Assembly: GCA_040767965.1 (NCBI GenBank) | Contig: JAXGNR010000009.1 | Location: forward strand, 37,955-101,954 | From: Atribacterota bacterium | GTDB taxonomy: Bacteria; Atribacterota; Phoenicimicrobiia; Phoenicimicrobiales; Stramentimicrobiaceae | Reading direction: 5' to 3' | DNA: 64,000 nucleotides | Shown here: positions 1 to 64,000 of the stretch, one piece after another | Position numbering within the stretch: the first letter of the stretch is position 1 | How the letters are laid out: every line of letters begins with the position of its first letter | Made by a program: the position numbers and the translations under genes | Notes under the pieces: generated by a model | Seen by the model: the letters and a program-made list of their open reading frames with translations, nothing else | Told to the model about the DNA's origin: nothing | Database searches by the model: none

Positions 1-124
1 ATTTGATCTAATTGAATGAAGTGCAGTGCGATAAAATCTATATTAGAAATAGGAATTTGGGATATAACATTATATTAATATTTTCTATTGTTTTCTATTT
101 TTTTGAAAAAGTAAGAGGTATAAT

Positions 125-650
125 ATGAGCAAAGTTACCAAAATTAGAGCATATAAGCAATCTAGTTAATAATTTTGTTACTAATATTTGTGCAACATTA
201 ATGTTAGTATTATTCGGGATAATACTATATGGAGTTTTTTATCGATATTTTTTAAATTACCCTCTGTCTTGGGTCATACCAATCGCAAGAATGCTGGTGG
301 TTTGGATTGGTATTAGCTATTTCGATAGCATTTAAAGAAGGGAACACATTGCTATCAATTATGTTGTTAATGTTTTTCCAGTACCAATACAAAAAATAAT
401 ACACAGTTTGGGATATATTCTCATTATTACATATCTTGTTTTGCTTATCTGGAAAGGTTTTCCAATTGCTTTCCAATCTGCTGAAACTGTCATGATATCG
501 AGAAAATAAGAATCCCACTAATTTGGTCTATGATCGCTATACCAATTGGTGCACTGGTTAATTTTATACACCTGTTGCCTCTACCTTTATTAATTGAGGA
601 ACGTATTGAGCAGTCTAGGAATGAGCAGAAAAATATCGCTTTAGATTTAT
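125..650 (+). pseudogene. TRAP transporter small permease (DctQ-like) remnant, frameshifted
   Basis: ATG at 125; hydrophobic DctQ-like segments spread over more than one frame directly upstream of a DctM remnant. Confidence 0.4.
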
Positions 651-686
651 AAGTAACAAATAAAAATAAGGAGCGAAAAGAAGAAG

Positions 687-1979
687 ATGTTTTTTATAGC
701 ATTATTATTAATAGTATTCGCATTGCTTATGGCTTTAGCAGTTCCTATTGGTTACGTGATAGGAATTACAGCCTCCTTTGGTTTATTATATATAGGTGGA
801 ACGGATTTTTTAAGAATATTAGTTACTCGATATAACAGTGGGCTCACTGGCTTTGTATTAGTAGCAGTACCTATGTTTACTTTAGCAGCTCAATTCATGA
901 ATCGCTCTGGTGTTACAGTATTGCTAATTAATTTTGCTAAAGTGTTTTTGGACGTCTTCGCGGGGGATTGGCTGTTGTCATTACTGCTGTTTGTGTTGTT
1001 TTTGGAATATTAACTGGTTCAGCGATGTAACTGAGACGATTGCAGTTGGAAGTATTTTGATTCCTAACATGAAAAAAGAAGGATATCCGGGGAGCATTCG
1101 CTGCTGCAGTAACAGGAACAGCTTCTGTTTTAGGCCCAATCATTCCTCCAAGTACAGTAATGATAGTTTAGCTACGATGATACCCGAGACATCAGTAATA
1201 TCCTTATTTGCCGCAGGCTTTTTACCTGGATTTTTGATAGCGGGTCTTATAATGCTTATTGTTATTTTCATTAGTTATCGCAAAGGTTATCCCAGAGGAG
1301 AAAGAGTAGCTGTAAAAGAAATTTTTAAAAGTGCGCTAAAAGCTATTATCCCTCTTATGACAGGGATAATCATGTTACTTCCTATATTTTATTAGGAATA
1401 ACTGATGTTACTGAAGCTTCTGCCGCAGGTGCTTTTTATGCTTTGTTATTGGTTTATTTTATTATAAAACATTAAAAATAAAAGATATTTTTGAATCAGC
1501 AAAAAACGCATCTAAGTTCTTGGGTGTTATTTATTTATTACTAGCTACAGCTAGTGTATTGGGTTGGATTATTGCAAAGTGGTCTTAGTACTATGGTATC
1601 AGACACAATAACCGGGTATAGTGGGAATCCAATTATGATACTTATTGCACTAAATATTTTTTTATTAATAGTGGGAATGTTTGTGGACACACTCCCAGCA
1701 GTAATTATACTAGCTCCAATTCTTATACCACCCCTGATAAGGATAGGATTTCATCCATTGCATGTGAGTATGTTATTATTAATTAATTTAAATATTGGGA
1801 ATGCTACACCTCCGGTAGGGATGACCCTTATGACTGCATCAAAAATTGCAGGGGTTTCTTATGAAAGCACAATAAAGCAAGGTTTTCCATTTATACTTTG
1901 CTTGATAATAGCACTTTTAATATTGACTTATTTCCCAGTGATTATTCTATTTGTACCAACTTTACTTGGTTTAATATAA
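687..1979 (+). pseudogene. TRAP transporter large permease (DctM-like), at least two frameshifts
   Basis: Three consecutive ORFs (687-1013, 934-1395, 1554-1979) in different frames together read like one DctM polytopic permease. Confidence 0.7.
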
Positions 1980-2399
1980 TTTTTTTAATCAAGCGAGAAC
2001 TCCCACCTATAAGGGCAGAGGTGAGAGCATGTATCTTTACCTTTCATCCGTACTTTAATTAACAATAAGTAAAAACTTAAAAAAATTATTCTGAATTTGT
2101 TTTTTAATAATTGTTTTGTTGTATTCCATTAACAAAAAGTATTAATTAGTGCTTATTAGTCGAAAGTTCAAAAGATCCAAAAGATGATGGGAAATAATAG
2201 TCTTGCATATAATAGAGAGGAGGTTCATTACCTAAAAGAAATTACTGCGGTAAATGTTGTATTGTAATTGGATAATTGTGGTGAATAAAGATTAAGTAAT
2301 ATAAGTAATAGATGAATAATAGTGAAAAGACATTGTGGCCTCATTAGATACAAAATACGCGCATGTTTTCTGAAGGAGAAAACAATAATGATAGAAAAA

Positions 2400-3604
2400 A
2401 CTATTTCCTTATCAGTCCATCGTCTCCTGCTCTACTCTTGGACATGAATAAGATAGAGCGAAACATAAAAATGTCTCGGCTAGCAGCCGATGCGAATGTT
2501 AGATTAAGGCCACATGTTAAGATTCATGAAAGTGCAGAAATTGCCAAATGCAAATTGATGCAGGAGCGTGTGGTGTAGAAGTAGGTCCTGTGGCTCAAGC
2601 GAGTGTATGGTAAATAATGGGATTAAGGATATAAAAATTGCTCACCACAGTTATTATGGCGGACACAAGGGTGAATCACTCAAAAGAATTCTTTTGAATG
2701 GCGATGTAAAAGTCACTGTTGTAATAGATATGATTGAACAAGCTGAACAAATATCTTGTATTGGTAAAATGCTTGGTCGAGAAGTTTTCTGTAAATATAA
2801 AGATTGATACAAGTATAGTAGCAGGTGGCATTTCACGTCATGGTATCAGAACTTGATGAAGAAGCCTTAATCACCGCAGCTAGGAAGGCTTCTAGATTCC
2901 ATATTAAAGTAACAGGAATTTACGCCCATGAAATGGGTGCTGAAGCAACAGATAAGTCTTTTAGATTTCATGCTTATAAAACTCTCGAGATAATGTCAAA
3001 CTTGGCTATAAAATTTAAAAATGCCGGTATTGAATTAAATGATGTTTCTGTTGGTGCTTCCCTGAATATCGCTATACATGCAAATATCTAAGGAAAGGTA
3101 AATTCGGGAGGTAAATGAACTTCATCCAGGGGAATTTTGTGATTGGCAGTCTTGTATACTGACATCTTGGTGGTAATAAAATAGAAAATTGCGCTCTCGA
3201 AGTATGTTGGTTACAGTAATGAGTACCGCTCATCCAGACTGGGTAATGATTGATGCAGGTTATAAAGGCTTTTTCTCCTGATTATATTTTGGGAGCTGAA
3301 TGAGCGAGCTATTTCTGGGAATACAAAGGTACACCTTTACGCTTTGGTCTTAGGTAAAGAACGCACAGATTTACGGGCAGCAACATTGTGAGTGCTGAGG
3401 TACATATTTATTATATGGATCACTAAACCAAAACTAAATATTGGTGACCGCTTGGAAATTATTCCAAACAACAGCACTTGTGCTATAAATATGCATGATC
3501 CTCTATATATGGAAGTAAGAAATGGCTTTATAGAGAGAGTAATTCCTATTACCTGTGGGGTAAAGGTAACTAGTGTTACGTTCCTAAAAAATCTTTACAT
3601 TTGA
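2400..3604 (+). pseudogene. D-serine deaminase-like / alanine racemase-domain protein (DSD1 family), degraded copy 1
   Basis: Fragments PALLLDMNKIERNI, RLRPHVKIHE and C-terminal GDRLEIIPNNSTCAINMHD parallel the neighbouring copy; several frame changes. Confidence 0.5.
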
Positions 3605-3740
3605 AATATTTTATCTGATACTTTGAGCAAGGATTGATTTAAGAGGAATATTATTATTGGGTTTTGATTAAATGATTCAATGTTTAATATTATATTTATA
3701 TTATTAATAGTAAAACTTTAATATATAAAAGGAGTTTTTA

Positions 3741-4850
3741 ATGGATAGATATATAATTGGTTCTCGAGTTGAAGATATCGAAACACCTGCTCTATTACTT
3801 GAGCTTGATAAACTTGAATACAAGCATAATAAAATGGCAGACTTAATAAGAAAAAACAATAAATATATTAGACCACATTTTAAAACACATAAGAATCCTT
3901 TTAGCGCACAAACAACTTTCAGCGGGGCTATTGGAATTACCTGCCAGAAATTATCAGAAACAGAGGTGCTGGCAAAATCTGGAATAAAAGATATCCTTAT
4001 TACAAATGAAGTGGTGGGGAAGCAAAAATAAGAAGATTAGTAAATTTAGCTGCTTATACTGATATCAAAGTTGCGATTGATAATGAGCAAAATGCAGAAG
4101 ATATTTCTGAGATAGCTTTAGACAAAGGTGTTGTAGTAAATTATTTGGTTGAAGTTAATATAGGAATGAATCGTTGTGGGATAAGAATAGGGGAGCCAGT
4201 TGTAAATTTTATAAAAAAAATAAATAAATTACAAGGTTTAAAATTTTTAGGGATCTTCGCTTATGAAGGCCACGCTGTATTTATAGAGTCATTGGAAGAA
4301 AGGTATAAAGAAACCAATATAGCCCTTGAAAAAGTTAGTCATACCAAAGAATTACTTGAAAAGGAATCCATATTTTTTGTCAAATAATTAGTTGTGCAGG
4401 AACAGGTACTTATATGATTGCAGGGCAACACCCAGATGTTACAGAAATTGAGGCAGGCAGTTATCTAACAATGGATAGCAAATATGAAAATATAGAGGGG
4501 GTTGGGGAAACCTTTAAAACAGCTTTAAGTGTACTTACTACTATTATAAGCATTCCAAGTAATGATAGGATAATTATTGATGCTGGTTTAAAATCTATAA
4601 GTAAAGATTTTGGTATGCCGTTCTCAAAGAACAATAGAGAGATCTAAAATTGTATAAGCTTTCAGAAGAACATGGAATATTTAAGGTAAATAAAAGATAA
4701 TAATAAAAATTTTTCTTTAGGGCAAAAAATAGAATTAATTCCTAGTCATGGTTGTACAACGATAAACTTACATGATCTTTATTATGGAATTAGATCCGGC
4801 ATTGTGGAATGCATTTTGCCAATAGAAGGAAGAGGAAAAAGCTATTAGGT
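3741..4850 (+). pseudogene. D-serine deaminase-like / alanine racemase-domain protein (DSD1 family), degraded copy 2
   Basis: N-terminus PALLLELDKLEYKHNKM...RPHFKTHK, then continuation in two other frames (4145-4387, 4414-4647) and C-terminal GQKIELIPSHGCTTINLHD; breaks sit at homopolymer runs. Confidence 0.6.
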
Positions 4851-5222
4851 AATAATTTTAAAAGCAAGAAAGTTATAGGGTTATAACAGGATCTATTGTT
4901 GACAATTTAACAAAGGAACTAGGGAGTAAGACTTATAACTACCAGATTCTCCCTAGTCCATATTTATTCTCCCAAATTCAGCTATTCACCAATCCTCTGG
5001 AGGCATTTTAACGGTTTCTTCCCGAGCAAGGTATCTTTATTTATTGAATGACACAAGAGACCGTTGTTCATGCTAAGCAATTTTTTGTCTTTATGGGCCT
5101 TAGAAATAACCGTTATGTAGTTTAAGAAATTTTATGCTATAATAATAAAAAATATCAATTAAAACATTTCTTAATAATATTCCGTTATTCAGAACCTATA
5201 ATTTTAAAGGGAGGCAATATAA

Positions 5223-5810
5223 ATGATTGCTTATAAAACAGAAAAACTTAACAATGCCATTTGTTATTTTGCCAATGAAGTTTATAAGCGAAGGAAGGAA
5301 TATTTGCCCCAAACATTATTATATAAATTGCTTTCTTATTTGGATTTCACCAGTATTGAAAAATTAGGAGTCCCAGCTTTAGAGCTAAAATATCGTGCTC
5401 TTAAGAATGGCCCAGTACCTGAAGAGATATATCAAAACAAAGATGCATACGAAACTGATTGCTTTAAATTTGAGAAGAGAAGCAATAGAAGATTTATTAT
5501 TATCTCAAAGAGGGAAGCTGATTTAGATTATTTTTCAGATTTTGAAATCGAGATAATGAATGATTTATTAAACAGATATATCGGCAAAGAAAATACTATG
5601 AAAGAAATCATTGATAATATCTGTAATGATAGTCACAAAGATATCAAAGCCTGGAAAGTAGCATATGACCGGGGAAAAAATAGTGAAATGAATTATAGTG
5701 ATACATTTGAAGCAATTGACCAAAAAGATCTTGAAAATTTATCTATATCTATAAATGAAGAAAGGTTTTTAGTTTATCGCGGCTTAAAAGAAAAAACTAA
5801 ATGCAATTAG
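5223..5810 (+). CDS. Panacea (DUF4065)-like domain protein, putative antitoxin
   Basis: 195 aa; motif KLLSYLDF...GVPALELKYRALKNGPVPEEIY resembles the DUF4065/SocA-type signature; RBS-like GGGAGG upstream. Confidence 0.55.
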   Translation: MIAYKTEKLNNAICYFANEVYKRRKEYLPQTLLYKLLSYLDFTSIEKLGVPALELKYRALKNGPVPEEIYQNKDAYETDCFKFEKRSNRRFIIISKREADLDYFSDFEIEIMNDLLNRYIGKENTMKEIIDNICNDSHKDIKAWKVAYDRGKNSEMNYSDTFEAIDQKDLENLSISINEERFLVYRGLKEKTKCN

Positions 5811-6145
5811 GTTCAGTATTTATTTGGAAAAATTTCCCCCACGGTAAAGATGGTACCATTAAAGATAGATATTTTGTATATGTTGGAGAAAGCCATTTCC
5901 CCGTTAACCCTGTACATATATTTTTAATTACTACAACAACTAGAAAAATGTATTATGCAACAGGTGGTTCTAGAGAAAAGCATAATATTTACAAGTTTAA
6001 AGCTGGTTCTTTTGGTTTTGTGGAAGATTGTATTTTAGATATTGATTTTCTTCAATCTAATATAAAAAAAAGTGCTTTTGACTCCTGTCAAAATGAAATA
6101 AAAGAGGTTGGTAAACTTCCGGAGAAAGAATTGAAAGAAATATAA
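5801..6145 (+). CDS. Small protein with MazF/PemK-like signature, putative toxin partner
   Basis: 114 aa; ATG overlaps the upstream stop by 10 nt; GSVFIWKNFPHGKDGTIKDRYFVYVG and ITTTTRK align by eye with MazF/EndoA N-terminal strands. Confidence 0.4.
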   Translation: MQLGSVFIWKNFPHGKDGTIKDRYFVYVGESHFPVNPVHIFLITTTTRKMYYATGGSREKHNIYKFKAGSFGFVEDCILDIDFLQSNIKKSAFDSCQNEIKEVGKLPEKELKEI

Positions 6146-6847
6146 TATATAATTTAATATTAAAATCTAAATACATAAACTTAAAGGCTAAACAAGATAT
6201 TTATATTAGCTATAACCACGCAAATATAATAGGTCTAAAGAGACCAAAAAGAAAATAAATAAAAAAGAATAAGTAAATAATGGAATCAGATACTGTCTTG
6301 AAAATCAACTCAAAACTATTCTTTAAGGATACGAAGAAATGTCCCCTGTATCGATTCTTTTTAGCTAGATGATAGATATTTTACTCTCTTACCGGAAATG
6401 TTTTAATAACTTAATACTATCTTCTTTCTTAGAGCTAGTGCTGTATAAGATGATTATAGCTGGTAATTTGAGCAAATTAATTAAACATGGATATCTTCTT
6501 CTCTTTTTTGAAGATTTCTAGTATTGCTATTAATTGCTTGTTTAACATCTCCTTACCCTCCCTGCCATAGTAAAGAGCTTTGTTCTCTCAATATAGAGGG
6601 GAGAAATCCCCTATAATTAAAATAATTTAGAGTACTTTTGCGTTTGAGGTATCGATAAAACTTGGAATACTTTTTTGATGAGGCAATTCAATATTTTGAC
6701 ATATTATTTAAACCATAATAAAATTGTAGCCATAAATAACTACATAATTATAGATATATTTACAAAAAAGAATCAAAATTAAGAAAAACATGGATACAGA
6801 GAACCGTTTCCTGTATCCTTCCTCAAAAATGTGAAGGAGGATTAAAC

Positions 6848-7864
6848 ATGGATATGCTTAAAGATAGCAGATATAATTTGAAGCCGGAGTTTCCGCCGCA
6901 TCTGTCTCTTGGAGTAAGCAAGGAAAAATTCATGCTGAAAACATGTGCAATCATGTCCATTCCATTGATCCTGGGGGTACTTGCAATTGGATGGCAAGCG
7001 CTTTGGCAGATCCTTATATCTTCCGGAACGGTTTTGATCCTGCATACTTTAATACAGTTTTGGGAAAGTCAGACAGAACGCCGTGTTTCATATCCTACAC
7101 CTGCATCACCGTTGGTACTGGCCTTGATAGTAGGTTTGAGTATGCCGGCTTCATCGCCATATACTGTGACTGTCGGAGTGGCTGCACTGGCTATGGTGAT
7201 ATTTAAATATTTACAAGGAAGAATTTTTACGCGCAAATTTGTAAATCCTGCTGCTGCTGCAAAAGCGGTGTTGTTGACAATGCTTTCACTTATGATATTT
7301 TTTGAAAATCCCCTTCGGGTAGGCATGCTCTACCATCCCCATCACTTGAATCTGGATTTGTTGTCTTCAGCTGGATTTGCTAGTGCGATTTCATTCTATG
7401 AAACTGATACTTTGACGGCTGTGCAGAGCCTGATCTTTTGGAAAACCCACGGTTGGATTGGTGGCGCTTCCGGGCTGGGAACGCTTGTTGCGGGAATAAT
7501 AGCCTGTTTCTGGATTAGACTTAAATGACGCATTCCCTTAGCTTTTCTTTCAGTAATGACTGTACTTTCAACAGGAATGGGGCTTTTTACGGGAGGAGAT
7601 CCTCTATCGCGTATTGCCCTGCATGTCTTTACCGGAAGTACTATTTTTCTGGCGTTTTTTATGGCTACCGAGCCTCAATCTACACCAATGCCGGAAAAAA
7701 GTCAGTACCTATTTGGTATCTCTTTAGCTGTACTTACTTTTGTTTTACAGCTGGCAGGAGTACTGGGTGGGTCTATTATTGCCCTGGTAATTTTAAATTT
7801 ATTCACTCCCTGGTTAGATAAAATTGGTCATAAAAGAGCTATAGGTATGAAAGGAGGCAAGTAG
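6848..7864 (+). pseudogene. rnfD: RnfD/NqrB-family membrane subunit interrupted by in-frame TGA at 7526-7528
   Basis: ORFs 6848-7528 and 7556-7864 are in the same frame; C-terminal FFMATEPQSTP matches the RnfD FFMATDP motif; combined length about 330 aa. Confidence 0.6.
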
Positions 7865-7865
7865 T

Positions 7866-9152
7866 ATGCGCAGGTATTATGAAGAAAAACAAGGCTTCAG
7901 GATTGATGCTAAAATGAAGTTAGGCCTGGAACAAAATGCCTTCGAAGTAATTCCAACACCTCCGGCGATAATAGTTTTCCTGGATCAACATGTTGGATTT
8001 CCTGGAAAGCCGCTGGTAAAAGAAGGAGACCGAGTCTTAACGGGCCAAAAAATATCTGATGGCGAGAAAAAGCTCACATTACCTGTGCACAGTCCTATTA
8101 CCGGTAGGGTGACCGGATTTGTTGAACTACGCCATCCTATTTCAGGAAAATTGAAGCACGCTGTAGCTATCGAAGCAGAAGGAGAAGAAGAGTGGATTCT
8201 TATGAAGCAGTATCCAAACTTTAAATCTTTAAGTAACCAGGAGATAATCAAACGAGTGCGGGAAGCCGGAATAGTAGGACTGGGTGGGGCTGCTTTTCCA
8301 ACATATATGAAATTATCCAGAGGATCTGATGTGGATCATCTGATTATAAATGCTAAAGAAAGTGATCCCAACCTTGCCTGTGATATTCGGTTGGCTCTTG
8401 AACAACCTGAAGAATTGATTAATGGGATCGAGATTATGGCTCGCGCTCTGGAGGTAGAGAAAGTTACTTTTGCTACCAGAACTGAAGAAGGTGAACTCCT
8501 TCAATTTGAAAAGCTTTTAAAAGAGCGAGGAATAAAAATTGCTCATATCAGACCTTCGTATTCGATAGGTAGTGAACGTCTGCTGGTACGTGAATTGTTG
8601 GGCAGAGAGGTGCCAGTCGATCAATACCCTCCGGATGTTGGTGTTGTGGTGCATAATGTGGCCACCTGTTTTGCAACCAGTGAAGCTGTTATTAAAGGTA
8701 AACCTCTTATTTCCAGAGGTATAACTTTTTATTCCAGTAAAACCGGAGGAAGAAACTTATGGGTAAGAATGGGCACTCCAATTGAACATATTCTGAACTA
8801 CATGAATATTTCTTCTGAGAACATAGATCGGGTTATCCTGGGATCAATAATGATGGGCAAAGGCGCACCTGATTTAAAAACACCCATGCTTAAGTGTTTT
8901 GCTGGCGTGGTAGCATTAACTTCCGATGAACATAGTTTATATAAAAACCCATCTCCGTGTATACGCTGTGGTTATTGTGATTCGATTTGTCCTGTGAATA
9001 TTTATCCATCTTTGCTTCTGGAAGCATTGGAAAAAGGCAGGACTGAGATCCTTGATTCTCTTAATATTAACTCATGTATAGACTGCAATCTTTGTTCTTA
9101 TGTATGCCCTTCTTCAATCAGAGTCAACCCCAAACAAAGAATGATGGGATAA
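7866..9152 (+). CDS. rnfC: RnfC-like electron transport subunit with two 4Fe-4S ferredoxin motifs
   Basis: 428 aa; GIVGLGGAAFPTYMKL motif; CIRCGYCDSICP and CIDCNLCSYVCP cysteine clusters; starts 2 nt after the rnfD-like ORF. Confidence 0.75.
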   Translation: MRRYYEEKQGFRIDAKMKLGLEQNAFEVIPTPPAIIVFLDQHVGFPGKPLVKEGDRVLTGQKISDGEKKLTLPVHSPITGRVTGFVELRHPISGKLKHAVAIEAEGEEEWILMKQYPNFKSLSNQEIIKRVREAGIVGLGGAAFPTYMKLSRGSDVDHLIINAKESDPNLACDIRLALEQPEELINGIEIMARALEVEKVTFATRTEEGELLQFEKLLKERGIKIAHIRPSYSIGSERLLVRELLGREVPVDQYPPDVGVVVHNVATCFATSEAVIKGKPLISRGITFYSSKTGGRNLWVRMGTPIEHILNYMNISSENIDRVILGSIMMGKGAPDLKTPMLKCFAGVVALTSDEHSLYKNPSPCIRCGYCDSICPVNIYPSLLLEALEKGRTEILDSLNINSCIDCNLCSYVCPSSIRVNPKQRMMG

Positions 9153-9524
9153 CTAACCGATTCTCCTTTTATTAAATTCTTAGAAAAATTTTATTTTTAT
9201 AAATAATTGATTTTTTAAAATAAAGAGAGTATATTGAAAACAATAATATATAACTATTAAATCATTAGCAATAGTTTAAATAATTATTAAAATATAAAAC
9301 TTTATATAGCATCATAATGTCTGTAATTAAACTGTTAAATATAAAGATAAAGACATATCTAAGTTTATTTATAGTTTAACTACGATATAAAGAAGATAAC
9401 CATATGTTTCATTTATTAAGAAAACTACACTATTAGATTAGCAAGAAAAATAAGTTAATGTTATGAATTCCCAATTCAAATTTAGAGCATATTTTAAGAA
9501 ATAGGAGGGTTTGCCTATTTAAAA

Positions 9525-9630
9525 AAGCTCTAAGCCGAGAAAGGTAAACCATCGGTAACGATGGGACGCAAAGTCAAGGGTCCCGCCTCAACTAATCCCC
9601 TCAATGGGACTGCCAGACTATCTGCTTACT
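9525..9630 (+). ncRNA. c-di-GMP-I (GEMM)-like riboswitch aptamer
   Basis: GGUAAACC-AUCG-GUAA-CGAU-GGGACGCAAAG-UCAAGGGUCC closely matches the Vibrio Vc2 core GGCAAACC...GAAA...GGGACGCAAAGCC; P2-like stem GGUCCC/GGGACU; about 130 nt upstream of a surface lipoprotein gene. Confidence 0.65.
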
Positions 9631-9757
9631 GCACCATGTTTATTTATGATTCGAAAAGATAAATCATATTCAAACTAAACCCATTACAGCCATATTCTAT
9701 GATGAACAATTATTTAATAATATTAAAGCATGTTATATAAAAAAGGAGGCTATTTAA

Positions 9758-11965
9758 TGAAATTAAGTAAAAAACTGGTTTCTGTTAGCATGTTTTTATT
9801 GATTTTATTATTTCTGTCGAGCTGCGGAATTATACCGCAAACACCTGAAGGAAAGATTTCCGGCCGGGTACTGATTCCCCTATTTGAAATGTCTAAGGAT
9901 GTTAGCGGATGGATTCCCACAGCCAATGCCGTAGTCACTATTGTTGATGCTTCTGGAGTAACCCATACAACAACTACTGATGAGGAAGGTTATTATAATT
10001 TTGAAGATATTACAGTCAATCCAAATACAGTTATTACTGCATCAGTCACTGTAGATGAAAATATTGTCATACTTAAAAATGTAATACCCCATGCAGTCAC
10101 AGCAGGTGAAGACTATAATGCCGGTGAAATGACTCCTGAATCAACAGCATTGGCTCTGGTGGTAGAAGAACTCCTGGCAGAAGGCATGGATCCGGAAGAT
10201 ATTGACCATGAAGAGATAGAATCAAATGATAATTTTTCAGATTTAGTAGAAAAAATTACTGAAGTACTAGAAGAGGGAGGAGATGTAACTACAGATCCTG
10301 ATATTGTTGATATAATAAACGACATTATCAACCCACCTGTACCTCCCTTCGCCACCATCACCTTCTCCAACTACAAAATTACCGATCTATAACCAGACTC
10401 AGAAGACATATCATGATACTATCCAGAAGGCGATCGATGCATCCGGTAGTGGTGATATCATTATTGTCTCTAAAGGAACTATATAATGAAAACATTGTTA
10501 TTGATAACAAAAACATAACCCTGAAAGCTCCGACCCTGCAGATTCCGTTGTTGTGGCTGCCACCATCATAGACGGACAGGACTTGAATTCGGTGATAAAG
10601 ATCCTAAACGGAGACAAATCAAACCTGGAGGGATTTACCATCCAGAATGGAAATGAACCTGATTATGGAGGTGGGGGTATCTTTATCCGGCAGTTCTCCT
10701 GTGATCAGATACAACATTATTGGGGATAATATTGATGATGATATTGACACAGGGAATTTTGGAGATTGTGGTGGTGGAATTGGTGTTGTTGAATATAGTG
10801 AAACACCACATATTTATGAAAACATTATTATTGGCAACTCAGCAGACTATGGCGGCGGAATGTATATAGATTATGGTTCTCCTCTTGTTGAAAATAATAC
10901 GATTAAAGAAAATACCAGTAAGTACGACGGCGGAGGAATTACAGTGTTTTTCAGCAAGGAAGAGGAATATTGCCCAACCATCAGGGATAATACTATTGAA
11001 TATAATGTGGCAGATAATGGTGGTGGAATTGCTGTGGATGATTTAGGGATGCTATAATTGAAAATAACGGAATCAACAACAACGAAGCAATTTTTGGTGG
11101 AGGGATTTATGTTTATTACAAAGCTGATGCAGATATAAAAGGAAATAATATTATTGAAAACAATAAGGCAGGATATGATGGTGGAGGTATTTATATTGAT
11201 TCAGATGGCATCATCACTATTACCTCAAATACTATCAATAACAATGTAGCAAATATTGCTTCAGGTTCTTACTCCGGTGGAGGAATTTATGTGAATGAAA
11301 CATTCATGGCGACAACTCCCACAATTGGGGGTACGACGGGAATTGATACTGATAATTTTAACATTATCTGTGGTAACAGCCCTGACCAGGTGGATCCTGA
11401 TGATTATCCTAATAATTATTATTATACAATTGGCGATACAGGACCTGCTGGTGGGATCATCTTCTATATTGATGAAGCGAGACAGTTTGATTGGACTTAT
11501 CTTGAATGTGCACCCTATGGCTGGTATGATGGAGGAGAGGATCCAATACTGGCTTGGGGACCATGGGATGGAACCTCGGGATCACCTGGAGATGGTGTAG
11601 GAACAGGGATTTATGATTATGAATCGGATCTTGGGCTGGGGGAGGCAAATACCACCCTCATTCTTGCTGAAACTGGAACATTCCCAGCTGCTGAAGCAGC
11701 AGCTGCATATACAGGTGGTAGCCAAACAGACTGGTTTCTGCCCTCGAAATCTGAATTGAGTCTGATGTATTCCAATCTGTATCTGGCAGGATTGGGAGGA
11801 TTTTCTGATGATTCCACTAATCCACAAGATTTCTATTGGTCTTCTGCAGAAACTTCTCCTAACTCGGAATGGAAATTAGCTTGGACTAATTGTTTTGCAA
11901 GTGCAGGGCTTGGAGGATTCGATAAGACTTTGTCTTTTCGTGTTAGACCAATCCGAGCTTTTTAG
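9758..11965 (+). pseudogene. Large surface lipoprotein (beta-helix repeats, DUF1566-like C-terminus), multiply frameshifted
   Basis: Lipoprotein signal MKLSKKLVSVSMFLLILLFLSSCG; repeated GGGI beta-helix-type motifs; C-terminal DWFLPSKSELSLMY resembles DUF1566; reading frame changes at least three times. Confidence 0.6.
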
Positions 11966-11992
11966 CGATTATTGTTTAATAGCATAAGAAAA

Positions 11993-12036
11993 AGAGAAGG
12001 GAAGATATGATTATCTCTTACTTCCCTTCCCTTTTC
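11993..12036 (+). terminator. Putative intrinsic terminator
   Basis: AAGGGAAG / CTTCCCTT stem followed by a T-rich tract after the lipoprotein remnant. Confidence 0.4.
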
Positions 12037-12212
12037 CTATGCTATATTCTTTTTATTCATTTCAAATTTTCTTTTTTGGTTAGTGCAATTATAGATGTTT
12101 TAGCAAGTTTAAGATAATTTAAAAAATGCAAATATAGAAACGAAGAAAAATGCAATGTATTTTTTCCTCACTACAATGATATAATGGAAAAAAATAAAAA
12201 AGGCAGGTATTT

Positions 12213-12569
12213 ATGGAAAGAGAAAAAATTAATCAGGAAAAGTTGATTGTATTATGGACTAGTGCTGATAAAGAAGTAGCATTGAATATGGTTTTTATGT
12301 ATACGCTGAATTCTAAAAAGAGACAATGGTGGAAAGAAGTTGACTTAATCGTGTGGGGTCCTTCAGCAAAGTTATTAACTGAAGACAAGGAATTACAAGA
12401 TTATATCTTAAGAATGAAAGAAGAAGGCGTTATATTAGAAGCCTGTAAAACCTGTGCTGACAATTATGGTGTAGCCAGACAGCTGGAAGAATTGGGAATT
12501 GATGTGAAATTAATGGGAATGCCCTTGACCGAATATCTGAAACAGGGATATCGGGTTATAACTTTCTAA
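12213..12569 (+). CDS. DsrE/DsrF-like family protein
   Basis: 118 aa; small alpha/beta protein with conserved Cys (EACKTCADNYG) typical of DsrE-like proteins. Confidence 0.55.
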   Translation: MEREKINQEKLIVLWTSADKEVALNMVFMYTLNSKKRQWWKEVDLIVWGPSAKLLTEDKELQDYILRMKEEGVILEACKTCADNYGVARQLEELGIDVKLMGMPLTEYLKQGYRVITF

Positions 12570-13084
12570 TACTACTTATTCATTATTTGATCTAAAAACT
12601 TAATAGAGAGATTAACTTCTAGCCCCTAATTAATATTACAACAGATGAAAAACCATATGGTAGTCATATTGCTGCTGAATATTTAGAAGCTGTAAGAATA
12701 GACAGATATATAAAAATATAAGGTGTCATTTTGGATTTTCACTATCCTAATATTATCCCATTTGCATCGATACACTTTATAATAACTTTTAAGAAGTATG
12801 AAGTATAGTAAGAAATAAATAAATTTCAGCAAATCATTGATAATGAAGATTATAAAAAATATAACAAAATTATTGATTCAGTAACCTATGCGGATATTAC
12901 TTTTGTAATAGGACTTGCAATATTTTTTCTCATTCTCTCTAAAAAGAAATTATCAAATTAAATTAAATAGCCTTTTATATATAATCGCTTTTTATTTTTA
13001 CTTGTAAATATATATAATTTCTCCTATTTTGAAACAGGAAGAGTATTCACAAATTGTTGGTATGAACTGTCTTTTTTCGTTTTT

Positions 13085-13113
13085 TTGACATTGATTTGTA
13101 ATGGAATTATAAT
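13085..13113 (+). promoter_or_regulatory. Sigma-70-type promoter (TTGACA, 17-nt spacer, TATAAT)
   Basis: Exact consensus hexamers at 13085-13090 and 13108-13113, about 180 nt upstream of the radical SAM gene. Confidence 0.5.
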
Positions 13114-13291
13114 ATAGTACAAAATAAACCACTACAAAGTAATCCTTACAAAAATTTCTAGCCAATAAATAAATCAGAAACAGAGCAATCATCAAAAATC
13201 CCAGGAATTCTTATTTTTAAAATAAGATTTTTGGAACTGTTTTTTGAAAAAAGTTATCTTGAGCTGTCAGGATAATGAAGGAGGTTCTGTA

Positions 13292-14797
13292 ATGAAAGTT
13301 TTATTTGTTTATCCTGCTTATCCGGAGACTTTCTGGAGTTACAAATATGCTCTCAGGTTTGTTTCTAAAAAAGCAGGTTTGCCACCATTAGGGCTATTAA
13401 CTGTAGCTGCCTTGCTTCCATCCTGGTGGGAGAAAAAATTAATTGATCTTTCTGCTGGAGATATACTGGAAGATAAAGATATCCAATGGGCAGATTATGT
13501 TTTTATCGGTGCCATGTCTGTTCAGAGAAAAACTGCCAGTGAGTTGATTAAAAGATGTAAACAGCTGGAAGCAACAATTGTGGCAGGAGGTCCCCTTTTT
13601 ACAACTTCTCCTCAAGATTTTGAGCAGGTTGATTATCTGATTTTAAATGAAGCAGAAATTACCCTTCCAGAATTTCTGAAGGATTTAAAAGAAGGTCATC
13701 CCAGAAGAATTTACTCCACTAATAAAAAAGCAGATTTAAACGATTCACCCATTCCTGCCTGGGAATTAGTTGATAATTTAAGAAAGTACAATACTTTGTG
13801 TTTTCAATATTCCCGAGGGTGCCCCTTTAATTGTGATTTTTGTGATGTTACCCTGCTTTTCGGTCATAAAGTAAGAACAAAATCTGTTCAACAACTTATT
13901 AAAGAATTGGATAAACTTTATCAGCTGGGTTGGCGGGAGGGTGTTTTTGTAGTTGATGATAACTTCATTGCCAATAAACAAAAATTAAGAGATGAGATCT
14001 TACCAGGATTAATTCAATGGAATAAAGAGAAGAAATATTGTTTTTCTTTTGGAACACAAGCCTCAATTAACATTGCTGATGAGGAAGATCTGATGGTAAT
14101 GATGACTGATGCAGGATTTAGCTCGGTATTTATAGGAATAGAGACACCTCATGAAGAGAGTCTGCAGGAATGCCATAAAAGTCAGAACAGAAATAGGAAT
14201 CTTATTGAATCTATTCATAAAGTGCAGCAGCATGGAATGCAGGTCACAGGAGGTTTTATCGTGGGGTTTGACCACGATCCTCCTCATATCTTTGATGAGA
14301 TGATTCATTTTATTCAAAAAAGCGGGATTGTGACTGCAATGGTCGGATTGCTGAATGCACCGATCGGAACCAGATTGTATCATCGTTTAATGAAAGAAAA
14401 ACGTTTTTTAAGATATTCCACTGGAAGCAATACTGATTTTACCATCAATTTTATACCAAAAATGGATTATCAGGAATTATTAAAAGGATATCAAAAAATA
14501 CTCTGCACCATTTATTCTCCAAAGTATTATTATAAAAGAGTTTTGTTTCTTATTAAAAATTTAGATATTAAAAATTTCCAGATTAAGGCCAGCCGTTTTC
14601 GCTGGATTTATCTGATGGCCTTCTTCAGATCGATCTGGCATTTGGGAATAAAAGAAAGAGGCAGAATATATTACTGGAAAACATTTTTCTGGACACTTTT
14701 TTACAGGCCTAAGCTTTTTCCAATAGCAATCAGCTATTCTATAACAGGATTTCATTTTCGTAAGATATTCAATTTAGATAACAAAAAAATGGCTTAG
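13292..14797 (+). CDS. B12-binding radical SAM protein with DUF4070-like C-terminus
   Basis: CPFNCDFC radical SAM motif; N-terminal cobalamin-binding-like domain; GGAGG RBS 8 nt before ATG 13292 (ORF track start 13244 probably too far upstream). Confidence 0.85.
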   Translation: MKVLFVYPAYPETFWSYKYALRFVSKKAGLPPLGLLTVAALLPSWWEKKLIDLSAGDILEDKDIQWADYVFIGAMSVQRKTASELIKRCKQLEATIVAGGPLFTTSPQDFEQVDYLILNEAEITLPEFLKDLKEGHPRRIYSTNKKADLNDSPIPAWELVDNLRKYNTLCFQYSRGCPFNCDFCDVTLLFGHKVRTKSVQQLIKELDKLYQLGWREGVFVVDDNFIANKQKLRDEILPGLIQWNKEKKYCFSFGTQASINIADEEDLMVMMTDAGFSSVFIGIETPHEESLQECHKSQNRNRNLIESIHKVQQHGMQVTGGFIVGFDHDPPHIFDEMIHFIQKSGIVTAMVGLLNAPIGTRLYHRLMKEKRFLRYSTGSNTDFTINFIPKMDYQELLKGYQKILCTIYSPKYYYKRVLFLIKNLDIKNFQIKASRFRWIYLMAFFRSIWHLGIKERGRIYYWKTFFWTLFYRPKLFPIAISYSITGFHFRKIFNLDNKKMA

Positions 14798-15062
14798 AAA
14801 GAGATTATCAAATTATATTCAGCTGAAACCTGTTTTTCCTGCTCTTATTATTTATGTTACCCAATTTATATATCTATGAAGTAAATATTAGTATATTATT
14901 GTTCAAAATAAATTATTTTATATCATATTCTTTCTACTTTTTCTTATAAAAAATGCAATAATCAAAAAGTCAAAGATAAAAATAAAATTGACCTTTCAAA
15001 ACATGAAGATATAAAATAAGCATAGAAAAGGAAAAAATTTTCGCATAAAAGGAGAAAATGAA

Positions 15063-15878
15063 ATGGTGAAAGTAGCAGTTGTGCAGATCAGCTCAGCTGG
15101 GACGGCTAAAGAAAGCCTAAATAATATGATATTCAATATTGAAGAAGCTGCAAGAAAAAGTAAAGATCTGGATGTTATTGTGTTTCCAGAATATTGTTAT
15201 TATCATCCAACAAATAGTTCAGAATCTGATAAAAACGGAGAATATGTTCCAGGTGCTTTTACAGAGAAAATTAGTGAGCTTGCCAGGAGATATCAGGTAA
15301 ATATTATTCCAGGAAGCTTTGTAGAAAAAGAGAAGAGCGGTAAGGTTTACAATACGAGCGTTTTTATTAATAGAGAAGGTAAGATTCTCGGGAAATATCA
15401 AAAAATCCATCTTTTTGATGCAATTAATATTAAAGAATCCGATAAAGTAAAAGCGGGAGAAAAAATATGTGTCATTGAGACGGATATTGGGAAAATAGGG
15501 ATAATGGTTTGTTATGATCTGCGTTTTCCAGAACTTGCAAGAAGTATGGTTTTAAAAGGAGCAGATATTTTATTTGTGCCATCAGATTTTCCTACAGGAA
15601 GCGTTCTTCCTCCAAGAACTGATCATTGGGATATCTTAGTAAGAAGTACTGCTTTGTATAATTTAACTTATGTGGTAGCAGCTAATCAATATGGTATGCT
15701 GCATGGGAGTTATCCCTTCGGACGTTCCTGTATAGTTGACCCTTGGGGAACAGTTATTTCATCAGCAAGTGGAAGAAATGAAATAATATTTGCCAACCTT
15801 GATATGGATTATCAAAAAGAAGTCAGAGAAAGTGTTGCAACCTGGTCAAACAGAAAACCGGAAATTTATGAATTATAG
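15063..15878 (+). CDS. Carbon-nitrogen hydrolase (nitrilase superfamily)
   Basis: 271 aa; VFPEY, catalytic-Cys context MVCYDLRFPE. Confidence 0.85.
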   Translation: MVKVAVVQISSAGTAKESLNNMIFNIEEAARKSKDLDVIVFPEYCYYHPTNSSESDKNGEYVPGAFTEKISELARRYQVNIIPGSFVEKEKSGKVYNTSVFINREGKILGKYQKIHLFDAINIKESDKVKAGEKICVIETDIGKIGIMVCYDLRFPELARSMVLKGADILFVPSDFPTGSVLPPRTDHWDILVRSTALYNLTYVVAANQYGMLHGSYPFGRSCIVDPWGTVISSASGRNEIIFANLDMDYQKEVRESVATWSNRKPEIYEL

Positions 15879-15907
15879 AAATCAGATATAATTCATAAAG
15901 AAGAAAA

Positions 15908-16624
15908 ATGAATAAAATGAATAATTTGATTGATAGAATTAAAGAAGCATTAATCGAAAACATTGAAGAAAAAACCAAAGCAAATGCGCAGCGGTTTTTT
16001 AAAGAACAGGTTAAAGTATATGGTGTTAAAACAGCAATATGTACGAAAATAGCCAATCAATTCTGGCCAGAAGTAAAGGTTTTGAAAAAGGCAGAAATTT
16101 TTCAGGTATGTGAAAATCTTTTGGCTTCAGATTATTGTGAGGAAGCATATATTGTAAGCTCCTGGCTTCCACGAATTTCTAACCAGTTTGAAAGCAATGA
16201 CTGGATTATGTTTAAGGGATGGATTGAGAAATATATCAACAATTGGGCGAAGTGTGACAGTTTTTGTAACCATACAATTGGAGATTTTTTGATGAAGTTT
16301 CCGGAATTTATTACTAGATTAAAAGAATGGACTTTATCAGATAATCGCTGGATAAAAAGAGCGGCAGCTGTGTCCCTTATTATACCAGCCAGAAATGGAT
16401 ATTTTTTAACTGAAATTTTTACTATCTGTGATCAATTATTAATTGATAAGGACGATCTGGTACAGAAAGGCTATGGATGGCTACTTAAAGTGACCGGTGA
16501 AATTTATCAAAAAGAAGTATTTACATATGTTTTGCAGAACAAGGAAAAGATGCCCCGGACCGCGTTAAGATATGCGATTGAAAAGATGCCGGAGGAAATG
16601 CGAAAAGAGGCAATGAAAAAATAA
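15908..16624 (+). CDS. DNA alkylation repair protein (AlkC/AlkD-like HEAT-repeat family)
   Basis: 238 aa; helical repeat protein with AQRFFKE and WIKRAAAVSLI segments typical of this family. Confidence 0.65.
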   Translation: MNKMNNLIDRIKEALIENIEEKTKANAQRFFKEQVKVYGVKTAICTKIANQFWPEVKVLKKAEIFQVCENLLASDYCEEAYIVSSWLPRISNQFESNDWIMFKGWIEKYINNWAKCDSFCNHTIGDFLMKFPEFITRLKEWTLSDNRWIKRAAAVSLIIPARNGYFLTEIFTICDQLLIDKDDLVQKGYGWLLKVTGEIYQKEVFTYVLQNKEKMPRTALRYAIEKMPEEMRKEAMKK

Positions 16625-16771
16625 TCTATTTGCAATTAATTAGTACGGCAATTAGTGCATGTTTAGGACAAATTATTGAATGGGAAAAATTAAATAAAAC
16701 TATTTTTACCATGTGGTTTATTAGGTTATTGAAATTTGGTATAAACTGGAAATGTATATGGAGAAATAATT

Positions 16772-17218
16772 ATGAAAGCAGAATTAATTGCTCCTTGTGG
16801 AATGAATTGCAGATTGTGTATAGCCTATCAGTTTATGAAAAAAGATTTAAACAAACAGGGATTTCATAAAAAATATTGTCCAGGATGCATACCCAGAGGA
16901 AAAAATTGTACCCATATGGGTGACCGCTGCGAACTGCTGAGGAAAGGAAGTATTCGGTTTTGCTATGATTGTCAGGAATTTCCCTGCAAAAGATTAAAGT
17001 CACTGGATAAAAGGTATCGTACAAAATATCATATGAGTATGATAGAAAATCTTGAATTTATAAGAGACCATAGCTTGGAGAAATTTCTGGAAAAGGAAGA
17101 GCATAAGTGGAAATGTCCACAGTGTGGCGAAGTGATATGCTGTCACAATGGATTATGTCTAAATTGCGAGTTTGATATATTTCTTCATAATAAAAAATAC
17201 CGATGGAATGAGAAGTAA
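16772..17218 (+). CDS. Cys-rich DUF3795-like protein
   Basis: 148 aa; CGMNCRLC, CPGC and CPQCGEVICC cysteine clusters. Confidence 0.55.
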   Translation: MKAELIAPCGMNCRLCIAYQFMKKDLNKQGFHKKYCPGCIPRGKNCTHMGDRCELLRKGSIRFCYDCQEFPCKRLKSLDKRYRTKYHMSMIENLEFIRDHSLEKFLEKEEHKWKCPQCGEVICCHNGLCLNCEFDIFLHNKKYRWNEK

Positions 17219-17220
17219 AG

Positions 17221-17421
17221 GTGCCTTATAGTCTTTCCAAAGGAATGCCAGGTATGGATTCTATTGTTGAATCTATTCTAGTTGACCAGCCAGATTTTGA
17301 TCAATCTGAAAAACTGAAGATAGAAATAGAAAAGAAAGTACTAGAATTTATCAATATTATTGCATCTTTCTTAAACAAAATAGATAAACCAGCTAAAGCG
17401 TTTAAAGCGTGCCGATATTAA
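17221..17421 (+). CDS. Hypothetical small protein
   Basis: 66-aa ORF with GTG start directly after the DUF3795 gene; no recognisable motif. Confidence 0.25.
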   Translation: MPYSLSKGMPGMDSIVESILVDQPDFDQSEKLKIEIEKKVLEFINIIASFLNKIDKPAKAFKACRY

Positions 17422-17627
17422 TTGATAAAAAATAAGGGATATGTTATTATATAAAAAATTTTGAAAAATTTATTGTAAAGATGTAAAAAAATGTATTTAT
17501 AGTTATTGAATAAAAATTAATTAAAAATCCGGATAAATTGTTACTTGCAGATTTTTAACTTTGCAATGAATTTTTTATAATAAAAATAAACTAAGCTGAA
17601 AAATATTGTTAAAAAATAAAATATAAT

Positions 17628-17667
17628 AGGTTACAATTGAAAAGATTCATTGTAACCTATTTTTTTG
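17628..17667 (+). terminator. Hairpin plus T-tract upstream of hflX (terminator or attenuator)
   Basis: GGTTACAAT / ATTGTAACC 9-bp stem followed by TTTTTTT. Confidence 0.35.
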
Positions 17668-17717
17668 TGGTTATTTTTACATATTCTGGATTATCATTAA
17701 GGAGAGATGGAATAATT

Positions 17718-18977
17718 ATGTTAAGAAAAGAAAAAGCCTTTTTAATAGGAGCAAATATAAATAGACAATACCACTTTGATGAGTCAATGAATGAACTTAA
17801 GAATTTAGCTCTTGCCTGTAATTACAAAGTGGTTGGACAGGCTGAGCAGAATTTAAAAGAGATTAATAATACTTTTTATATAGGTTCCGGGAAATTAGAG
17901 GAAATAAAATGCTATGCTGATGATGCAGAGGCAGACTTATTAATTTTTAATAATGAATTATCACCATCTCAGCTTAGAAATCTGGTTAAGGGATTGAAAT
18001 ACAAGATTATGGACAGGACTTCTCTAATATTAGAAATATTTGCCCGAAGAGCAAAAACAAGAGAAGCCAAACTTCAAGTAGAGCTTGCTAGAATGCAGTA
18101 TATGCTTCCGAGATTAATAGGACTTAATGAATCTATGGCACAGCAAACTGGCGGAGTAGGAACTACCACCAGAGGGGCAGGAGAAAAAGCCTTAGAGTTA
18201 GACCGGAGACAACTGGAGAGAAAAATATATGAATTGAATAAGGAATTAGAATCAATCAGCAATGAGCGTAAAATACAGCGAAAAAAAAGAAATAAAAGTA
18301 AATTGCCTACAGTTGCCCTGGTAGGTTATACTAATTCAGGAAAGTCTACCTTGATGAATACCTTGCTAGATTTAGCCAGAAAACCTTCAACTCAAAAAGT
18401 TCTGGAAAAAGATATGCTGTTTGCTACTCTTGATACTTCTGTAAGAAAGATATCTTTACCAGGTAGCAGGGATTTCCTGTTGTCAGATACGGTAGGTTTT
18501 GTTAATAATCTGCCACACAGCCTGGTTAAAGCTTTCCGTTCAACATTGGAGGAAGTAGTAACCGCAGATGTCCTGCTTCACATTGTTGATGTTTCAGATC
18601 CTGACTATGAACAGCAGGTTAAAGTTACTGATAAGACCTTACAGGAAATTGGAGCTGAAAATACTCCTGTGATATATGTTTTTAATAAAATCGATTTAAA
18701 CCCTGATTATAACACCCATATGAATGTTAATAATAAAGTATTTATCTCTGCCAGAGGGAAAATCGGACTGGAATATTTACTGGATCGGATTAACAGAGAA
18801 TTGTTTAAAGAATATATTGAATGCCAGATGTTTATTCCTTATAATCAGGGTAATTTATTGTCTTATTTAAATGAAAATACTTTCATAAAATCAGCAGTTC
18901 ATGAAAATAAAGGTACTTTATTAAGTTTAGAATGCAGAGAAAGCGATTACAATCGATTAAAGCAATTTATCTGTTAG
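17718..18977 (+). CDS. hflX: GTPase HflX
   Basis: G-motifs (GYTNSGKSTL, DTVGF, NKID); ATG 17718 with RBS AAGGAGAG preferred over the TTG at 17637. Confidence 0.85.
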   Translation: MLRKEKAFLIGANINRQYHFDESMNELKNLALACNYKVVGQAEQNLKEINNTFYIGSGKLEEIKCYADDAEADLLIFNNELSPSQLRNLVKGLKYKIMDRTSLILEIFARRAKTREAKLQVELARMQYMLPRLIGLNESMAQQTGGVGTTTRGAGEKALELDRRQLERKIYELNKELESISNERKIQRKKRNKSKLPTVALVGYTNSGKSTLMNTLLDLARKPSTQKVLEKDMLFATLDTSVRKISLPGSRDFLLSDTVGFVNNLPHSLVKAFRSTLEEVVTADVLLHIVDVSDPDYEQQVKVTDKTLQEIGAENTPVIYVFNKIDLNPDYNTHMNVNNKVFISARGKIGLEYLLDRINRELFKEYIECQMFIPYNQGNLLSYLNENTFIKSAVHENKGTLLSLECRESDYNRLKQFIC

Positions 18978-19021
18978 TTTTTCTTAATAGAATAAGTTAA
19001 GAGTTAGTATTGAGAGAAAAA

Positions 19022-19552
19022 ATGGAATATTCTATAGCTAAAATTCAAGCTCATGATTGGGAACAAATCAGAGAAATTTATTTAGAAGGCATAAAAACTG
19101 GTAATGCCACCTTTGAAAATACAGCTCCCAGCTGGGAAGACTGGCATGCTAATCATGTAAAATCATGTCGGCTGGCAGCTAAGAACGGACAAGAAATTTA
19201 TGGTTGGGCAGCCTTAAGTCCTTTTTCCAAAAGAAGTGTTTATTCAGGAGTAGCAGAAATAAGTATTTATATTAGAAAAAATCTGCAGAGAAAAGGAATC
19301 GGGAAAGCTTTACTAAAAGAGCTGATAAAAAAGTCTGAAGAAAGTGGATTCTGGACTTTACAGGCTAGTATTTTCCCTGAGAATAAATCCAGTATAATAC
19401 TTCATGAAAAATGTGGATTTAGAGTGGTTGGCACCAGAGAAAAGATTGGGAAGATGAATAATGGCTTATGGAGAGATGTTGTTTTAATGGAAAGAAGAAG
19501 CAGGCAAAAAGAGGTCAGTAGTATAGGTGAAAATATATGTCTAAAATTATAA
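19022..19552 (+). CDS. GNAT family N-acetyltransferase (phosphinothricin acetyltransferase-like)
   Basis: QRKGIGKALL acetyl-CoA binding motif. Confidence 0.8.
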   Translation: MEYSIAKIQAHDWEQIREIYLEGIKTGNATFENTAPSWEDWHANHVKSCRLAAKNGQEIYGWAALSPFSKRSVYSGVAEISIYIRKNLQRKGIGKALLKELIKKSEESGFWTLQASIFPENKSSIILHEKCGFRVVGTREKIGKMNNGLWRDVVLMERRSRQKEVSSIGENICLKL

Positions 19553-20076
19553 ATCAAAACAAATTCTTTACCCTTACTTTAATTGTTATTTTATTAGTAA
19601 CTTTGACAGGTTGTGGTTCGGTTGAAAAAGAACCTCAAACAAACACAACCGATACCGGGATTTCTCTAAATGAGAATGAGCTGAACAACAATGAAGAAAA
19701 CAAGTAATCTGATATTAATATTAATCACGTAGCAGTTATTAAAGGATCAAGTTACACCTCTAAAGAAGAAGTAGCTGTTTATCTGCATATATTCAAAATT
19801 CTTCCTCCCAACTATGTTACTAAAAGAGAGGCACAGGATCTGGGCTGGGATAATTCGAAAGGTAATTTGTGGGATGTCACTAACCGTAAATCTATTGGTG
19901 GTGATAGATTTTATAACAGGGAAGGGATTTTACCGGCCAAAGATGGACGTCTATATTATGAATGTGATATTAACTATTCGGGAGGATATCGTGGAGCCGA
20001 GCGCATTGTTTATTCTAATGACGGACTAATTTATTATACCGGTGATCATTATAACAGTTTTGAAAGACTATATTAG
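19537..20076 (+). pseudogene. Secreted barnase-like ribonuclease, in-frame TAA at 19705-19707
   Basis: Lipoprotein-type signal (LVTLTGCGS), then a stop, then in the same frame a domain matching barnase (PPNYVTKREAQDLGW...SIGGDRFYNREGILP...DINYSGGYRGAERIVYSNDGLIYYTGDHYNSF). Confidence 0.75.
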
Positions 20077-20084
20077 GAGAATAA

Positions 20085-20372
20085 ATGAAAGAAATTTGGT
20101 TAAATGGCGCAAAAATGACAGACCGGGAAAGCACGCATGCCTATCTTAAAAGAAAATTATCTTTACCTGATTACTATGGTAATAATTTAGATGCTCTCTG
20201 GGATTGCCTTTCTACTGATTTCTCACCAAAAAAAATAATTATATTTAATACAGAAAAATTAAGAGAAAACCTGGGTTCTTATGGGGAATTACTCATAAAT
20301 CTTTTACGTGAAATAGCCCGGGATAATGAGTTTATAAAGCTGATGGTTTATTTGCCATTTTCTAAACTGTGA
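20085..20372 (+). CDS. Barstar-like ribonuclease inhibitor
   Basis: LPDYYGNNLDALWDCL nearly identical to the barstar motif LPEYYGENLDALWDCL; 8 nt after the barnase ORF. Confidence 0.85.
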   Translation: MKEIWLNGAKMTDRESTHAYLKRKLSLPDYYGNNLDALWDCLSTDFSPKKIIIFNTEKLRENLGSYGELLINLLREIARDNEFIKLMVYLPFSKL

Positions 20373-20394
20373 AATAAATAAGGAGGGAATTAAA

Positions 20395-21471
20395 GTGGCT
20401 TCTAAAAAAAGAGCAGGTTTATTTTTAGCAGTTATTATAATAATGTTTTTTTTAATATCTTTCTTGGGAATTTCAGCAACTGAAAGTAAAGGACAACTTG
20501 CCGCAGTACAAATGAAGCTGAGAATTGAAGATTTTTACTCACAACAGGACTTCACAAAAAAAATAGAAAGTCTGCTAGGAGAAGTGGCTGCTAAAACAAA
20601 TCCTGATTTTCCTACCCTTGTTGTTTTCCCGGAAGATATCGGTTTAATGCTAATTGCCCAGGATAATCAGCAAACTTTAAGTGCAGTACATACAATCGAA
20701 GAAGCTATCAAGAAAATGACTATGAAACATCTTCTACCACTTGTCTGGTTTAGATTAAGATATAATCTTTCCTGGGTACCAGCCTTGTATTATTATAAAA
20801 ATAAAGAAATTGCCCAAACCTATTTTGAAACTTTCAGCAGTTTATCTAACAAATACCGGATGTATATAGTTGCTGGTTCTGTTTTACTGCCTCATTACGA
20901 AATAAGTAATGGTGAAGTGCTTTACCAGGAAGGCCCCTTAAGTCCGAAAATATATAATACTTCATATCTTTTTAATCCTGAAGGGAAGGTTGTTGGTTTT
21001 CAGGATAAAGTACATCTGCTGGAATTGGAACAGGAAGGTGGTCTACATCTGACTGCGGGAAATTTAGATGATATCAAAGTATTTGATACTGCAATAGGCA
21101 AAATAGGAATAGCAGTTTGTCTGGATAGCTTTAAAGAAGATGTTATAAATGAACTAAGAGAAAAGGAAGCAGAAATACTTATTCAGCCTTCAGCCAATCC
21201 GGTTCTCTGGGAAAAATGGCAACAGGTAGAATGGATGGAAAGTAGTTATAAATTTACTCATGAATTGCGCTATTTTCAATATGCAGTAAATCCTATGATG
21301 AATGGAGATTTTTTTGACCTTAGCTTTTATGGACAGTCAAGCATCATAAACAGGGAAAATACAGGTAATTTAAAAAACTACTTTGATTTATCGCCACAGG
21401 ATGGATTCCTGGCAATAAGTGATTCTGCTGACCTGGAAGAAATATTGGTAGTAGAAATTGAATTACCATAA
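20395..21471 (+). CDS. Carbon-nitrogen hydrolase family protein with N-terminal membrane anchor or signal
   Basis: 358 aa; hydrophobic N-terminus; catalytic-Cys context IAVCLDSF. Confidence 0.7.
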   Translation: MASKKRAGLFLAVIIIMFFLISFLGISATESKGQLAAVQMKLRIEDFYSQQDFTKKIESLLGEVAAKTNPDFPTLVVFPEDIGLMLIAQDNQQTLSAVHTIEEAIKKMTMKHLLPLVWFRLRYNLSWVPALYYYKNKEIAQTYFETFSSLSNKYRMYIVAGSVLLPHYEISNGEVLYQEGPLSPKIYNTSYLFNPEGKVVGFQDKVHLLELEQEGGLHLTAGNLDDIKVFDTAIGKIGIAVCLDSFKEDVINELREKEAEILIQPSANPVLWEKWQQVEWMESSYKFTHELRYFQYAVNPMMNGDFFDLSFYGQSSIINRENTGNLKNYFDLSPQDGFLAISDSADLEEILVVEIELP

Positions 21472-21524
21472 AAAAAAGAAAAATAGCATCGTGATAGTAT
21501 AAAGCATTAATGGAGATATAAAAA

Positions 21525-22769
21525 ATGGAATTAAAGATTGAAGGCATCAGTCATAATGGAGAAGGAGTAGATAGAAATAAAGGGAAAGTATTTTTTGTAC
21601 CTTATGCTGTTCCTGGAGAAATTGTTCAGGTTGATATTGTAGAAGAAAAGAAAAAATACTCCCGGGCGGTTTTAAGAGAAGTTATAAAGCAATCACCTCA
21701 CCGTACAGAACCAAAGTGTCCTTATTACTATCAATGTGGTGGATGTTCCTATCAGCATGTGGAATATGAACAACAACTACTGTTAAAGAAAAATATTACT
21801 GAAGAAACAGTAAAGAGAATAGGTGGAATATCGGTAAAAAATTTAAATACTATAGGAGTGCAAAACCCCTGGAATTACAGAAACAAGGTTGTCTGGCATA
21901 TCAACAAAAGCCCGGGGAACATAAAAATGGGTTTTTACAGATATCAGAGCAGGCAATTAATTTCAATAGATAGTTGTCCTTTACTTTTACCAAAATTAAA
22001 CCAGATTAGTGCTCTAGTTAAAAATTTGCTTCCAGGTATCAATCCGGGAGAAATTAGCTCAATTATGCTACGCCAGTCTTATAATACTAACCAGGTAATT
22101 CTTGAATTTGTTAACTGCAATCCGGATAAAAAAACAGAAAAGATCCTTTCTCAGGAGATTGATGTAATCTATGAGAAAAAAGATGGACAAATAAAACTTC
22201 TTACCGGTTCGGGATCAATAAAAGAGAAAGCGGGAAATTATTATTTTTTACTATATTCAGAGTATTTTTTTCAAGTAAAACCTCTGCAGTTTAGTCCAAT
22301 AATCAATGCAGTTGTCGAGTATTTGCATCTTAATAAACAAAATAATGTACTTGATACTTATTGTGGTGCAGGAATGTTTGCCTTGAATGTTTCTGAAAAA
22401 GCATTTTCAGTAGTTGGCATAGATTCCAGCGTTTCAGCAATTAAAAATGCCAGAAAGAATGCAGAGTTGAATGATATCAAAAATTGTCAGTTTATTACCG
22501 GTTTTTGCGAATCTGTTTTGCCCAGGACAGAAAGTTCTTTTGACAGAGTAATCATTGATCCGCCTCGAACCGGTCTTAAACCAGAAGTAATCAATTCTAT
22601 AGTTAATATTTCTCCAGAAAGGATTGTCTATGTATCCTGTAATCCTGCAACCCTGGCCAGAGATCTAAAACAGTTTCTTCTAAATCAATATCAGATACTT
22701 TCTATCCAACCTGTAGATATGTTCCCCCAAACAAGCCACATTGAAAATATTGCTGTACTGATAAGGTGA
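21525..22769 (+). CDS. rlmD: 23S rRNA (uracil-C5)-methyltransferase RlmD/RumA family
   Basis: TRAM domain, Fe-S cysteines CPYYYQCGGCSYQH, class I methyltransferase C-terminus; TGA stop. Confidence 0.85.
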   Translation: MELKIEGISHNGEGVDRNKGKVFFVPYAVPGEIVQVDIVEEKKKYSRAVLREVIKQSPHRTEPKCPYYYQCGGCSYQHVEYEQQLLLKKNITEETVKRIGGISVKNLNTIGVQNPWNYRNKVVWHINKSPGNIKMGFYRYQSRQLISIDSCPLLLPKLNQISALVKNLLPGINPGEISSIMLRQSYNTNQVILEFVNCNPDKKTEKILSQEIDVIYEKKDGQIKLLTGSGSIKEKAGNYYFLLYSEYFFQVKPLQFSPIINAVVEYLHLNKQNNVLDTYCGAGMFALNVSEKAFSVVGIDSSVSAIKNARKNAELNDIKNCQFITGFCESVLPRTESSFDRVIIDPPRTGLKPEVINSIVNISPERIVYVSCNPATLARDLKQFLLNQYQILSIQPVDMFPQTSHIENIAVLIR

Positions 22770-22862
22770 TAAAATTTAAATATTTATCATAAGGACAGAG
22801 TCTTTGATTGATAGATCTCAGTAAGATATAATTATAAATAATCTTTTAAGGATGGAAACATT

Positions 22863-23390
22863 ATGTCAGATAATTATACTAATCAGGCATTATTAGTAGT
22901 TGATATGCAGAAAGAAGGCCTTTCGAAAAGAAATGTTTTTAATAAACAGGAATTAATTAATAATGTAAATAATCTTATAAGTATTTTTCGTAAAAAGAAT
23001 AAACCTCTATTTTTTATCAGGCATAATAATGATTCTTATTTGAAGGAAAATACCGAAGGTTGGCAGTTTAGCGAAGAGTTGGATTTATTCGAAAATGATA
23101 TAATTATTGACAAAAGAAATATTAATGCCTTTAGAGAGCCAAAACTTTTGTCTTTACTTGAGGAAAGCAAAATAACAGAAGTTGTTATAATAGGACTAAT
23201 TTCTAATATGTGTGTCAGGGCAACATCTCTTGGCGGACTGGAATCAGGCTTTTCAGTTTTGCTTATCAGTGATGGCCACAGTACCTTTTATAAAGATGCC
23301 GAAAAGATTATCTCAGAATGCAATTTGCAACTGGCAAAACAAGGGGCTAAAGTAATTTCTACAGAAGAATTTATCAAAAAATATATTTAA
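22863..23390 (+). CDS. Isochorismatase-family cysteine hydrolase
   Basis: LLVVDMQ N-terminal motif; catalytic Cys in ISNMCVRAT. Confidence 0.8.
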   Translation: MSDNYTNQALLVVDMQKEGLSKRNVFNKQELINNVNNLISIFRKKNKPLFFIRHNNDSYLKENTEGWQFSEELDLFENDIIIDKRNINAFREPKLLSLLEESKITEVVIIGLISNMCVRATSLGGLESGFSVLLISDGHSTFYKDAEKIISECNLQLAKQGAKVISTEEFIKKYI

Positions 23391-23425
23391 TCTGTTAGGG
23401 TAGTATACAAATATACAAAATAAAA

Positions 23426-23456
23426 TAAGGGCTGTTAATAACAGCCCTTATTTTTA
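23426..23456. terminator. Bidirectional intrinsic terminator
   Basis: AAGGGCTGTT / AACAGCCCTT stem with A-run upstream and T-run downstream, between convergent genes. Confidence 0.6.
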
Positions 23457-23474
23457 TATGATGTGTGTGATTTT

Positions 23475-24680
23475 TTATTCTGCCATTAAGTCTAAAGTTT
23501 TTATTACTCTATGGTTGGCATTTTCAATTTTAACTATAGTCATAGAATGGGACAGGTCATTTATTTCATCACAAGTATATGGTTTACAAGTGTCTTCAGT
23601 GAAATTCTTCACTTCTTTTAAGGCATCTCTTATGGCTATTCTGGCATCTTTTACAGGCATAATCATCTTTTTCCCGTCGATTTCCTGAACGACTCCAGCT
23701 CTTTCGATGGCATCAGCCAGGATAATCATTGCATCATACATCCAGGTAGAAGCACTGACTCTATAGCCGAACCCATCATTTAATTTTTTATCTACGTATT
23801 GGACTACCGGGTTGGGGTCTGCAGGAGACATATCAATTACTGAATAGATTCCTTCAGCATCATCACCAGCAATTTTTACAGTTATATCCAAACTTCCGTA
23901 AGATGCACTTCCGACAAAGTCTACATCAAGACCTAATTGTTTTACTTGTCTTAAGATTATACCGTCATCTTCAGCATTTGCACTCCAGGAGAATATACAT
24001 TCAGCGCCACTTTGTTTGATAGCTAAAAGCTGAGCAGTATAATCTAAAGTACCTCTTTGAAATCTTTGTACGGTTAGTGGTTCTACTCCATATTCCTTCA
24101 AAGCTTTTATTGTTTCTTCATTTCCGCCCTGGCCAAAAGCTTCATCACTATGAATACTAGCGACTTTAGTGTGTCCAAGATCTTCTACTATATATTTTGC
24201 CATAATATTTGCCACATTTCTATCATTAGTTCTAAAACCAAACATCCATGGATTGCCAAGTTCCCTCACGGACCATGCAGAACCACCAAAAAGAGCAGGC
24301 ATTTCTGCTTCAGCTATCAAAGGGTTAAGGGCATGGTTAATGGTACTTTTTACCGTTATAAAGCAGGCAATTACATCGTGATCATATGCTAAAATGTTTG
24401 TAGAAGCAATAGCTCCCGGGTTAGTACCCTGGTTATCTTCATAAACTATTTTGACTGGAATTCCGTTAATTCCGCCATTTTCATTGATTTTTTCAACAGC
24501 TATTTGCCAGTTTCTTAGTTCGACATCACCTTCTAAAGCTGTAAGCCCGGTGATCATCATAGATCCACCGATTTCAATGAATTCTGGTGCTGGTTGCCAA
24601 TTGATCTCAGCGGTTGATGTGTTGAAAAATACTAGGGTGATTGAAAGTATAAGAAATAGACCAAAAATAAATTTCTTCAT
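23475..24680 (-). CDS. ABC transporter substrate-binding protein, branched-chain amino acid (Liv-type) family
   Basis: 401 aa with signal peptide; type 1 periplasmic binding fold motifs; no cognate permease adjacent. Confidence 0.75.
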   Translation of the reverse strand: MKKFIFGLFLILSITLVFFNTSTAEINWQPAPEFIEIGGSMMITGLTALEGDVELRNWQIAVEKINENGGINGIPVKIVYEDNQGTNPGAIASTNILAYDHDVIACFITVKSTINHALNPLIAEAEMPALFGGSAWSVRELGNPWMFGFRTNDRNVANIMAKYIVEDLGHTKVASIHSDEAFGQGGNEETIKALKEYGVEPLTVQRFQRGTLDYTAQLLAIKQSGAECIFSWSANAEDDGIILRQVKQLGLDVDFVGSASYGSLDITVKIAGDDAEGIYSVIDMSPADPNPVVQYVDKKLNDGFGYRVSASTWMYDAMIILADAIERAGVVQEIDGKKMIMPVKDARIAIRDALKEVKNFTEDTCKPYTCDEINDLSHSMTIVKIENANHRVIKTLDLMAE

Positions 24681-25124
24681 TATATTCTCCTTTTAATGTT
24701 TACAATTTTAATACTCATTCTTAGAAGATTTTTTGTCTATACAATCACCTCCTTAATACTTTACTTTTAGCAGCAATTTTGAGTTGTTTTAAATCTGCTT
24801 ATGATAATAAAAATATAAAGGTGGTACGACGTAGTGTTGTGATTGTAGCTCAAGTGAAGTTTACATAGGTTATTTAAATATATATTCATTTTAGTACATG
24901 TTATCGAAAATATCAAGAAAATTTATTTTACAGAAAAAGGAAAAATATTGAAAAAATTATTAAAATATGAAATAATCAAATAAATAATTATTCTAATGCA
25001 ATGAATTCACAAGAAATAAAATGGTTAAATAAAAAGTTAAAAGGGGGTGATTTTTATAGTAATTTTAATGTCCATTTGAATAATTAATGGACTTTTAAGA
25101 AGCTGCTTGAATGTGCATTGTTGT

Positions 25125-25154
25125 TTAATTAGAAATTCCAGAGATTCTAATTAA
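25125..25154. promoter_or_regulatory. Perfect 10-bp inverted repeat just upstream of the dctP RBS (candidate operator)
   Basis: TTAATTAGAA-N10-TTCTAATTAA ending about 15 nt before the GGAGG RBS. Confidence 0.3.
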
Positions 25155-25175
25155 ATTTTAATAAGGAGGTTAACA

Positions 25176-26219
25176 ATGTTATCAATAAGAAAGCAGCAAT
25201 TTTTAATTTTTGTAATGTTGGTTGTTTCGGTAGTTATTTTTTCTTTCTCCGTTTCCGCACAAGAAAAGATCATTTGGAGATCTTCAAGTTTTGGTCCTGC
25301 ATCCAATTATTCTCAAATCCATCACGATAAATGTTGTGAAGCAATTACTCAAGCAAGTGGTGGAAGAATGGAAGTAAAAGCATTTGTTGGTGGCTCTATT
25401 ATTCCAGAAACAAAAGAACTAGATGCTGTAATTGAAGGTGTAATCGATTTATGTTACACCTGCCCGATGTATAATTTAGACAAATGGCCAGCAGCTGGTT
25501 TAATTAGTTCACGACCAGGTGGGTTACCAGGTCAATACCTAATACAATGGTTTGATTATGGTGGCGGGTATGAACTAATGAACAAAATGATGGAAGGATA
25601 CAATGTTATGGTCATGCCAGGATTCTTGTCCCCTGAACCACCAGAAGTTTTCCTCCATTCAAAGAAAAAAATTGAAACACCTGATGATTTAAAAGGATTG
25701 AAAGTACGTACATCTGGTGATGGTGGAGAAATTCTTGCCAGAATGGGTGTTTCAACTATATTTTTACCTGGAGGTGAACTATACGAAGCAATGCAGAGAG
25801 GTACTATAGATGCTTTTGAATATGCTGGTTTATCAACCAATTGGAGTATGCATTTTGATGAAATTGCCGAGTATGTAATTTTGTCACCATTAAGAGCACC
25901 CAGCGATCCTCATGTCTGGTTTGTTAATAAGGATTCCTGGGAAGCACTTCCTGATGATCTAAAAGTGTTAGTTCAGAATGTAATAGCAAGATGGACTCAG
26001 GAACAGCAGAATTTTGAAAGCCATTATGATATTGAAGCACTGCAAAATTTTAAGGATGCTGGATGTGTAGTATATAACTTACCCAAAGAAGTAGAAGATG
26101 CACTTTCAAAAGAAGCTCAGGAATTTTATACTGAAAAAGCTGCTAAAGAGAGTCCCATATTTGGAGAAATTCTGGATTCTATGAATAATTATGGTAAATT
26201 ATCTGGACTTTGGGAATAA
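25176..26219 (+). CDS. dctP: TRAP transporter substrate-binding protein (DctP family)
   Basis: Signal peptide; DctP-like fold; followed by dctQ and dctM. Confidence 0.8.
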   Translation: MLSIRKQQFLIFVMLVVSVVIFSFSVSAQEKIIWRSSSFGPASNYSQIHHDKCCEAITQASGGRMEVKAFVGGSIIPETKELDAVIEGVIDLCYTCPMYNLDKWPAAGLISSRPGGLPGQYLIQWFDYGGGYELMNKMMEGYNVMVMPGFLSPEPPEVFLHSKKKIETPDDLKGLKVRTSGDGGEILARMGVSTIFLPGGELYEAMQRGTIDAFEYAGLSTNWSMHFDEIAEYVILSPLRAPSDPHVWFVNKDSWEALPDDLKVLVQNVIARWTQEQQNFESHYDIEALQNFKDAGCVVYNLPKEVEDALSKEAQEFYTEKAAKESPIFGEILDSMNNYGKLSGLWE

Positions 26220-26242
26220 ATTTCAAATAATTTTAATGTACT

Positions 26243-26788
26243 ATGAATAATCACAGGGAGTTAACAAGTATGATAACTTTAAAAAAAATAGTTAGAGTTA
26301 TTGATACATTCAGTAAATATGCCGGCTTATCTGCAAGATGGCTTGCTTGGCTCCTTGTCTTAGTAGGCGCATATGACACAATCATGAGGCATTTTTTTAA
26401 TGCGCCTACTATTTGGGCATATGAAACTATGTGTATGGCTGGTGGGGCTCTTTATGCTCTTGGATGGTCTTACTGCCATTTATATGATTCTCATGTTAGA
26501 GTAGATTTATTATACCGCCTGCTTCCTGACAGAAAAAAAGCTTTGATGGATGTGATAAGTTCTTTAGTATTTTTTTTCCCCTTAATGATAGTACTTGTGC
26601 AGGTTTCTACCAAATGGGCAATGAGAGCATGGAGAATCAATGAGATTATGATTTCAACTTATTGGTATCCCCCAGCCGGTCCTTTTAGGACAGTGGTTGC
26701 TATAGGATCTGTTTTGTTGCTCCTACAAGGTATAGCTAAGCTAATTCGTGACCTATATTTTGTAATAAGGGGTGAGCCATTTGATTGA
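26243..26788 (+). CDS. dctQ: TRAP transporter small permease (DctQ family)
   Basis: 181 aa, four predicted TM helices, between dctP and dctM. Confidence 0.75.
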   Translation: MNNHRELTSMITLKKIVRVIDTFSKYAGLSARWLAWLLVLVGAYDTIMRHFFNAPTIWAYETMCMAGGALYALGWSYCHLYDSHVRVDLLYRLLPDRKKALMDVISSLVFFFPLMIVLVQVSTKWAMRAWRINEIMISTYWYPPAGPFRTVVAIGSVLLLLQGIAKLIRDLYFVIRGEPFD

Positions 26789-28121
26789 ATTAAGTGAACA
26801 GGTTATTACAATTTTGATGTTAGGGGGAGTTCTTACCCTTGTTATGACTGGCTTTCCAATTGCTTTTGTTATAGCCAGCATAGCGCTTTTTATGGGAATA
26901 TTCTTATTTGGAGGAGAAATAACATATCATATTTTATATAGCAGACTTTATAGCATGTTGTTAAGTTATCCATTTCTTGCTGTTCCTCTTTTTACTTTTA
27001 TGGGTGTTATTCTTCAAATGTCTGGAATTGTTGAAGAGTTGTATACAGTACTATATGAAAGCATGAGTGGATTTAGAGGGGGTTTAGCAATTGTAACAAT
27101 AATATTTGGAACTATATTAGCAGCATGTTTAGGTGTAATAACCGCTTCTGTTACCATGTTGACATTAATCGCTCTTGCACCTATGGTAACTAGAGGGTAC
27201 AGCAAATCCCTTGCTTCAGGTTCAGTTGTTGCTGCTGGTACCCTTGGCATATTAATTCCTCCCAGTATTATGTTAGTTGTGTATGCACCTCAAGCTGGTC
27301 TTTCTATCGGACAAATGTTTATGGCTGCTTTTACTCCAGGATTAATTCTTTCAGCTTCCTATATAGCTTATGTTGGGATTCGATGTTATTTAAATCCTAA
27401 ATTAGGACCCCCGGTATCAGAAGAGAAAAAATCAAAATTACCTTTTGTGGCTAAATTAATAAAGCTATTGAAATCATTGCTTCCTCCTGTATTTATTATT
27501 CTAGCTGTTTTAGGGACTATATTTTTGGGAATAGCTCCTCCAACAGAAGCAGCAGCGATGGGAAGTCTGGCCGCTGTTTTATTAGCAGTAGTGTATCGAA
27601 AAATGACCTGGGATATTGCTAAGCGAGCAGCAATTGAAACACTTCGAGTCAGTTCTTTTGTACTTTTAATTGCAGGAATCTGTTATGCTTATGTTGGTGT
27701 TTTTATGAATGCCGGAGGCGGAAATGTTGTAAAGGAAGCAATTTTGTCTGTTCCTGGTGGGAAATGGGGTTCATTTTTTGTAATTATGTTAATCGTATTT
27801 TTACTGGGAATGTTCATTGAATGGATCGGTATCGTTTTTATTATTGTACCGATTTTGACACCTGTTATAACAGCTTTAGGTTTTGACCCACTTTGGGCTG
27901 GCATGATGGTTTGTATTAATTTACAGATGGCCTTTCAAACACCCCCTATGGCTATGTCGGTTTTTGTCTGTCAAGGGACTGCCCCTCCAGAGCTTGGTGT
28001 TACATTGCAGGACATTATAAAAGGGGTAATTCCTTTTATTGCAATTATTGCTTTTTGGTTGTTTATGTTTAGCATTTATCCTCAATTAATAACCTGGTTG
28101 CCAAATCTAATGATGAAATAA
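26772..28121 (+). CDS. dctM: TRAP transporter large permease (DctM family)
   Basis: 449 aa polytopic permease; true start may be a downstream ATG near 26816. Confidence 0.9.
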   Translation: MSHLIELSEQVITILMLGGVLTLVMTGFPIAFVIASIALFMGIFLFGGEITYHILYSRLYSMLLSYPFLAVPLFTFMGVILQMSGIVEELYTVLYESMSGFRGGLAIVTIIFGTILAACLGVITASVTMLTLIALAPMVTRGYSKSLASGSVVAAGTLGILIPPSIMLVVYAPQAGLSIGQMFMAAFTPGLILSASYIAYVGIRCYLNPKLGPPVSEEKKSKLPFVAKLIKLLKSLLPPVFIILAVLGTIFLGIAPPTEAAAMGSLAAVLLAVVYRKMTWDIAKRAAIETLRVSSFVLLIAGICYAYVGVFMNAGGGNVVKEAILSVPGGKWGSFFVIMLIVFLLGMFIEWIGIVFIIVPILTPVITALGFDPLWAGMMVCINLQMAFQTPPMAMSVFVCQGTAPPELGVTLQDIIKGVIPFIAIIAFWLFMFSIYPQLITWLPNLMMK

Positions 28122-28137
28122 TGTTATATTAGAAAGT

Positions 28138-28197
28138 AAGATAATAGTTTTAGTTGCAGCTGCATATTTTTTAAAATGCAACTAAAACTATTATCTT
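28138..28197 (+). terminator. Long perfect hairpin (about 20-bp stem) after dctM
   Basis: AAGATAATAGTTTTAGTTGCA ... TGCAACTAAAACTATTATCTT. Confidence 0.55.
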
Positions 28198-28444
28198 TAA
28201 AAATAATTTTCCAGTATTTTATTTTTTCAGCCTCTACAATATTTTCACTACAATAAATTTCCTCCAAGACCTTTGATAATTAAATAATATTTCTTTATTT
28301 AAGATACAATCTTTACCAGTTTTATTTTTGTAACTAATCTCAAGATCAAAATTTAACAAATATTTTTATTGAAATTTGAAAGAAAAAATTCCTCTTTTGC
28401 GTATTATCAGAAGAAGCAAATAAACCAATTGGAGGAAATTAATT

Positions 28445-29149
28445 ATGAAAATCAGGACAAATGTTATAATCAAATCTTTAATATCTATCATGATGACTTT
28501 ACTAATAACATTACTTTTAGTTTCTCATGCATCAGCACAAAGGGGTAATAATAATTTTGATAGAGGAATAAATATTGCTATTAACAATACAGATGCCGGA
28601 ACCTTAAATCAAGCAGAAATTGAAGGATTGCTGTTGATGAGAGAAGAGGAAAAATTAGCCAGAGATGTGTATACAGCATTATATGAAATTTGGAATCTGA
28701 GAGTATTTGAGTCTATTGGACAGGGAAGCGAAACAACCCATATGGATGCAATGAAGGCTCTTTTAGACCGTTATGGCTTGGAAGATCCAGTAAGGGATGA
28801 TATTCCCGGTGTTTTTCAAAATGAAGAATTACAAAAAGCTTATGATGAATTAATTCAAAAAGGAAGCCAATCAATGCAGGATGCCCTGTTGGTTGGTGCT
28901 TATATTGAAGATCTGGATATCTATGATTTACAAAGATTAATTCAAGAAACAGATAACGATGATATCAAGATTACTTACCAAAATTTATTAAAAGGTTCAC
29001 GTAATCATCTTAGGGCTTTTGACAGACAATTACAACGATACAATATCTCCTATGAAGCACAGTTCCTAAGTCAAGGAGAATATGACCGGATTGCAGCGAG
29101 CAGACAGGAAGCAGGAGGAGCCATCACTGATCCTGATTATATTTTTTAG
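28445..29149 (+). CDS. Secreted ferritin-like DUF2202 family protein
   Basis: Signal peptide; paired helical E-rich motifs (REEEKLARDVY, GAYIEDLDIY). Confidence 0.6.
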   Translation: MKIRTNVIIKSLISIMMTLLITLLLVSHASAQRGNNNFDRGINIAINNTDAGTLNQAEIEGLLLMREEEKLARDVYTALYEIWNLRVFESIGQGSETTHMDAMKALLDRYGLEDPVRDDIPGVFQNEELQKAYDELIQKGSQSMQDALLVGAYIEDLDIYDLQRLIQETDNDDIKITYQNLLKGSRNHLRAFDRQLQRYNISYEAQFLSQGEYDRIAASRQEAGGAITDPDYIF

Positions 29150-29182
29150 TGACTTTTCTTAAAACTTGAAGAAATTAATTGC

Positions 29183-29214
29183 AAAGCTACCTGAAATTCA
29201 GGTAGCTTTTTTGT
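29183..29214 (+). terminator. Intrinsic terminator
   Basis: AAAGCTACCTGA / TCAGGTAGCTTT stem followed by TTTTTTGTT. Confidence 0.6.
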
Positions 29215-29316
29215 TGCATGTGACAGATATGTAAAAGATGATTATAATGTTATTAATTTTCAATACAACAGCTGATTCTTTATAAACTGATAAATATAGG
29301 AAGGAATATTCTTATA

Positions 29317-29490
29317 TGAAATATATTTGTCCTTTAATTGTGGTAGAAGACGTAAACCGCTCCAGGTTTTTATATGAAAAAATATTAAGACAGAAGGTAA
29401 AAGCAGATTATGGGGAAAATGTAGTTATCGAAGGGGATATTCGTTCAACCTGGTGTCAATTATTTAAAAAAAGAAGATCTAAATTTTAAA
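29317..29490 (+). pseudogene. Possible truncated VOC/glyoxalase-family remnant
   Basis: 57-aa ORF with PLIVVEDVNRSRFLYEKIL resembling a glyoxalase N-terminal beta-alpha unit; too short for a full domain. Confidence 0.3.
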
Positions 29491-29497
29491 AATTATT

Positions 29498-30364
29498 ATG
29501 ATAGATAAAAAATATACAGAAATAGATTGTAAAACAGCATTAAACCGACTTAAAAGGAGAATGCCTTACAGGTGGGATTTGAATATTTATCGTGGTTGTG
29601 AACACGGTTGCAAATATTGTTATGCAATTTACTCTCACGATTATCTTGGTTTGAAGAGCTATTCTAAAGATATATTTATAAAAACAAATATTATTGATAA
29701 TTTGGAAAAAGAACTAAGCGACCCGGGATGGAAGAGAGAAATAATAAATATCGGGGGAGTGACAGACAGCTACCAGCCAGCAGAAGAACATTATAAGCTA
29801 ATGCCTGAAATACTAAAGCTTCTTATCAAATATAAAACTCCAGCCATTATTTCCACTAAATCAGATTTGATTTTAAGAGATTTTGATTTAATAGATAAAT
29901 TATCAAAATTAACATATATTAATATAGCCAGCACAATAACCACAACTGATGAAAAGATAAGAAAATTAATTGAACCTGGAGGAGTAGATTCAAAAAGACG
30001 TTTTGAAATGCTTAAATTATTCCGAAAAACAAATGCTTCAGTAGGCCTGCATGTGATGCCTATAATTCCATATCTTACAGACAATTTTAAAAATATTAAC
30101 ACACTCTTTTGTATGGCAAAAAATAGTGATGTTCACTATGTTTTAACAGGAACACTCTACTTAAGAGGTAAAACAAGAATCATATTTTTTGATTTTATAA
30201 AAGAAAAATTCCCGGATTTTTATCAGAAAATAAATACTCTATATAAGACTGGAGGAGCAGGCAAGGAGTATAAAGACTCTCTATATAAAGCTGTCAATAA
30301 ACTAAGAGAAAAATATTCTCTTTCTGGTAGTTATTCAATTATTATGAAGGAAAAGTTAAAATAA
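29498..30364 (+). CDS. Radical SAM protein, SplB/DNA-photolyase-like (COG1533-type)
   Basis: 288 aa; CEHGCKYCYA CxxxCxxC motif. Confidence 0.7.
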   Translation: MIDKKYTEIDCKTALNRLKRRMPYRWDLNIYRGCEHGCKYCYAIYSHDYLGLKSYSKDIFIKTNIIDNLEKELSDPGWKREIINIGGVTDSYQPAEEHYKLMPEILKLLIKYKTPAIISTKSDLILRDFDLIDKLSKLTYINIASTITTTDEKIRKLIEPGGVDSKRRFEMLKLFRKTNASVGLHVMPIIPYLTDNFKNINTLFCMAKNSDVHYVLTGTLYLRGKTRIIFFDFIKEKFPDFYQKINTLYKTGGAGKEYKDSLYKAVNKLREKYSLSGSYSIIMKEKLK

Positions 30365-30421
30365 AATTGTTTGATAAATTTTTAGATAATTAAAAATAGA
30401 AATAGTTTGGAGGTTAAAATA

Positions 30422-30745
30422 ATGATTTCAAAAAGAATGAAGATATGCATATCCATGGGGATCATTTTGGGATTATTGTGCATTATTGGAGCCTTAATCA
30501 GATCCGGATTTAAAGCTGACACTATTTATTTGTTTTCTTTATGGTATAATCGCCTCCTAATGGGAATCATGATTGGGTTGGCCTCTTATACTAATAATTT
30601 ACCCAAGTTGCTTATTCGAGGGACTGTATTGGGTTTTCTTGTTTCTTTTGCATTTTACAGTGCAATTGGATTTCATGATGTTATAAGCTTCCTGGCTGGG
30701 ATTGTTTACGGGGTAATTATTGAGGCAATAGCTTATAAATACTGA
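30422..30745 (+). CDS. Small integral membrane protein
   Basis: About 107 aa with three hydrophobic helices; GGAGG RBS before ATG 30422. Confidence 0.5.
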   Translation: MISKRMKICISMGIILGLLCIIGALIRSGFKADTIYLFSLWYNRLLMGIMIGLASYTNNLPKLLIRGTVLGFLVSFAFYSAIGFHDVISFLAGIVYGVIIEAIAYKY

Positions 30746-31014
30746 TAATAAATAAATATTTAGTGTGTCTTAATATATGTTCAAAAAATACCACAAAATA
30801 TATAAAAAATAATAAAGTCATTAATGGCTCTTAATAGCAGATAGCAGATTATTCATGGTAATTATTTAGATATTTTATTAAAGACAGTTAATTAATTAAA
30901 ATAAGAGGCTAAAAAATTTCAGGGCTGCAAAGAATAGATAGATTAAACCTTTTAACATTTTATATAATAAATGTATCAAAATAGAATAAAGTTAAAAAGG
31001 AAATAGAAAAATAG

Positions 31015-31782
31015 ATGAGTAAAAAACAATGGTATGAAAAATTATTTGAGAATTATGCGGAAAAATATGATAAAGAGAGCTTCACTCAGGGGACAACAGG
31101 CGAATGTGATTTTATCGAGCAGGAGTTAGGGTATAATAAATCTTTAAAAATATTAGATGTAGGATGTGGAACCGGCAGACACACAATTGAGTTAGTGAAA
31201 AGAGGTTATAATATTACAGGGATAGACTTATCCGAATCACAGTTAAAAAGGGCAAGAGAAAAAGCAGAGAAAAATGGTCTTATGATTAATTTTCAGCAGC
31301 AGGATGCCAGGGATCTTTATTTAGATACCTGCTTTGACGTGGCAATCATGCTCTGCGAGGGTGGATTTCCACTGATGGAAACAGATGAGATGAATTATGA
31401 AATACTCCAGAATGTTACCAGGGTATTGAAAAGTAAAGCTAAATTTATTTTTACCACATTAAATGGATTATTCCCTTTATTTAATTCGCCGGAGAAATTT
31501 TGTGCATCCTTAGCTGAGGAGGGAAATGCTACTTATCATGACAATACTTTTGACTTAATGACTTTTCGAGATCATACTATTATCGAAATCGAAGATGATG
31601 ATGGTCATAAGAAAACTATTGAAAGCAATGAAAGATATTATATTCCAAGTGAAATTGTCTGGCTGTTAAAATCTCTTGGCTATCAGAAAATTGATATTTT
31701 TGGGGCAAAATTAGGTGCTTATTCGCGAAATGATAAATTAACTGCAGAAGATTTTGAAATGCTGGTCATCGCTGAGAAGTGA
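31015..31782 (+). CDS. Class I SAM-dependent methyltransferase
   Basis: LDVGCGTGRHT motif I. Confidence 0.8.
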   Translation: MSKKQWYEKLFENYAEKYDKESFTQGTTGECDFIEQELGYNKSLKILDVGCGTGRHTIELVKRGYNITGIDLSESQLKRAREKAEKNGLMINFQQQDARDLYLDTCFDVAIMLCEGGFPLMETDEMNYEILQNVTRVLKSKAKFIFTTLNGLFPLFNSPEKFCASLAEEGNATYHDNTFDLMTFRDHTIIEIEDDDGHKKTIESNERYYIPSEIVWLLKSLGYQKIDIFGAKLGAYSRNDKLTAEDFEMLVIAEK

Positions 31783-32088
31783 ATAGTAGTGAAAATATAA
31801 CAAAATAATGTTATCCAAAGATCTAGAACTAATATTAAAAATATAAAATAATTTAAAAATAAAGCACAGATACAGATTTAGTGTTTTAAATCAGAAATTT
31901 CTAACTGAGACAATAATATTTACCCTTAATTTTTTTATAAAATTGTTTAAAGTTTAAAGAATTAATTTTTTAAGTAGCATATTTTTAATAATAAAGTATA
32001 ATAGAAAAAATTATTATTTTTAATTTATCTTAAAATGATATGAAAGGAAATTCTTGTAAATCATGTTTTGTAAGAATGATCAATACTA

Positions 32089-33228
32089 GTGCAAGTTCGT
32101 GAATTAGAAAAGAATAAAAAAGACCTGGTTCCTTTTATCAATTTTGCCTGGGAAATATATAAAAATGACCCTCACTGGGTTGCACCGTTAAAGAATGATT
32201 TATTGAAATTGTTTCTTGGACAGGATTCTAGCAGAAAAATCCATTGTGGTCCTCATTCTTTTTTCATGGTTTGGGAAAATAATCTTCCATTAGGCCGCAT
32301 TCTGGTGGGCATTAATCAGAAAAAAAACTCCAGAGGAAACCGAAAAACAGGATATTTTGGTTACCTGGAGATGGTTAACTCATTTGAAGTTTTGAAAATT
32401 CTAATGGATTCTGCAATTGTCTGGCTTCAAAAACATGATATCAAAACAATTATTGGTCCACTCTGCCCGGATGATGATGTGGAAGGCAGAGGTTTGTTGA
32501 TAAAAGGCTTTGATAGTCCTCCGGTTTTAATGAATTCCTATAACCCGACTTATTATCAAAAGCTTATAGAAGAGTATGGATTTATTAAGGATACTGATTT
32601 TTATGCCTATTATTCAAATAATATCCCAACGCTGAAAGCAAGAGTAGAAAAAGTATCTGCTTTTGCGATGAAGAAATATAATTTTACAATTGAAAAAATT
32701 AATTTAGATTTGTTAGACCGAGAGATAAAAGATATTGTGGAAGTCATTAATAAAATTATTAGCGATAGCAAGGAGGAAGAAAACGGATTTGAGTATGCTA
32801 ATCCACCAACTCATGAAGAATTTGCTTTAGAGGTAAAGAAATATATTCCATTTATCGATCGAGACTTGATTTATATAGCTCGTTCAGAAGATAAGCCCAT
32901 TGGTTTTGTTTTTGCCTTTCCTGACTATAATCAGGTATTGAAAAGAATGAATGGCAGTTTATTCCCCTTGGGGATAATGAAATACTTATGGTATAAAAGA
33001 AAGATTAAAGGAATGAGGGGACTGGCTCAGTTTGTTATTCCGGAATTTCGCAATAAGGCTGTCAGTGCTGCTATTTTTCAGCAAATATTAGAAGCAGCAG
33101 AGCGTAAAAAATATGAATATATTGAAGGCTCATTAATTAGCGAAAACAACCTTCGTTCTCGCAGGGTTATGGAAAATGCCGGTCTTCTACCTTATAAAAT
33201 CTATCGCGTCTATCAAAAGGATTATTAA
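32089..33228 (+). CDS. GNAT-like N-acyltransferase family protein
   Basis: 379 aa; resembles large GNAT-fold acyltransferases; assignment tentative. Confidence 0.5.
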   Translation: MQVRELEKNKKDLVPFINFAWEIYKNDPHWVAPLKNDLLKLFLGQDSSRKIHCGPHSFFMVWENNLPLGRILVGINQKKNSRGNRKTGYFGYLEMVNSFEVLKILMDSAIVWLQKHDIKTIIGPLCPDDDVEGRGLLIKGFDSPPVLMNSYNPTYYQKLIEEYGFIKDTDFYAYYSNNIPTLKARVEKVSAFAMKKYNFTIEKINLDLLDREIKDIVEVINKIISDSKEEENGFEYANPPTHEEFALEVKKYIPFIDRDLIYIARSEDKPIGFVFAFPDYNQVLKRMNGSLFPLGIMKYLWYKRKIKGMRGLAQFVIPEFRNKAVSAAIFQQILEAAERKKYEYIEGSLISENNLRSRRVMENAGLLPYKIYRVYQKDY

Positions 33229-33587
33229 ATTAAAATTACTTTGGATATTTTTTTCTTTTCATTTCAACTCTAAAGACATGATTTCTAAAATAATTCCAGG
33301 TTTGAAAATAAAAACTATCTATATAACAAAAATAATTTTACTAAAAGAAAGACTTTTTAAAAAAATTATAATAAAATAAAAATAAGCTAATCGAAAATAT
33401 CTTCAAAAAACTTCCAGAGTATGAACAAAGATAATTCAACAATATCAATGAAAAGATTGAGTAAGAATAAAAAGGAATATTATATATATATTTTTATGAA
33501 AGAGAGGAGGTTAATTTATTCAAAATTTCTCATTATTTTTTATAAACAAGGTAATGTATTTTAAAAAATAATCTTTGGAGGTTAAAA

Positions 33588-34443
33588 ATGAAATATTTAA
33601 GGTTATTTCTATCTTTTATTATTTTTTTTCTGATTATATCAACTATATCTGCTTTTGCTGCTGATATTCCTGAACATTCATTTTATTCGCCCCTTCCTGG
33701 ATCAGTGTGCTGAAAAATATGTCAAAATATACTAACTTTGATTCATACAAATTTTATGTCACAAATGAAGAAACCCAAAAGAGAGAAGAAGAGGTTAAGG
33801 GGGGTAAAAAATGGCAACTGTTTATGAAGTTCGCACACCTTCCGGAGATAGAGTCAGGTGGGATATCTAAATTAGAGTTTTTTGAAAATTAAAGCTGCAG
33901 CCCTTGAGAGAGGGCGGCAAGGTCGTCTTTGAGGACCAGGGACAGATGGTTCTGACCATACCCAGGGAAGATGGAGGAATTACCTGGTGCCGGGTTAGCG
34001 GCAATGCGGGATTAGGCCAGCAGGACTTAGTTGTTATAGATGAAGAAGGTTTTAAAAAATCCCTTACCTTTGGTCCTGCTGAATTAAAAGAAGCATTGGA
34101 CAGTGAAGGAAGAATAATACTCTATGATATTCTGTTTGACTATGACAAGGATACCTTGAAACAGGAATCTGATAAACAGTTGCAACATATCGTTACATTA
34201 CTATTGCAAAATCCTGAATTAAAGGTTGAGATACAGGGTCATACTGATGACGAAGGAGAAGAAGGATATAATTTAACCCTATCAGATAAAAGGGCAAATA
34301 CTGTGCTCCAATATCTACAATTATTCGGAATTGGTTCAGAAAGACTTCTATCCAAAGGATATGGTGAATCCCAGCCGGTTGCTACCAATGACACTGAAGA
34401 GGGCAGGGCAAAGAATCGTCGGGTAGAATTGGTCAAGATGTAA
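33588..34443 (+). pseudogene. OmpA-family protein, frameshifted
   Basis: Signal peptide ORF from ATG 33588 ends early; downstream frames carry an OmpA C-terminal domain (NRRVELV, TDDEG...YNLTLSDKRA). Confidence 0.65.
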
Positions 34444-34447
34444 ATTA

Positions 34448-34490
34448 ACATAAGCCTCTCATTTAATCATTGAGAGGCTTATGTTTTGTG
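34448..34490. terminator. Bidirectional intrinsic terminator
   Basis: ATAAGCCTCTCA / TGAGAGGCTTAT stem between convergent genes. Confidence 0.55.
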
Positions 34491-35581
34491 TAAAGACAAA
34501 TAGTGTAATGAGTAGCTATGCCAGCTAAAAATCCAAAAAACATATTTGTTACTAAAGCAACCAGGATAGTGGCCAGCATAGGAATTAAATTTTTGCTGGT
34601 CTTTACTTCTCTGGTGAATTTTAACAACTCCACTCCTACCATAAACATCATAGATCCAATAATTGCCAATGGAAAAACTGAAAATAGACTGGCAATAGAG
34701 GCTGAAAGAAATAATCCAAGGAATATTTCTATCAATCCTTCCAGGATATTGGCACCACCAGTTCTGGCTCCAAAATAGTACTGACCTGCTAATCCACCTG
34801 CACCATGACAGGTAGGCATTCCACCCAAAAAAGGAAGGATTGTGTTCATAATTCCCTGGTTCCAGGCAAGTTGTTTTTCACTTACATTTTTTTCAGGCCA
34901 ATATTTTTTAATCAAGGAAGATGTAGCAATGGTAGCATTTGTAGCTGTAAGTGGAACTTGTGCAAACCCAGCTAAGAGCAATGTCTGCCATACTTCTTTT
35001 ATGGAAAAGGTAGTAAAAGAAGGCATAACCAGAGAAGGAGCACTAAGTTGGTCAAATTGTCCCTGTATCAGCATTATTAATAACCCGATTACCATTAATA
35101 CAATTGCAGCTGGTGTATACCTGTTTTGCCTGAACAATAATACAATGATAATGGCAGCAATGCTGATAATCCAGTTTGTAGAGATCATTTTATAAGCTTG
35201 GAACATTAATAATATTCCCAGGGTTACTTGAATTCCCCGGATTACGGAATTTGGTGTTATTTTGGAGATTCGCTCAATAATCCCAGTTGTTGCAAGTAAA
35301 ATCCATATTATCCCCATTCCAAACCCGGAGGCATAGACCATGGAAGGAGTCCATTGCTGTGCAATTGCCACAATAGCTATAATTTTCATAGGTTCTATGG
35401 GTACTGGAAGCCGGTAAACCAATCCGGTTACTATATTACATAAGCCCATCATCACCAAAAAACTGGCTGGATCCAACCCGCAAACCACAATATAACCAAT
35501 GGCTAAAGGTAAAAGGGTACCAAAATCTCCCATTGAACCTGCCAGTTCTCTCAGGTTAAATTCAAAGGATTTTATTCTCAT
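34463..35581 (-). CDS. Putative sulfate/molybdate transporter (MOT/SulP-like)
   Basis: 372 aa polytopic membrane protein; last gene of the minus-strand uptake operon. Confidence 0.55.
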   Translation of the reverse strand: MRIKSFEFNLRELAGSMGDFGTLLPLAIGYIVVCGLDPASFLVMMGLCNIVTGLVYRLPVPIEPMKIIAIVAIAQQWTPSMVYASGFGMGIIWILLATTGIIERISKITPNSVIRGIQVTLGILLMFQAYKMISTNWIISIAAIIIVLLFRQNRYTPAAIVLMVIGLLIMLIQGQFDQLSAPSLVMPSFTTFSIKEVWQTLLLAGFAQVPLTATNATIATSSLIKKYWPEKNVSEKQLAWNQGIMNTILPFLGGMPTCHGAGGLAGQYYFGARTGGANILEGLIEIFLGLFLSASIASLFSVFPLAIIGSMMFMVGVELLKFTREVKTSKNLIPMLATILVALVTNMFFGFLAGIATHYTICLYTKHKPLND

Positions 35582-35694
35582 TTTTTATCTCCCCAAAATG
35601 ATTTATTAGTATTGATTATAATAAATGTTTTTTAAATATAAAAAAAGATAAAAACTATTTTATACTTTTTATTTTTTAAATTATATCGTTACAA

Positions 35695-36465
35695 CTAACA
35701 AACAACACTAACAACTCTTTTGGCTTCTTCAACATAGACTGTTTTAATAGAAAGTCCATATAAATTAGAAAGAGTTTCGGCATTGATTGTTTCTGCAGAT
35801 TGTCCAACACCCAGGATCCCCTTACGATTGAGAATAGCAACTTTACCATTCAGAATAATAGCATGTTCCGGATTATGTGTTGTCATAATTAATGCATACC
35901 CTTCATCAGCCAGTTGGCTAATCATCTGTACTGCACGGTGCTGATTACCATAATCTAAGTGAGCTGTGGGTTCGTCAAGCAAGATTATTTTTGGTTGTTG
36001 AGTGATTACTCTGGCAATTAACACCATTTGTCTTTCACCACCGGAAATTTCAGTATACGGTTTATCTCTGAGATGGGAAATACCGAGACGTTCCAGCGAT
36101 TCATCAGCAATTCTATAATCTATTTTTCCAGGAGTTTTAAAAGCACCAATATAGGGAGTTCTACCCATAACAGTAAATTCTCTGACTGTAAAGGCATAAG
36201 CAGGGATATGAATTTGTGGAACGTAACCAATTATCTGGGCAACATCACGAATATTCATCTTTGAAAGAGACTGTCCGTTTAATCGAATTTCACCCGATTT
36301 TGGTTTGTAAATATTTGCAATGCAGTTGAGAAGTGTTGATTTTCCACACCCGTTAGGACCTAATATAGAGAGTATTTCACCATCATCTAGTTGAAAGCTA
36401 ACATTTTGGAAAATTGATCGTCCGTTATGGTATTTAAAACTGAGATTATTTATTTCAAGAAGCAT
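35695..36465 (-). CDS. ABC transporter ATP-binding protein (FecE/BtuD-type)
   Basis: Walker A GPNGCGKST, signature SGGERQ, Walker B ILLDEP. Confidence 0.9.
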   Translation of the reverse strand: MLLEINNLSFKYHNGRSIFQNVSFQLDDGEILSILGPNGCGKSTLLNCIANIYKPKSGEIRLNGQSLSKMNIRDVAQIIGYVPQIHIPAYAFTVREFTVMGRTPYIGAFKTPGKIDYRIADESLERLGISHLRDKPYTEISGGERQMVLIARVITQQPKIILLDEPTAHLDYGNQHRAVQMISQLADEGYALIMTTHNPEHAIILNGKVAILNRKGILGVGQSAETINAETLSNLYGLSIKTVYVEEAKRVVSVVC

Positions 36466-37550
36466 TATACCTGTCTCCTTTGTTTAAAAAGGATAAATAT
36501 AAAAAAGGGAGCCCCGATTACTCCGGTCAAAATTCCAAGCATAAGCTCAGCTGAAGTAAGAGTTCTACATAATATATCTATGATAAGCATAAATATCCCT
36601 CCAAAAATCATAGCGATTGGTAGCATTTTTTTATTATCTGAACCAATAATCATTCTGGCAGTATGTGGAATAACCAAACCAACCCATCCAACTGTACCTG
36701 ATAGACAAACAGAACTTGCTGTGATTAAGGTAGAAGATACAATGAATATTCCGCGAGTGGTACTGAGATTAATACCAAGCGTTTTTGCCTCATTATCACC
36801 CAGAGAGAGCACATTAAGTCTATATCTTAAAAGAATGATTATAATCATTGGCAGCAAAATTGTAGGTAATATAGGGATCATTGCATTAAAAGATACTTTG
36901 GCAAAAGAGCCCATCATCCAATAGGTAATTTCAGCTAATTGGGTGTCTGTATCTGCTACAAATTTTAAAATATTCATTATTGAAGACATTAGACTACCAA
37001 TAACTATTCCTGATAATACTAATACGATAGTAGACTGGTTTCGGATCAGTCTGGGTATGGTTACAGTTATAGCCACAGCAATCAACCCACCGGCAAATGC
37101 GCTAAGTTGAATCAATGCACTATCTTGATTTAAAAGGATCGCGGTAGCAGCCCCTACAGAAGCACCAGCTGATACACCTAACAGGTCAGGAGATACCATT
37201 GGGTTTTTAAAAATACTTTGGTAGGTGGCTCCGGAAAGCGCCAATGCTGCTCCAATGATAATGGCAGCAATTGTTCTAGGCAAACGCAGATTCATAACTA
37301 CAGCCTCTTGAATGCTATCCCAATTGTTGTCCATCGTTAAAATTTTTGAAAAAACAATCCGGAAAGTTTCCCTAAAAGGCACAGTATATTGTCCTATTGC
37401 CAGTGATATTCCTAAAACTATAAATAATAAAGCCAGAGAAAACAAAAAAATGCCATGATACTTAAAGATATCAAATATATTTTTCTTTTCTAAAACAACC
37501 TCTCCATTTAAACTGGAGAGGTTGTTTCTGTTTTGATTTATCTTTTTCAT
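36465..37550 (-). CDS. ABC transporter permease (FecCD/BtuC family)
   Basis: 361 aa polytopic permease. Confidence 0.9.
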   Translation of the reverse strand: MKKINQNRNNLSSLNGEVVLEKKNIFDIFKYHGIFLFSLALLFIVLGISLAIGQYTVPFRETFRIVFSKILTMDNNWDSIQEAVVMNLRLPRTIAAIIIGAALALSGATYQSIFKNPMVSPDLLGVSAGASVGAATAILLNQDSALIQLSAFAGGLIAVAITVTIPRLIRNQSTIVLVLSGIVIGSLMSSIMNILKFVADTDTQLAEITYWMMGSFAKVSFNAMIPILPTILLPMIIIILLRYRLNVLSLGDNEAKTLGINLSTTRGIFIVSSTLITASSVCLSGTVGWVGLVIPHTARMIIGSDNKKMLPIAMIFGGIFMLIIDILCRTLTSAELMLGILTGVIGAPFFIFILFKQRRQV

Positions 37551-37575
37551 TTATATTAATAATAAGTTGTTTATT

Positions 37576-38730
37576 TTACTGTACTGGAAATTCAGCTGAG
37601 CCATCAGGACGAAGACCATCAAGCATATATTCTGCCTGTGTCTGTGTTAGCTCATAGCCAGTATATATGCTATAAAAATCCCTGATTTCTTCAATCATTG
37701 CTTTTCTGTTAATAACGTTTACCCAGGCAATTTCAGGTTGGATGCGCATCAGAGCATAGTGGATTTGTAGTTGACTTTCCAGCCCAAAACGGTCCCAGTT
37801 AAAACAACCATAAGGGTTTGTGTATAATCTTTCATTAGATAAAGCCTTTAAATCTTTCCAGCCATCAGTGCTTTCCAGAACGTTTTTATTTATATGCTGA
37901 TAAACACCTGCACATATTATTACATCAGGATTTAAATCCCAGATAGCCTCTGGAGTTACTTCTCCGGAGCTTAGCTTCATTACCTCCGCAGCATTATTAC
38001 CTCCTGCAGATTCGATCCAATCAGAAATGATACTTCCTGCAGCCATAGTAGTGGTTACACTATCTGTTTGCCCAGCAATGTAATAGACGACCGGGCGATC
38101 ATTTTCTGCCAGACCTGAAGTTACCTTTCTTATCCCGGATAATTTGCTTTCAACTGCAGAACACCAATGATTAAGTTTTTCCTGATATTCCCCCCCAAGC
38201 ACTTCACCAAGGACAGTGTATGCCTTAACCATACTTTCATAGTCACTGAAATTGATATTTATAGCAGGAATACCAACATCACGAATTTGTTGAGCAAGAC
38301 CGCTGGCTGCAGTGGTTGGATGTATGATAACCAGATCAGGTTCTAAGTTTATCAGATTTTCAATTGCTGGAGTTATACCTCCCAGAGCGGGAATATTGAC
38401 ACAATCCGGATAAAAAAGTTGGGTCCAGGAGTTCATTGTTCCCGGATTGTTGACAGCCAGTCCAACTATTAGATCCCCAGCTCCCATTACAAAAAATGAG
38501 GATGTTCCTGCCGGCCATAAGTTAACAATTCTCTTAATTTCACCGGTTATGGTTACTGTATCACCACTCATATCCGTAACTGTAACTGTTTTATCAGCAG
38601 CGACAGAATTTATAACGGAAAACGCAATTGCAGTAAAGAAAATAAGTAGCAAAGCAAGTGTTTTAATTGTGATAGTGGTTTTTTTTGTTTTCATTATATT
38701 ACTTCTCCTTTTTATTGTTATATTCATCAT
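37576..38730 (-). CDS. ABC transporter substrate-binding protein, class 8 (BtuF/FhuD-like)
   Basis: Signal peptide after MKTKKTT; true start may be the internal Met. Confidence 0.8.
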   Translation of the reverse strand: MMNITIKRRSNIMKTKKTTITIKTLALLLIFFTAIAFSVINSVAADKTVTVTDMSGDTVTITGEIKRIVNLWPAGTSSFFVMGAGDLIVGLAVNNPGTMNSWTQLFYPDCVNIPALGGITPAIENLINLEPDLVIIHPTTAASGLAQQIRDVGIPAININFSDYESMVKAYTVLGEVLGGEYQEKLNHWCSAVESKLSGIRKVTSGLAENDRPVVYYIAGQTDSVTTTMAAGSIISDWIESAGGNNAAEVMKLSSGEVTPEAIWDLNPDVIICAGVYQHINKNVLESTDGWKDLKALSNERLYTNPYGCFNWDRFGLESQLQIHYALMRIQPEIAWVNVINRKAMIEEIRDFYSIYTGYELTQTQAEYMLDGLRPDGSAEFPVQ

Positions 38731-38809
38731 ATATTTTGATTATAAATAAATATTATTTAATAGACTAAATAAATCATATTAAGCATATTAAATATAAATA
38801 TTACAGAAT

Positions 38810-40120
38810 TTATTCTAAAGGATCTTTGCCAAATATTTCACTGCGTGGTAAAAAGCCGGCAGCTTCTTTATCTATTTCCAAAAACATTCTGGTAAATTCT
38901 TTTGCGGCCTCTTTGTGCAATGCAGCCCTTGGAATTGTTAAAGCATGAGCAATAGGTGTAGCTATTACAGATGTATTTTCATCTATGGCAAAAGTAACCC
39001 GGGCATATTTTTCAGCCAAAGAAGGATTGGCAAGATTCATTATTTCTGGTAGCTCTGCATAGTTTTTACCAAATACTTTGACTGCTGAACGATACATAAA
39101 AAGATATTTAGCCTGTTTTTGATTACCAAATAGACCAGGATTTTTTTCCATACCGATATGACCTGGATGATTCATCAGGCGATTTGTAAGTCCTGGTTTG
39201 TAATAATCTGCCAGCAGCATTGTCATTACAGCTCGATAACCGCTGGGGTCACCATAGGGATTGCCATGTTTGAATGTTGCATCTTCAGCAAGCAATTTTT
39301 CTTCCCAATTATCATTGTCTATATCTTCTCCTATTATTACCATTTCATTACCTGCCCAGATGCGGTATCCTTCAGCATAATCAGGCATCATCATAGAATT
39401 TATTATAGTATCATCCGCTGAAATCAATAGATCGCATGCTTTTCCACTTATGCAATCACGTATAAGATCTACTGATCCACCAGGTGTATAAATAACAGGC
39501 AGTTCAGGATGTAATTCATTCCATTTTTCAACAATAGTTTTTACCAGTCCCATTGATACACCTGCACAAAATACATTTAGTCTATAAGGGGCAAGTTCTG
39601 CTTCAAGTGAGGAGAGGGCTTCTGCTTTTTCTTTACGAACATCAGTAACTTTTTGGGCCAGTATACCTAAAAAATTACGCAGCATAATACCTTGTGGTTT
39701 ACTATATTTTTCTCCATAATACCTGGTAACCATTTCTCCGCTCATTCGCAACAGGTAAAGGTCAAATGTCTCATTTTTTGGTCCACCAGGGGGAGGACCT
39801 TTGATTTTTATTCTGGGAGCTCTACTCTTGTTCATTTCAGATAAACAAGGAATTTCTCCCATCATCATGCCCGGCTCAGTAGGTTTAGGCATATTGTATT
39901 GATCTAATCTGGGTTCTAAAAGTTCAAGTGGTTTTCCTTTAAGCACTACACAAAACATGCCTTCATTTATATCAATTGGCAAAGTTTTATATTGACCAGC
40001 TTCCCGACGTACCATTTCAGGTTTCATCACCTCTAACAGCGAGATCAGTTCTTCTTCATCGATATTTTGAAACAGAGTCATGGTTTTTAATTCAGGTAGA
40101 AAATCCCGATAATTTAACAT
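38810..40120 (-). CDS. Two-domain protein: N-terminal cNMP-binding-like region plus ModA/WtpA-like solute-binding domain
   Basis: 436 aa; no signal peptide; FCAGVSMG...GGSVDL...SGKACDLLISAD resembles molybdate/tungstate-binding proteins; first gene after the structured leader. Confidence 0.45.
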   Translation of the reverse strand: MLNYRDFLPELKTMTLFQNIDEEELISLLEVMKPEMVRREAGQYKTLPIDINEGMFCVVLKGKPLELLEPRLDQYNMPKPTEPGMMMGEIPCLSEMNKSRAPRIKIKGPPPGGPKNETFDLYLLRMSGEMVTRYYGEKYSKPQGIMLRNFLGILAQKVTDVRKEKAEALSSLEAELAPYRLNVFCAGVSMGLVKTIVEKWNELHPELPVIYTPGGSVDLIRDCISGKACDLLISADDTIINSMMMPDYAEGYRIWAGNEMVIIGEDIDNDNWEEKLLAEDATFKHGNPYGDPSGYRAVMTMLLADYYKPGLTNRLMNHPGHIGMEKNPGLFGNQKQAKYLFMYRSAVKVFGKNYAELPEIMNLANPSLAEKYARVTFAIDENTSVIATPIAHALTIPRAALHKEAAKEFTRMFLEIDKEAAGFLPRSEIFGKDPLE

Positions 40121-40161
40121 ATTACCTCCTGAACATATATTTTATGTATTTGTTTTAAAAA

Positions 40162-40330
40162 TAAAAAAAACGCCTTGGAAAGGCGTTATAAAAAAAGCTG
40201 TACAGAATACAGCCTTTAAAATGTTTCCTTTCCAAATGGGAGGCATGGTGGCTAATCCGTGCCCTCGAATACAGTTTTTTCTGTATTACCGTTTGGCAAT
40301 TCCATTTCCAATTGCCAAATCGGAAACAAA
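40162..40330 (-). promoter_or_regulatory. Structured 5' leader with two tandem intrinsic terminators (riboswitch or attenuator candidate, class unassigned)
   Basis: On the minus strand, hairpins at 40197-40213 and 40170-40187 are each followed by a U-run; upstream GC-rich stems; about 45 nt before the RBS and start at 40120. Confidence 0.45.
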
Positions 40331-40681
40331 CAATATTTATATTTTATAAGTTATATCAAACTACATATTGATTATGTTATCAAAAATAGAAATTAATAAA
40401 CTAATAGGAATGCTAACATCTTTTATTTGTCAAGTCAAGCCCTTTTTATTAGAAGTAACTACTGGCTATTAGGCTATTTTAAAATCATTTAAAGAAATCT
40501 ATCTGAGAATTTTAAAAAAGGTTACAGTTAGCATTGACATATTATTTAATGCTAATTTTTATTTGGGCTAAGCCAAATGTAGAATAATATAAATTCTTAT
40601 AGATAATAATATTAGAATTAATTTTTTATTTCAAATATGTTAAACTTAAACATTTAAGAAAAATAGAAAGGATAAAAAATA

Positions 40682-41482
40682 ATGACAAAATTATTGATAA
40701 CCGGACCAAAAGGCAATATGGGTCAGGAGATAGTTCGAGTTGCCTACAATAGATCTGAAATAGAGATTGTAGGGGGAGTAGGACCTGCGGGCAGGGATTA
40801 TATAGGTAAAGATTTAGGAGTTTTATCAGGTTTAGGGCAAGAAATTAATGCAAAGGTATATGATGACATAAATAGCATAATTGGACTTTGTGATGTTGTA
40901 GTTGATTGTACAAATCCGGAGGTTACTATTAAAATTTTAAAAAGCTGCCTTGAAAATGGCAAAGCTCTGGTCACGGGAACTACGGGATTTTCAGACCAGG
41001 ATAAGAAAATATTAAAGGATGCAAGTAAACAGATACCCGTTTTGGTTGCTTCAAATACATCAAGAAAAGCTCATATTTTTTTCGATCTTATAAAAAAATT
41101 GAGCAAAAAAACAGGCAGAGAAGCTGATATTGATATAGTGGAAATGCATGAGAATAAAAAATTGGATGCTCCCAGTGGTACTGCCAAAGAAATTGCTGCA
41201 ATGATTGCTGCTGAATTAGATTTAGATCTGAGTCAGGCAGTTGAATATGGGAGAAAAGGGAAAGGAATTAGAAAATCTAATTCTATTTGCTTTCACTCTA
41301 TCAGGAGTGGTAATTATCCAACTTCCCATCGAGTAATTTTTGGTTATCAAAATGAAAAAATAGAATTGCACTTTGATGGATACAACATGAATTCCTGTGC
41401 TGAAGGAATTGTGGATGCTGTCTCCTATATAAGTGATAAGAAACCAGGATTTTATAGAATAGAGGATGTTTTTAATTTATAA
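40682..41482 (+). CDS. dapB: 4-hydroxy-tetrahydrodipicolinate reductase
   Basis: IEMHENKKLDAPSGTA matches the DapB E(x)HHxxKxDAPSGTA motif. Confidence 0.8.
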   Translation: MTKLLITGPKGNMGQEIVRVAYNRSEIEIVGGVGPAGRDYIGKDLGVLSGLGQEINAKVYDDINSIIGLCDVVVDCTNPEVTIKILKSCLENGKALVTGTTGFSDQDKKILKDASKQIPVLVASNTSRKAHIFFDLIKKLSKKTGREADIDIVEMHENKKLDAPSGTAKEIAAMIAAELDLDLSQAVEYGRKGKGIRKSNSICFHSIRSGNYPTSHRVIFGYQNEKIELHFDGYNMNSCAEGIVDAVSYISDKKPGFYRIEDVFNL

Positions 41483-41686
41483 AATGCTTGACATGGTTTA
41501 ATTAATAAACTAGTATATTCAAAAATATTATAAAAACAGCGCTTTATTTTACAAATAAGTTTTCGCATTTTAAAAACATGGAAATAAAAAGTTTACCAAA
41601 GAGAAATTATTAATTATATTAGAAATATTTAAAAGATAAAAAAATAAGCTGTTTTCCAGAAAGTATACAGTAAAGGAGCAAGATAA

Positions 41687-41875
41687 ATGAGATATGATGA
41701 TTGGTATGTTAATTTACCTTTCTATAAAAAGTTAAATATACAAGATGAATTTAATTTTAATAACTGGGGAATATTAACTGAAAGTCAGAAGAATAATGTT
41801 TATAACGCAATGCTGTATGAACTTTATATTGATGGACCAGTAGAATTCTACCAGGAAGAGGAATGGGAAGAATAA
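41687..41875 (+). CDS. Hypothetical small protein
   Basis: 62-aa ORF with RBS-like AAAGGAG upstream; no recognisable motif. Confidence 0.3.
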   Translation: MRYDDWYVNLPFYKKLNIQDEFNFNNWGILTESQKNNVYNAMLYELYIDGPVEFYQEEEWEE

Positions 41876-42265
41876 CTGATATTGAGCTTATTTAACAGAT
41901 AATATGAAAAAATTCTCTCCATATTTTTCAAAACAATAAAGATAATAAAAAAGCAATAGAACAATATTGTATTGATTATCCAACCAATTTTACAACTACA
42001 AGTATTTTTTATATTAGAATATAAATATCCCGAAATTCCCGATTTATAATATATCAAAATATTTTTAAATTACTCCTGGAAAGCTGATTAGATCTGAGGA
42101 AATTAATCATAATTTTATTAACTATAAATAAAATATTAAATCACCATATTATCACCATATTTATTAGTATTGGCTAGTATTGGCTAAATAAGATATTTAA
42201 TTAAATGATATAATGTTTTTATAGAATATTAAAGTTGATAAATTATTGAATTCGGATATCAAGAG

Positions 42266-43615
42266 GTGAATTTAATGAAAATTATTATTATCGGCGCTGG
42301 CAAAGTAGGTATCCAAATAGCTAAAACTCTTTCTCTGGAAGATAATGATATTACCATAATAGATCAGAAAGAAAATATCAGACAGGAGATAGATGATACT
42401 ATTGATATTATGGCAGTTGTTGGTAATGGAGCTGATGTAGATGTTTTGGAAAGCGCAGGTATTAAAGAGGCGGAAATGCTTATTGCGGTAACTCAATCTG
42501 ATGAAATCAATATAATAGCATGCATGATGGCTCAGCAATATGGAGTAGCTAAAAAAATTGCCCGAATCAGAAAAAGAGAATATTTAAACAAAAAATTTCT
42601 TTCTAAAGAGAAGCTGGGCATAGATTATATTATTAATCCTGAACTGGTTACAGTAAATGAAATTGTTAAACTTCTAAATACCCCTGCCAATGTCAGTGAA
42701 GTGCTTGATATTGCAAATGGTGAGATTTCTCTTTTTGGAATGAAAATTGAAGAGGATTGTCAATGTACAAGCGAAAAGATTAAAAATATTCCTTTTGGAG
42801 AAGGTACTTTGATGGTATCTATTTATCGCGGCAATAAGTTAATTATTCCGGATGGAGAAGAAAAATTGTTAGTAGATGACAGAATATACGTATTAATGAA
42901 AAAAGGCAGATACAATGATTTACAATTATTCTGTAAAAATAAAACCTGTGTCTTAAAAAATGTTATTATCTTTGGCGGAAGCAATATTGGCATTCAGATT
43001 GCTTCTTTATTGAGCAAAGCCGGGATTATTACCAAAATAATTGAAATTAATAAGCAAAAATGTGAGGAAATATCTGAAATCTTACCAGATACGTTAATTA
43101 TTAATGGAGATGGCACTAATATAGATTTACTCAAAGAAGAAAATATCGACACAGTTGATGGATTTGTGGCTGTAACCGGTTACGATGAAGAAAATCTATT
43201 GGTATCTTTACTGGCAAAACATCTTGGCAGTAATAAAGTTATTGCAAAAATCAGCAGAGCTAACTATATTCCTATTTTAAAAAAAATCGGCATTGATGCA
43301 GTGGTTAATCAGCAATTAACAACTACTTCGGCTATATTAGATATCTTAAAAAAAGAAGAAGGAAACTATGTTGCTTTATTAAAAGAGGGTGAATCTGAAA
43401 TTGCAGAATTAGTTGCTCAAAAAAGAAGTAGAATTCTTAATAAGTCTTTAGATAGAACAAATCTTCCCAAAAATACAATTATTGGAGCAATTATCAGAAA
43501 TGAAGAAGTTTTTGTTCCTCATGGGGACGATTTCATTGAAGAAGGGGATAGGGTAATATTATTCACTAAATCTGCAGAAATTAAACAAATAGAGCAGCTT
43601 TTTTATGAAAGATGA
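42266..43615 (+). CDS. trkA: Trk potassium uptake protein TrkA (two RCK domains)
   Basis: Rossmann motifs IIIGAGKVG and IFGGSNIG. Confidence 0.85.
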   Translation: MNLMKIIIIGAGKVGIQIAKTLSLEDNDITIIDQKENIRQEIDDTIDIMAVVGNGADVDVLESAGIKEAEMLIAVTQSDEINIIACMMAQQYGVAKKIARIRKREYLNKKFLSKEKLGIDYIINPELVTVNEIVKLLNTPANVSEVLDIANGEISLFGMKIEEDCQCTSEKIKNIPFGEGTLMVSIYRGNKLIIPDGEEKLLVDDRIYVLMKKGRYNDLQLFCKNKTCVLKNVIIFGGSNIGIQIASLLSKAGIITKIIEINKQKCEEISEILPDTLIINGDGTNIDLLKEENIDTVDGFVAVTGYDEENLLVSLLAKHLGSNKVIAKISRANYIPILKKIGIDAVVNQQLTTTSAILDILKKEEGNYVALLKEGESEIAELVAQKRSRILNKSLDRTNLPKNTIIGAIIRNEEVFVPHGDDFIEEGDRVILFTKSAEIKQIEQLFYER

Positions 43616-43683
43616 TAGAATTTAAATCTATTTTTTAAAATACGACTAGAGAATAAGGGAAAAATGTAACAGGAGGATGTTAA

Positions 43684-44013
43684 ATGTCAGAAAGAAGCAG
43701 AGTCAGAATTACTGTGGCAAAAATGTTAAGTACTGATGATGTATTTGGTGATAATCGTGAACAGGAAACCATTGATGATTATGTAACCAAATGTCCTAAA
43801 TTCCAGGAAGGACAGGAATTTATCGTGGAAAAGAATCTTGAAAAACCAGATAATTTTTGCAGCTGGGCCTGGAATGATATTCAAAGAGATGTAGTGGTGT
43901 TGAGTTTTGGAGGTAAATTCCCCTGGATGAAAGATAATTTATCTGTCAATTATAGCTGCTGCACAGATGGATTAAGACCGGTTGTTTTCAGACTGGAAAA
44001 AATTGAGGAATAA
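43684..44013 (+). CDS. TIGR04076-like Cys-rich small protein
   Basis: 109 aa; CPKFQEGQEF, FCSWAWNDI, LSFGGKFPW, CCTDGLRPVVF. Confidence 0.55.
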   Translation: MSERSRVRITVAKMLSTDDVFGDNREQETIDDYVTKCPKFQEGQEFIVEKNLEKPDNFCSWAWNDIQRDVVVLSFGGKFPWMKDNLSVNYSCCTDGLRPVVFRLEKIEE

Positions 44014-44095
44014 CTAACCAGAAGAATCTTTTTATGGATTAATAAAAAATATTAATAGATTACAAGGGAGGGGGAATTTCCGAAAGAGATCCTCT

Positions 44096-44845
44096 CTAAA
44101 ACATTAATTGTAAGGCAGCAATTACAGTCATAGTTATAATAAATATTCTGTATTTTTTTTCGTTGATCCTTTTGGCAATGAATACACCGAGAAAAGAACC
44201 AAGAAATATAATGGGAATAACCAGTGGAATAATCTTGAGAGTTTGCCAGTTAATTGTATTCCATAAAAAGACATGAAAGGGAAGTTTTATCCAGTTCACT
44301 GCAAAAAAGAATACTGCTGTTACTGCAATATATTTATTTTTTTTGTATTGCATAGCCAGCAAATAAACTGCAAAAATTGGTCCTGCTGCATTGCCTATCA
44401 TAGAAGAAAAACCGCTTAATACTCCTATTAGAATATATAAAACCTTACTACTGCTAGGGATATTTGTACCATTTTTATTATTTTTAATTTCTTTATGAAT
44501 TAAAAAGGCAACACAAATAAGGATAACAATACTCATTATAAATTTAAATTGACTGTCATTAATTGAATTCCCCAGAATTGCACCTAAAATTACACCGGTT
44601 GCTGCTGGTAATAAAAGTCTAAAAACTTCTGTTAATTTTACATATTTTTTATAGAAATAAACACCAAATATGTCTCCAATCATTAGAATTGGAAGAATCA
44701 CTCCTGTGGATGCCTTCGCTCCAAAAATATGAGCCATTACAGCGACAGAAGGCAAGTTTATTCCTGGAAGCCCTGATTTGCCCATACCAATTGATAAAGC
44801 TACAAAAAAGAGTGCTACTAATTCAGCAATAGTAAAGCCTAACAT
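44096..44845 (-). CDS. TauE/SafE-family sulfite exporter-like membrane protein
   Basis: 249 aa polytopic protein with internal repeat typical of TauE/SafE. Confidence 0.75.
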   Translation of the reverse strand: MLGFTIAELVALFFVALSIGMGKSGLPGINLPSVAVMAHIFGAKASTGVILPILMIGDIFGVYFYKKYVKLTEVFRLLLPAATGVILGAILGNSINDSQFKFIMSIVILICVAFLIHKEIKNNKNGTNIPSSSKVLYILIGVLSGFSSMIGNAAGPIFAVYLLAMQYKKNKYIAVTAVFFFAVNWIKLPFHVFLWNTINWQTLKIIPLVIPIIFLGSFLGVFIAKRINEKKYRIFIITMTVIAALQLMF

Positions 44846-45223
44846 CTAAATAATTGTACCTCTTGCCATTTTAATCTTTCTAAAATAATATTAATTTTAA
44901 AGACAATTTATTTACTGAGATATTTTTGTTTCAAATATATATTCAGTTTAAAAATGATTCACAATTGAATATAATTTTATCGGTAAATATGTTCAACGAA
45001 ACTATTCTATGATATTTCTAATCAGAATGTCAACCGGATAAGTGCATTAACACCCAATAATTATTGTATTATAATTTATTAGGAGATGGATTGGAGATAT
45101 ATTCAATAAATATAAATTAGAAAAAAACAGTATATCTATAAGTTATCTGATTGAAAGTAGAATTTTGGTTGATTACATATAGATAAAAAATGGTTTTTTA
45201 CAAAAAAGAAAGAGGTAAATTTA

Positions 45224-46087
45224 GTGAAAAATGTTGTATCTGCACATTGGCTCCAAAAACATATTGATGATAAAAATATAGTAATCTTAGATTGCCGTTT
45301 TGATTTATATAATTCTGGATATGGGGGAAAAGCTTATCAGAAAAGCCATATAAAAAATGCAATTTTCTTAAATCTTGATAAAGAACTGGTAGGTTTGCAG
45401 GCAAAACATGGCGGAGCAAGACCACTGCCTGGCTTAAAACAAATAATCTCAGTCCTTAAAAGATATAATATTAACAAGAATAGCATCGTCATTGGTTATG
45501 ATGATCAAATGAATGCTGCTGCCAGGGTATGGTGGAGTTTAAAATATTTCGGATATAATAATTGTTACCTTTTAGATGGAGGCTTTAAAAACTGGGAAAC
45601 CAGTAGTTATCCGATTACCAGTGAGATCAAAAAATCTGCAATAAATTCAGAAAATATTGATATAAGTGTGAACGAAGATATGGTTTGCGAAATAGAGTAT
45701 GTCAAATTCAAAAAAGATCTTTCACATGTAGTTTTAATTGATGGAAGGGAAGAGATAAGATATACCGGAGAAAAAGAGAATCTTTATAAAAAAGCAGGTC
45801 ATATTCCTGGTGCTGTTAATTTCCCCGGCAGTAAAAATTTTCAAAAAAACGGATTATTAAAAGAGAAAAAAGAAATATCCAGGATGTGGAACTGGCTAAA
45901 ACCATATCAGGAAATAATCCTGTATTGTGGTTCAGGTATTGCTGCAAGTGTAAATTTCCTTGTATTAGATGAGCTTGGCTATTCCCCAAAGCTTTATATT
46001 GGTGGTTTTAGTGATTGGATTAGTTATTCTGAAAATGAAATTGCCAGAGGGAAGGAAGAAAAACAAAAGGGTAATTTAACTCATTAG
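45224..46087 (+). CDS. Rhodanese-domain sulfurtransferase (tandem rhodanese)
   Basis: GTG start; active-site-type loop LYCGSGIAAS in the second domain. Confidence 0.8.
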   Translation: MKNVVSAHWLQKHIDDKNIVILDCRFDLYNSGYGGKAYQKSHIKNAIFLNLDKELVGLQAKHGGARPLPGLKQIISVLKRYNINKNSIVIGYDDQMNAAARVWWSLKYFGYNNCYLLDGGFKNWETSSYPITSEIKKSAINSENIDISVNEDMVCEIEYVKFKKDLSHVVLIDGREEIRYTGEKENLYKKAGHIPGAVNFPGSKNFQKNGLLKEKKEISRMWNWLKPYQEIILYCGSGIAASVNFLVLDELGYSPKLYIGGFSDWISYSENEIARGKEEKQKGNLTH

Positions 46088-46308
46088 ATATTGACAAACA
46101 TAAAGAAATGGTAAATACTTTTAATAGTCTGCCTGAAAAAAAATATTATTACAGAATACCACAACTCCGAATTATCTAACCTAATGATAAAATACTATTT
46201 TTTTCTATGGTTAGATAATCAGTTATTATTTGTAAAATAACCAAGGGCAATTAAGGAAACTTAATTGCCTCCCATAATTGGAAAGGAGGGATACTTTGCA
46301 TGAAGTTC

Positions 46309-46340
46309 GTTTCCTGTAACAAGGAAGCGTTTTTTGTTTT
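46309..46340 (+). terminator. Intrinsic terminator
   Basis: CGTTTCC / GGAAGCG stem followed by TTTTTTGTTTT. Confidence 0.45.
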
Positions 46341-46385
46341 AAATATATTTTAATACTAAAAAATCAAAAAATTAGGAGTATAGAT

Positions 46386-47231
46386 ATGGAATTTGTAACA
46401 TTAAATAACGATATAAAAATGCCCATGTTAGGGTATGGTGTATTTCAGATTGCAGATGAAAAAATATGCGAACAATGCGTATCTGATGCCATTAAGGCCG
46501 GCTATCGTTCCATTGATACAGCAGCAGCTTATTTAAACGAAGAAGCAGTAGGAAGAGGTATTGAAAAAAGTGGAATACCCAGAGAAGAACTCTTTATAAC
46601 AACTAAAGTCTGGGTACAGGATGCCGGTTATGAAAATGCTAAAAAAGCTTTTGAAAAATCCATGCAAAAATTGCAGCTGGATTACCTTGACCTATATTTA
46701 GTTCACTGGCCTTTTAGTGATTATTATGGTTCCTGGAGGGCAATGGAGGAACTTTATAAAGAAGGAAGAATCAGGGCAATTGGTGTTTCTAATTTTTCCA
46801 GAGATCGCCTGTTTGATTTAATATTAAATAGCGAGATAGTGCCAGCAGTTAACCAGGTTGAAGTACATCCGTTTAATCAGCAGATAGAACAAAAGAAGAT
46901 CATGGATGACTTAAAAGTACAGATGGAATCCTGGGGGCCACTGGCACAGGGTAAAAACAATATTTTTAAAGATGAAATATTGTCTGCCATTGGAAAGAAG
47001 TACAGCAAAACTGTGGCTCAGGTAATCCTGCGCTGGCATATTCAACGTGGAGTTGTTGCTATTCCCAAATCTGCTACCAAAGAAAGAATTATAGAAAATT
47101 ATAATATATGGGACTTTCAATTAAGCCAGGAAGATATGGATGCTATTAAATCTTTTGATACAGGCAAACCTTTCCTGGACGGCACCAGCTTAGAGACTGT
47201 TAAAAGATTAAACAGCAGTAAGATCCATTAA
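46386..47231 (+). CDS. Aldo/keto reductase
   Basis: 281 aa; IDTAAAY and LVHWP motifs. Confidence 0.9.
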   Translation: MEFVTLNNDIKMPMLGYGVFQIADEKICEQCVSDAIKAGYRSIDTAAAYLNEEAVGRGIEKSGIPREELFITTKVWVQDAGYENAKKAFEKSMQKLQLDYLDLYLVHWPFSDYYGSWRAMEELYKEGRIRAIGVSNFSRDRLFDLILNSEIVPAVNQVEVHPFNQQIEQKKIMDDLKVQMESWGPLAQGKNNIFKDEILSAIGKKYSKTVAQVILRWHIQRGVVAIPKSATKERIIENYNIWDFQLSQEDMDAIKSFDTGKPFLDGTSLETVKRLNSSKIH

Positions 47232-47332
47232 CCATTAGCAGAATAATATTGAAAAATGTTTAATGAAAATATTGTTTTTACATCTACTAGATCTATTAAA
47301 ATAGGTTAAGGGTAATTTAAAAGCAGGGGAAA

Positions 47333-48790
47333 ATGGTTATAAAAAAGAAGAGAGTTATCCTGATTGTATGGGATGGACTAAGATCGGATTTTGTCAACAA
47401 AAGATTTACTCCAAACCTTTTTGAATTTGCCAGCAAAGGTGTTTTGTTTAAAAATCATCATTCAGTGTTTCCCAGCTGTACACGAGTGAACTGTGCATCA
47501 ATGGTTACCGGATGCTATCCCGATATGCATGGACTGATGGGCAATCAAATCTATATTTGTGATAAAAATCAGGATTTAAAGGTAATTTCAACCAGCAACT
47601 ACAAGCTTCTCAAGGAGTATAACAGACAAACTAAAGGGAATATGCTCCGAAAAACATCTATTACAGAAATTTTGAATGACCATCAAAAGAAATCTTTAGT
47701 ACTAAGTACTGGTTCGGGTGGTTCTGCTTATATCTTTGACCACAAAGAAAGCGGAGTGGTTATCAACAGCTCTTTTTGTTTCCCTGCAGAAATTTCTGAA
47801 CAATTAAGAAAAAAGATAGGGCCTTTCCCTGTTGAAGAAGTACCAAATAAAGAGCAAAACAAATATTTAGTACAGTCGTTTTTTAATTACTTTTTACCGG
47901 AAATGGACCCGGATTTAACTATTCTTTATTTGTGTGAACCGGATAAAACTCAGCACTATTATGGTATTGGTACTGTTCAATCCTGTCAGACAATTAAAGA
48001 CAATGACGACCTTTTTGGAGAATTTTTAATCGGACTTCAACAGTATAATTCTGTTAATGAAACAGATATCTTGATTACCTCTGACCATGGCGGTTCAACT
48101 ATTACAGGTACTGTTAACCCAGTCGATCTGTTAATTGAGGGTGGTTTTAAAGAAAATGAAAATTCAGACGATTTAACCATTGTTTCTTCAGATGGAAGCA
48201 TTGGTATATACCTGAAAAATTGGCAAAAAAATAAAATAATAGAAATAATTAAATACTTACAAGAACATGAATGGGTCGGACCCATCTTTTCAAAGACAGG
48301 AAGAGGAAAACTAGGATTAACTCCAGAGATAATGAATCTGGAGTTAATCAGATATAAAAATAATTTAGCTCCAGATTTATTGTTGTCTCTGAATTGGAAT
48401 ACAGGAAAAAATAAAAATGGCTTTCCCTGTGGAACCTATGCAGATACCTCCGTTTACCCTGTTGGCGGTGGAATGCATGGCTCTTTCAGCCCTTATGATA
48501 TGCACAATATTTTAATAGCGACAGGACCATCATTTCAATCCGGGTTGATAAGTAATTATCCTTCAGGAAATATCGACCTTGCTCCAACGATTTTATATTT
48601 ATTAGGATTAACCAACTCAGGAATGGACGGGCGCATCCTCGAAGAAGCATTTACTGGTTCTATCTTATTTTCAAAGGAACAATGGGAAGAGAAGATAATT
48701 GAAACAGAAGGTATTTCCTATAAACAAAGACTTGTAGTAAAAGAATTCGCAGGAAGGGAATATTTTACAATGTGTGAAGTAAACAAATGA
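47333..48790 (+). CDS. Alkaline-phosphatase-superfamily protein (nucleotide pyrophosphatase/phosphodiesterase-like)
   Basis: VWDGLRSD metal-binding N-terminal motif; SDHGG motif. Confidence 0.7.
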   Translation: MVIKKKRVILIVWDGLRSDFVNKRFTPNLFEFASKGVLFKNHHSVFPSCTRVNCASMVTGCYPDMHGLMGNQIYICDKNQDLKVISTSNYKLLKEYNRQTKGNMLRKTSITEILNDHQKKSLVLSTGSGGSAYIFDHKESGVVINSSFCFPAEISEQLRKKIGPFPVEEVPNKEQNKYLVQSFFNYFLPEMDPDLTILYLCEPDKTQHYYGIGTVQSCQTIKDNDDLFGEFLIGLQQYNSVNETDILITSDHGGSTITGTVNPVDLLIEGGFKENENSDDLTIVSSDGSIGIYLKNWQKNKIIEIIKYLQEHEWVGPIFSKTGRGKLGLTPEIMNLELIRYKNNLAPDLLLSLNWNTGKNKNGFPCGTYADTSVYPVGGGMHGSFSPYDMHNILIATGPSFQSGLISNYPSGNIDLAPTILYLLGLTNSGMDGRILEEAFTGSILFSKEQWEEKIIETEGISYKQRLVVKEFAGREYFTMCEVNK

Positions 48791-48846
48791 GCAATGAGAA
48801 ATTTTTGATTTTTAAGTTTTTTCAGGGAAGAAAAGTTATCACTTAT

Positions 48847-51800
48847 TTAAAATCTTAAATTTAAACCGAATTTAAAGCGATAATCGCTATCATTTATTGA
48901 AAAGCCTTCAAATTGAGTATTCAGTGACAGATCCGAAGAAACCTGATAATCAATACTGATGATTTTTTCACCTTGGAAATCTAAAGGGGTGGTATAACTA
49001 ATAAAAAAGTCATCACTTATATTTTTCCCTACCTCTAATTTTAAACTTGACAGATTCATCTTTTCAAATAAAAAGATACTGTCATCATCAGAAAATAAAT
49101 TTTCAGTTGATAATCTTAAAAAATCTAAACCAAGCTGTTGTGCCAATCCACTTTCTATTTGACGCAGTAAATTTATCTGAATGCTTTGAAACAGGATTTC
49201 TATCAATTCCTGAGAGAGTAACTGATTTAATTCTCCCTCAGAAAGGCCTTCAATGTTTCTTCCCAGGGCCAGTAGAGAGATTATTTCAGTCTCCAGCATT
49301 ACAGGCTGGGATGATAAACGTACCTGGGGCTGGGCTAAGTTACCGGAAACATCTATCATTATTAGAACATCCTGAACCATAGTCTCTGCCCTGGCGTTAA
49401 TATTAATATCATTAACTGTAAAGCCGTTAATTGCAGCTCGTCCTTCAGTGATATTAAATTGTCTTTCTAAATAAACCAGAGAACCTCTTCTTAAATTAAT
49501 GTTTCCCTGAATAGAAAGATCATCCAGTTGCCCGGTTAAAAGAGCGTTTCCGGTTATATAAATTTCGGCATTTGGAAGCCTCAATGTAAAAGGATCAGCA
49601 ATAACAATATTCATATCCAGCTGAACAGGTAGCGCAGGAGATTGACTATCCTGAGATTCAGGAATGAGCTCATCCAGATTAAATGCTTGTAGCTGGTTAA
49701 GATTCAAATGACCATTAGTTAAGTATAATTGGCTTTCTATCTCTAAAGCTGGCCATGAACCTTTAGTTTCTGCAGTAAAAATGATTTCACTTTCAATAAT
49801 ATTTTGAAAAGAAATCTTCTGCTGGATATTTTTAATAGAAATAGAAATATTTTCGGGATAAAAAGAAATGAATTCAAAATGACCTTCTAAAGTAAATTGA
49901 TTTTCAAATGCTGTTAATGGAATTGGTAAAATTATTACTTCATTATCATTAATCTCTATTCTGGTATCAACTTGTTCTAATTTAACCGGGAAATCTTTTA
50001 ATGACAGACCTCCTTCCTGAATATCAATATAGCCATTTAAAAGAGGCATACTGCTGGTACCGGTTAAACTAAGGTTCAGATCAATATTACCTGTATAATT
50101 TGCAAAGATATCTTTCCAGAAAAGATTTAATATATTCAAATCAGCTTGTTCCATTTTAATTTGAAAATCTAGCGGAAAATCCAACCCGGAAGAGGGAATG
50201 GCAGAAACCCGATCCTCTATAAAGAAAGAATCCAAGGGTAGATTGCCTTGTGCTACGATCTGATATTCTTCTTCTAAAGAAAGAATGAAATCTCTTACTT
50301 CTAAATTTCTATTCTGACTATTCCAGTAAAAATCGGCATGCAGGTCTTCAAATTTGAATTCTCTAAAATCACCTTCCTGCATTCGGGCTACTATTAAAAT
50401 CTCCGGCTGGGTAAGGATACCTTTTAAAGTTCCTTCAATATCCATGATTCCATTAGCCGTTTCTTGAGTGTCAATAAGCTGCAGCAGAGTTTTTATATCA
50501 AGTTGTTCTGCTTGGAAATTTATATCCAAAACCTGATCTAATCCAATACTTCCTTCTGCTCTCAGCTGACCAGCAGGTTGAATAAAGTGAAAATCAGAAA
50601 TAAAAAATCTTTGTTCCTGGTAAGAAATTTCTGCTTCTATTTCAGAAGCTAAAGAACTGTCTGGTATTTGAGGAAGAATCTGGAGAGATAGCTCCATCTG
50701 CTGCTTATCTTTATCCCCACTAAAAGCCACTCTTCCGTTTATATTTGAAGGTAAAAATTCTTTTAAACTATTATCTTCTAAAGGATAAAAAGATTCAACC
50801 AAATCAATAATATATTCAGAGGAAAATTCCGTTTCTCCGGAAAATTGGAAATCTTCTCCTATTTTTATTTTCCCATAAACCAGCAATTCCATCATTTCAT
50901 TTTTTAAATCTAATTCTTCCAGTAGTAGAGAATAAGTGTAACCATTTATGTTCAACAATGCAGATAAACTATCTTCACTTTCAACAGGGTAAAGGATGCT
51001 TTTTTCAGGCTGTAAGATAAAATTTGCTCTGCCATTTCCTAAAGGATAATTATCATAAAGGATTTCTTCTAATAAAAAATTCCCTGATAAAGTTAATACA
51101 GGCCATATTCCTTGAATTATCCCATTCCCGGATGTTGATCCGGATAGTGGAGTAGAAAATGTAAAAATTTGACCCAGATTTTCAATATTGATAGATTCTA
51201 ATTGATAGACAAGATCAACTTCAGGTGCATCAATTGTATTCAGGTTTATATTTCCAGAACTGGTAAGGTTTAATTCCTGATTTTTTATAGAAAAATCTTG
51301 CAAGGAAATGATATTATTTTGTAATGACAGGATTCCGTTTAAATTACCTAAATAATATTCTTGAAAAGATAGTTCCTGCAACCTGAATTCGGCAATAATA
51401 TCAGGATTACTGGCATTGCCGGTGATAGCAGCTTCTATCTCTGCACTACCTGCAATTTTTTGGTCAAAAGCCAAAACATTTATCAGATTGGAGATTTCCG
51501 GTGTTTGATATTCAATATTTAAGGCAAAGCGGGCAGTTTCAGCAAAGCTTATATTTCCTTCAATAAGTGCCAGATCATCTAACAATTCTATTTTGCCTTG
51601 CTGGATAGAAATAGTGTTTTTTGCAAGATTGACAGTTGATTTTAGCTCACCTGCCAAAGGATCAGCCAACAGGATATTGTTGATAACAAGTGAATCTATG
51701 GTAAATTGACCTTCAAGCTCCAGGAGGCTGCTGTTTCCCCAGGTATTTTCTATTTTAAAATTACTATCAAGATTTCCGGAAATATCTTTCAAACACGAAA

Positions 51801-53193
51801 ATTGATTAAACGCAGGGTGGTGCAAAGAGAAATTTGTTGTTTTTAAAAGTATTTGATAATAAGGTAATTCTTCAGACCAATCAATATGTCCCTGAACTGC
51901 CAAAGAAGATTCTGCATCTGCAGCAGTTAACGAATGAATAACAAGTCCATTTTTATTTACTGAAAATTCTAAATCAATATTTTGAAAATCAACATTTTCA
52001 ATATTAATTTTAGGAGAATATGCTTCTGCTCCTATCTGGAATTCCTCTGGCTGTCCTTGTATGGTGGCACTTAAATCAATATCTCCCTGAAAAGAAAAAT
52101 CTTCAAAGTCTGGCCAAAACAAAATTAAATCGCTTTTTAAAACAGCAGAATTTAAAATGGTACTTTTCAAATCAAGATCAACATATACTTCAGGTTCTGT
52201 TGAGATTAATCCGCTTAACTCAATGGTATTTCCCTTATAAAGTCCTTCTAGTTTAGAAATGGTTATTTCAGGTTTCAGGATATTTATAGAACCATGAATA
52301 TTATCAAGAGGAATTTCTTCTAAAAATAAAGGATTTGCCTGGACTTGATACAGGATTATCTCGCCCTGCCAAAAAGGAGTTTCGTCATCGTTTCCAGAAG
52401 ACAAGTTTAAATTAAGGTTAAGATCGAATTTCCCTTTATTTATATTGAATTCCTTCCCGATTTCCAGATAGTGCTGAAAATGGGTTAGGTCAGCATTCTT
52501 TAAAGTGAAGTTAATTGTATAATAGGGTTGATCAGCATAAATATTTCCATTTAAAATAAGTGTTGTGCTGTCTTCTTTATGATTTCCTTGAAAATCAAAG
52601 ATAATTTCAGGCAAATTTGACAAATCCAGATATCCATTAATATTTTCTACTTGTGTAGTTAATGCTTCTCTCTCATAAAAATATATCAGTTCATCATGCA
52701 AGGTTAAATGGCTATCCTGAAAATAAACGCGGTCTATAAATATATTCTGCTGATCTTCTCCAAATTCAAGATCAAATTTTTTTAATAAATCAAATTGACC
52801 GTCAATTTCTCTGACGACTTCCAGATAGGTATTGTAAATAGTGATGGCATGTATGTCGAGTTCCCAATTTTTCCAATCAAGAAGAGATAATACCAAATTG
52901 AAGTCAATTTTAACTTTTTCTGCCTGCAGTAAAATATCTTTTTTATCAGCTTGATCATTAAAAACAATAATTTTATTTACCTGCAACGATTGTAAAGAAA
53001 TATTATCCAGAGAATCAATCTCTACTCTTTTCCCCAGACTGCCTTCAAGCTGTGCTATCAGGAGAGATTTAATTTTGGGTTGTAAAAAATCACTATTTAA
53101 AAAATAATAAAAGACACCAATAATTAAGAGTATTGCTAATGCAAATATTAGAGAAAATATTATAAATTTACTATTTATTTTTATACTTATCAA
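48847..53193 (-). CDS. tamB: TamB/AsmA-like translocation and assembly module protein
   Basis: 1448 aa; N-terminal signal-anchor; long beta-rich repetitive body; intact single frame. Confidence 0.75.
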   Translation of the reverse strand: MISIKINSKFIIFSLIFALAILLIIGVFYYFLNSDFLQPKIKSLLIAQLEGSLGKRVEIDSLDNISLQSLQVNKIIVFNDQADKKDILLQAEKVKIDFNLVLSLLDWKNWELDIHAITIYNTYLEVVREIDGQFDLLKKFDLEFGEDQQNIFIDRVYFQDSHLTLHDELIYFYEREALTTQVENINGYLDLSNLPEIIFDFQGNHKEDSTTLILNGNIYADQPYYTINFTLKNADLTHFQHYLEIGKEFNINKGKFDLNLNLNLSSGNDDETPFWQGEIILYQVQANPLFLEEIPLDNIHGSINILKPEITISKLEGLYKGNTIELSGLISTEPEVYVDLDLKSTILNSAVLKSDLILFWPDFEDFSFQGDIDLSATIQGQPEEFQIGAEAYSPKINIENVDFQNIDLEFSVNKNGLVIHSLTAADAESSLAVQGHIDWSEELPYYQILLKTTNFSLHHPAFNQFSCLKDISGNLDSNFKIENTWGNSSLLELEGQFTIDSLVINNILLADPLAGELKSTVNLAKNTISIQQGKIELLDDLALIEGNISFAETARFALNIEYQTPEISNLINVLAFDQKIAGSAEIEAAITGNASNPDIIAEFRLQELSFQEYYLGNLNGILSLQNNIISLQDFSIKNQELNLTSSGNINLNTIDAPEVDLVYQLESINIENLGQIFTFSTPLSGSTSGNGIIQGIWPVLTLSGNFLLEEILYDNYPLGNGRANFILQPEKSILYPVESEDSLSALLNINGYTYSLLLEELDLKNEMMELLVYGKIKIGEDFQFSGETEFSSEYIIDLVESFYPLEDNSLKEFLPSNINGRVAFSGDKDKQQMELSLQILPQIPDSSLASEIEAEISYQEQRFFISDFHFIQPAGQLRAEGSIGLDQVLDINFQAEQLDIKTLLQLIDTQETANGIMDIEGTLKGILTQPEILIVARMQEGDFREFKFEDLHADFYWNSQNRNLEVRDFILSLEEEYQIVAQGNLPLDSFFIEDRVSAIPSSGLDFPLDFQIKMEQADLNILNLFWKDIFANYTGNIDLNLSLTGTSSMPLLNGYIDIQEGGLSLKDFPVKLEQVDTRIEINDNEVIILPIPLTAFENQFTLEGHFEFISFYPENISISIKNIQQKISFQNIIESEIIFTAETKGSWPALEIESQLYLTNGHLNLNQLQAFNLDELIPESQDSQSPALPVQLDMNIVIADPFTLRLPNAEIYITGNALLTGQLDDLSIQGNINLRRGSLVYLERQFNITEGRAAINGFTVNDININARAETMVQDVLIMIDVSGNLAQPQVRLSSQPVMLETEIISLLALGRNIEGLSEGELNQLLSQELIEILFQSIQINLLRQIESGLAQQLGLDFLRLSTENLFSDDDSIFLFEKMNLSSLKLEVGKNISDDFFISYTTPLDFQGEKIISIDYQVSSDLSLNTQFEGFSINDSDYRFKFGLNLRF

Positions 53194-53502
53194 AATTATC
53201 CCTTATTATCCCTTAATATATTCATTGATAAAACTAATATTAACCGGCAGAATATTATTTTATATTTTTTAAAATTCCACATAAATAGCAGGCAGAATAA
53301 CTATAAATATTATAGCATATCAATTTTTTGATTATCAGATAATGCACTTGTGTAAGATTTACTGTTAATTTTTTTAAAAAATTAATGAAAATATGTCGAA
53401 AAAGAGGTGGTTTTCTACAAAGCTAAAAATATATCATAAATAGCTTTAGTACAGCTTTTTGAATATATTTTTAGCTTTGTAATTGTTTCTAATAAGATAT
53501 AT

Positions 53503-54246
53503 TCAGTCTTTTAAGTAAAATTCTGCTATTACCGATGCTCTTATACTTACTTCATCAGGCTCTATTGGGGTTGGAGCAGAAGCAAAAGAGATTTCCCTTT
53601 GCATGGCAGTATCCTGAAAACGAAATGGCTGGTAATTAGTGTTTTCTTCTCTTAAATTTGCCAGTGTCGCAATCTCTTCATTGATGCTTTCTGCTATTGC
53701 TTTTGCCTTTTGGAATGCCTGTTGGGTAGCTTTCTGCAGTGCTTGCAGTATTAAATCTTGCGGATCTGTCAATTCAAAATTAATATAATTAACACTATTG
53801 ACCCCTGAAGCCACAGCCAGGTCTATTATTTCACCAATTGTATCAATTTCACCGGTAGTTATTATCATTTCATTAGTAACCTGATAGAAGATCGGATTTT
53901 CATTTATTTCTGATTGCTCCATGGCTGTTTCCCGGTAGCTATACAATTGATAAGAACCAGTTTTGATATTGTTTTCAGGTATGCCAGCCTCCAGTAAAGA
54001 TTTTTTTACTTCATTGGCAATAACAGCATTTTCAGCAACAGCATTATCTGCTGATTTATTTCTAGTCCCTATTGCTAAGCTTATTCTTGCCAGATCTGGT
54101 TGTGCTTTCAATTCTGCTTGTCCATATGTTTGAATTTTTCTATCAGCCAAAGATGAGGTTGCTGCATTAACGATTTTACCATGAACATTAAATGTTAAAA
54201 TAATTATCAAAATAAATAAAATAAAGATGAGATATTTTTTTCTCAT
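53503..54246 (-). CDS. SIMPL-domain (DUF541) periplasmic protein
   Basis: Signal peptide from MRKKYLIF; ORF track start 54318 likely too far upstream. Confidence 0.65.
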   Translation of the reverse strand: MRKKYLIFILFILIIILTFNVHGKIVNAATSSLADRKIQTYGQAELKAQPDLARISLAIGTRNKSADNAVAENAVIANEVKKSLLEAGIPENNIKTGSYQLYSYRETAMEQSEINENPIFYQVTNEMIITTGEIDTIGEIIDLAVASGVNSVNYINFELTDPQDLILQALQKATQQAFQKAKAIAESINEEIATLANLREENTNYQPFRFQDTAMQREISFASAPTPIEPDEVSIRASVIAEFYLKD

Positions 54247-54575
54247 TGGATTATCCTCCCAAAATGAAATTTTCAGATTATATTCTGTCGTGAAAGTTAA
54301 AAAACATATCATGCTCATAAATTATCATTTTTTTGATTTTCTGTAAATATTCTATATCTTTTGATTGATTAAATTAGCATTTTTGGGTTAACTTAAACCA
54401 GGTTTGAGAGGGCAAAAGAAATTAAAGGGATTTTCTTTCAAAATTTTCAAAAAATATATTGATTTTTTAAAATAAAATATAAAAGTCTATTTTGAATAAA
54501 GAATTTAATTTTGCTATACTTAGTCAAAATTTAATAAATATTCAGAAAAATATTTTAAAAATAATAGAGGTGGAA

Positions 54576-55040
54576 ATGATGAGTAAAATTGAAGAAAAAA
54601 TAAAGTCTTTAGGAATTAATTTGCCTGCGGTATCGCCTCCAATTGGTTCTTTTGTGCCATGCGTACAAACAGGAAACCTTGTTTATACTTCTGGCCAGGT
54701 TTGCATGCGTAATGGTGTATTGGCATATAAAGGAAAAGTAGGAAAAGAAGTAACTATCGAAGAGGGTTCTGAAGCCGCCAGAATAGCTATTATTAATGCC
54801 CTGGCTATATTAAAAGAACATTTAGGAAGTTTAGATAGAGTAAAAAGAATTGTTAAATTATTAGGTTTGGTGGCATGTGTTCCTGAGTTTGACAAACAGC
54901 CCAGCGTAATCAATGGTGCATCTGATTTACTTTTAGCTATTTTTAAAGAAAAAGGACAGCATGCCCGTTCTGCTATAGGAGTCAGTGCTTTACCCAATAA
55001 TTCTCCGGTAGAAATTGAAATGATTGTTGAAGTAGAATAA
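54576..55040 (+). CDS. RidA/YjgF-family protein
   Basis: RBS AGAGGTGG before ATG 54576; RidA-like C-terminus ...SPVEIEMIVEV. Confidence 0.75.
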   Translation: MMSKIEEKIKSLGINLPAVSPPIGSFVPCVQTGNLVYTSGQVCMRNGVLAYKGKVGKEVTIEEGSEAARIAIINALAILKEHLGSLDRVKRIVKLLGLVACVPEFDKQPSVINGASDLLLAIFKEKGQHARSAIGVSALPNNSPVEIEMIVEVE

Positions 55041-55070
55041 GAATTAATTTAACTGGAAGAAATTACTGAT

Positions 55071-56225
55071 ATGCAGAAGAACCGATTTAAAAAATTACTT
55101 TTATTTTCAATAATAATTGTTATTTTATTAATTAATTCCAGCCCATGCAGCAGCACTTCTTTTGAAGATGATTATTTTATAGAAGAATTAATTAGCGGAA
55201 CAGCAAAAGGAGAGGTTGTTGAAATTTTAGATGAAGAAAAAATTATCGATGAGCATTCATTTGCTAGAACAATTCAAATTATCAAAGCTAAAATCACTAC
55301 CGGAACACATAAAGGAAAAATAGTACAAGTACAAAATATTATTGACGAGAGGATGGCTTATAACTTAAAGGTAGATCAGAGAGATAAAATTGTACTGTAT
55401 CTGGAAGAAGATCCTGAAGGGAATATTGTCAATGCTTATGTGGATGAATTAGTAAGAGATATCTATTTACTTTATCTCCTGCTAATTTTTATATTATCAT
55501 TATCTATAATAGGTGGTTTAAAAGGGATAAAAGCAATTATTACATTAGGTTTGACTATCATAGTCATTTTAAAAATACTTTTTCCTTTGGTTTTAGCTGG
55601 CTATAATCCTATAGTTGTTTCAGTATCAATTTGTATTCTTGTTATTGCAACTACAATTTTTATTGTTGGAGGTTTCAATAAGAAAAGTCTGGCTGCTATT
55701 ACAGGTACTATTGCAGGGGTAGCCCTGGCAGGAGTACTGGTGCTATTGTTTGGGCATTCTGCCAGACTAACCGGATTAGCAAATCAGGAAGCTCAGATGC
55801 TGATGTTTATTTCTGAGGAAATAAAATTTAATTTCCAGGGGATTTTGTTTGCCAGTATCATTATTGGCTCTTTAGGGGCAATAATGGATGTGGGAATGTC
55901 TGTTGCTTCAGCGACAAATGAGATACAAGAAGCAAATCCCAATCTAACATCTGCATATTTAATCAAGGCGGGGATGAATGTAGGACGTGATATTATGGGA
56001 ACAATGTCAAATACCTTAATACTTGCTTATGCAGGTGGGACAATTCACCTCCTTCTTTTATTTGTGGTATACGAAGTTCCGGTAATGGATATTATAAATC
56101 AAGACTTTATAGCATCTGAAATTGTAAGAGCATTGGCAGGCAGCATTGGCCTTATTTTTTCAGTTCCCTTTACAGCTATAAGTGCTGGAATTATTTATAA
56201 AAAGATTTTCAAGAAAAACCATTGA
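55071..56225 (+). CDS. YibE/F-family membrane protein
   Basis: 384 aa; extracytoplasmic N-terminal domain then multiple TM helices. Confidence 0.65.
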   Translation: MQKNRFKKLLLFSIIIVILLINSSPCSSTSFEDDYFIEELISGTAKGEVVEILDEEKIIDEHSFARTIQIIKAKITTGTHKGKIVQVQNIIDERMAYNLKVDQRDKIVLYLEEDPEGNIVNAYVDELVRDIYLLYLLLIFILSLSIIGGLKGIKAIITLGLTIIVILKILFPLVLAGYNPIVVSVSICILVIATTIFIVGGFNKKSLAAITGTIAGVALAGVLVLLFGHSARLTGLANQEAQMLMFISEEIKFNFQGILFASIIIGSLGAIMDVGMSVASATNEIQEANPNLTSAYLIKAGMNVGRDIMGTMSNTLILAYAGGTIHLLLLFVVYEVPVMDIINQDFIASEIVRALAGSIGLIFSVPFTAISAGIIYKKIFKKNH

Positions 56226-56394
56226 ATTATAAATTGTTAAAAATAAATTTAGAATTGTCCAGTGATTAATAAAATAAAATTATTATTAAAAATTTTAATA
56301 TTTATTGTTATTATTTCTTGATAAAACTATTGACATGTATGTTATAATTTCTAAAAGTTTTAAAATATCGAAAAATGCAAATCAGGGGAGAAGT

Positions 56395-56633
56395 AACAAT
56401 TTTTTTGTGAAATGGACCCCTTAGCTTCAAACTGAAAGATTACTAAAATTCAAGTAGGTTATGACGGTTTTCCCCCGTGAAAAAGGAAAGGGTATCGGTA
56501 AACATTACCCGTACCTTCATAAGTGGATTTTTGTGATAATAGATAATATTTATTTTACATAAAGATCCATTAGAGTGGCACCACGGAATACAATCCTTTC
56601 GTCTCTAGCAGATGAAAGGTTTTTTATTTTTTA
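56395..56633 (+). ncRNA. T-box-like leader 1 (tRNA-sensing riboswitch), trp operon
   Basis: T-box-like sequence TTAGAGTGGCACCACGG at 56570-56586 (consensus AATTAGGGTGGTACCGCGG); terminator hairpin CCTTTC/GAAAGG plus T-run at 56595-56633. Confidence 0.55.
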
Positions 56634-56775
56634 GGAACAAGTTTACCCGTACCCTATTAAGAGGCATCTTCTGGTAAAAAATTGCCAGAGCTGCAATTTG
56701 GGTGGCAACGCGGATTATTAATTCTCCGTCCCTATAGTTATTTAATAGCTATAGAGGCGGAGAATTTTTTTTGGA
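56634..56775 (+). ncRNA. T-box-like leader 2 (tandem), trp operon
   Basis: AATTTGGGTGGCAACGCGG at 56694-56712; terminator CTCCGTCCCTATAG/CTATAGAGGCGGAG plus T8 at 56733-56772; shares ACCCGTACC with leader 1. Confidence 0.55.
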
Positions 56776-56803
56776 TATTAAAAACCATTGGAGGAAAATA
56801 TAA

Positions 56804-58318
56804 ATGAAAGAAAAGGTTTATTTACCTGACAAAGAAAATTTATTTAATACAAGCGAAGATCTAAATTTACTTATTGTCTACCATAAAATGCTTGCTGATA
56901 CTGAAACTCCTATTAGTGTGTTTGAAAAAGTGGGCCAGTCAGGTTTTAGTTATTTACTGGAAAGTGCAGAAGGAGGAGATAAATTAGCTCGTTATTCCTT
57001 TATTGGAATTAATCCCTTTTTAGTTTTCCAGAGTAAGGGTAAAAATATAACTATCCATAAGGAAAAGAAAACAGAAAATCATACAGGTAACCCTTTTGAT
57101 ATATTACGGCAAACGATGAATAATTTTAAAACAAAACTTCCAATAGAAGGATTGCCCCGTTTTTTTGGAGGAGGAGTTGGTTATTTTGGTTATGACATGA
57201 TTAGATTTATTGAAGATATCCCTCACAGCACTAAAGATGATCTGAACATTCCTGATTGCCTGTTGAGGTATGCTGGAATAATAATTGTTTTTGATCATTT
57301 AACTCATCAAATGTGGATTATTGCCAATACTTCTTTTGATAAAGACATTTTTCCAAAAGAAGAGGCATATCTTGATTCTACCAATCGGATAGATAGAATA
57401 ATCTCAAAATTAAATAATCACGATTCTGAATTCCGACCTGAAAACAAATCTGCAGTTAATGGAATTAAAGGAGATCCTTCAAAATTAAAAACCAATAGTA
57501 ATTTAAAAAAAGAAGAATTTATAAAAAAAGTAGAAAAAGCAAGAGAATACATTAAGCAAGGTGATGCTTTTCAGATTGTATTATCTCAACGCTTAAACAG
57601 AAAAAATACTGAAGATCCTTTTAAGATTTACCGTTCTTTGCGAAGTTTGAATCCATCCCCTTATATGTACTATCTGAATTATGGAGACATTCAGATAGTG
57701 GGAGCTTCTCCTGAACCTTTAGTCAGGTTGACTGAAGATCTGGTAGAAAGTAAGCCTTTGGCTGGAACACGTCATAGAGGGATAAATATACAAGAAGATT
57801 TAGCTCTGGAAAAAGACTTGCTGGCAGATGAAAAAGAAAAAGCTGAGCATACCATGTTAGTTGATTTGGCCAGAAATGATCTGGGTCGCATCTGTATCCC
57901 GGGCAGCGTTCAGGTTAGTCAATATCTGAAAGTTGAAAAATTTTCTCATGTTATGCACTTAGTATCTGAGGTACAGGGAATTATTGAAAAGAAAAAAGAT
58001 GCCCTAGATGCTTTAGAAGCCAGCTTTCCTGCAGGAACCGTTTCTGGTGCCCCAAAAATAAGAGCAATAGAGATTATTGATGAACTGGAGGAGAACGATA
58101 GAGGGCCTTATGCTGGAGCAGTCGGTTATCTTGGCTTTAATGGAAATATGGATACTTGTATTACTATTCGAACTATTGTTTTTAAGAATAATGAGGCCTA
58201 TATCCAGGCAGGTGCCGGGATAGTATACGATTCAATTCCAGAAAAGGAGTACCAGGAAACTTTGAACAAAGCACAAGCTTTGTTCAAAGCTATTGAATTA
58301 GCAGAGAATGATAAATAG
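56804..58318 (+). CDS. trpE: Anthranilate synthase component I
   Basis: 504 aa; chorismate-binding C-terminus (GAGIVYDS). Confidence 0.95.
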   Translation: MKEKVYLPDKENLFNTSEDLNLLIVYHKMLADTETPISVFEKVGQSGFSYLLESAEGGDKLARYSFIGINPFLVFQSKGKNITIHKEKKTENHTGNPFDILRQTMNNFKTKLPIEGLPRFFGGGVGYFGYDMIRFIEDIPHSTKDDLNIPDCLLRYAGIIIVFDHLTHQMWIIANTSFDKDIFPKEEAYLDSTNRIDRIISKLNNHDSEFRPENKSAVNGIKGDPSKLKTNSNLKKEEFIKKVEKAREYIKQGDAFQIVLSQRLNRKNTEDPFKIYRSLRSLNPSPYMYYLNYGDIQIVGASPEPLVRLTEDLVESKPLAGTRHRGINIQEDLALEKDLLADEKEKAEHTMLVDLARNDLGRICIPGSVQVSQYLKVEKFSHVMHLVSEVQGIIEKKKDALDALEASFPAGTVSGAPKIRAIEIIDELEENDRGPYAGAVGYLGFNGNMDTCITIRTIVFKNNEAYIQAGAGIVYDSIPEKEYQETLNKAQALFKAIELAENDK

Positions 58319-58350
58319 AATAATCAGCTAAATAAAAGGAGGAGATAAAA

Positions 58351-58953
58351 ATGATTTTAGTAATTGATAATTATGATTCTTTTACTTACAACCTTGTCCA
58401 GTACTTAAGCGAGTTTGGTATTCCTGTAGAGGTATTTAGAAATAATAAGATAGAAATAGCTGAAATTATGCAAAAGGACCTTTTAGGAATTGTAATTTCT
58501 CCCGGACCAGGAACTCCGGATGATGCAGGTATTTCAATTGAATTGATAAAAATAGCAGGACCTGAAATTCCAATCCTGGGTGTATGTTTAGGGCATCAGG
58601 CAATTGCTGTTGCTTATGGAGGAAGAGTACTTCCCAGTATAAAACTAATGCATGGCAAACCTTCTGATATTCATCATCAACAAAAAGGTATTTATGAAGG
58701 TATAGAGAGTCCTTTTTTAGCAGGTAGATATCACTCTTTAATGGTTGATATTGACTCTTTTCCTGATTGTCTCGAGATAAATGCCCGAACTGATGACAAT
58801 ATTATAATGGGTATCCAGCATAAAGAATATCCAGTGATTGGAGTGCAATATCACCCGGAATCTATTTTAACAAAAATGGGAAAAATTTTATTAAAAAATT
58901 TCATTAGTTTTGCTAAAGAACATAAAAAAGACATCATCAGAATGAAACGATAG
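58351..58953 (+). CDS. trpG: Anthranilate synthase component II (glutamine amidotransferase)
   Basis: GVCLGHQ catalytic Cys; HPES. Confidence 0.9.
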   Translation: MILVIDNYDSFTYNLVQYLSEFGIPVEVFRNNKIEIAEIMQKDLLGIVISPGPGTPDDAGISIELIKIAGPEIPILGVCLGHQAIAVAYGGRVLPSIKLMHGKPSDIHHQQKGIYEGIESPFLAGRYHSLMVDIDSFPDCLEINARTDDNIIMGIQHKEYPVIGVQYHPESILTKMGKILLKNFISFAKEHKKDIIRMKR

Positions 58954-58997
58954 TAAAAATATTTAAAAATATTTTCTAAAAAAGAAAGGAGGGTAAT

Positions 58998-60023
58998 ATG
59001 TACCAGACAATTCAGAATAAATTATTATTTGGAAAAGATTTAGCTGAAAAAGAAGCTAATCAATTAATGAATGAGATTATGCAAGGAGAGCTAACCTCAG
59101 CACAAATTGCCAGTTTCTTAACCGCCCTGCGAATTAAAGGAGAAACAATAGAAGAAATTATCGGTTGTGCTCTGGCCATGAGGGAAAATGCAGTCCGTAT
59201 AAAAAAAGAATTCCCTTTTGCTATAGATACCTGTGGAACTGGAGGAGATGAGAAAGGAACTTTTAACATCTCTACTGTTACTGCATTTGTGGTTGCAGGT
59301 GCCGGATTAAAAGTTGCAAAGCATGGTAATAGAAGTGTATCAAGCAAAAGTGGAAGTGCAGATGTATTAGAAGCTTTAGGAATAAATATTAATTTAACAC
59401 CCTTGCAGGTTGAAGAATGTTTGGAAAAAATAGGGATAGCTTTTTTCTTTGCTCCCATTTTCCACCCTGCAATGAAATTTGCTGTTACCCCGAGAAAAGA
59501 AATCGGATTTCGCACAATATTTAATCTGTTAGGGCCATTAACTAATCCGGCAGGAGTAAAACACCAGGTGTTAGGTGTATATAATCCTGCTTTAACAGAA
59601 GAAATTGCTCACACATTAAAGGCCTTGGGAGTTCAGGAGGCTATGGTAGTATGCAGCGAAAAAGGAATGGATGAAATATCACTTTCAGAAATTACTAAAA
59701 TCAGTCATGTTAAGAATGGGAAGGTGAAAACTTTTTATCTCAACCCGGAAGAAACAGGCTTTAGAAAATGTGATTTAAAGGAGCTATCTGGAGGAGATGC
59801 TCAGAGAAATGCAGAAATTGCAATGGAAATACTAACAGGAATCAAAAAAGATTCTATGTTAAATGTAGTATTGATAAATGCCTCTGCCGCTTTAATGATA
59901 GGAGGGCTTGCAGAAGATTTTTCTACAGGTATAGCAATTGCAAAAAATAGCATCGAATCGGGTGCTGCACTGGGAAAGATGTATGAATTGCGAGAATTAA
60001 GTTTAAGAGGTATTACTGCATGA
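58998..60023 (+). CDS. trpD: Anthranilate phosphoribosyltransferase
   Basis: DTCGTGGD and KHGNRS motifs. Confidence 0.95.
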   Translation: MYQTIQNKLLFGKDLAEKEANQLMNEIMQGELTSAQIASFLTALRIKGETIEEIIGCALAMRENAVRIKKEFPFAIDTCGTGGDEKGTFNISTVTAFVVAGAGLKVAKHGNRSVSSKSGSADVLEALGININLTPLQVEECLEKIGIAFFFAPIFHPAMKFAVTPRKEIGFRTIFNLLGPLTNPAGVKHQVLGVYNPALTEEIAHTLKALGVQEAMVVCSEKGMDEISLSEITKISHVKNGKVKTFYLNPEETGFRKCDLKELSGGDAQRNAEIAMEILTGIKKDSMLNVVLINASAALMIGGLAEDFSTGIAIAKNSIESGAALGKMYELRELSLRGITA

Positions 60024-60838
60024 ATATACTTGATAAGATTATTAGCAATAAAAAAAATGAAATTGAGCAGGATAAAAAACAATATTCTTTGCAATTTATC
60101 AAAAATAAGATTTCTAGAGAAAGCACCCCCAATCGCGATTTTTTTGGCAGTATAAGCAATTCAAAAACAGTTGCGCTTATTGCTGAGGTTAAATTTGCTT
60201 CACCTTCAGCTGGGACAATTAATCATAGAGATAATTTCCAAGACATTATTCGCAACTATGAAAAAGGAGGCGCTACAGCAATATCTGTTTTGACAGAAAA
60301 AAGATTTTTTCAGGGAAGGGAAGATGATATTGCTAAGGCGAAGCAAATTTCTAATTTTCCGGTTTTAAGAAAAGATTTTATTATAGATGAATATCAGGTC
60401 TATCAATCACGTTTTTTGGGTGCAGATGCAATTCTGTTGATTGCCTGCTTGCTGGAGACATCAAAAATCAGTCATTACCAGGAAATCGCTTTTACCTTAG
60501 GAATGGATTGCTTGATAGAGATACATACTGAAAATGAGTTAGAGAAAATTCTTCCTTTGCAGCCAAAAATGATTGGAATAAATAATAGAAAGTTAGAAGA
60601 TTTTTCTGTGGATCTTTCTATCAGTAAAAGAATAAGCTCTCATATTCCTGGCGATTCTATTTTAATAAGCGAAAGCGGTATAAAAGAAAGACAGGATATT
60701 GAAGAATTAAGTAATTATGGATTTGATGCAGTGCTGGTAGGTAGTTCTTTAATGACTAATCCACATACTCAAAATTTATTAAAAGAATTAGCAGGAGTAT
60801 TAAAAAAAGATAAAGGAATTTCTATAAATGTTAATTAA
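60020..60838 (+). CDS. trpC: Indole-3-glycerol phosphate synthase
   Basis: IAEVKFASPS and RKDFIIDEYQ motifs; 4-nt overlap with trpD. Confidence 0.9.
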   Translation: MNILDKIISNKKNEIEQDKKQYSLQFIKNKISRESTPNRDFFGSISNSKTVALIAEVKFASPSAGTINHRDNFQDIIRNYEKGGATAISVLTEKRFFQGREDDIAKAKQISNFPVLRKDFIIDEYQVYQSRFLGADAILLIACLLETSKISHYQEIAFTLGMDCLIEIHTENELEKILPLQPKMIGINNRKLEDFSVDLSISKRISSHIPGDSILISESGIKERQDIEELSNYGFDAVLVGSSLMTNPHTQNLLKELAGVLKKDKGISINVN

Positions 60839-61460
60839 AATATGTGGAATTAAAAATAAAAAAATAGCTCATTGGGCAGTAGAGGCAGGGGCTGATGCTT
60901 TAGGATTTGTTTTTGCACCCAGTTCTCGTTGTATCACTCCTTTTAAAGCAAAAGAAATTATAAAATCTTTACCACAGAATATCTTAAAAATCGGGGTTTT
61001 TGTAAATGAAGATATTGTTAAAGTAAGAGAAGTACAGCAATTCTGCGGGATTACGAACTTACAATTTCATGGCCAGGAAAGTGCTGAATACTGTAAACAA
61101 TTTGGAGTCCCTCTTATAAAAGCTATCAAGGTTAAAGTAAATGGAGAATTTGTTCCCGAACCTATAAATTACCAGAAGTCTGTCCAGTATTTTTTAGCTG
61201 ATACTTATCAGCATAAGAAAGAAGGAGGAACCGGAAAAACTTTCCCCTGGCAAATGGCTTTACCTTTAAAGGAATATGGGCCAGTAATTTTAGCAGGTGG
61301 ATTAAACCCTGAAAATATTTACCATGCTATTGATTTTGTCCAGCCAGAAGGAGTAGATGTAAGTAGTGGAGTAGAAACACATAATTCCAAAGATATTCAA
61401 AAAATAAAAAATTTTATTCAAGAAATATGGAGATGGGAAAATGAAAACAATCATACCTGA
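60828..61460 (+). CDS. trpF: Phosphoribosylanthranilate isomerase
   Basis: MLIKICGI N-terminus; position between trpC and trpB. Confidence 0.9.
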
Positions 61461-62637
61461 TAAAAAAGGTTATTTTGGGCAATTTGGCGGAAAATTTGTT
61501 CCAGAAACGCTTATGCCAGCTTTAAAAGACCTGGAAGAAGCCTATTATATTGCCAAAGAAGATGAATTCTTTCAAAAAGAATTGCAGAGTTACTTTAAGA
61601 ATTACATTGGAAGACCTTCTCTTTTATATTATGCGGAAAATTTATCTAAAAAACTGGGGAAAGCTAAAATTTATCTTAAAAGAGAAGATCTGAATCATAC
61701 CGGAGCTCACAAGATTAATAATACTATTGGTCAGATTCTTTTGGCTCAAAGAATGGGCAAGAAACGTATTATTGCTGAAACCGGTGCTGGACAACACGGA
61801 GTAGCTACTGCTACAGTAGCCGCTTTGTTTGGTATGTCATGTGCTGTTTATATGGGAGAAACAGATATTAAACGTCAGGAGTTAAATGTTTTTCGGATTA
61901 AATTATTAGGTGCAGAGGTAATACCGGTTAAATCGGGTAATAGCACCTTAAAAGATGCGGTGAATGAAGCAATTCGTGATTGGGTTACAAATATTGAGAA
62001 TACGCATTATATGATAGGTTCGGTTGTTGGACCACATCCTTATCCTATGATAGTCAGGGATTTTCAGGCAATTATTGGCCAAGAAGCCAGAGAGCAAATT
62101 TTACTGAAGGAAGGACGTTTACCAGATTATCTGTTAGCTTGCGTAGGAGGTGGAAGTAATTCTATAGGTCTTTTCTATCCATTTTTGGATGATAAGCGTG
62201 TAGAAATATATGGTGTTGAAGCAGCCGGATATGGTATTGATACTAATGAACATGCTGCTACATTAGAGGCTGGCAGTATCGGAATTTTACATGGGGCTAA
62301 AAGTTACCTTCTGCAGGATGATTTTGGACAGATTAAGGAAGCTTATTCTGTTTCAGCTGGTCTTGATTATCCTGGAATAGGCCCTGAACATTCTTATCTT
62401 AAAGATACCAGCAGAGTTAACTATGTTTCAGTGACTGACAAAGAAGCAATAGAATCTTTTAAGATGCTTTCCAGGACTGAAGGAATTATACCGGCTTTGG
62501 AAAGCTCACATGCTTTAGCTTATCTTTTAAAATTGATTCCTAAGACAAAAAAAGAAGATATTGTTATTGTTTGTCTTTCTGGTAGAGGTGATAAAGATAC
62601 TAATGTAGTAATCGAAAAACTGGAGGGGAAAGTATGA
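61441..62637 (+). CDS. trpB: Tryptophan synthase beta chain
   Basis: [12 protein letters not shown]-lysine motif; GGGSNS. Confidence 0.95.
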
Positions 62638-63428
62638 AGATAGAAAAAAAACTGCGTTACCTGAAAGAAAATAATAAAAAAGCCTTAATTACCTATATTA
62701 CAGCAGGAGATCCTTCGTTAGAGATAACCGAAAAATTAGTTTATGTGCTGGATAAAGCAGGGGCAGATATAATTGAGTTAGGTATTCCTTTTTCCGACCC
62801 TCTGGCAGATGGGCCGGTTATCCAAAAAGCTTCACAAAGAGCATTAGAGAAGAAAGTAAATATTTTTAAGATATTATCTATGGTTAATAATATTAGAGAA
62901 AAAATTACTATACCCTTTATCCTTATGAGTTATTATAACCCCATTTATCACTACGGATTAAATTCTTTTGCAGATGATGCCCAAGAGGCTGGTGTTGATG
63001 GCTTTATTATTCCAGATTTGCCATTTGAAGAAAGTGATGAATTTAAAAGGATCATTGAACAAAAAGGTTTAGAATTAATTTCTTTTATAGCTCCCACCAG
63101 CACTCCAGAAAGGATTGCCATGATTGCTGAAAATGCTCGAGGATTTATTTATTGTGTTTCAGTAACCGGAATTACTGGAATTAGAAAAGAAACTTCACTG
63201 AAAACTGCTCAATTATTGGAAAAAATTAGACTTTATACAGATTTGCCTTTAGCAGTAGGCTTCGGCATAAGTGGTCCTGAACAAGCAAAAGAGGTTTCTA
63301 AATTTGCAGATGCGGTTATTGTGGGAAGTGGTATTGTAAATATAATTGAGGAAACACAAAATGATTTAGCGAAAATGCTTTTTCAAATAAATAGCTTTGT
63401 AAGTCATCTAAAAAAATCTATATTATAA
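62634..63428 (+). CDS. trpA: Tryptophan synthase alpha chain
   Basis: [14 protein letters not shown] motif; 4-nt overlap with trpB. Confidence 0.95.
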
Positions 63429-63623
63429 GATAAAAATTGTTAAATATTAAAATAATAGAAGTAAAATAATAAATAGCAAATAAGGGATAACCTGGTTAAT
63501 GATATTATGATAAAATTAAATTATTAAAATATAAAAATTTTTGTAGTTTAAGTGTGTTCTTTGAATAATATCAGCTTTGTTTATTCTTTTTAATATTTTC
63601 AATTATAAAAGAAAGGATTTTTT

Positions 63624-63869
63624 ATGATAAATTTAGAAAAAAAAGTAAAGATAAACCCTTTGGAATTAATGAAAAAAACTAAAAATTTTTTTGGTTCCGG
63701 GGGTCAAGGGTTAATGATTATCTCAGAAAATGATTGTAATATCACTTTTCAGGGAGGTGGAGGCCACCTTAGTGTTACTTTAAAAGAGGATGACCAGGGT
63801 TTCACAAGAGTTCAAATAGAAAGTAGAGAATGGGATTACCAGGCTAAGAAATTTTTGGCAGGTTTATAA
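63624..63869 (+). CDS. Hypothetical small protein
   Basis: 81-aa ORF with Gly-rich stretches (FGSGGQG, FQGGGGH); no family recognised. Confidence 0.3.
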   Translation: MINLEKKVKINPLELMKKTKNFFGSGGQGLMIISENDCNITFQGGGGHLSVTLKEDDQGFTRVQIESREWDYQAKKFLAGL

Positions 63870-64000
63870 AACAAATTTTAAGATATAACATTTAAAGTTG
63901 AATATAAAATCTTTATCTCATAGGTTATAATTTATTGCAAAATCAAAATTGGAAACCATTTGAATATAATAAAAATGCTAGATTTGTGTCAAATCTAGGA

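Follow-up and report, generated by a model that had tools for sequence, protein, structure and literature searches.

At the left end of the window (the whole stretch of 64,000 nt that was analysed), six or seven neighbouring genes are disrupted, while the 43 genes to the right are all whole. Our preferred reading, to which we give a probability of roughly 0.57, is that accessory genes were genuinely lost here at different times, from a flexible and in part foreign 12 kb of a low-GC genome that is probably related to Atribacterota.

Disrupted genes made up 6 of 10 on the left but 0 of 43 on the right (Fisher p=9e-6). The 43 coding sequences (CDS) right of 12 kb cover 42.4 kb and hold 439 homopolymer runs of 5 or more, and all of them are open. 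Among them, 20 were tested and every one gave a full-length Pfam match. The window contains no ambiguous bases (0).

Lesions were called by a purpose-written frameshift-aware protein-to-DNA alignment, and DSD1#2 and the lipoprotein gene were also aligned at the nucleotide level to close relatives (Table 1). Full-length family homology combined with frameshifts or premature stops, by which we recognised pseudogenes, was found for dctQ, dctM, DSD1#1, DSD1#2, the RnfD-like gene and the lipoprotein gene. The preliminary description of this DNA had named five disruptions in the left 12 kb and held that long genes elsewhere are intact; all five lie where it placed them, with more lesions than it reported, and the 43 open CDS agree with its second claim. 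It also proposed a comparison with close relatives, which yielded intact orthologues for DSD1#2 (L016-L019, 88% nucleotide identity), RnfD (L020 at 97%, and L021-L024) and the lipoprotein gene (L025, 80%). For dctQM, the nearest intact homologues are merely 61% identical in amino acids. Exact-protein look-ups with five window ORFs (among them RnfC-like, Panacea, Panacea partner and DsrE-like), in a collection that lacks this genome, returned no independent copy.

Table 1. Features in the left 12 kb, in window coordinates.
Feature	Position	Strand	Evidence or lesions
dctP 3' end, periplasmic binding subunit, cut by window edge (probable)	1..50	+	LNEVQ..KIY motif at 12-44
dctQ pseudogene, TRAP small membrane subunit	125..652	+	4 frameshifts near 143, 312, 343, 498
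dctM pseudogene, TRAP large permease	687..1979	+	7 frameshifts near 939, 1025, 1087, 1169, 1384, 1446, 1574
DSD1#1, DSD1-family (D-serine dehydratase / D-threonine aldolase-like) pseudogene, deeply degraded	~2381..3604	+	profile fragments
DSD1#2 pseudogene	3741..4848	+	6 indels, nonsense codons 0
Panacea-domain (SocA-like) putative antitoxin, intact	5223..5810	+	Pfam PF13274 38.8 bits; phrog_1281
114-aa ORF, intact, putative toxin partner	5801..6145	+	overlaps Panacea gene by 10 nt
RnfD-like membrane subunit gene, one nonsense codon	6848..7864	+	TGA at 7526-7528, from TGG (Trp)
RnfC-like FMN/4Fe-4S subunit gene, intact	7866..9152	+	TIGR01945 rnfC 385 bits vs cut-off 246
c-di-GMP-I riboswitch, intact, upstream of broken lipoprotein gene	9533..9625	+	Rfam RF01051 48.7 bits vs gathering score 35
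Lipoprotein pseudogene: CarboxypepD_reg, right-handed beta-helix, Lcl_C	9757..11965	+	5 frameshifts, Pfam domains

Broken and intact genes in the left 12 kb

The first genes belong to a TRAP transporter, with DctQ and DctM domains in operon order behind the C-terminal motif of dctP; orthologous loci are arranged dctP-dctQ-dctM. The stitched dctQ protein matched Pfam DctQ (PF04290) with 62 bits. Its frameshifts were placed against DctQ of L007 and L004, and because these references are about 50% identical the positions are approximate (about +-10 nt). The dctM gene keeps its full length and shows 0 in-frame stops once the frames are corrected. It matched Pfam DctM (PF06808) with 345 bits and its best homologues (427 aa) with 61% identity over 99% coverage, and two references placed the identical 7 events. 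At least two frameshifts had been noticed in dctQM before, and the number is now 4 in dctQ and 7 in dctM. TRAP transporter function is predicted to be lost in this genome. Changes at conserved sites of dctM (14 against a median of 2) were set aside as evidence, since the long branch (61% to the nearest homologue) biases the test. A scan of a set of genome contigs with the stitched DctM gave homologues at 25-36% identity and none closer, and the window's own dctPQM paralogue, as a tblastn query, proved too remote to be of use (29%).

Bases 12-44 of the window are probably the 3' remnant of dctP. The DctP orthologues in L004 and L007 end with ...LNEVQKIY... and ...LSEVDRIY..., and frame 3 of the window reads LI*LNEVQCDKIY. 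Depending on the reading of the join, a TAA at 9-11 or a 2-nt frameshift precedes the motif, so the decay probably extends beyond the left edge of the window.

Two DSD1-like genes follow, both disrupted as first described. DSD1#1 is wrecked: it has 7-12 frameshifts and several in-frame stops, and was recognised from co-linear profile fragments in three frames that sum to about 100 bits. Its profile alignment score is 131-162 against 950 for DSD1#2. The catalytic motifs are lost (THK to IHE, PSHGC to PNNST), and with the first of them the PLP lysine that marks the DSD1 family. DSD1#2 retains THK together with Ala_racemase_N and D-ser_dehydrat domains and belongs to this family; its top NCBIfam match is BhcC-like with 298 bits, under the cut-off of 690. 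In the frameshift-aware alignment with P0121, 319 of 365 residues are identical. Nucleotide alignment to intact orthologues in L016-L018 (88%) and L010 (81%) placed its small indels: -2 (T run) near 3900, -1 at 3922, -1 (A6->A5) at 4024, +2 (T4->T6) at 4373, -1 at 4640 and +1 at 4692.

The Panacea pair that comes next is clean. Its partner ORF had been called MazF-like, for which we found no support: the 114-aa protein has no match in Pfam, NCBIfam, PHROGs or PDB, and its AF2 single-sequence model (pLDDT 41) is unusable. It had also been claimed that this pair is the sole intact module here, a view that the intact RnfC-like gene and c-di-GMP-I riboswitch overturn.

The RnfD-like and RnfC-like genes form a two-gene cassette (6819-9140) about 10 GC points above its flanks (0.42 vs 0.32). 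This offset is repeated in L021, L022 and L024, and the cassette stands in varying genomic contexts among relatives. As in L021 and L022, D-like and C-like genes are all that it contains here, so that it is not a complete Rnf complex (RnfCDGEAB). The RnfD-like protein matched Pfam NQR2_RnfD_RnfE with 131 bits and lies well under its family cut-off (91 vs 207). Its subfamily is rare, with 8 representatives at E<1e-10 among 1.84 billion. The RnfC-like protein shares 99% amino acid identity with L020. The disruption reported for the rnfD-like gene is one TGG->TGA change; Trp occupies this column in each of the 5 closest homologues, and five related contigs, L020 (97% identical) and L021-L024, have TGG.

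The riboswitch differs from L020 at 1 of 93 nt, and the flanking spacers differ by 5.5-8.4%. Behind it, the beta-helix lipoprotein gene is disrupted as the preliminary description said. Frameshift-aware alignment to P0292 and P0293 and nucleotide alignment to L025 (80%) and L026 gave +1 (C2->C3) at 10345, +1 (TA repeat) at 10481, -1 (A run) at 10525, -2 (GT) at 10685 and -1 (G4->G3) at 11049. All 5 frameshifts fall inside 704 nt (10345-11049), 32% of the gene (p=0.04).

Could some interrupted genes still yield functional products? The lone UGA of RnfD (followed by C) sits at a Trp codon and might be read as Trp, the next 112 codons are perfectly conserved, and an ATG at 7556 might start a C-terminal piece, giving two polypeptides; for the lipoprotein, phase variation by slippage can be imagined, its first frameshift lying in a C-rich proline-linker tract. 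But TGA is the normal stop codon of 11 of the 46 genes, no hairpin or SECIS-like structure was found after the RnfD TGA (z=0.07) and the relatives all encode Trp by TGG, and we reject selenocysteine or a reassigned codon on these grounds. The slippage tracts are all short, and a switch cannot consist of five frameshifts in a single gene or, as in dctM, of seven. We find functional products hardly credible.

Genuine decay or erroneous sequence

The preliminary description left two explanations side by side, relaxed selection or a local problem of sequence quality. A general homopolymer or quality problem can be rejected, because the 439 long runs in 42 kb of CDS are intact and an independent metagenome contig (L020, Ga0172382_10064822, 97% identical) matches window 6525-10091 over 3,567 nt with 100 substitutions and 0 gaps. 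The match takes in 834 nt of AT-rich spacer, and since it is gapless this part of the window is free of indel differences. At least two lesions, the TGG->TGA of RnfD and the deep degradation of DSD1#1, are of substitution type, which indel errors cannot produce. Both lesions support real decay.

Other lesions need more caution. Frame correction of dctQ, dctM, DSD1#2 and the lipoprotein gene removes 22 indels, all of 1-2 nt, and leaves 0 nonsense codons and full-length, well conserved proteins; in dctQ, dctM and DSD1#2, the three without lineage gaps, no indel reaches 3 nt. Because these 22 lesions are so uniform and carry no nonsense, the letters themselves leave room for a strictly local fault. 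It would consist of two low-accuracy consensus patches, at ~1-4.7 kb and 10.3-11.1 kb, with about 0.5% small-indel errors that might come from gaps filled with long reads, from stretches left unpolished or, in a hybrid or metagenome assembly, from strain-variable DNA at low coverage. The four genes would then really be intact, and DSD1#1 and possibly RnfD would be the only real pseudogenes. We regard this as the main rival, possible but less likely than decay.

Several features count against decay and suit such patches. In dctQ, dctM, DSD1#2 and the 704-nt lipoprotein stretch alike, one indel occurs in about every 130-185 nt. The clustered lipoprotein events begin about 250 nt beyond the breakpoint of the independent assembly L020, just past the end of this short-read metagenome contig, and the gene shows no nonsynonymous excess (N/S 39/43 on the window branch vs 20/25, p=0.85). 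The ratio of indels to substitutions is high and exceeds that of the lineage's spacer DNA: DSD1#2 has 6 indels to ~21-49 substitutions, against 0 per 37 in same-lineage spacer (p=0.004 to 0.08). Small-indel frameshifts are also a known mark of imperfectly polished long-read assemblies (PMC9262707, PMC12007338, 10.1101/2021.08.23.457338).

However, the lesions track gene boundaries, not position, which favours decay. Error patches would need to end precisely at the Panacea pair and RnfDC and spare 52 kb; at the hit-gene indel rate (0.43% per nt) about 14 events are expected in these four genes and 0 were seen (P=9e-7). The mapped indels are a poor fit to homopolymer-type platform errors, because only about 5 of the 11 placed at the nucleotide level lie in runs of at least 4 and two, including T4->T6, are 2-nt changes; a further 3 are in runs of 2-3, and 3 are outside any run. 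The remark that several breaks coincide with homopolymer runs thus holds for about half of them. DSD1#2 also has an excess of amino-acid-changing substitutions (N/S 26/23 on the window branch vs 16/36 on the sister branch, p=0.028) and 8 changes at columns conserved in at least 90%; the median among 120 homologues is 3, and only 5 of them have as many. This supports decay, since pure indel errors would not yield it and the patches would need ~2% substitution error besides. The substitution-type pseudogenes in or beside them would be coincidence. Stop-creating changes make up ~3-5% of substitutions, and zero nonsense among the estimated few dozen neutral ones is thus only mildly unlikely.

Proposed order and origin of the losses

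If genuine decay is accepted, we infer that the genes were lost in steps. DSD1#1 would be the oldest wreck. The second loss would be that of dctPQM and the neighbouring enzyme DSD1#2, which may have worked as one unit to take up and break down a D-amino or hydroxy-amino acid, lost selection jointly and since gathered about one small indel per 130-185 nt each. Third and more recently, the c-di-GMP-controlled surface lipoprotein would have been broken, and last the RnfD-like gene by a single G->A nonsense change, which the strain ~97% identical over the shared 3.6 kb lacks. The clean parts in between (Panacea pair, RnfC, riboswitch) may be still under selection or self-maintaining.

The block might instead have been imported already dead by horizontal transfer. 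The GC content of RnfDC and of the lipoprotein gene exceeds the background by 7-10 points, and the cassettes of DSD1#2 and RnfDC occur in different contexts among relatives. But these are the only genes that deviate in GC, with dctQM and the two DSD1 copies at the host value (0.32), and the RnfD lesion arose in place, since the 97% relative has an intact gene. We also rejected a defined mobile element or genomic island: no tRNA, meaningful flanking repeats, integrase remnant or other recognisable remnants in the spacers, or plasmid or phage similarity was found. Import in a dead state therefore seems very improbable.

It is also conceivable, though we think it quite unlikely, that the embedded intact Panacea pair penalises larger deletions and so keeps dead genes full-length but riddled with small indels. 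The indel-only lesion spectrum would then be the footprint of deletion-protected decay.

The feature is of an ordinary kind, and its main practical value is caution for annotation. If the lesions are real, three functions were lost here step by step: a D-amino or hydroxy-amino acid route that depends on TRAP, a surface protein regulated by c-di-GMP, and a rare two-gene RnfD/RnfC module. They should then not be credited in metabolic reconstruction of this low-GC, poorly known lineage. If they are artefacts, two assembly stretches need polishing and the genes should be annotated as intact. Our literature search on Atribacterota pseudogenes found nothing.

Comparison with known systems

Polishing artefacts of long-read and hybrid assemblies (PMC9262707, PMC12007338, 10.1101/2021.08.23.457338) resemble the four indel-bearing genes in that 1-2 nt indels fragment well-conserved genes without nonsense codons. 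Such errors are usually spread over the whole genome, mostly in homopolymers. In the present case, by contrast, only four genes are affected, half of the indels are outside long runs, the neighbouring CDS (42 kb with 439 long runs) are clean, and the independent contig aligns without gaps to 3.6 kb of the region.

Toxin-antitoxin cassettes in superintegrons and genomic islands stabilise dispensable DNA. The intact Panacea-domain pair amid an undeleted dead block is similar to such chromosomal modules, but its partner has no recognisable toxin family, and its toxicity and stabilising role are putative.

Multi-hit pseudogenes are known from the accessory regions of bacteria, such as pathogens and symbionts that became niche-restricted recently. 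The present case differs from those pseudogenes in being one 12-kb stretch, from which genome-wide reduction cannot be claimed, with no IS elements, no deletions above 2 nt in the younger pseudogenes and an unusually high ratio of indels to nonsense changes. It is like them in having recognisable full-length genes with frameshifts and nonsense codons and intact orthologues in relatives, in lesions that gather in dispensable genes, here those for a transporter, a catabolic enzyme and a surface protein, and in pseudogenes of mixed ages side by side.

Gene content of the left 12 kb

The window is AT-rich (GC 0.33), and all recognisable genes of its left 12 kb are on the plus strand. Pfam was run on frame-stitched translations of this stretch and agreed with the gene calls of the preliminary description. 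The DSD1-type enzyme was recognised by its Ala_racemase_N and D-ser_dehydrat domains. The Panacea gene, the ORF of 114 aa overlapping it, and the RnfC-like gene are still open frames. For the 114-aa ORF, searches of Pfam, NCBIfam, PHROGs and PDB gave no match, and it folded poorly when modelled without an alignment; it could be an undescribed Panacea-associated toxin.

Features of the window, with profile matches and lesions
Feature	Coordinates	Strand	Profile match	Lesions
dctQ	125-652	+	Pfam, 62 bits	4 frameshifts
dctM	687-1979	+	Pfam, 345 bits	7 frameshifts, same positions from two references
DSD1#1	2381-3604	+		
DSD1#2	3741-4848	+		indels -2, -1, -1, +2, -1, +1 vs three intact orthologues (88% nt identity)
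Panacea-domain gene	5223-5810	+	Pfam	
114-aa ORF	5801-6145			
RnfD-like gene	6848-7864	+	Pfam, NQR2/RnfD/RnfE family	sole lesion: TGA at 7526-7528
RnfC-like gene	7866-9152	+	Pfam	
c-di-GMP-I riboswitch	9533-9625		Rfam; directly upstream of lipoprotein gene	
Lipoprotein gene	9757-11965	+	Pfam CarboxypepD_reg, beta-helix, Lcl_C	five events, 10345-11049: C2 to C3; +1 in TA repeat; -1 in A run; -2 "GT"; G4 to G3
YedF/DsrE-like ORF (weak)	12213-12569			
Molybdenum-cofactor riboswitch (strong)	46153-46304		RF01055, 80.9 bits	
ORF downstream of it	46386-47231			

Distribution and kinds of lesions

Disrupted genes were said to cluster in the left 12 kb while long genes elsewhere stayed whole, and both points were confirmed: on the left 6 of 10 genes are disrupted, and to the right none of 43 (p=9e-6). 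The 43 open CDS cover 42.4 kb, or 82% of the sequence there, and the 20 scanned had Pfam matches end to end. As these intact CDS contain 439 homopolymer runs of at least 5 bases, a general homopolymer problem is ruled out.

Lesions were counted with a purpose-written frameshift-tolerant protein-to-DNA aligner, which was checked on DSD1#2, the second DSD1 copy: nucleotide alignment to intact orthologues gave the same six events. Its -2 and -1 indels at 3900-3922 are 19 nt apart, directly after the PLP-lysine motif; they jointly restore the frame and rewrite about six codons. The corrected dctM had neither in-frame stop nor codon-sized gaps. The co-linear profile fragments left in DSD1#1, across three frames, add up to only about 100 bits; its profile alignment score is 131-162 vs 950 for its neighbour DSD1#2, and the PLP lysine motif THK is changed to IHE and PSHGC to PNNST.

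The TGA column of the RnfD-like gene is Trp in all five closest homologues, and the codon is TGG in 5 related metagenome contigs, one of them 97% identical. Read-through or selenocysteine at this UGA is unsupported, as TGA is a normal stop in the window and relatives have TGG; no hairpin was found downstream of it (z=0.07). At the left edge, bases 12-44 encode LNEVQ..KIY, as in the C-terminal motif of DctP orthologues, with a TAA or 2-nt shift just before, so a third TRAP gene (dctP) is probably present beyond the edge, and probably damaged.

Real decay or local sequence error

We consider real decay the better reading of the disruptions, with a probability of a little under 60%. The lesions keep to gene boundaries: had the Panacea pair and the RnfD/RnfC genes taken up indels at the rate of the hit genes, about 14 would be expected there, and they have none (P=9e-7). 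L020, a related contig from an independent metagenome, matches 6525-10091 with 100 substitutions and zero gaps, including 834 nt of AT-rich spacer. The lesions of DSD1#1 and RnfD are of the substitution type. In DSD1#2, nonsynonymous changes are in excess: N/S is 26/23 on the window branch vs 16/36 on the sister branch (p=0.028), and conserved columns are changed more often than in 115 of 120 homologues. Several breaks had been described as coinciding with homopolymer runs; this was true of only about 5 of 11 nucleotide-mapped indels (runs of 4 or more), and the remainder lie outside such runs.

The interpretation as real decay is partly supported, and its main rival is that local patches of sequence error account for the indels, which we regard as possible but less likely. 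In dctQ, dctM, DSD1#2 and the lipoprotein gene all 22 indels are of 1-2 nt, none of 3 nt or more was seen in the first three, and no nonsense codon appears in the four genes after correction. One- and two-base events predominate in the spontaneous indel spectra of bacterial mutation-accumulation studies, however, which weakens small size as evidence of error. Under the transition bias seen here, a substitution gives rise to a stop in only about 3-5% of cases, so zero nonsense codons in a few dozen neutral substitutions is only mildly unlikely. Event density is alike across these genes (about 1 per 130-185 nt), but a joint loss of selection on dctPQM and DSD1#2, as parts of one pathway, would have the same effect. 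Also in favour of error, the events in the lipoprotein gene fall close together (p=0.04), the first about 250 nt beyond the L020 assembly break; N/S is not raised in this gene; and the indel-to-substitution ratio of DSD1#2 exceeds that of same-lineage spacer DNA (0 per 37; p=0.004-0.08).

Genes with five to seven shifts each cannot be explained by phase variation. The arrival of DNA that was dead beforehand is contradicted in the case of RnfD, and the genes of native GC give it no support.

Regional context and possible order of loss

Soda-lake metagenomes, among others, are the source of the close relatives. NCBI records give the name Atribacterota to the cluster of the 79%-identical DSD1 orthologue, and one contig of this kind has two window genes in common at about 82% nt identity. 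Divergence from L020 is about 1% over RnfD, RnfC and the upstream spacer and 5.5-11% from 9153 on (spacer and lipoprotein 5' end), which suggests either that recombination had a breakpoint here or that the surface-protein allele evolves fast; within the diverged part, the riboswitch shows a single difference in 93 positions.

RnfD and RnfC make up a self-contained cassette (6819-9140) whose surroundings vary among relatives and whose GC is about 10 points above the flanks in every host, including contigs L021, L022 and L024. The stand-alone two-gene form was seen repeatedly (window, L021 to L024). The RnfD-like subfamily is rare, with 8 representatives at E<1e-10 among 1.84 billion; fusions occur with molybdopterin oxidoreductase (P0243, 1131 aa) and a 4Fe-4S domain (P0244). 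Both ends (1-431 and 4134-4564) of the 4.6-kb metagenome contig L023 carry one and the same RnfD segment (98.6% identity, 425/431), as would be seen with two cassette copies in tandem or with a circle put together from mixed strains. The copies are separated by 1.8 kb with direct repeats of 50-85 nt (2406-3146).

DSD1#2 is likewise in differing contexts in relatives. Contigs L016, L017 and L018 have its orthologue (window 3695-4875) in near-identical form, together with roughly 50 nt before and 25 nt after it, and the flanks differ (Feo iron-transport operon, ABC transporter, PEGA/Lcl_C surface proteins). This resembles a cassette of one gene that moves or recombines. A selenium/sulfur cluster (SelD-like AIRS protein, YedE-like transporter, TusA, cysteine desulfurase) adjoins DSD1 and RnfDC in relatives (L010 5618-9307; L021 13204-16651); of this the window has only the weak YedF/DsrE-like ORF, where the decayed block ends on the right. 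No tRNA, flanking repeats, integrase remnant, or plasmid or phage similarity was found. The left 12 kb is best seen as flexible, accessory DNA and not as a defined mobile element.

A PLP enzyme comes after dctPQM in the orthologous loci. The TRAP uptake system and adjoining DSD1-type enzymes may have worked as a unit in the use of a D-amino or hydroxy-amino acid. One DSD1 copy would have died long ago, and the rest of the unit would have lost selection later and drifted since. The c-di-GMP-regulated lipoprotein may have been broken next, and the RnfD nonsense mutation would be the latest event because it is confined to this strain.

The feature is of an ordinary kind and matters chiefly for annotation and for quality control of the assembly.

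Follow-up and report, generated by a model that had tools for sequence, protein, structure and literature searches.

A probable PanAT-type toxin-antitoxin operon with a frameshifted MazF-like toxin gene in a decaying region of an Atribacterota genome

Two overlapping genes at positions 5223-6145 of the window, by which we mean the whole 64,000-nucleotide stretch of Atribacterota DNA that was analysed, are likely to represent a PanAT-type type II toxin-antitoxin (TA) operon, possibly one that serves in phage defence, in which the gene for a divergent MazF-fold toxin, probably an RNase, was recently truncated and is now decaying. The initial annotation of this DNA had proposed a new TA or defence module; a two-gene TA-like module is indeed present, but PanAT systems have already been published and the toxin gene is frameshifted, so that neither its novelty in kind nor its intactness holds. 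Because pairs of PanA with MazF-like toxins are known from the literature and the toxin gene is broken, the module is probably neither of a new kind nor working in this genome.

In the model that we favour, a single transcript, probably started from a conserved TGnTATAAT motif, would encode PanA and then PanT. PanA would act as a stand-alone Panacea antitoxin, and the start of the approximately 149-aa PanT overlaps the end of panA, which makes translational coupling of the two probable. Intact PanT, with a predicted MazF/Kid beta-barrel and with Arg and Thr at the catalytic positions of MazF, would most likely be a metal-independent endoribonuclease that blocks translation, and PanA, to judge from the PanAT pairs that have been tested, would keep it inactive by binding directly to the protein. 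Finally, an ATATA duplication would have shifted the panT frame after codon 114 and cost the operon its toxin, while the antitoxin gene stays intact.

Gene layout and conservation of the pair

The first gene (ORF1, panA) is a predicted Panacea-domain antitoxin gene at 5223-5810 of the forward strand, with an ATG start, a product of 195 aa and a TAG stop at 5808-5810. The second (ORF2, panT) lies at 5801-6145 on the same strand and is truncated: it starts with the ATG at 5801 and reaches a premature TAA at 6143-6145 after 114 aa, which leaves the first 114 codons of a gene for a MazF-fold toxin of about 149 aa. The two frames share 10 nt (5801-5810, forward strand; ATGCAATTAG), an arrangement consistent with translational coupling. 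The initial annotation had described two same-strand ORFs with a 10-nt overlap in AT-rich DNA, and the sequence agrees on both counts, with coordinates of 5223-5810 and 5801-6145 and a GC content of 0.26-0.30 at the pair. Neither ORF is a chance frame; ORF2 has homologue clusters, 46 of them close and 256 distant.

The Panacea-like signature that had been read by eye in ORF1 corresponds to a match with the Pfam model PF13274 (SocA_Panacea, DUF4065) over residues 33-121, at E 2e-9 and with 38.8 bits against a gathering cut-off of 25.7, and ORF1 is also matched by phrog_1281 of the PHROGs collection (E 6.7e-14). Neither an HTH nor any other domain is added at the N-terminus, and the C-terminus is extended by about 75 aa. 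ORF1 is collinear with, and of the same full length as, eight orthologues from related loci, which match PF13274 as well; the nearest of them (from locus L001) is 92% identical, and the sole difference of ORF1 from its orthologues is an in-frame insertion of two residues through a 6-nt tandem duplication. Because of the PF13274 match and of its full-length, collinear alignment with these orthologues, ORF1 is, as judged from its sequence, an intact PanA-type protein.

Upstream of panA, two short elements are kept in DNA that otherwise diverges among seven aligned loci. About 80 nt 5' of the gene, at 5135-5143 of the forward strand, lies an extended -10-like motif, TGCTATAAT, whose core ATATGnTATAnT is kept in all seven, reading TGnTATAAT in six and TGATATAGT in the seventh (L025). 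A Shine-Dalgarno sequence, GGGAGG, follows at 5209-5214 on the same strand, 8 nt 5' of the ORF1 ATG, and its GGAGG is present in seven of the seven loci. The -10-like motif was recognised solely through the comparison across loci; a generic scan for -35/-10 promoters and terminators left 5135-5143 unscored and gave an output no better than the shuffled background. We suggest that the motif may serve as the promoter of the pair, and the conservation of its core together with the Shine-Dalgarno sequence in divergent DNA bears the signature of what would be an autonomous, mobile two-gene operon.

The linkage of the two genes is itself conserved. In every related locus that we examined, the toxin gene directly follows, on the same strand, a PF13274 gene whose product has 188-193 aa, and a comparison of neighbourhoods among relatives, as had been suggested with the initial annotation, follows this two-gene module down to the most divergent toxin, the series sharing 72, 58, 56, 55, 56, 39, 36 and 26% identity with the window copy or with P0001, the product of the nearest DNA relative (L018) and 89% identical to the window protein. 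The spacing is a 10-nt overlap in L001-L006 and L010-L017, a 4-nt overlap in other relatives and a 22-nt gap in one. The flanks differ from locus to locus and often hold restriction-modification subunits, transposases, integrases, reverse transcriptase, RhuM or other TA genes, and no third gene was conserved across the related loci examined. Kurata et al. 2022 define a PanAT locus by a partner within 100 nt and a two-gene architecture conserved in several genomes; here the architecture recurs in eight toxin lineages and contexts with unrelated flanking genes. A single-chain AlphaFold2 model of a natural PanA-toxin fusion (P0176) had a pTM of 0.52 and a pLDDT below 50 in its Panacea half, and offered no reliable interface.

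The ORF2 family and its predicted MazF fold

For ORF2 there was no match in Pfam, PADLOC, NCBIfam, PHROGs or among the PDB sequences, even at E<=10. The PemK/MazF models, to which the initial annotation had looked for recognition of this protein, thus failed to match it, and 126 diverse relatives likewise gave no match to PemK_toxin (PF02452), CcdB or any other relevant Pfam model at E<=1 and had no matching PADLOC, NCBIfam or PHROG model, nor did the family profile find a PDB sequence at E<=10. Seven MazF/Kid sequences, used as positive controls for the PF02452 scan, scored 85-131 bits. The 46 close homologues of ORF2 are all unannotated and nearly all 146-152 aa long, and a few of them come from Atribacteria/Atribacterota MAGs; an exhaustive profile search extended the family to 256 clusters (at 50% identity) with E<=1e-3, 165 of which reach E<=1e-10, almost all of them 145-165 aa long and covering the whole profile. 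The sources are metagenomes and MAGs only, with Atribacterota as the named ones, and an alignment-based search for related loci gave three, all in Atribacterota MAGs. Phage, plasmid and IMG/VR collections held no close relatives of ORF2.

The link of ORF2 to MazF arose solely from structure prediction and profile-profile comparison. An AlphaFold2 model of P0001, built on a 43-sequence alignment, reached a pLDDT of 85.2 and a pTM of 0.81; its topology runs from three strands through a helix to three further strands, of which the last two flank a short helix, and closes with a pair of C-terminal helices. When this model was compared with the PDB by Foldseek, the best 40 chains were all MazF, EndoA or Kid (top E 2.5e-4, probability 1.00; target-normalised TM 0.57-0.70), and PemK-like endoribonucleases ranked first in a viral structure library. 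The MazF-type fold anticipated in the initial annotation is hence the one predicted: as modelled, the fold of the ORF2 family is an SH3-like beta-barrel of the MazF/Kid/CcdB type with a C-terminal helix.

In hhalign, the 126-member family aligned with a small MazF profile of 11 sequences at 77.7% (E 1.9e-5, 107 columns, MazF 2-111), the close subfamily alone at 2.3% and reversed profiles, as controls, at 0.1% with E of about 0.5. Seven textbook MazF/Kid/ChpBK/EndoA sequences of the MazF profile were each verified as a strong match to PF02452; the sequence of Bacillus subtilis MazF is a 100% database match and that of PDB 4ME7/4MDX, and its homologues among the matches listed, with 94% identity or more in each case, were too similar to serve in a diverse profile. 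In the hhalign register, as distinct from a structural superposition, R23 of the family falls on Arg25 of B. subtilis MazF, T44 on Thr48 and the helix at 108-121 on the MazF C-terminal helix. In MazF itself, Arg25 and Thr48 form the catalytic pair (PMC7354611). Across the 126 members R23 is conserved in 85%, with another residue in 15%, T44 in 79%, with Ser in a further 6%, and T46 in 99%, while the family-specific G4, W9, K21, G29, R58 and D80 are each conserved in 90-98%. The by-eye alignment of ORF2 with MazF in the initial annotation had exactly the hhalign register, and its description of ORF2 as a divergent MazF-like protein agrees with the fold prediction and with the Arg and Thr positions; its remark that the canonical Arg-Pro is lacking was right for the Pro, which is replaced by Tyr or Trp, but not for the Arg, which is present as R23.

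By analogy with MazF, members of the ORF2 family would be RNases and toxic. We consider it extremely unlikely that the fold serves a non-RNase role instead, for example gyrase poisoning of the CcdB kind, or that the family belongs to a type III system of the ToxN/CptN sort, whose antitoxin is an RNA. CcdB (PF01845) aligned with the family at 0.1% in hhalign, with no similarity detected, and an assignment to the type III systems ToxIN, CptIN or AbiQ was rejected, as no RNA-antitoxin repeat array precedes the toxin (no tandem repeats in 4600-6900 and no direct-repeat family of this sort), no Rfam match was found, and the gene upstream is the protein-coding panA.

Relation to published Panacea and MazF systems

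Kurata et al. 2022 gave DUF4065 the name Panacea and reported 88 clusters of partner toxins, among them PanT clusters that are PemK by CDD and EndoA/PemK/MazF-like by HHpred, with antitoxin-first order commoner among PanAT loci than the reverse (943 versus 325; PMC8832971). In the entries of their Dataset S1 for the MazF-like PanT clusters T5, T6 and T25, PanA is without an N-terminal domain and the order is antitoxin then toxin; in the rows compared, the spacing extends from overlaps of 1-4 nt to a gap of 9 nt (PMC8832971). Pairs from Pseudomonas moraviensis and Bifidobacterium ruminantium were validated as TA systems in which protein synthesis is specifically inhibited, and PanA-PanT complexes were demonstrated by pull-down (PMC8832971). 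In addition, a stand-alone Panacea domain can neutralise directly, and MazF/PemK belongs to the folds that recur most often in the network (Ernits et al. 2023, PMC10440598). The statement in the initial annotation that MazF-type toxins do not normally pair with Panacea proteins is therefore contradicted by T5, T6 and T25 and by the two validated pairs (PMC8832971).

The pair in the window shares with PanAT loci of MazF-like PanT the stand-alone PF13274 antitoxin, the antitoxin-first order, the small overlap and the MazF-type structural similarity of the toxin, and, as is general for PanAT, it is a two-gene module in variable, mobile-looking neighbourhoods; there, too, PanT may have no CDD or Pfam match. 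It differs in that its toxin family exceeds canonical MazF in length by about 35-40 aa, the C-terminus bearing one more conserved helix and a basic GLKxPKRK tail, and in that the window copy of the toxin gene is frameshifted. The profile link to MazF is much weaker, at 78% in hhalign as against 99.5% in HHpred for T5, and the named relatives belong to Atribacterota, a phylum absent from the Dataset S1 rows compared (PMC8832971). The comparison with T5, T6 and T25 is one of published descriptions, and the ORF2 family could coincide with one of these clusters.

Set against the MazF, EndoA and Kid toxins (PF02452) of MazEF, PemIK and Kis-Kid, the ORF2 family has no PF02452 match in 126 members, has Arg-Tyr or Arg-Trp in place of Arg-Pro, possesses additional C-terminal structure and is partnered by a Panacea protein rather than by a MazE, PemI or Kis antitoxin of the AbrB or RHH type. 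With SocAB of Caulobacter crescentus the pair has in common the Pfam domain of ORF1, SocA_Panacea, which is that of the founding antitoxin SocA. SocB is an unrelated toxin that hits the replication clamp, and SocA is a ClpXP proteolytic adaptor and not a simple binder; the window pair, in contrast, gives no sign of a ClpXP-adaptor mechanism.

What may be novel here is the toxin family itself, which has no match in the curated HMM libraries tested, is longer than MazF and is so far confined to uncultured lineages. One could go further and propose that it is a distinct, undescribed branch of the MazF fold, in which the extra helix and the GLKxPKRK tail confer another target or mode of control, that the PanA-PanT pairs of Atribacterota and other uncultured lineages act in abortive-infection defence, and that the repeated toxin-only decay reflects a fitness cost, but we regard this as quite unlikely. 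Docking on the ribosome or on a tRNA, and the use of the tail by PanA for sensing a phage cue, are examples of what such a branch might entail. If the PanAT explanation that we prefer is right, a sizeable unannotated family of 256 clusters (at 50% identity) joins the MazF-fold toxins neutralised by Panacea, the published picture of a 'hyperpromiscuous antitoxin' reaches Atribacterota and other uncultured lineages, and the family offers material for a new profile HMM and thereby for better annotation. No new principle is involved, since the architecture, the combination of partners and the likely mechanism are already in the literature.

The panT frameshift and decay of the neighbourhood

The frame of panT is broken by a tandem 5-nt duplication (ATATA-ATATA) at 6140-6149 of the forward strand. 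Where the ancestral sequence reads GAA ATA TAT AAT TTA (E I Y N L), the window reads GAA-ATATA-ATATA-TAATTTA, which creates a new ATA-TAA stop; in the DNA alignment the insertion is present in the window copy alone and faces a 5-nt gap in all five relatives, namely four intact ones and L018. Programmed frameshifting was rejected, as a -1 shift would be needed and the sequence TTG AAA GAA ATA TAA offers no slippery site of the form X XXY YYZ, and it is further disfavoured by the relatives, all of which have a single frame without the insertion. The initial annotation had taken both ORFs as intact, which is true of ORF1, full length against its eight orthologues, but not of ORF2, which the duplication stops at residue 114.

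Relatives of ORF2 have 146-152 aa as against the 114 aa of the window copy, whose alignment with them lacks the last approximately 35 residues. A remnant of this C-terminus persists out of frame at 6148-6258 (forward strand, -1 frame) and translates as YNLILKSKYINLKAKQDIYISYNHANIIGLKRPKRK followed by a stop, a run of 36 stop-free codons for which the base composition of this DNA gives a probability of about 0.03. Because the remnant is still stop-free and 30 of its 36 residues are identical to P0001, the duplication appears to be recent. According to the AlphaFold2 model and hhalign, the break cuts through the middle of the helix at about 108-121, the counterpart of the MazF C-terminal helix, and deprives the window copy of half that helix, of the family-specific extra helix and of the basic tail. 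With its conserved C-terminal 35 residues absent (Y115, I118, K129, D131, I132, G140 and GLKxP across 126 diverse members), ORF2 is not an intact member of its own ~149-aa family, and the 114-aa product may well be unstable or inactive.

That this product is nevertheless an active or partly active toxin, and the pair still a working TA or defence module, seems to us fairly unlikely. The truncated protein does keep every residue conserved in the N-terminal part and the core (R23, T44, T46, K21, R58 and D80 among them), its beta-barrel core, with strands up to residue 105, precedes the break, and panA has been kept intact with its conserved promoter-like motif and Shine-Dalgarno sequence; yet the break lies within the helix (108-120) aligned to the MazF C-terminal one, the 35 residues lost are those conserved in the 126 members, no full-length member of the family terminates near residue 114, and the surrounding region is itself decaying.

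This decay, which the initial annotation had already noticed, is evident in the genes on either side of the pair. A DctM-type transporter gene at 687-1979 lies in at least three pieces, as does an Ala-racemase-N/D-Ser-dehydratase-like gene at about 3741-4850, with several stops and frame changes, and an RnfD gene at 6848-7864 has an in-frame stop (TGA, 7526-7528) that splits it. Counting open frames of at least 120 codons per 4-kb bin, coverage is 0.22 and 0.47 in the first two bins against about 0.8-0.9 in most others (range 0.58-0.98). An alternative code with TGA as a sense codon was rejected as the cause of the apparent decay: 10 of 38 long ORFs stop at TGA, and for most of the fragments the stop codon is TAA or TAG. 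Since TGA is used in this way, the genetic code is the standard one and the gene breaks are true lesions.

The state of the neighbours also bears on whether the frameshift could be an assembly or sequencing artefact, the true gene encoding the full 149-aa toxin of a fully functional module, which we judge distinctly improbable. Such an error would account for the stop-free remnant with its high identity to P0001, and short AT-rich repeats are prone to miscalling. The allele was moreover seen in no other assembly searched: two metagenome DNA scans found no independent copy of the frameshifted allele or of a near-identical locus, and the exact ORF1 and ORF2 proteins were absent from other assemblies in exact-protein look-ups. 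However, the insertion is 5 nt cleanly duplicated in tandem and not a homopolymer length error, the adjacent genes are interrupted by nonsense codons and repeated breaks of frame, not all of which are explicable as indel artefacts (the TGA in RnfD, for example), and the remainder of the window consists mostly of normal long ORFs. An independent frameshift that affects the toxin gene only, in L025, further indicates that decay of this kind occurs in nature.

In the latter case, which comprises the loci L025-L027, panA is intact and the toxin gene has a 1-nt insertion after codon 15 (TCT CAT AGT T AAA GAT), the remainder forming a 100-aa C-terminal ORF; the broken form of L025 is found on 14 contigs from several samples. 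Two independent toxin lesions with the antitoxin retained fit ordinary toxin-antitoxin logic, in which the toxin is expected to be lost first, since a cell that lost its antitoxin before its toxin would die. The window and L025 copies thus provide two clean natural cases of toxin-first decay with a retained antitoxin.

Divergence and lesions within the pair

Comparison of the window pair with its best full-context relative, the PanAT locus L001, showed the antitoxin to be more conserved than the toxin, with identities of 92% for ORF1 (panA) and 72-74% for ORF2 (panT), the divergence of the latter lying mostly within residues 83-114. Antitoxins usually evolve faster than toxins, and the pattern seen between these two loci is the reverse. 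The higher divergence of the toxin may reflect relaxed selection on this protein or, alternatively, recombination.

Within ORF1, an in-frame 6-nt tandem duplication (TCTATA/TCTATA, 5742-5753) encodes the residues SISI, and SI or an equivalent is present in eight of eight orthologues. As this is the second small AT-rich tandem duplication of the operon, besides the ATATA duplication that shortens ORF2, slippage-prone replication in its AT-rich DNA is suggested. A pseudogenised toxin copy next to an intact panA was also found in the related locus L025 (3281-4303; also in L026 and L027), where an additional nucleotide follows codon 15; this lesion is independent of that in the window and was seen on 14 contigs. 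The DNA immediately upstream of the L025 copy holds, in divergent orientation, a Gp49/HTH pair and a second Panacea gene (2106-2906, minus strand), the product of which carries an HTH domain at its N-terminus; toxin-antitoxin genes are thus clustered in this region.

In two independent assemblies, the two components occur as a natural single chain of 361 aa (P0176 and P0336), in which a Panacea-like N-terminal half is joined to a toxin half of the ORF2 family and the R23 position is occupied by Leu (KNLYF). Panacea was absent among the Pfam families listed for this fusion. The chain could represent a fused, CapRel-like toxin-antitoxin or else a gene-calling artefact of a frameshift.

Upstream region and gene neighbourhood

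When the region upstream of panA was compared at the same positions in the window and in L001, L007, L010, L013, L017 and L025, two elements were conserved across loci, namely an extended -10-like motif of the TGnTATAAT type (5135-5143), which lies some 80 nt before panA and differs at one base in one locus, and a GGAGG Shine-Dalgarno sequence (5209-5214), while the DNA around them was otherwise divergent. Further conserved patches in the panA 5' UTR, e.g. CATTCTTCATC-like, could form an operator.

In L001-L006, the closest full-context relative, the PanAT pair is preceded by genes for a type I restriction enzyme (HsdR), a reverse transcriptase (RVT_1) and a RhuM-family protein and followed by a nucleotidyltransferase (NTP_transf_2) gene, a neighbourhood that is defence-island-like.

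Gene decay around the pair

The first 8 kb of the window are a local island of gene decay, with an open-frame coverage of 0.22-0.47 compared with about 0.8-0.9 in most other bins. The DctM (TRAP transporter) gene (687-1979) lies in at least three fragments, as does an Ala-racemase-N/D-Ser-dehydratase-like gene (about 3741-4850), which carries several stops and frameshifts. Downstream of the pair, an RnfD-like gene (6848-7864) is split into two ORFs of 226 and 102 aa by a single in-frame TGA (7526-7528), and since TGA is an ordinary stop codon in this genome, a gene for energy conservation appears to have acquired a nonsense mutation here. The adjoining RnfC gene (7866-9152) appears intact.

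Follow-up and report, generated by a model that had tools for sequence, protein, structure and literature searches.

Two questions are raised by an rnfD-like gene and the rnfC-like gene that follows it in a 64 kb stretch of Atribacterota DNA (the window, by which the whole stretch analysed is meant): what an in-frame TGA is doing within the first gene, and why the two genes stand without the remaining subunits of an Rnf complex. A sequence-only reading had described the RnfD-like frame as interrupted by TGA with the conserved FFMATEP segment downstream in the same frame, and had left selenocysteine or another form of recoding open.

The RnfD-RnfC Locus

One-frame translation of the rnfD-like gene confirmed this description: the TGA is the single internal stop in the 338 codons, and FFMATEP (residues 270–276) lies 3' of it in the same frame. 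A single Pfam match to PF03116 (NQR2_RnfD_RnfE) extends across the stop, covering residues 16–333 (E 5.6e-38). No other place on the plus strand of the 64 kb shows one stop dividing two long same-frame open stretches. The promoter-like region upstream of rnfD, taken as a whole, shows no clear enrichment relative to shuffled sequence.

The rnfC-like gene begins 1 nt after the rnfD stop. Its Complex1_51K FMN/NADH domain carries the sequence GLGGAAFPT, two Cx2Cx2Cx3CP motifs are present, and residues 33–417 of the protein match the solved RnfC of C. tetanomorphum (E 1.9e-67). Since rnfC has its own ribosome-binding site within the 3' end of rnfD, it is translatable independently of the upstream TGA. 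Table 1 also lists two broken genes upstream of the pair; a second D-serine-dehydratase-like pseudogene copy may lie at 2348–3601, where a weak 38-aa match (E 1.5e-4) was found with no Pfam match.

Table 1. Features of the rnfD-rnfC locus and of the DNA upstream, in window coordinates
Feature	Position	Strand	Remarks
DctM gene	657-1976		broken; at least three pieces in different frames
D-serine-dehydratase-like gene	~3729-4845		broken; in pieces
Promoter-like site, TTGACA-17 nt-TAAAAT	6696..6724	+	11/12 matches, ~125 nt upstream of rnfD; consensus match only
AAGGAGG ribosome-binding site of rnfD	6834..6840	+	7 nt 5' of the ATG; read from sequence
rnfD-like gene	6848..7864	+	338 codons, one in-frame stop; divergent PF03116 subfamily
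H-P-H-H loop	7334..7345	+	aa 163-166; signature of D-C-type RnfD, invariant in alignment A2
In-frame TGA	7526..7528	+	codon 227; ancestral TGG (Trp), G-to-A at 7528
FFMATEP	7655..7675	+	in the family's most conserved block; columns F270-P276 invariant or near-invariant
AAGGAGG ribosome-binding site of rnfC	7851..7857	+	inside the rnfD 3' end; read from sequence
rnfC-like gene	7866..9152	+	intact, 428 aa; RnfC_N, Complex1_51K, two 4Fe-4S motifs (Pfam)

The Ancestral Codon

The TGA occupies the position of Trp227 in the motif LKWRIP. This tryptophan is found in all 23 aligned homologues and, as the pair K-W, in each of the 59 GTDB species-representative loci that cover position 227; of these, 51 show TGG as the codon, and 8 more show K-W. 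Trp is also present at the aligned position of E. coli RsxD and of the three solved RnfD structures (A. vinelandii, A. woodii and C. tetanomorphum). What orthologues carry at this site is Trp (TGG), never Cys or Sec, and the possibility that they too are truncated here, as expected of a shared pseudogene, found no support, as no homologue among the related loci ends at codon 227 and the other homologues have uninterrupted frames.

The closest relative is the metagenome contig L001, which aligns collinearly with the window at 97.2% identity. Its rnfD (98.6% nucleotide identity to the window gene) is an uninterrupted 338-aa frame with TGG at this codon, the base matching 7528 being G, and a second near-identical assembly (P0131) likewise has W at the same position. 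At the level of sequence, these comparisons establish that the TGA arose from the invariant Trp227 codon, TGG, by one G-to-A transition at 7528. Given TGG in L001 and Trp (TGG) in the orthologues, it is a nonsense change unique to the window's assembly. An exact-protein look-up gave no match for the 226-aa fragment, and the only contig recovered by a metagenome scan for further copies of the TGA allele, made with a 32-mer that had N at 7528, was L001, which has TGG.

Pseudogene, Artefact or Leaky Stop

The reading that probably holds is that of a fresh rnfD pseudogene, produced by the nonsense change at Trp227 inside a conserved, stand-alone RnfD-RnfC module. Translation would stop after 226 of 338 residues, and the truncated product would lose approximately four hydrophobic segments together with the most conserved block of the family, HVFTGS...FFMATEPQSTP. 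A split but functional RnfD, restarting at the next in-frame ATG (7556), was considered and rejected: there is no ribosome-binding site at this ATG, and restart there would omit residues 227–236, including the invariant W-R-I.

Differences from L001 were counted gene by gene. The two rnfD genes differ by nine synonymous and four missense changes, compared with six synonymous and four missense changes in the intact rnfC, and downstream of the stop the rnfD differences are five synonymous and none missense. There is no sign of relaxed constraint in rnfD in this comparison, in which the differences are few (9+4 against 6+4 in rnfC). With only one lesion in the gene, this pattern would suit a very recent event or, alternatively, an artefact. 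We infer the former, that is, that the rnfD of the window is a very recent pseudogene. Real decay is plausible and is favoured by the fragmented genes located 2–6 kb upstream of rnfD.

A sequencing, assembly or consensus artefact, in which the true codon is TGG and the A at 7528 represents an error or a minority allele in the MAG consensus, is unlikely, though it deserves some weight. The intact state is one base away, the lack of any sign of relaxed constraint suits an error as well as a recent mutation, and the source record, 125,516 bp long, is a contig of metagenome type. In addition, a third conspecific assembly (P0121/P0131) carries a different rnfD lesion, a 1-nt deletion in an A run, and homopolymer indels of this kind are typical of assembly errors; this deletion could reflect recurrent loss of the gene or simply error-prone assemblies. 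On the other hand, G-to-A is not a homopolymer-type error, the long ORFs in the remaining ~50 kb of the window are intact, and the fragmented genes nearby carry many lesions that are not explicable as single errors.

A tolerated leaky stop, by which UGA-C would be read at low frequency by tRNA-Trp and the gene would remain partly functional, is improbable. UGA is the leakiest of the bacterial stop codons and its usual misreader is near-cognate tRNA-Trp; the tetranucleotide UGAC, which is the context present here, was reportedly found by Poole, Brown and Tate in 1995 to be the weakest stop signal in E. coli. As Trp is what the ancestral codon specified, readthrough by tRNA-Trp would restore the exact wild-type protein, and the zero missense differences from L001 downstream of the stop are in keeping with such a product. 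Against this, no other family member has the stop, which is therefore neither programmed nor selected for; little protein would come from readthrough of at most a few per cent; and no stimulatory structure is present, as the fold of 7520–7590 has z = -0.23.

Recoding of the TGA is answered in the negative by the TGG codons of the orthologues and of the 97%-identical contig. The sequence-only reading had judged a recoded genetic code unlikely, and this view is borne out by the lone interruption, by the stop codons of the window's 51 long ORFs (27 TAA, 12 TAG and 12 TGA) and by the RlmD-like ORF (21525–22769), which ends with TGA and whose match extends to the end of the RlmD profile. TGA terminates 11 other long ORFs in the window, some of them with ATGA gene overlaps; the census and these overlaps indicate the standard code. 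Reassigned UGA (tables 4 and 25) is ruled out by the census and the gene ends. HflX, RlmD and TamB serve as bacterial markers in the window.

As for the RNA itself, the sequence-only reading had seen no convincing SECIS, only a weak CATTCC/GGAATG pairing. The CAUUCC/GGAAUG pairing 3' of the TGA is real, and the fold of 7520–7590 (-10.2 kcal/mol) is no more stable than shuffled sequence, 79 of 200 shuffles folding as well. Rfam gave no match. The locus shares with bacterial selenoprotein genes, which combine a UGA with a downstream SECIS, only an in-frame UGA in a conserved frame; it differs from them in having no SECIS, in having Trp as the homologous residue and in a UGA that is not conserved. 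A related Atribacterota contig (L006) does carry a selenium-handling cluster (an AIRS/SelD-like gene, a YedE-like Sulf_transp gene, TusA and Se_S_carrier) a few kb from its rnfDC, but neither this cluster nor any tRNA gene is found in the 64 kb window. That RnfD is a selenoprotein with selenocysteine at UGA-227 thus has next to no probability and was rejected, with Trp aligned in every homologue and never Cys or Sec, no SECIS-like hairpin, no Rfam match, and TGG in the closest relative.

A Conserved Two-Gene Module

The arrangement of the locus is of more use than the nonsense change. Across the whole 64 kb window, phmmer revealed no homologues but those of D and C, with D first, as the sequence-only reading had stated for the near neighbourhood; homologues of RsxA, RsxB, RsxG and RsxE were not detected in the window with single E. 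coli queries, a search of limited sensitivity. The same self-contained RnfD-then-RnfC pair is present in 41 of 41 unfused loci with room to judge, comprising 39 with a full-length C directly after D and two with overlapping open frames. Carriers of the unfused pair belong to Atribacterota, Thermoplasmata, Asgard archaea, Acetothermia/Bipolaricaulota and Thermotogae. D and C are separated by a gap, or joined by an overlap, of 1–4 nt. No RsxA, RsxE, RsxG, RsxB, ApbE or FMN_bind gene lies within ~8 kb of the 41 D-C loci (A, B, G and E sought by phmmer with single E. coli queries), and the flanking genes vary between lineages. The pair had been called an orphan, a misleading word: no other rnf genes are nearby, but the pair is not a leftover of an rnf operon, since all 41 loci are stand-alone. 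RnfD-then-RnfC is a conserved, self-contained two-gene module.

That the pair could instead be the degenerate remnant of a six-gene rnf operon, or that the RnfC-like protein could be a PduS-type microcompartment reductase unrelated to the RnfD-like protein, is very improbable. D and C are indeed alone here, and PduS (RnfC-like) genes have been reported in the microcompartment clusters of Atribacteria (PMC6776118). Against these readings, D-C adjacency holds in 41 of 41 loci from distant phyla with no A, E, G or B nearby and with variable flanks, and the D-C order is reversed with respect to the described operon types, rnfABCDGE, rnf(B)CDGEA and rnfCDGEAB (PMC5736913). Within 5 kb of the window pair lie a SocA/Panacea-like gene, a CarboxypepD_reg-like gene and one gene of unknown kind, but no gene for a shell protein, and the partner gene of RnfC is always RnfD. 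The full rnf operon remnant was rejected on the conservation of D-C adjacency without the other subunits. Neither a stand-alone rnfDC pair nor an RnfD-molybdopterin fusion was found described in the literature covered, which was incomplete.

Features of the RnfD Subfamily

The D-C-type RnfD proteins share a histidine-rich loop that falls in the region of the FMN-attachment loop of canonical RnfD. The loop reads H[PT]HH in 37 unfused loci and HEHH or HSHH in two more. In a sister group, the RnfD domain is fused to a formate-dehydrogenase-like (molybdopterin) enzyme, and YPEH replaces H-x-H-H. FMN-binding-domain or ApbE genes stand beside the RnfD-molybdopterin fusion type only, not beside D-C loci.

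The loop was compared by phmmer, MAFFT, L-INS-i and hhalign, and the methods disagree within it; in one alignment, the A. woodii and C. tetanomorphum sequences were rebuilt from earlier printed alignments. The FMN-attachment threonine aligns opposite G176, I181 or Q193 in three alignments of this poorly aligned loop, and in none of the three is a conserved Ser or Thr found opposite the Thr of the TTAT-PL loop, whose general pattern is (S/T)xAT-PL. D-C-type RnfD is therefore probably without the covalent-FMN threonine. With a His-rich loop in its place, the redox site in the membrane or at its outer face probably differs from that of Rnf.

Proposed Function and Relation to Known Systems

From homology and gene context, we infer that the pair, when intact, would represent that half of the Rnf electron path which runs through RnfC and RnfD. 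RnfC would be a cytoplasmic, NAD(H)-binding subunit with FMN and two [4Fe-4S] clusters, docked on an RnfD-type membrane protein of approximately ten helices, and together they would connect the NAD(H) pool of the cytoplasm with a site within the membrane or across it, cations perhaps moving as well.

Likeness to the Rnf complex (RnfCDGEAB/RsxABCDGE, ferredoxin:NAD+ oxidoreductase) is evident in both proteins. The RnfC-like protein matches solved RnfC (E 1e-62 to 1e-67) and shares its domains and cofactor motifs, and the RnfD-like protein, a PF03116 member, can be aligned over its whole length with solved RnfD (E 1e-12 to 1e-16), with the W-R-I-P and FFMAT(D/E)P blocks in common. The pair differs from Rnf in having no RnfA, E, G or B nearby and in the order D-C rather than C-D; RnfD-like is ~25% identical to E. 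coli RsxD, its H-x-H-H loop is specific to the D-C subfamily, and the three alignments place no conserved Ser or Thr opposite the TTAT-PL threonine.

NqrA-NqrB of Na+-NQR is a homologous pair, in which a peripheral RnfC/NqrA-type subunit sits on a membrane subunit of the RnfD/NqrB type, and it is at NqrA-NqrB that the last electron step of NQR, from riboflavin in NqrB to quinone, takes place (reviewed in PMC12174285). NqrA has no cofactors, whereas the RnfC-like protein here has FMN/NADH and two [4Fe-4S] motifs. The match of RnfD-like to NqrB is weak (E ~1e-5), with no sign of a quinone site.

A precedent in concept is provided by NQR/RNF-like partial systems, in which just one of the two routes that electrons take across the membrane in Rnf/Nqr is kept (Meheust et al. 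2021, eLife, PMC8238504). In these, an RnfD/NqrB-type protein is combined with a cytoplasmic NAD(P)H-binding module, for which one-way electron flow was proposed; RnfD/NqrB is fused to an NqrF-type PF00175 domain, and the systems are defined by an adjacent FMN-binding or ApbE gene (PMC8238504). Keeping one Rnf/Nqr electron path is common to both, but the NAD(H) module of the present pair is a separate RnfC, PF00175 is absent (Pfam finds PF03116 only in RnfD-like), and D-C loci have no FMN_bind or ApbE gene within ~8 kb.

We put forward, tentatively, a model whose parts are, taken jointly, possible but doubtful: RnfD and RnfC alone may form an undescribed two-subunit membrane oxidoreductase. 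In the absence of RnfA, E, G and B, the pair would tie oxidation or reduction of NAD(H) to electron transfer across the membrane or to the movement of cations, and the covalent FMN of RnfD would have given way to a His-rich site (H-x-H-H) for a metal or cofactor at the outer face. The RnfD type would act as a general membrane coupling module, given its fusion in the sister form, which adjoins NuoF-like and multi-FMN-domain proteins. The pair would have spread horizontally between anaerobes living in saline and alkaline sediments (Atribacterota, Thermoplasmata, Asgard archaea, Acetothermia and Thermotogae).

Implications

The stop codon itself is ordinary and of little consequence: in a single genome, one base has changed to give a nonsense codon, or is an error. 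Knowing this keeps the TGA from being annotated as a selenoprotein or cited as evidence of recoding. The D-C module is conserved but uncharacterised in many anaerobic bacteria and archaea; many uncultured anaerobes have the stand-alone pair, among them Asgard archaea, in which it goes at present by the name “RnfABCDGE type electron transport complex subunit D”. Any metabolic reconstruction that takes these genes as evidence of a complete, ion-pumping Rnf complex would be mistaken. Should the pair work as a minimal enzyme, it would reveal what the RnfC-RnfD half of Rnf/Nqr is capable of by itself.

An in-frame TGA at an invariant tryptophan codon

The rnfD-like gene is interrupted by a single stop codon, beyond which the same frame continues through the FFMATEP segment to its terminal TAG. 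As the sequence-only reading had described, the interruption is evident on translation, and the Pfam profile PF03116 (NQR2_RnfD_RnfE) crosses it as one unbroken match (residues 16–333, E 5.6e-38). Among the plus-strand frames of the window, this is the only place where one stop lies between two long open stretches of the same frame. The nearest relatives of the RnfD-like protein among GTDB species representatives are from Atribacterota MAGs, at 87% and ~70% amino-acid identity, so the window probably derives from this phylum. The adjoining rnfC-like gene has its own ribosome-binding site (AAGGAGG, 7851–7857) and encodes a protein with RnfC_N, a Complex1_51K FMN/NADH domain and two Cx2Cx2Cx3CP motifs; residues 33–417 align to the solved C. 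tetanomorphum RnfC (E 1.9e-67), with similar alignments to the solved A. vinelandii and A. woodii proteins. A possible regulatory element is a hairpin located 16 nt 5' of the rnfD ribosome-binding site, in what is presumably the 5' leader.

Table. Features of the window and of loci encoding fused RnfD
Feature	Position	Strand	Remarks
DctM (TRAP large permease), broken	657–1976	+	at least 3 pieces in different frames; Pfam positions 1–82, 158–228, 289–412
D-serine-dehydratase-like gene, split	~3729–4845	+	3–4 open pieces; Ala_racemase_N and D-ser_dehydrat
SocA/Panacea-domain gene and 114-aa ORF	5223–6145	+	195-aa SocA/Panacea protein; 10-nt overlap
8-bp hairpin	6792–6818	+	GGATACAG, 11 nt, CTGTATCC
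rnfD-like gene	6848–7864	+	338 codons; TGA 7526–7528; TAG 7862–7864
rnfC-like gene	7866–9152		428 aa; starts one base past the rnfD TAG
c-di-GMP-I riboswitch	9533–9625	+	48.7 bits (gathering score 35)
TRAP transporter, intact	25176–28121		
WtpA-like tungstate-binding protein gene	38810–40120	−	
Molybdenum/tungsten cofactor (Moco) riboswitch	46153–46304	+	80.9 bits; upstream of ORF 46386–47231
Fused RnfD, L044	1129–4536		position on its own contig
Fused RnfD, L055	7863–11354		position on its own contig
Fused RnfD, 14 further loci (L046–L070)			

The residue at the TGA position is Trp, within LKWRIP, in 23/23 homologues of a first alignment. Of 61 related species-representative loci, the 59 that cover the site all have K-W, and direct reading of the codon gave TGG in 51 of these. 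The solved RnfD chains (IIHWEIP, ISWRIP, IDWRIP) and E. coli RsxD (IRWHIP) have the same Trp, and neither homologue search returned another protein truncated here. The 226-aa fragment falls into one cluster (≥90% identity) with the full-length 338-aa protein P0122, which is encoded by a JGI metagenome contig (L001) that is collinear with window positions 6525–10091, gapless and 97.2% identical. The two rnfD genes differ at 14 bases, including 7528, where the window has A and L001 has G. A 32-mer spanning the codon, with N at 7528, matched among metagenome contigs L001 alone, with TGG, and no second copy of the TGA allele was found. The TGA is thus a TGG-to-TGA transition on an invariant Trp codon, and hence a recent pseudogene or an error rather than recoding.

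A third near-identical assembly, an ENA contig of 1,431 nt (P0121/P0131), also encodes Trp at this position. Its rnfD carries a different lesion, a frameshift caused by one A missing from an AAAA run at codons 199–200, which may reflect either recurrent inactivation in the population or an assembly error.

Recoding and the origin of the stop codon

The sequence-only reading judged a changed genetic code improbable, and wider evidence agrees. The window (33% G+C) is bacterial, as judged from HflX, RlmD, a TamB-like protein, TrkA and TrpE, and its 51 long ORFs end in 27 TAA, 12 TAG and 12 TGA codons, several of the last forming ATGA overlaps with the next gene. The match of the RlmD-like ORF cited in that reading reaches the final position of its NCBIfam profile before the TGA. 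The window holds no tRNA genes.

Bacterial selenocysteine insertion requires a hairpin directly 3' of the UGA, and selenocysteine usually stands for Cys. The best fold of 7520–7590 is the CAUUCC/GGAAUG pairing already considered unconvincing on first reading (−10.2 kcal/mol); it is no more stable than shuffled sequence (z = −0.23). An Rfam search of 6100–9800 matched only the downstream riboswitch. Whether orthologues carry Cys, Sec or a sense codon had been proposed as a check, and the answer, Trp encoded by TGG, together with the fold and the lack of an Rfam element at the TGA, rules selenocysteine out. A selected readthrough signal is unlikely, since the stop is present in this single sequence. 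In the closest Atribacterota relatives (L006, 13969–17669; also L007 and L008), a selenium-handling cluster (Se_S_carrier, cysteine-desulfurase-like, TusA, YedE-like Sulf_transp and AIRS/SelD-like genes) lies 2–6 kb 3' of rnfDC; the window contains none of these genes. The c-di-GMP-I riboswitch lies ~100 nt 5' of an ORF (9730–10392) with a weak CarboxypepD_reg-like match under the Pfam cut-off.

We regard a real nonsense allele, and hence a fresh pseudogene, as the probable explanation. A G-to-A change at 7528 is not a homopolymer-type error, no long ORF is broken in the other ~50 kb of the window, and clearly decayed genes lie upstream of rnfD. These are the split D-serine-dehydratase-like gene and a broken DctM, which is probably redundant given the intact TRAP transporter. 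An erroneous A at 7528 is unlikely, and several observations would fit it as well as a very recent event: rnfD carries a single lesion; relative to L001 it shows 9 synonymous and 4 missense changes, the intact rnfC showing 6 and 4; and 3' of the stop there are 5 synonymous changes and no missense change. A tolerated leaky stop is very improbable; it would draw on the weakness of UGA-C, weaker as a stop context than any other in E. coli, and on misreading by tRNA-Trp restoring the wild-type residue.

Upstream of the D-serine-dehydratase-like gene, a possible second, more decayed tandem copy (2348–3601) is weakly indicated by a single match of 38 aa (E 1.5e-4). The SocA/Panacea-domain gene and the overlapping ORF, which has no Pfam match, look like a toxin-antitoxin pair; they are flanked by the decayed genes and, on the rnfD side, by a 700-nt AT-rich spacer.

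If the nonsense allele is real, the truncated RnfD would lack residues 227–338, a part that contains some four hydrophobic segments as well as the family's most conserved stretch, H259 to P280. No purine-rich ribosome-binding site precedes the next in-frame ATG (7556), and translation restarted at that codon would leave out the invariant W227, R228 and I229. RnfC could still be made from its own AAGGAGG, barring polarity from premature termination.

A conserved RnfD–RnfC pair

A phmmer comparison of E. coli RsxA, B, G and E with all open frames found no match in the 64 kb, bearing out the earlier observation that only D and C homologues are present, with D first. The label "orphan" does not hold. 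Full-length RnfC directly follows unfused RnfD in 39 of 61 genome loci, and two further unfused loci have D then C as overlapping open frames, making 41 of the 41 unfused loci that extend far enough to show the order; four contigs that stop before a possible C gene were left out of this count. In the called genes of Thorarchaeota, Thermoplasmata and Atribacterota, RnfC lies within 1–4 nt after RnfD. The neighbours of the pair are unrelated between these groups, and even the closest Atribacterota locus shares no flanking synteny with the window. Homologues of RsxA, E, G, B or ApbE were found within ~8 kb of none of the D-C loci. This constant adjacency, with differing flanks and no other subunits nearby, argues against an orphan remnant.

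By record names, the carriers are Atribacterota, Thermoplasmata, Promethearchaeota/Thorarchaeota (Asgard), Acetothermia/Bipolaricaulota and Thermotogae MAGs, many with isolate names resembling what we take to be a soda-lake sediment series. Two full-length RnfC genes follow RnfD in tandem at three Thermoplasmata loci, L024 (1633–4384), L042 (9027–11720) and L049 (8864–11758); at L021, RnfC is split by a frameshift. Known rnf operons are of the types rnfABCDGE, rnf(B)CDGEA and rnfCDGEAB (PMC5736913), and the D-then-C order of the pair is the reverse of all three. No description of a stand-alone rnfDC pair was found in the literature searched, which was incompletely covered.

D-C-type RnfD and its fused relatives

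The RnfD-like protein is only ~25% identical to E. coli RsxD and matches solved RnfD at just E 1e-12 to 1e-16. Canonical RnfD has FMN attached at the final Thr of its (T/S)xAT-PL loop (PMC12174285), a loop visible in the aligned E. coli, A. woodii and C. tetanomorphum sequences. In three independent alignments this Thr falls opposite G176, Q193 or I181, never a conserved Ser/Thr, and the corresponding loop of the D-C family lacks any (S/T)xA(S/T) motif, suggesting from sequence that the covalent FMN site has likely been lost. Just upstream of this region, the D-C subfamily conserves G-x-x-F-H-P-H-H-L (H-P-H-H at window 7334–7345), which canonical RnfD lacks. H163, H165 and H166 are invariant in 16/16 aligned sequences, as are H201 and H259, and H-x-H-H occurs in 39 unfused loci. 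The motif may form a metal or cofactor site on the face that carries FMN in Rnf.

At 16 loci (Halanaerobiaceae, Spirochaetaceae and other Clostridia MAGs), this type of RnfD forms the N-terminal domain of a ~1,135-aa protein, with YPEH replacing HPHH. Two [4Fe-4S] motifs follow, then a formate-dehydrogenase/Nqo3-type molybdopterin oxidoreductase (Molybdop_Fe4S4, Molybdopterin, Molydop_binding). The next genes encode NuoF-like and NuoG-N-terminal-like proteins, often with a protein of three FMN_bind domains; ApbE adjoins one locus, L046. No description of an RnfD-molybdopterin fusion was found in the literature searched. In other relatives (P0104–P0120), RnfD is fused to a C-terminal di-cluster ferredoxin domain. 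This RnfD type is thus partnered by several cytoplasmic redox modules, as would suit a membrane subunit for electron or ion coupling.

Proposed function of the pair

In the last steps of Rnf, electrons leave the FMN on RnfD for the riboflavin of the same subunit, then pass to [4Fe-4S] and FMN of RnfC and on to NAD+ (PMC12174285). RnfDC retains exactly this half, so NAD(H) exchange would be expected at RnfC, which, by homology to Rnf/Nqr, would pass electrons via its clusters to a cofactor on RnfD. The NAD(H) pool would thereby connect to an acceptor or donor in the membrane or at its outer face, possibly with cations moving through the Amt-like fold of RnfD. Conceptually, its closest counterpart in print is the "NQR/RNF-like" partial system described by Meheust et al. 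2021, in which an RnfD/NqrB domain is fused to an NqrF-type NAD-binding domain, FMN-binding or ApbE genes adjoin, and one-way transmembrane electron flow is proposed (PMC8238504). Both defining features, the fusion and the FMN-binding or ApbE neighbour, are missing here, so the pair is akin to that class in concept and is not a member of it.

The pair varies the Rnf/Nqr theme in a form that is conserved but uncharacterised. This bears on annotation, as its genes receive the subunit names of a six-subunit complex although the rest of that complex is not encoded beside them.

Follow-up and report, generated by a model that had tools for sequence, protein, structure and literature searches.

A probable receptor-less GEMM-I (class I c-di-GMP) riboswitch aptamer in the 5′ leader of a frameshifted surface-lipoprotein gene, most likely from Atribacterota

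The class I c-di-GMP riboswitches (RF01051, GEMM-I), with Vc2 of Vibrio cholerae as the prototype, contact their ligand through a few junction nucleotides whose roles have been described, i.e., G20, the Hoogsteen partner of one ligand guanine, C92, the Watson-Crick partner of the other, and A47 (PMC5888326). The linker of GEMM RNAs is "virtually always AAA", and terminators overlapping P2 were reported for 78 of 322 GEMMs (PMC1950547). Vc2 with a GUAA loop still binds, at 2.2 nM (PMC5888326). In Bacillus thuringiensis, Bc2 is located upstream of cap, which encodes a collagen adhesion protein, and is a class I ON switch in front of an adhesin gene (PMC4933901).

A 64-kb stretch of DNA, referred to as the window, was scanned in full with cmscan against Rfam 15 at gathering thresholds. 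A match to RF01051 was observed at nt 9533–9625 of the plus strand, with a score of 48.7 bits (gathering threshold, 35), an E-value of 1.8e-6 for the whole window versus 4227 families, and coverage of model positions 1–87 of 87; score, E-value and full model length together place the match far beyond chance. A c-di-GMP-I riboswitch had been proposed here in an earlier note made from the letters alone, which named Infernal against RF01051 as the check, and the outcome, above the curated threshold, agrees with that identity. The GEMM core sequence quoted in the note was found in its place, including the P1b hairpin CCAUCG-GUAA-CGAUGG (nt 9549–9564), the GGGACGCAAAG junction (nt 9563–9573) and the P2 stem (nt 9572–9585 with 9605–9619). 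Its description of a GC-rich island in AT-rich surroundings was reproduced as well (G+C of 0.54 in the aptamer versus 0.31 in the surrounding kilobase), and the distance to the gene start, given as about 130 nt, was measured as 131 nt from the aptamer end to the ATG at nt 9757 on the same strand, a cis position in the 5′ leader of a surface-protein gene. A permissive Rfam scan of nt 9100–9800 added just the sister model RF03167 (c-di-GMP-I-GGC), which at 45.8 bits was below its gathering threshold of 59. From the sequence, nt 9533–9625 very probably form a structurally intact class I c-di-GMP aptamer that belongs to the receptor-less kind of GEMM-I and is located in the 5′ leader of a surface-lipoprotein gene; the class is a known one, this representative of it is ordinary, and the host phylum is little studied.

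A single c-di-GMP-I copy was detected in the 64 kb with Rfam and with our own covariance model built from Atribacterota aptamers; the latter returned no further GEMM copies in the window, and tblastn returned no paralogues of the lipoprotein gene there. Two riboswitches in all were found in the window at gathering thresholds, the other being a Moco riboswitch (RF01055; nt 46153–46304, plus strand; 80.9 bits versus a gathering threshold of 36). The ORF behind it (nt 46386–47231) encoded an aldo/keto reductase (PF00248), an atypical Moco-regulated gene.

All elements of the fold were assigned on the plus strand, and the ligand-contact positions were mapped via the consensus structure of RF03167, in which the junctions are marked explicitly. 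P1, taken from the cmscan alignment read against the sequence, pairs nt 9532–9537 with 9622–9627 and has one C-U mismatch that is common to the whole leader family; two more G-C pairs (nt 9527–9528 with 9631–9632) extend it, the aptamer with extended P1 covering nt 9527–9632. The G20 equivalent, aligned to the consensus G preceding P1a, is G9543, and is followed by P1a (nt 9544–9545 with 9568–9569) and by P1b (nt 9549–9554 with 9559–9564), which is capped by GUAA (nt 9555–9558). The AAA linker lies at nt 9570–9572 and begins with the A47 equivalent, A9570. P2 carries one uncompensated A-A mismatch (nt 9577 with 9615) and is closed by a pyrimidine-rich loop of 19 nt (nt 9586–9604). The J3/1 strand consists of A9620 and U9621, where the consensus is G-C, U9621 being the equivalent of position 92. 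Thus the conserved junction GACGC and the AAA linker, including the invariant, intercalating A47, are present, and the pocket reads G20/A47/U92, with U where the consensus has C.

The first hairpin possesses a GNRA-type tetraloop (GUAA) and P2 lacks a tetraloop receptor, for want of which the binding affinity of the window aptamer may be low; in this class, a P2 receptor is to be expected only where the loop is of the GAAA type. As to the pocket, C92 is reported to be less conserved than A47 among natural class I members (PMC9049102), and in Vc2 the C92U change markedly, not completely, lowers the c-di-GMP response (bioRxiv 10.1101/617340). A U can form a wobble pair with G, and U92 is variation within the family, not a ground for exclusion. 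The simplest reading of U92 would be a c-di-GMP sensor of lower affinity.

A search with the downstream protein returned Atribacterota MAG and metagenome contigs only; since the nearest homologues are all from this phylum, the window most likely derives from Atribacterota too. In six further lineages, a homologous leader is located ahead of the homologous gene, an arrangement of aptamer and gene that is conserved. These loci, designated by L numbers, included L012/13 (L012, nt 451–544; L013, nt 1062–1155), with an aptamer of 48.8 bits against RF01051 before an intact 671-aa gene, L016–21 (46.6 bits), L026, before a gene for a CLIPPER_2 protein (53.4 bits), L029, found with our own covariance model, and L009–11, which had a GUGU loop and was below the Rfam threshold. 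In L001/L006–8 (L001, nt 1546–1638), the core GGGACGCAAAG was mutated to AGGUCAAAAAG and the aptamer scored 22 bits, with no match at the gathering threshold. Upstream in L001, a fragment of an integrase-core (rve-like) ORF was identified by eye. The P1b loop was GUAA, GAAA, UAAA, GUGU, GAGA or GAUU across the Atribacterota leader family; GNRA was not kept, and because the loop varies beyond GNRA the docking contact seems dispensable in these leaders.

Covariation was counted for the GEMM-I structure on 9 Atribacterota aptamers. Paired bases occupied 88.5% of the cells and both sides were changed in 13 of 29 pairs; none of 500 shuffles matched the observed covariation, and pairing dropped to 28–52% in the control in which partners were slid. 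The three-helix junction fold is supported by this covariation. Canonical, receptor-bearing GEMM-I aptamers (65 to 71 bits) were also observed before PAS/HD-GYP genes on Atribacterota contigs, and riboswitches of this class are clearly in use in the phylum. More Atribacterota GEMM-I aptamers were located in L022 (nt 6974–7068), L025 (nt 3614–3696), L026 (nt 859–951 and 3223–3323) and L028 (nt 420–527), and the genes behind them encoded PAS/HD-GYP proteins, a CLIPPER_2 surface protein, a stand-alone lipoprotein of the N-terminal-module type (see below) and a hypothetical protein. Taken together, these aptamers suggest that Atribacterota have a regulon under c-di-GMP riboswitches.

Upstream of the aptamer, a consensus scan revealed a sigma-70-like box, TTGATT-17 nt-TATATT, at nt 9207–9235 (plus strand). 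The box and its flanks were near-identical in the window, L001, L012, L009 and L029, in each case about 290 to 320 nt upstream of the aptamer, and the A+T-rich DNA around it diverged among the five leaders. Conservation of the box at this distance suggests a long, partly conserved 5′ UTR; nt 9207–9235 may act as promoter for the leader, in which case the predicted 5′ UTR would be about 515 nt long. A Shine-Dalgarno sequence, AAGGAGG, was read at nt 9744–9750 (plus strand), 6 nt before the ATG at nt 9757.

No intrinsic terminator was found by the terminator scan after the aptamer on the plus strand, and folds of the window and five homologous leaders gave no shared convincing helix, including any that would sequester the ribosome-binding site, but weak A/U hairpins only. 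One of these, UAUGAUU-loop-AAUCAUA at nt 9645–9668 (plus strand), appeared in minimum-free-energy folds and had no U-tract after it; it is possibly, with some uncertainty, part of the expression platform. Inspection of L001 by eye showed a hairpin at the homologous place, AACCAUU/AAUGGUU, in which three pairs are compensating and after which a U-rich run comes; a homologous hairpin was not consistent among the other leaders. The pyrimidine-rich P2 loop was considered both as an anti-Shine-Dalgarno element and as a partner of a conserved upstream GGAGG box, and both roles were rejected as unsupported, because in most of the 7 leaders shuffled loops gave duplex energies that were just as good. 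The purine-rich GGAGG box itself (nt 9502–9520 in the window), about 15 to 30 nt upstream of P1, was kept in 7 of 7 leaders; some of them present it within a small hairpin (AAUAGG...CCUAUU), as part of the loop, and its spacing to a start codon is not credible. A leader peptide after the upstream AGGAGG was likewise rejected, as the spacing was too short and the ORF had 3 codons in the window versus 56 in L012.

The gene behind the leader, delimited by three-frame translation, homologue alignments and Pfam, extends over nt 9757–11965 (plus strand) in decayed form. Its start codon is the ATG at nt 9757–9759, not nt 9758 as given in the earlier note. The ORF list and translation showed an intact N-terminal ORF of 211 codons (nt 9757–10392, plus strand) that ends at a frameshift-induced stop and encodes a lipoprotein signal peptide with the lipobox LSSC, a CarboxypepD_reg-like domain (PF13620), an acidic helical segment and a proline-rich linker; an identical 211-aa product is registered at NCBI from a contig of 125,516 nt. 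The note had described the product as a beta-helix/DUF1566 lipoprotein, of which the beta-helix proved solid. The right-handed beta-helix (PF13229) was recognized in the window fragment with 27.9 bits, above the cutoff of 25.9, and in intact homologues with 52 to 57 bits. The DUF1566 part (now Lcl_C, PF07603) was weak, with 22.4 bits in the window fragment and 20.4 bits in the intact L001 orthologue against a cutoff of 34.9, and for this tail no more than a weak resemblance can be claimed. Intact homologues were 775 aa (L001), 671 aa (L012) and 658 aa (L009) in length.

Alignment to the intact 775-aa L001 orthologue and four intact or nearly intact homologues located five frame-breaking indels, in agreement with the earlier description of a gene frameshifted several times. 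These are a +1 change at about nt 10345, the exact site of which is not placeable in the length-variable proline-rich linker, +1 at about nt 10480, -1 at about nt 10523, -2 (TG) at about nt 10684, and a net -1 at nt 11042–11050. With the exception of that at about nt 10345, the window was clearly the odd one out versus the four homologues at these sites (4 of 5). Three of the five indels, i.e., the +1 in CTATATAA, the -2 (TG) and the -1 in GGATGTGC, lie outside homopolymers. The correctly framed segments contained zero in-frame nonsense codons, and pairwise dN/dS versus intact copies was 0.1 to 0.4, a range also obtained when the intact copies were compared with one another; these values together with the lack of nonsense codons indicate that the disruption is recent, or not real. 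The gene was mosaic, with segment S1 closest to L012 and segment S5 closest to L016. Programmed frameshifting was rejected as an explanation, the five shifts being of mixed sign and in unrelated sequences. The homologous gene of L016, and likewise that of L017–L021, is divided into two ORFs, one of 222 aa and one of about 220 aa, by an extra A in the A-run CAGAAAAAATTA (L016, nt 4640–4665). This +1 frameshift was identical in at least six independent samples, and is accordingly real and population-wide, or possibly a slippage site.

Further broken genes were observed upstream of the leader. Within nt 1–5000 of the window, a TRAP transporter gene for DctM was present as three fragments (nt 687–1979), followed by Ala_racemase_N / D-ser_dehydrat fragments (nt 2363–4647), and an RnfD/NqrB-family gene (nt 6848–7864, plus strand) was interrupted by a single in-frame TGA at nt 7526–7528. 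The adjoining RnfC-like gene (nt 7866–9152) was intact. Coverage by long ORFs was 0.12 to 0.38 in nt 1–8000 versus 0.6 to 0.98 across the remaining window, and the G+C content of nt 7000–9000 was 42% versus about 32% elsewhere. A SocA/Panacea-domain antitoxin-like gene (nt 5223–5810, plus strand) overlaps a 114-aa ORF (nt 5801–6145) with no Pfam match, and the pair at nt 5223–6145 may be an intact toxin-antitoxin system inside the decayed region. Since the broken genes are clustered within 12 kb, this part of the window looks like a decaying region.

That the RF01051 match arose by chance, or that the signal belongs to a terminator on the other strand, can practically be dismissed. The terminator scan did flag the P1b hairpin on the minus strand (nt 9564–9549), but the E-value of 1.8e-6 was obtained over the full model, the fold covaries in related loci, always on the strand of the gene, and no minus-strand gene ends near nt 9549–9564; the RF01051 score and the covariation refute both possibilities. 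Rather improbable is an account in which the riboswitch is ordinary and the gene intact in the organism, the five frameshifts being assembly or consensus errors, for example from unpolished long reads or from collapsed strains or paralogues. Five indels against zero in-frame nonsense substitutions, an excess of indels that is unusual for natural decay, a dN/dS as low as that of intact copies, and the mosaic structure, typical of regions where consensus calling tends to fail, would fit such errors. However, the positions of three indels outside homopolymers do not, the other 52 kb of the window carries long intact ORFs and so shows an error rate that is not generally high, the same 12 kb holds more broken genes (DctM in three pieces, the racemase-like fragments, and RnfD with one TGA), and a related lineage has a frameshift, taken to be real, in the same gene in at least 6 independent samples. 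The lipoprotein gene is, in our judgement, likely a real pseudogene.

It had further been suggested that the control element may have survived the gene that it regulated. This is no more than plausible, because the 211-codon ORF is intact, dN/dS gives no sign of a long neutral phase, and assembly error is possible in a mosaic gene family of several copies. Stand-alone lipoproteins of 200 to 240 aa homologous to the N-terminal module occur in other Atribacterota loci, where the next gene is in each case a distinct one that has a ribosome-binding site and a signal peptide of its own; with such genuine homologues, the 211-aa stub could still be worth regulating. An aptamer that is a functionless relic, drifting since the gene died and regulating nothing, is an unlikely alternative in view of these real genes elsewhere. 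The window aptamer has practically the score of the L012/13 aptamer, which precedes an intact gene (48.7 versus 48.8 bits), and no damage is seen in any of its junction nucleotides, in the promoter-like box, in the Shine-Dalgarno sequence or in the first 211 codons; against this stand the broken target gene, the non-compensated A-A mismatch in P2, and the reverse case of L001/L006, in which the aptamer core has decayed (22 bits) and the gene is intact. Taken together, the intact switch before a broken gene in the window and the reverse in L001/L006 indicate that in this family a switch can decay without its gene, and a gene without its switch.

A last alternative concerns the ligand. U92 was found in the window, in L012/13 and in L009–11, and the U92 aptamers are set apart from one another by compensatory changes at other positions and, by P1b sequence, cluster with different C92 relatives, which argues that U92 is recurrent or maintained and not a lone lesion. 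The L012/13 aptamer has A at position 20 in addition to U at 92, and is a natural counterpart of the engineered Vc2 G20A/C92U, which binds c-di-AMP (PDB 3MUV, as summarized in PMC7288161); natural cGAMP switches rest on the G20A change (PMC7266159). By these sequence features, the window aptamer might be a specificity or affinity variant that senses 3′3′-cGAMP, c-di-AMP, or only very high c-di-GMP, which we hold to be very doubtful. C92 is, as noted above (PMC9049102), reported to be less conserved than A47 in natural class I members, Vc2 C92U retains c-di-GMP binding via a G-U wobble (bioRxiv 10.1101/617340), the surface-protein context beside canonical G/A/C leaders (L016, L026 and L029) is typical of c-di-GMP control, and the RF01051 score is above its threshold. 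Equally speculative is a natural series of pockets, from G/A/C (L016, L026, L029) through G/A/U (window, L009–11) to A/A/U (L012/13), along which the ligand would have been retuned. If true, the window would contain, in its U92 aptamer, a natural sensor that prefers cGAMP or has relaxed specificity, and the leaders of paralogous surface-protein genes within a single phylum would show how the specificity of a riboswitch evolves. For ligand-specificity assays, cheap candidates are available in the U92 aptamers and in the L012/13 aptamer with A20/U92.

For the favoured reading, an intact c-di-GMP aptamer, solved structures of the family suggest how control might proceed. The ligand would bind in the three-helix junction, where one of its guanines would contact G9543 (G20), A9570 (A47) would stack between both bases, and the other guanine would pair with U9621 (position 92) by a wobble instead of the usual G-C pair; binding would lock P1 (nt 9532–9537 with 9622–9627). 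The output, which is the weakest step of the scheme, would be exerted on translation initiation, mRNA stability or Rho-dependent termination. Classical attenuation is less likely, as there is no intrinsic terminator and a 131-nt A/U-rich spacer leads to the ribosome-binding site. By analogy with adhesin-linked class I switches, one may guess that high c-di-GMP turns the lipoprotein gene on, a direction to which we give only slightly more credence than to its opposite. In this genome, the switch would now govern at most the 211-aa lipoprotein stub. No convincing GGDEF, EAL or HD-GYP motifs, of diguanylate cyclases or phosphodiesterases, were found in the 64-kb window.

These findings tie c-di-GMP signalling to cell-surface lipoproteins in Atribacterota, an almost uncultured phylum; in the literature searched, no paper naming both Atribacterota and riboswitches was found. 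The annotation of the riboswitch is in itself routine and would be made by standard Rfam pipelines, and the modest interest of the locus lies in its phylum, in the natural variation of the pocket and in a switch and a gene whose decay is uncoupled.

Among known systems, the window aptamer shares with Vc2 the three-helix junction, the GACGCAAAG core with its AAA linker, G20, A47 and the location in a 5′ leader, but differs in having U92 instead of C, a 19-nt pyrimidine-rich P2 loop and an Atribacterota-like host. Vc2 possesses a GAAA loop together with a receptor, whereas the window has no tetraloop receptor; in this respect, it resembles the receptor-less GEMM subtype (GYRA) of Weinberg et al. 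2007 (PMC1950547), likewise having a GUAA loop and lacking the 11-nt receptor in P2, although the Atribacterota leaders do not even keep the GNRA loop. Bc2, upstream of cap in B. thuringiensis, is also of class I and also in the leader of a gene for a surface or adhesion protein (PMC4933901), but the window represents a different phylum and an unrelated protein, a beta-helix lipoprotein, and no platform of the terminator type was found in it. The window aptamer is not a member of RF03167 (c-di-GMP-I-GGC), having A rather than G at position 47 and a score of 45.8 bits, below 59, nor of the cGAMP-sensing GEMM-Ib, having G rather than A at position 20. With these two groups, both of which are examples of retuning by junction nucleotides, it nevertheless has the scaffold and the clan CL00126 in common.

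Follow-up and report, generated by a model that had tools for sequence, protein, structure and literature searches.

The window, by which we mean the whole 64,000-nucleotide stretch of DNA analyzed here, has a GC content of about 33% and carries on its forward strand a cluster formed by a GNAT acetyltransferase gene (19010..19552, identified by Pfam), an RNase gene (19537..20076), an intact barstar-family inhibitor gene (20085..20372) and a CN-hydrolase gene. The RNase gene begins within the GNAT gene, the two overlapping by 16 nt, and an AGGTGA motif lies 6 nt 5' of its native ATG. Translation of 19537-20079 yields a single frame, MSKIINQNKFFTLTLIVILLVTLTGCGS...NNNEENK*SDININHVAV...SFERLY*, in which the 56 codons translatable from the native ATG, encoding a signal peptide and linker (19537..19704, +), are followed by an internal TAA (19705..19707, +), by 122 further codons that specify a complete barnase-fold catalytic domain (19708..20073, +) and by a terminal TAG (20074-20076). 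The ancestral gene would thus have comprised 179 codons plus the TAG and encoded a lipoprotein-type exported RNase of the barnase family; the window copy is interrupted at codon 57, and its export signal and catalytic domain no longer share an uninterrupted ORF. An initial annotation had described a signal-peptide ORF and a barnase domain lying in one frame and split by this TAA, a description that the translation bears out, and every coordinate that it gave proved accurate.

The N terminus of the RNase, MSKIINQNKFFTLTLIVILLVTLTGCGS, has the layout of a lipoprotein-type signal peptide: a positively charged segment, a hydrophobic stretch and then a lipobox, L-T-G-C. The segment reads MSKIINQNK-FFTLTLIVILLVTL-TGC and conforms to the lipobox consensus [LVI][ASTVI][GAS]C, which by pattern only identifies Cys26 as the modified residue. 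L20, G25 and C26 of this leader are invariant across 14 family members of ~180 aa, and a low-complexity linker rich in Asn and Glu follows the signal peptide. Based on these features, the leader is predicted to be a lipoprotein-type signal peptide, and the intact protein would be exported and lipidated.

To the 3' side of the stop, the 122 residues match the Pfam Ribonuclease family (PF00545) with an E value of 3.7e-22 and 79.1 bits (family cut-off, 24 bits) across profile positions 12-97 of 98, and a phmmer comparison aligns them with barnase chains from the PDB (E 2e-34), ungapped over barnase residues 8-109. Residue mapping reveals that K96, D123, N127, R128, E129, E142, R152, R156, H171 and Y172 are kept, corresponding respectively to barnase K27, D54, N58, R59, E60, E73, R83, R87, H102 and Y103. 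The set includes the catalytic general base and acid, Glu73 and His102 (E142 and H171), the transition-state residues Lys27, Arg83, Arg87 and Tyr103 (K96, R152, R156 and Y172) and Asn58, Arg59 and Glu60 of the guanine-recognition loop (N127, R128 and E129), and the key RNase residues are invariant in 14 relatives. By sequence, then, this is a domain of the barnase, or microbial guanyl-specific RNase, family (RNase N1/T1 superfamily), and the ancestral enzyme is predicted to have preferred guanyl sites. The window RNase is a member of the barnase family by descent but a putative pseudogene in its present state.

The barstar gene starts 8 nt after the TAG of the RNase gene and has its own ribosome-binding site, an AGGAG Shine-Dalgarno-like motif that ends 5 nt before the ATG. 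Its 95-aa product matches PF01337 with an E value of 2e-20 and 73 bits (family cut-off, 23.4 bits) over profile positions 1-93 of 96, and it matches barstar chains from the PDB with an E value of 2e-10. The binding helix, LPDYYGNNLDALWDCL, aligns with barstar LPEYYGENLDALWDCL and contains the acidic DxxxD pair (Asp35, Asp39), which is the signature listed for barstar in PMC3482391. The equivalents of barstar Y29, D35, W38, D39 and E76 are kept, and W44 is not conserved in the window protein. Relative to its conspecific orthologue, the window barstar has one conservative difference, Leu for Ile, at the codon at 20292; protein look-ups returned no match to the exact window barstar product or to the product of the neighboring methyltransferase gene. 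The protein is predicted to inhibit its cognate RNase. These results agree with the initial annotation, which had placed an intact barstar 8 nt downstream with a near-identical motif and had proposed comparing both proteins with the barnase and barstar models; both match.

To examine the nature of the stop, we turned to sequences closely related to the window. A protein search with the read-through sequence returned two 179-aa proteins (P0001 and P0002) that align with the whole query (100%) at 96% identity, and both have Gln at position 57. Three metagenome contigs, drawn from JGI 3300015214 and from ENA ERZ27247376 and ERZ27247346, share 98.2% (L001), 98.3% (L002) and 97.7% (L003) DNA identity with the window, which places them in the same species. 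The gene order of L001 is that of the window, GNAT-RNase-barstar-CN_hydrolase; L002 agrees up to barstar, and L003 ends just inside barstar. In the DNA alignment, all three read CAA where the window reads TAA, there are no indels within the RNase gene, and the 179-codon gene is uninterrupted in each, which reduces the stop to one C-to-T transition at 19705 (Q57*). This substitution is the sole lesion of the RNase gene, and the ancestral state, as read from these alignments, is one gene for signal peptide, linker and RNase domain. Scanning metagenomes with N in place of the variable base recovered only L001, a CAA contig; the TAA allele was likewise absent from the two ENA contigs, both CAA, and neither the 56-aa nor the 69-aa fragment of the split gene (the latter starting at the first canonical start codon after the stop) occurs as an exact entry in a collection of 15 billion proteins. 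The orthologous loci carry a sense codon at the position where comparison had been suggested by the initial annotation, whose framing of the locus as inactivation of the toxin, internal initiation or sequence error is supported by the conspecific CAA, the two family matches and the intact barstar.

The window copy of the RNase gene carries five substitutions unique to the window and the GNAT segment beside it carries none (Fisher p = 0.16); the RNase gene is more variable than its neighbors in the intact strains too. The enrichment is not significant and so provides no independent sign of relaxed selection. Strain-specific substitutions within the gene are clustered, those of L001 mostly at 19650-19778 and those of L003 mostly at 19799-19821, and the ratio of nonsynonymous to synonymous changes is about 0.3-0.5, compared with 0 to about 0.2 in the neighboring genes. 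Together, the clustering and this ratio hint at recombination or diversifying selection acting on the linker and the N-terminal part of the domain.

Among more distant relatives, four loci (L085-L088) encode an RNase about 63-64% identical to that of the window in an uninterrupted gene; the order HflX-RNase-barstar-CN_hydrolase-TRAM methyltransferase is present whole in L086 and in part in L085, L087 and L088. Reference genomes contribute 51 further related loci, in every one of which the ORF begins 5' of the RNase domain and runs on without interruption; most have a recognizable signal or lipobox N terminus, and in most a barstar gene lies just downstream. An in-frame stop is found in none of these 58 loci, whether conspecific (3), syntenic (4) or more distant (51). 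In a scan of GTDB representatives, which do not include the window species, the best match was 57% identical. The GNAT gene adjoins the RNase gene in the same way in L001 and L002, and the more distant syntenic loci L086-L088 lack it; it probably forms part of one operon with the RNase gene, and no functional link between it and the RNase/barstar pair is evident. The CN-hydrolase gene directly 3' of barstar keeps its place in every syntenic relative whose sequence reaches it, and this conserved position of the pair, between hflX and the CN-hydrolase gene, suggests vertical inheritance rather than mobility. A scan for promoters and terminators found nothing relevant to the locus above shuffled expectation.

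As for the host, the closest named relatives of the HflX protein (17637-18977, +) come from MAGs of 'Candidatus Caldatribacteriota' (75% identical) and 'Candidatus Atribacteria' (69%), and a 1,447-aa TamB/DUF748 protein encoded at 48847-53193 (-) points to an outer membrane and hence to a diderm cell. The barnase/barstar pair is conserved and chromosomal, and its host is a low-GC diderm bacterium, probably a member of the Atribacterota and not a Firmicute, to which the low GC content might otherwise point.

Several other features of the window were recorded. The CN-hydrolase gene next to barstar (20395-21471, +), whose product has an N-terminal hydrophobic segment, is one of two nitrilase-superfamily paralogues within 6 kb, the other lying at 15063-15878 (+). 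At 5223-6145 (+), the gene for a SocA/Panacea-domain protein (PF13274, 195 aa) and a 114-aa ORF with no match in Pfam overlap by 10 nt; the two could be an antitoxin-toxin pair. Two riboswitches were found, a c-di-GMP-I riboswitch at 9533-9625 (+, 48.7 bits) upstream of an ORF at 9730-10392 and a Moco/tungsten riboswitch at 46153-46304 (+, 80.9 bits) upstream of an ORF at 46386-47231.

Based on the conspecific and wider comparisons, the most likely reading, and one in which we have reasonable confidence, is that the window carries a very recent, strain-specific nonsense allele by which the RNase has been lost and the barstar retained. Its main competitor is a base-call, consensus or assembly artefact, in which case the gene of the organism would be intact with CAA at codon 57; the source could be a sequencing or polishing error, a deaminated cytosine, or a minority read variant taken up by the assembler. 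Several observations are of the kind that such an artefact would produce: the change is a lone substitution in a gene with no other lesion, TAA was seen only in the window and CAA in all three conspecific contigs, each assembled independently, the window lineage shows no significant relaxation of constraint, and C-to-T is the change typically left by deamination damage to cytosine and by certain base-calling artefacts. Atribacterota have few cultured members, and the source of the window is a draft contig of 125,516 nt from a lineage that is probably uncultured, hence probably a metagenome-assembled or single-cell genome.

On the other hand, the rest of the window looks accurate, with 41 long ORFs covering 42.7 kb uninterrupted, and the site around 19705 is neither a homopolymer nor any other obviously error-prone context. 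A random substitution in the RNase gene yields a stop only ~5% of the time, so that for one nonsense error roughly 20 erroneous substitutions would be expected nearby, and with them a high error rate overall. The window also contains genes with several lesions each, in a block of decaying genes of ~4.5 kb. The TRAP-transporter large permease gene dctM (PF06808, 687-1979, +) is split into three ORFs (687-1013, 934-1395 and 1554-1979) that follow one another along the profile (1-82, 158-228 and 289-412 of 413), and it looks like a pseudogene with several lesions. Downstream, two tandem genes of the Ala_racemase_N/D-Ser-dehydratase-like type (2363-4900, +) are fragmented: the second copy (3741 to about 4870) matches PF01168 and PF14031 once two changes of frame and two in-frame stops are bridged in its reconstruction; the first is too degraded for a Pfam match. 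Sequencing errors that fall at random would not be clustered like this; together with the uninterrupted ORFs, the multi-lesion genes argue for an accurate assembly of a genome that truly carries decaying genes. We infer that the TAA at 19705-19707 is truly in the DNA, and we regard an artefact as unlikely, if by no means negligible.

Far less probable is that the stop gives rise to something new and functional, a cytoplasmic RNase without a leader that barstar would hold in check, the two behaving like an intracellular toxin-antitoxin module, with translation starting either at TTG 19867 or at a noncanonical codon after the TAA such as ATT 19714 or 19720. The completeness of the catalytic domain and the undamaged barstar would fit such a module, as would a weak GAAAGG motif 4 nt before TTG 19867. 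This TTG is the only canonical in-frame restart, and no in-frame ATG, GTG or TTG occurs between 19708 and 19866. The initial annotation had given it as a possible start of the barnase domain; however, it lies inside the domain, where it aligns with barnase Leu42, and the 69-aa product (19867..20076, +; barnase 42-110) would be truncated rather than a whole barnase domain. The product would lack helices 1 and 2 and K96, the equivalent of the catalytic Lys27, and should therefore be inactive, a prediction from the alignment that makes the leaderless RNase from an internal start entertained by the initial annotation unlikely. A lone barnase 37-110 fragment is reportedly unfolded and inactive, and Lys27 is important for catalysis. 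The literature that we found on barnase fragments consisted of general split-barnase papers, according to which the fragments need reconstitution. The ATT codons at 19714 and 19720 have no Shine-Dalgarno motif near them, and the arrangement is seen in none of the 58 related loci. A version of this reading in which Q57* is a selected state and noncanonical reinitiation just past the TAA yields a leaderless, full-length cytoplasmic barnase domain deserves still less credence; if it were true, a pair of exported RNase and inhibitor would have become, by one base change, something like an intracellular toxin-antitoxin module.

Least credible of all is programmed read-through or recoding, in which inefficient decoding of the TAA would throttle the output of a dangerous enzyme: the in-frame continuity and the perfectly preserved downstream domain are all that favors it, no orthologue has the stop, not even the conspecific ones at 98% identity, so that it is not the conserved feature that a recoding site would be, TAA is the main genuine terminator of the window, ending 20 of the 41 long ORFs, no tRNA gene, suppressor or otherwise, occurs in the window, and an Rfam search found no RNA-family match near the TAA, its only hits being the two riboswitches far off. 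The stop stands in the context TAAT; TAA followed by U is the strongest termination context in bacteria. Reassignment of the stop codon was rejected, given the same use of TAA as a terminator and the normal translation in code 11 of genes of up to 1,447 aa.

Returning to the preferred reading of a recent nonsense allele, we propose the following sequence of events. The ancestral 179-codon gene would produce a prelipoprotein whose Sec-type signal with the lipobox LTGC directs export and lipidation at Cys26, and the flexible linker would then tether a guanyl-preferring, barnase-fold RNase outside the cytoplasm. Barstar, translated from its own ribosome-binding site, would stay in the cytoplasm and block any RNase that folds before export. 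The C-to-T change that turns codon 57 from CAA into TAA would end translation from the native ATG just after the linker, leaving a 56-residue prepeptide that signal cleavage would trim to a short lipopeptide of ~31 residues. No functional enzyme would be made, and in the window genome the RNase is probably dead. That barstar has not yet decayed may mean that the event is very recent or that barstar is useful against the RNases of neighboring cells. The mechanism suggested for the relatives fits classical barnase/barstar biology as summarized in PMC8625414.

The best known counterpart is the barnase/barstar pair of Bacillus amyloliquefaciens (with binase of B. pumilus/intermedius), which has the same fold and the same PF00545 and PF01337 pairing. 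The window pair shares with it the order of toxin then immunity gene and, by prediction, the combination of an exported enzyme with a cytoplasmic inhibitor. It differs in its leader, a lipoprotein signal (LTGC) with a ~40-residue linker in place of the Sec signal and propeptide of Bacillus barnase, and the enzyme is consequently predicted to be membrane-tethered, not freely secreted. The host is probably a diderm member of the Atribacterota rather than a Bacillus, the window RNase carries Q57*, unlike Bacillus barnase, and the window barstar does not conserve W44 of Bacillus barstar. Simple barnase-barstar pairs are widespread across bacterial phyla and also occur in some methanogens (Zhang et al. 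2012; PMC3482391); the window pair is likewise stand-alone, toxin then immunity, and in contrast to the polymorphic toxin systems described there, it has no delivery domains (RHS, LXG) and no cassette polymorphism. Among the loci that we collected, two from rumen Methanobrevibacter MAGs (L053 and L054) have pairs of a barnase-type RNase and barstar with signal peptides, the RNase domain being ~50% identical to that of the window, an observation consistent with interdomain gene transfer in gut and rumen communities. What the window shows is a lone nonsense allele, or else a base error, affecting a toxin/inhibitor pair of a well-known kind.

Bacillus subtilis YrdF is a barstar homologue without a barnase, that is, an orphan immunity gene. 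In orphan immunity loci of this type, as in the window, the inhibitor is retained and the cognate RNase is absent or inactivated; unlike at YrdF, the toxin gene of the window is still present and is one nucleotide from functional, so Q57* can be no more than the earliest step on the way to an orphan barstar. For annotation, the RNase is best recorded as one pseudogene, or as a gene with a possible base error, and not as two small ORFs, with the barstar gene recorded as intact. The barnase-type RNases of this lineage, probably the Atribacterota, are predicted lipoproteins encoded at a conserved site adjoining hflX, and the window allele, if real, would be a snapshot of a toxin-immunity pair that is starting to become an orphan immunity gene.
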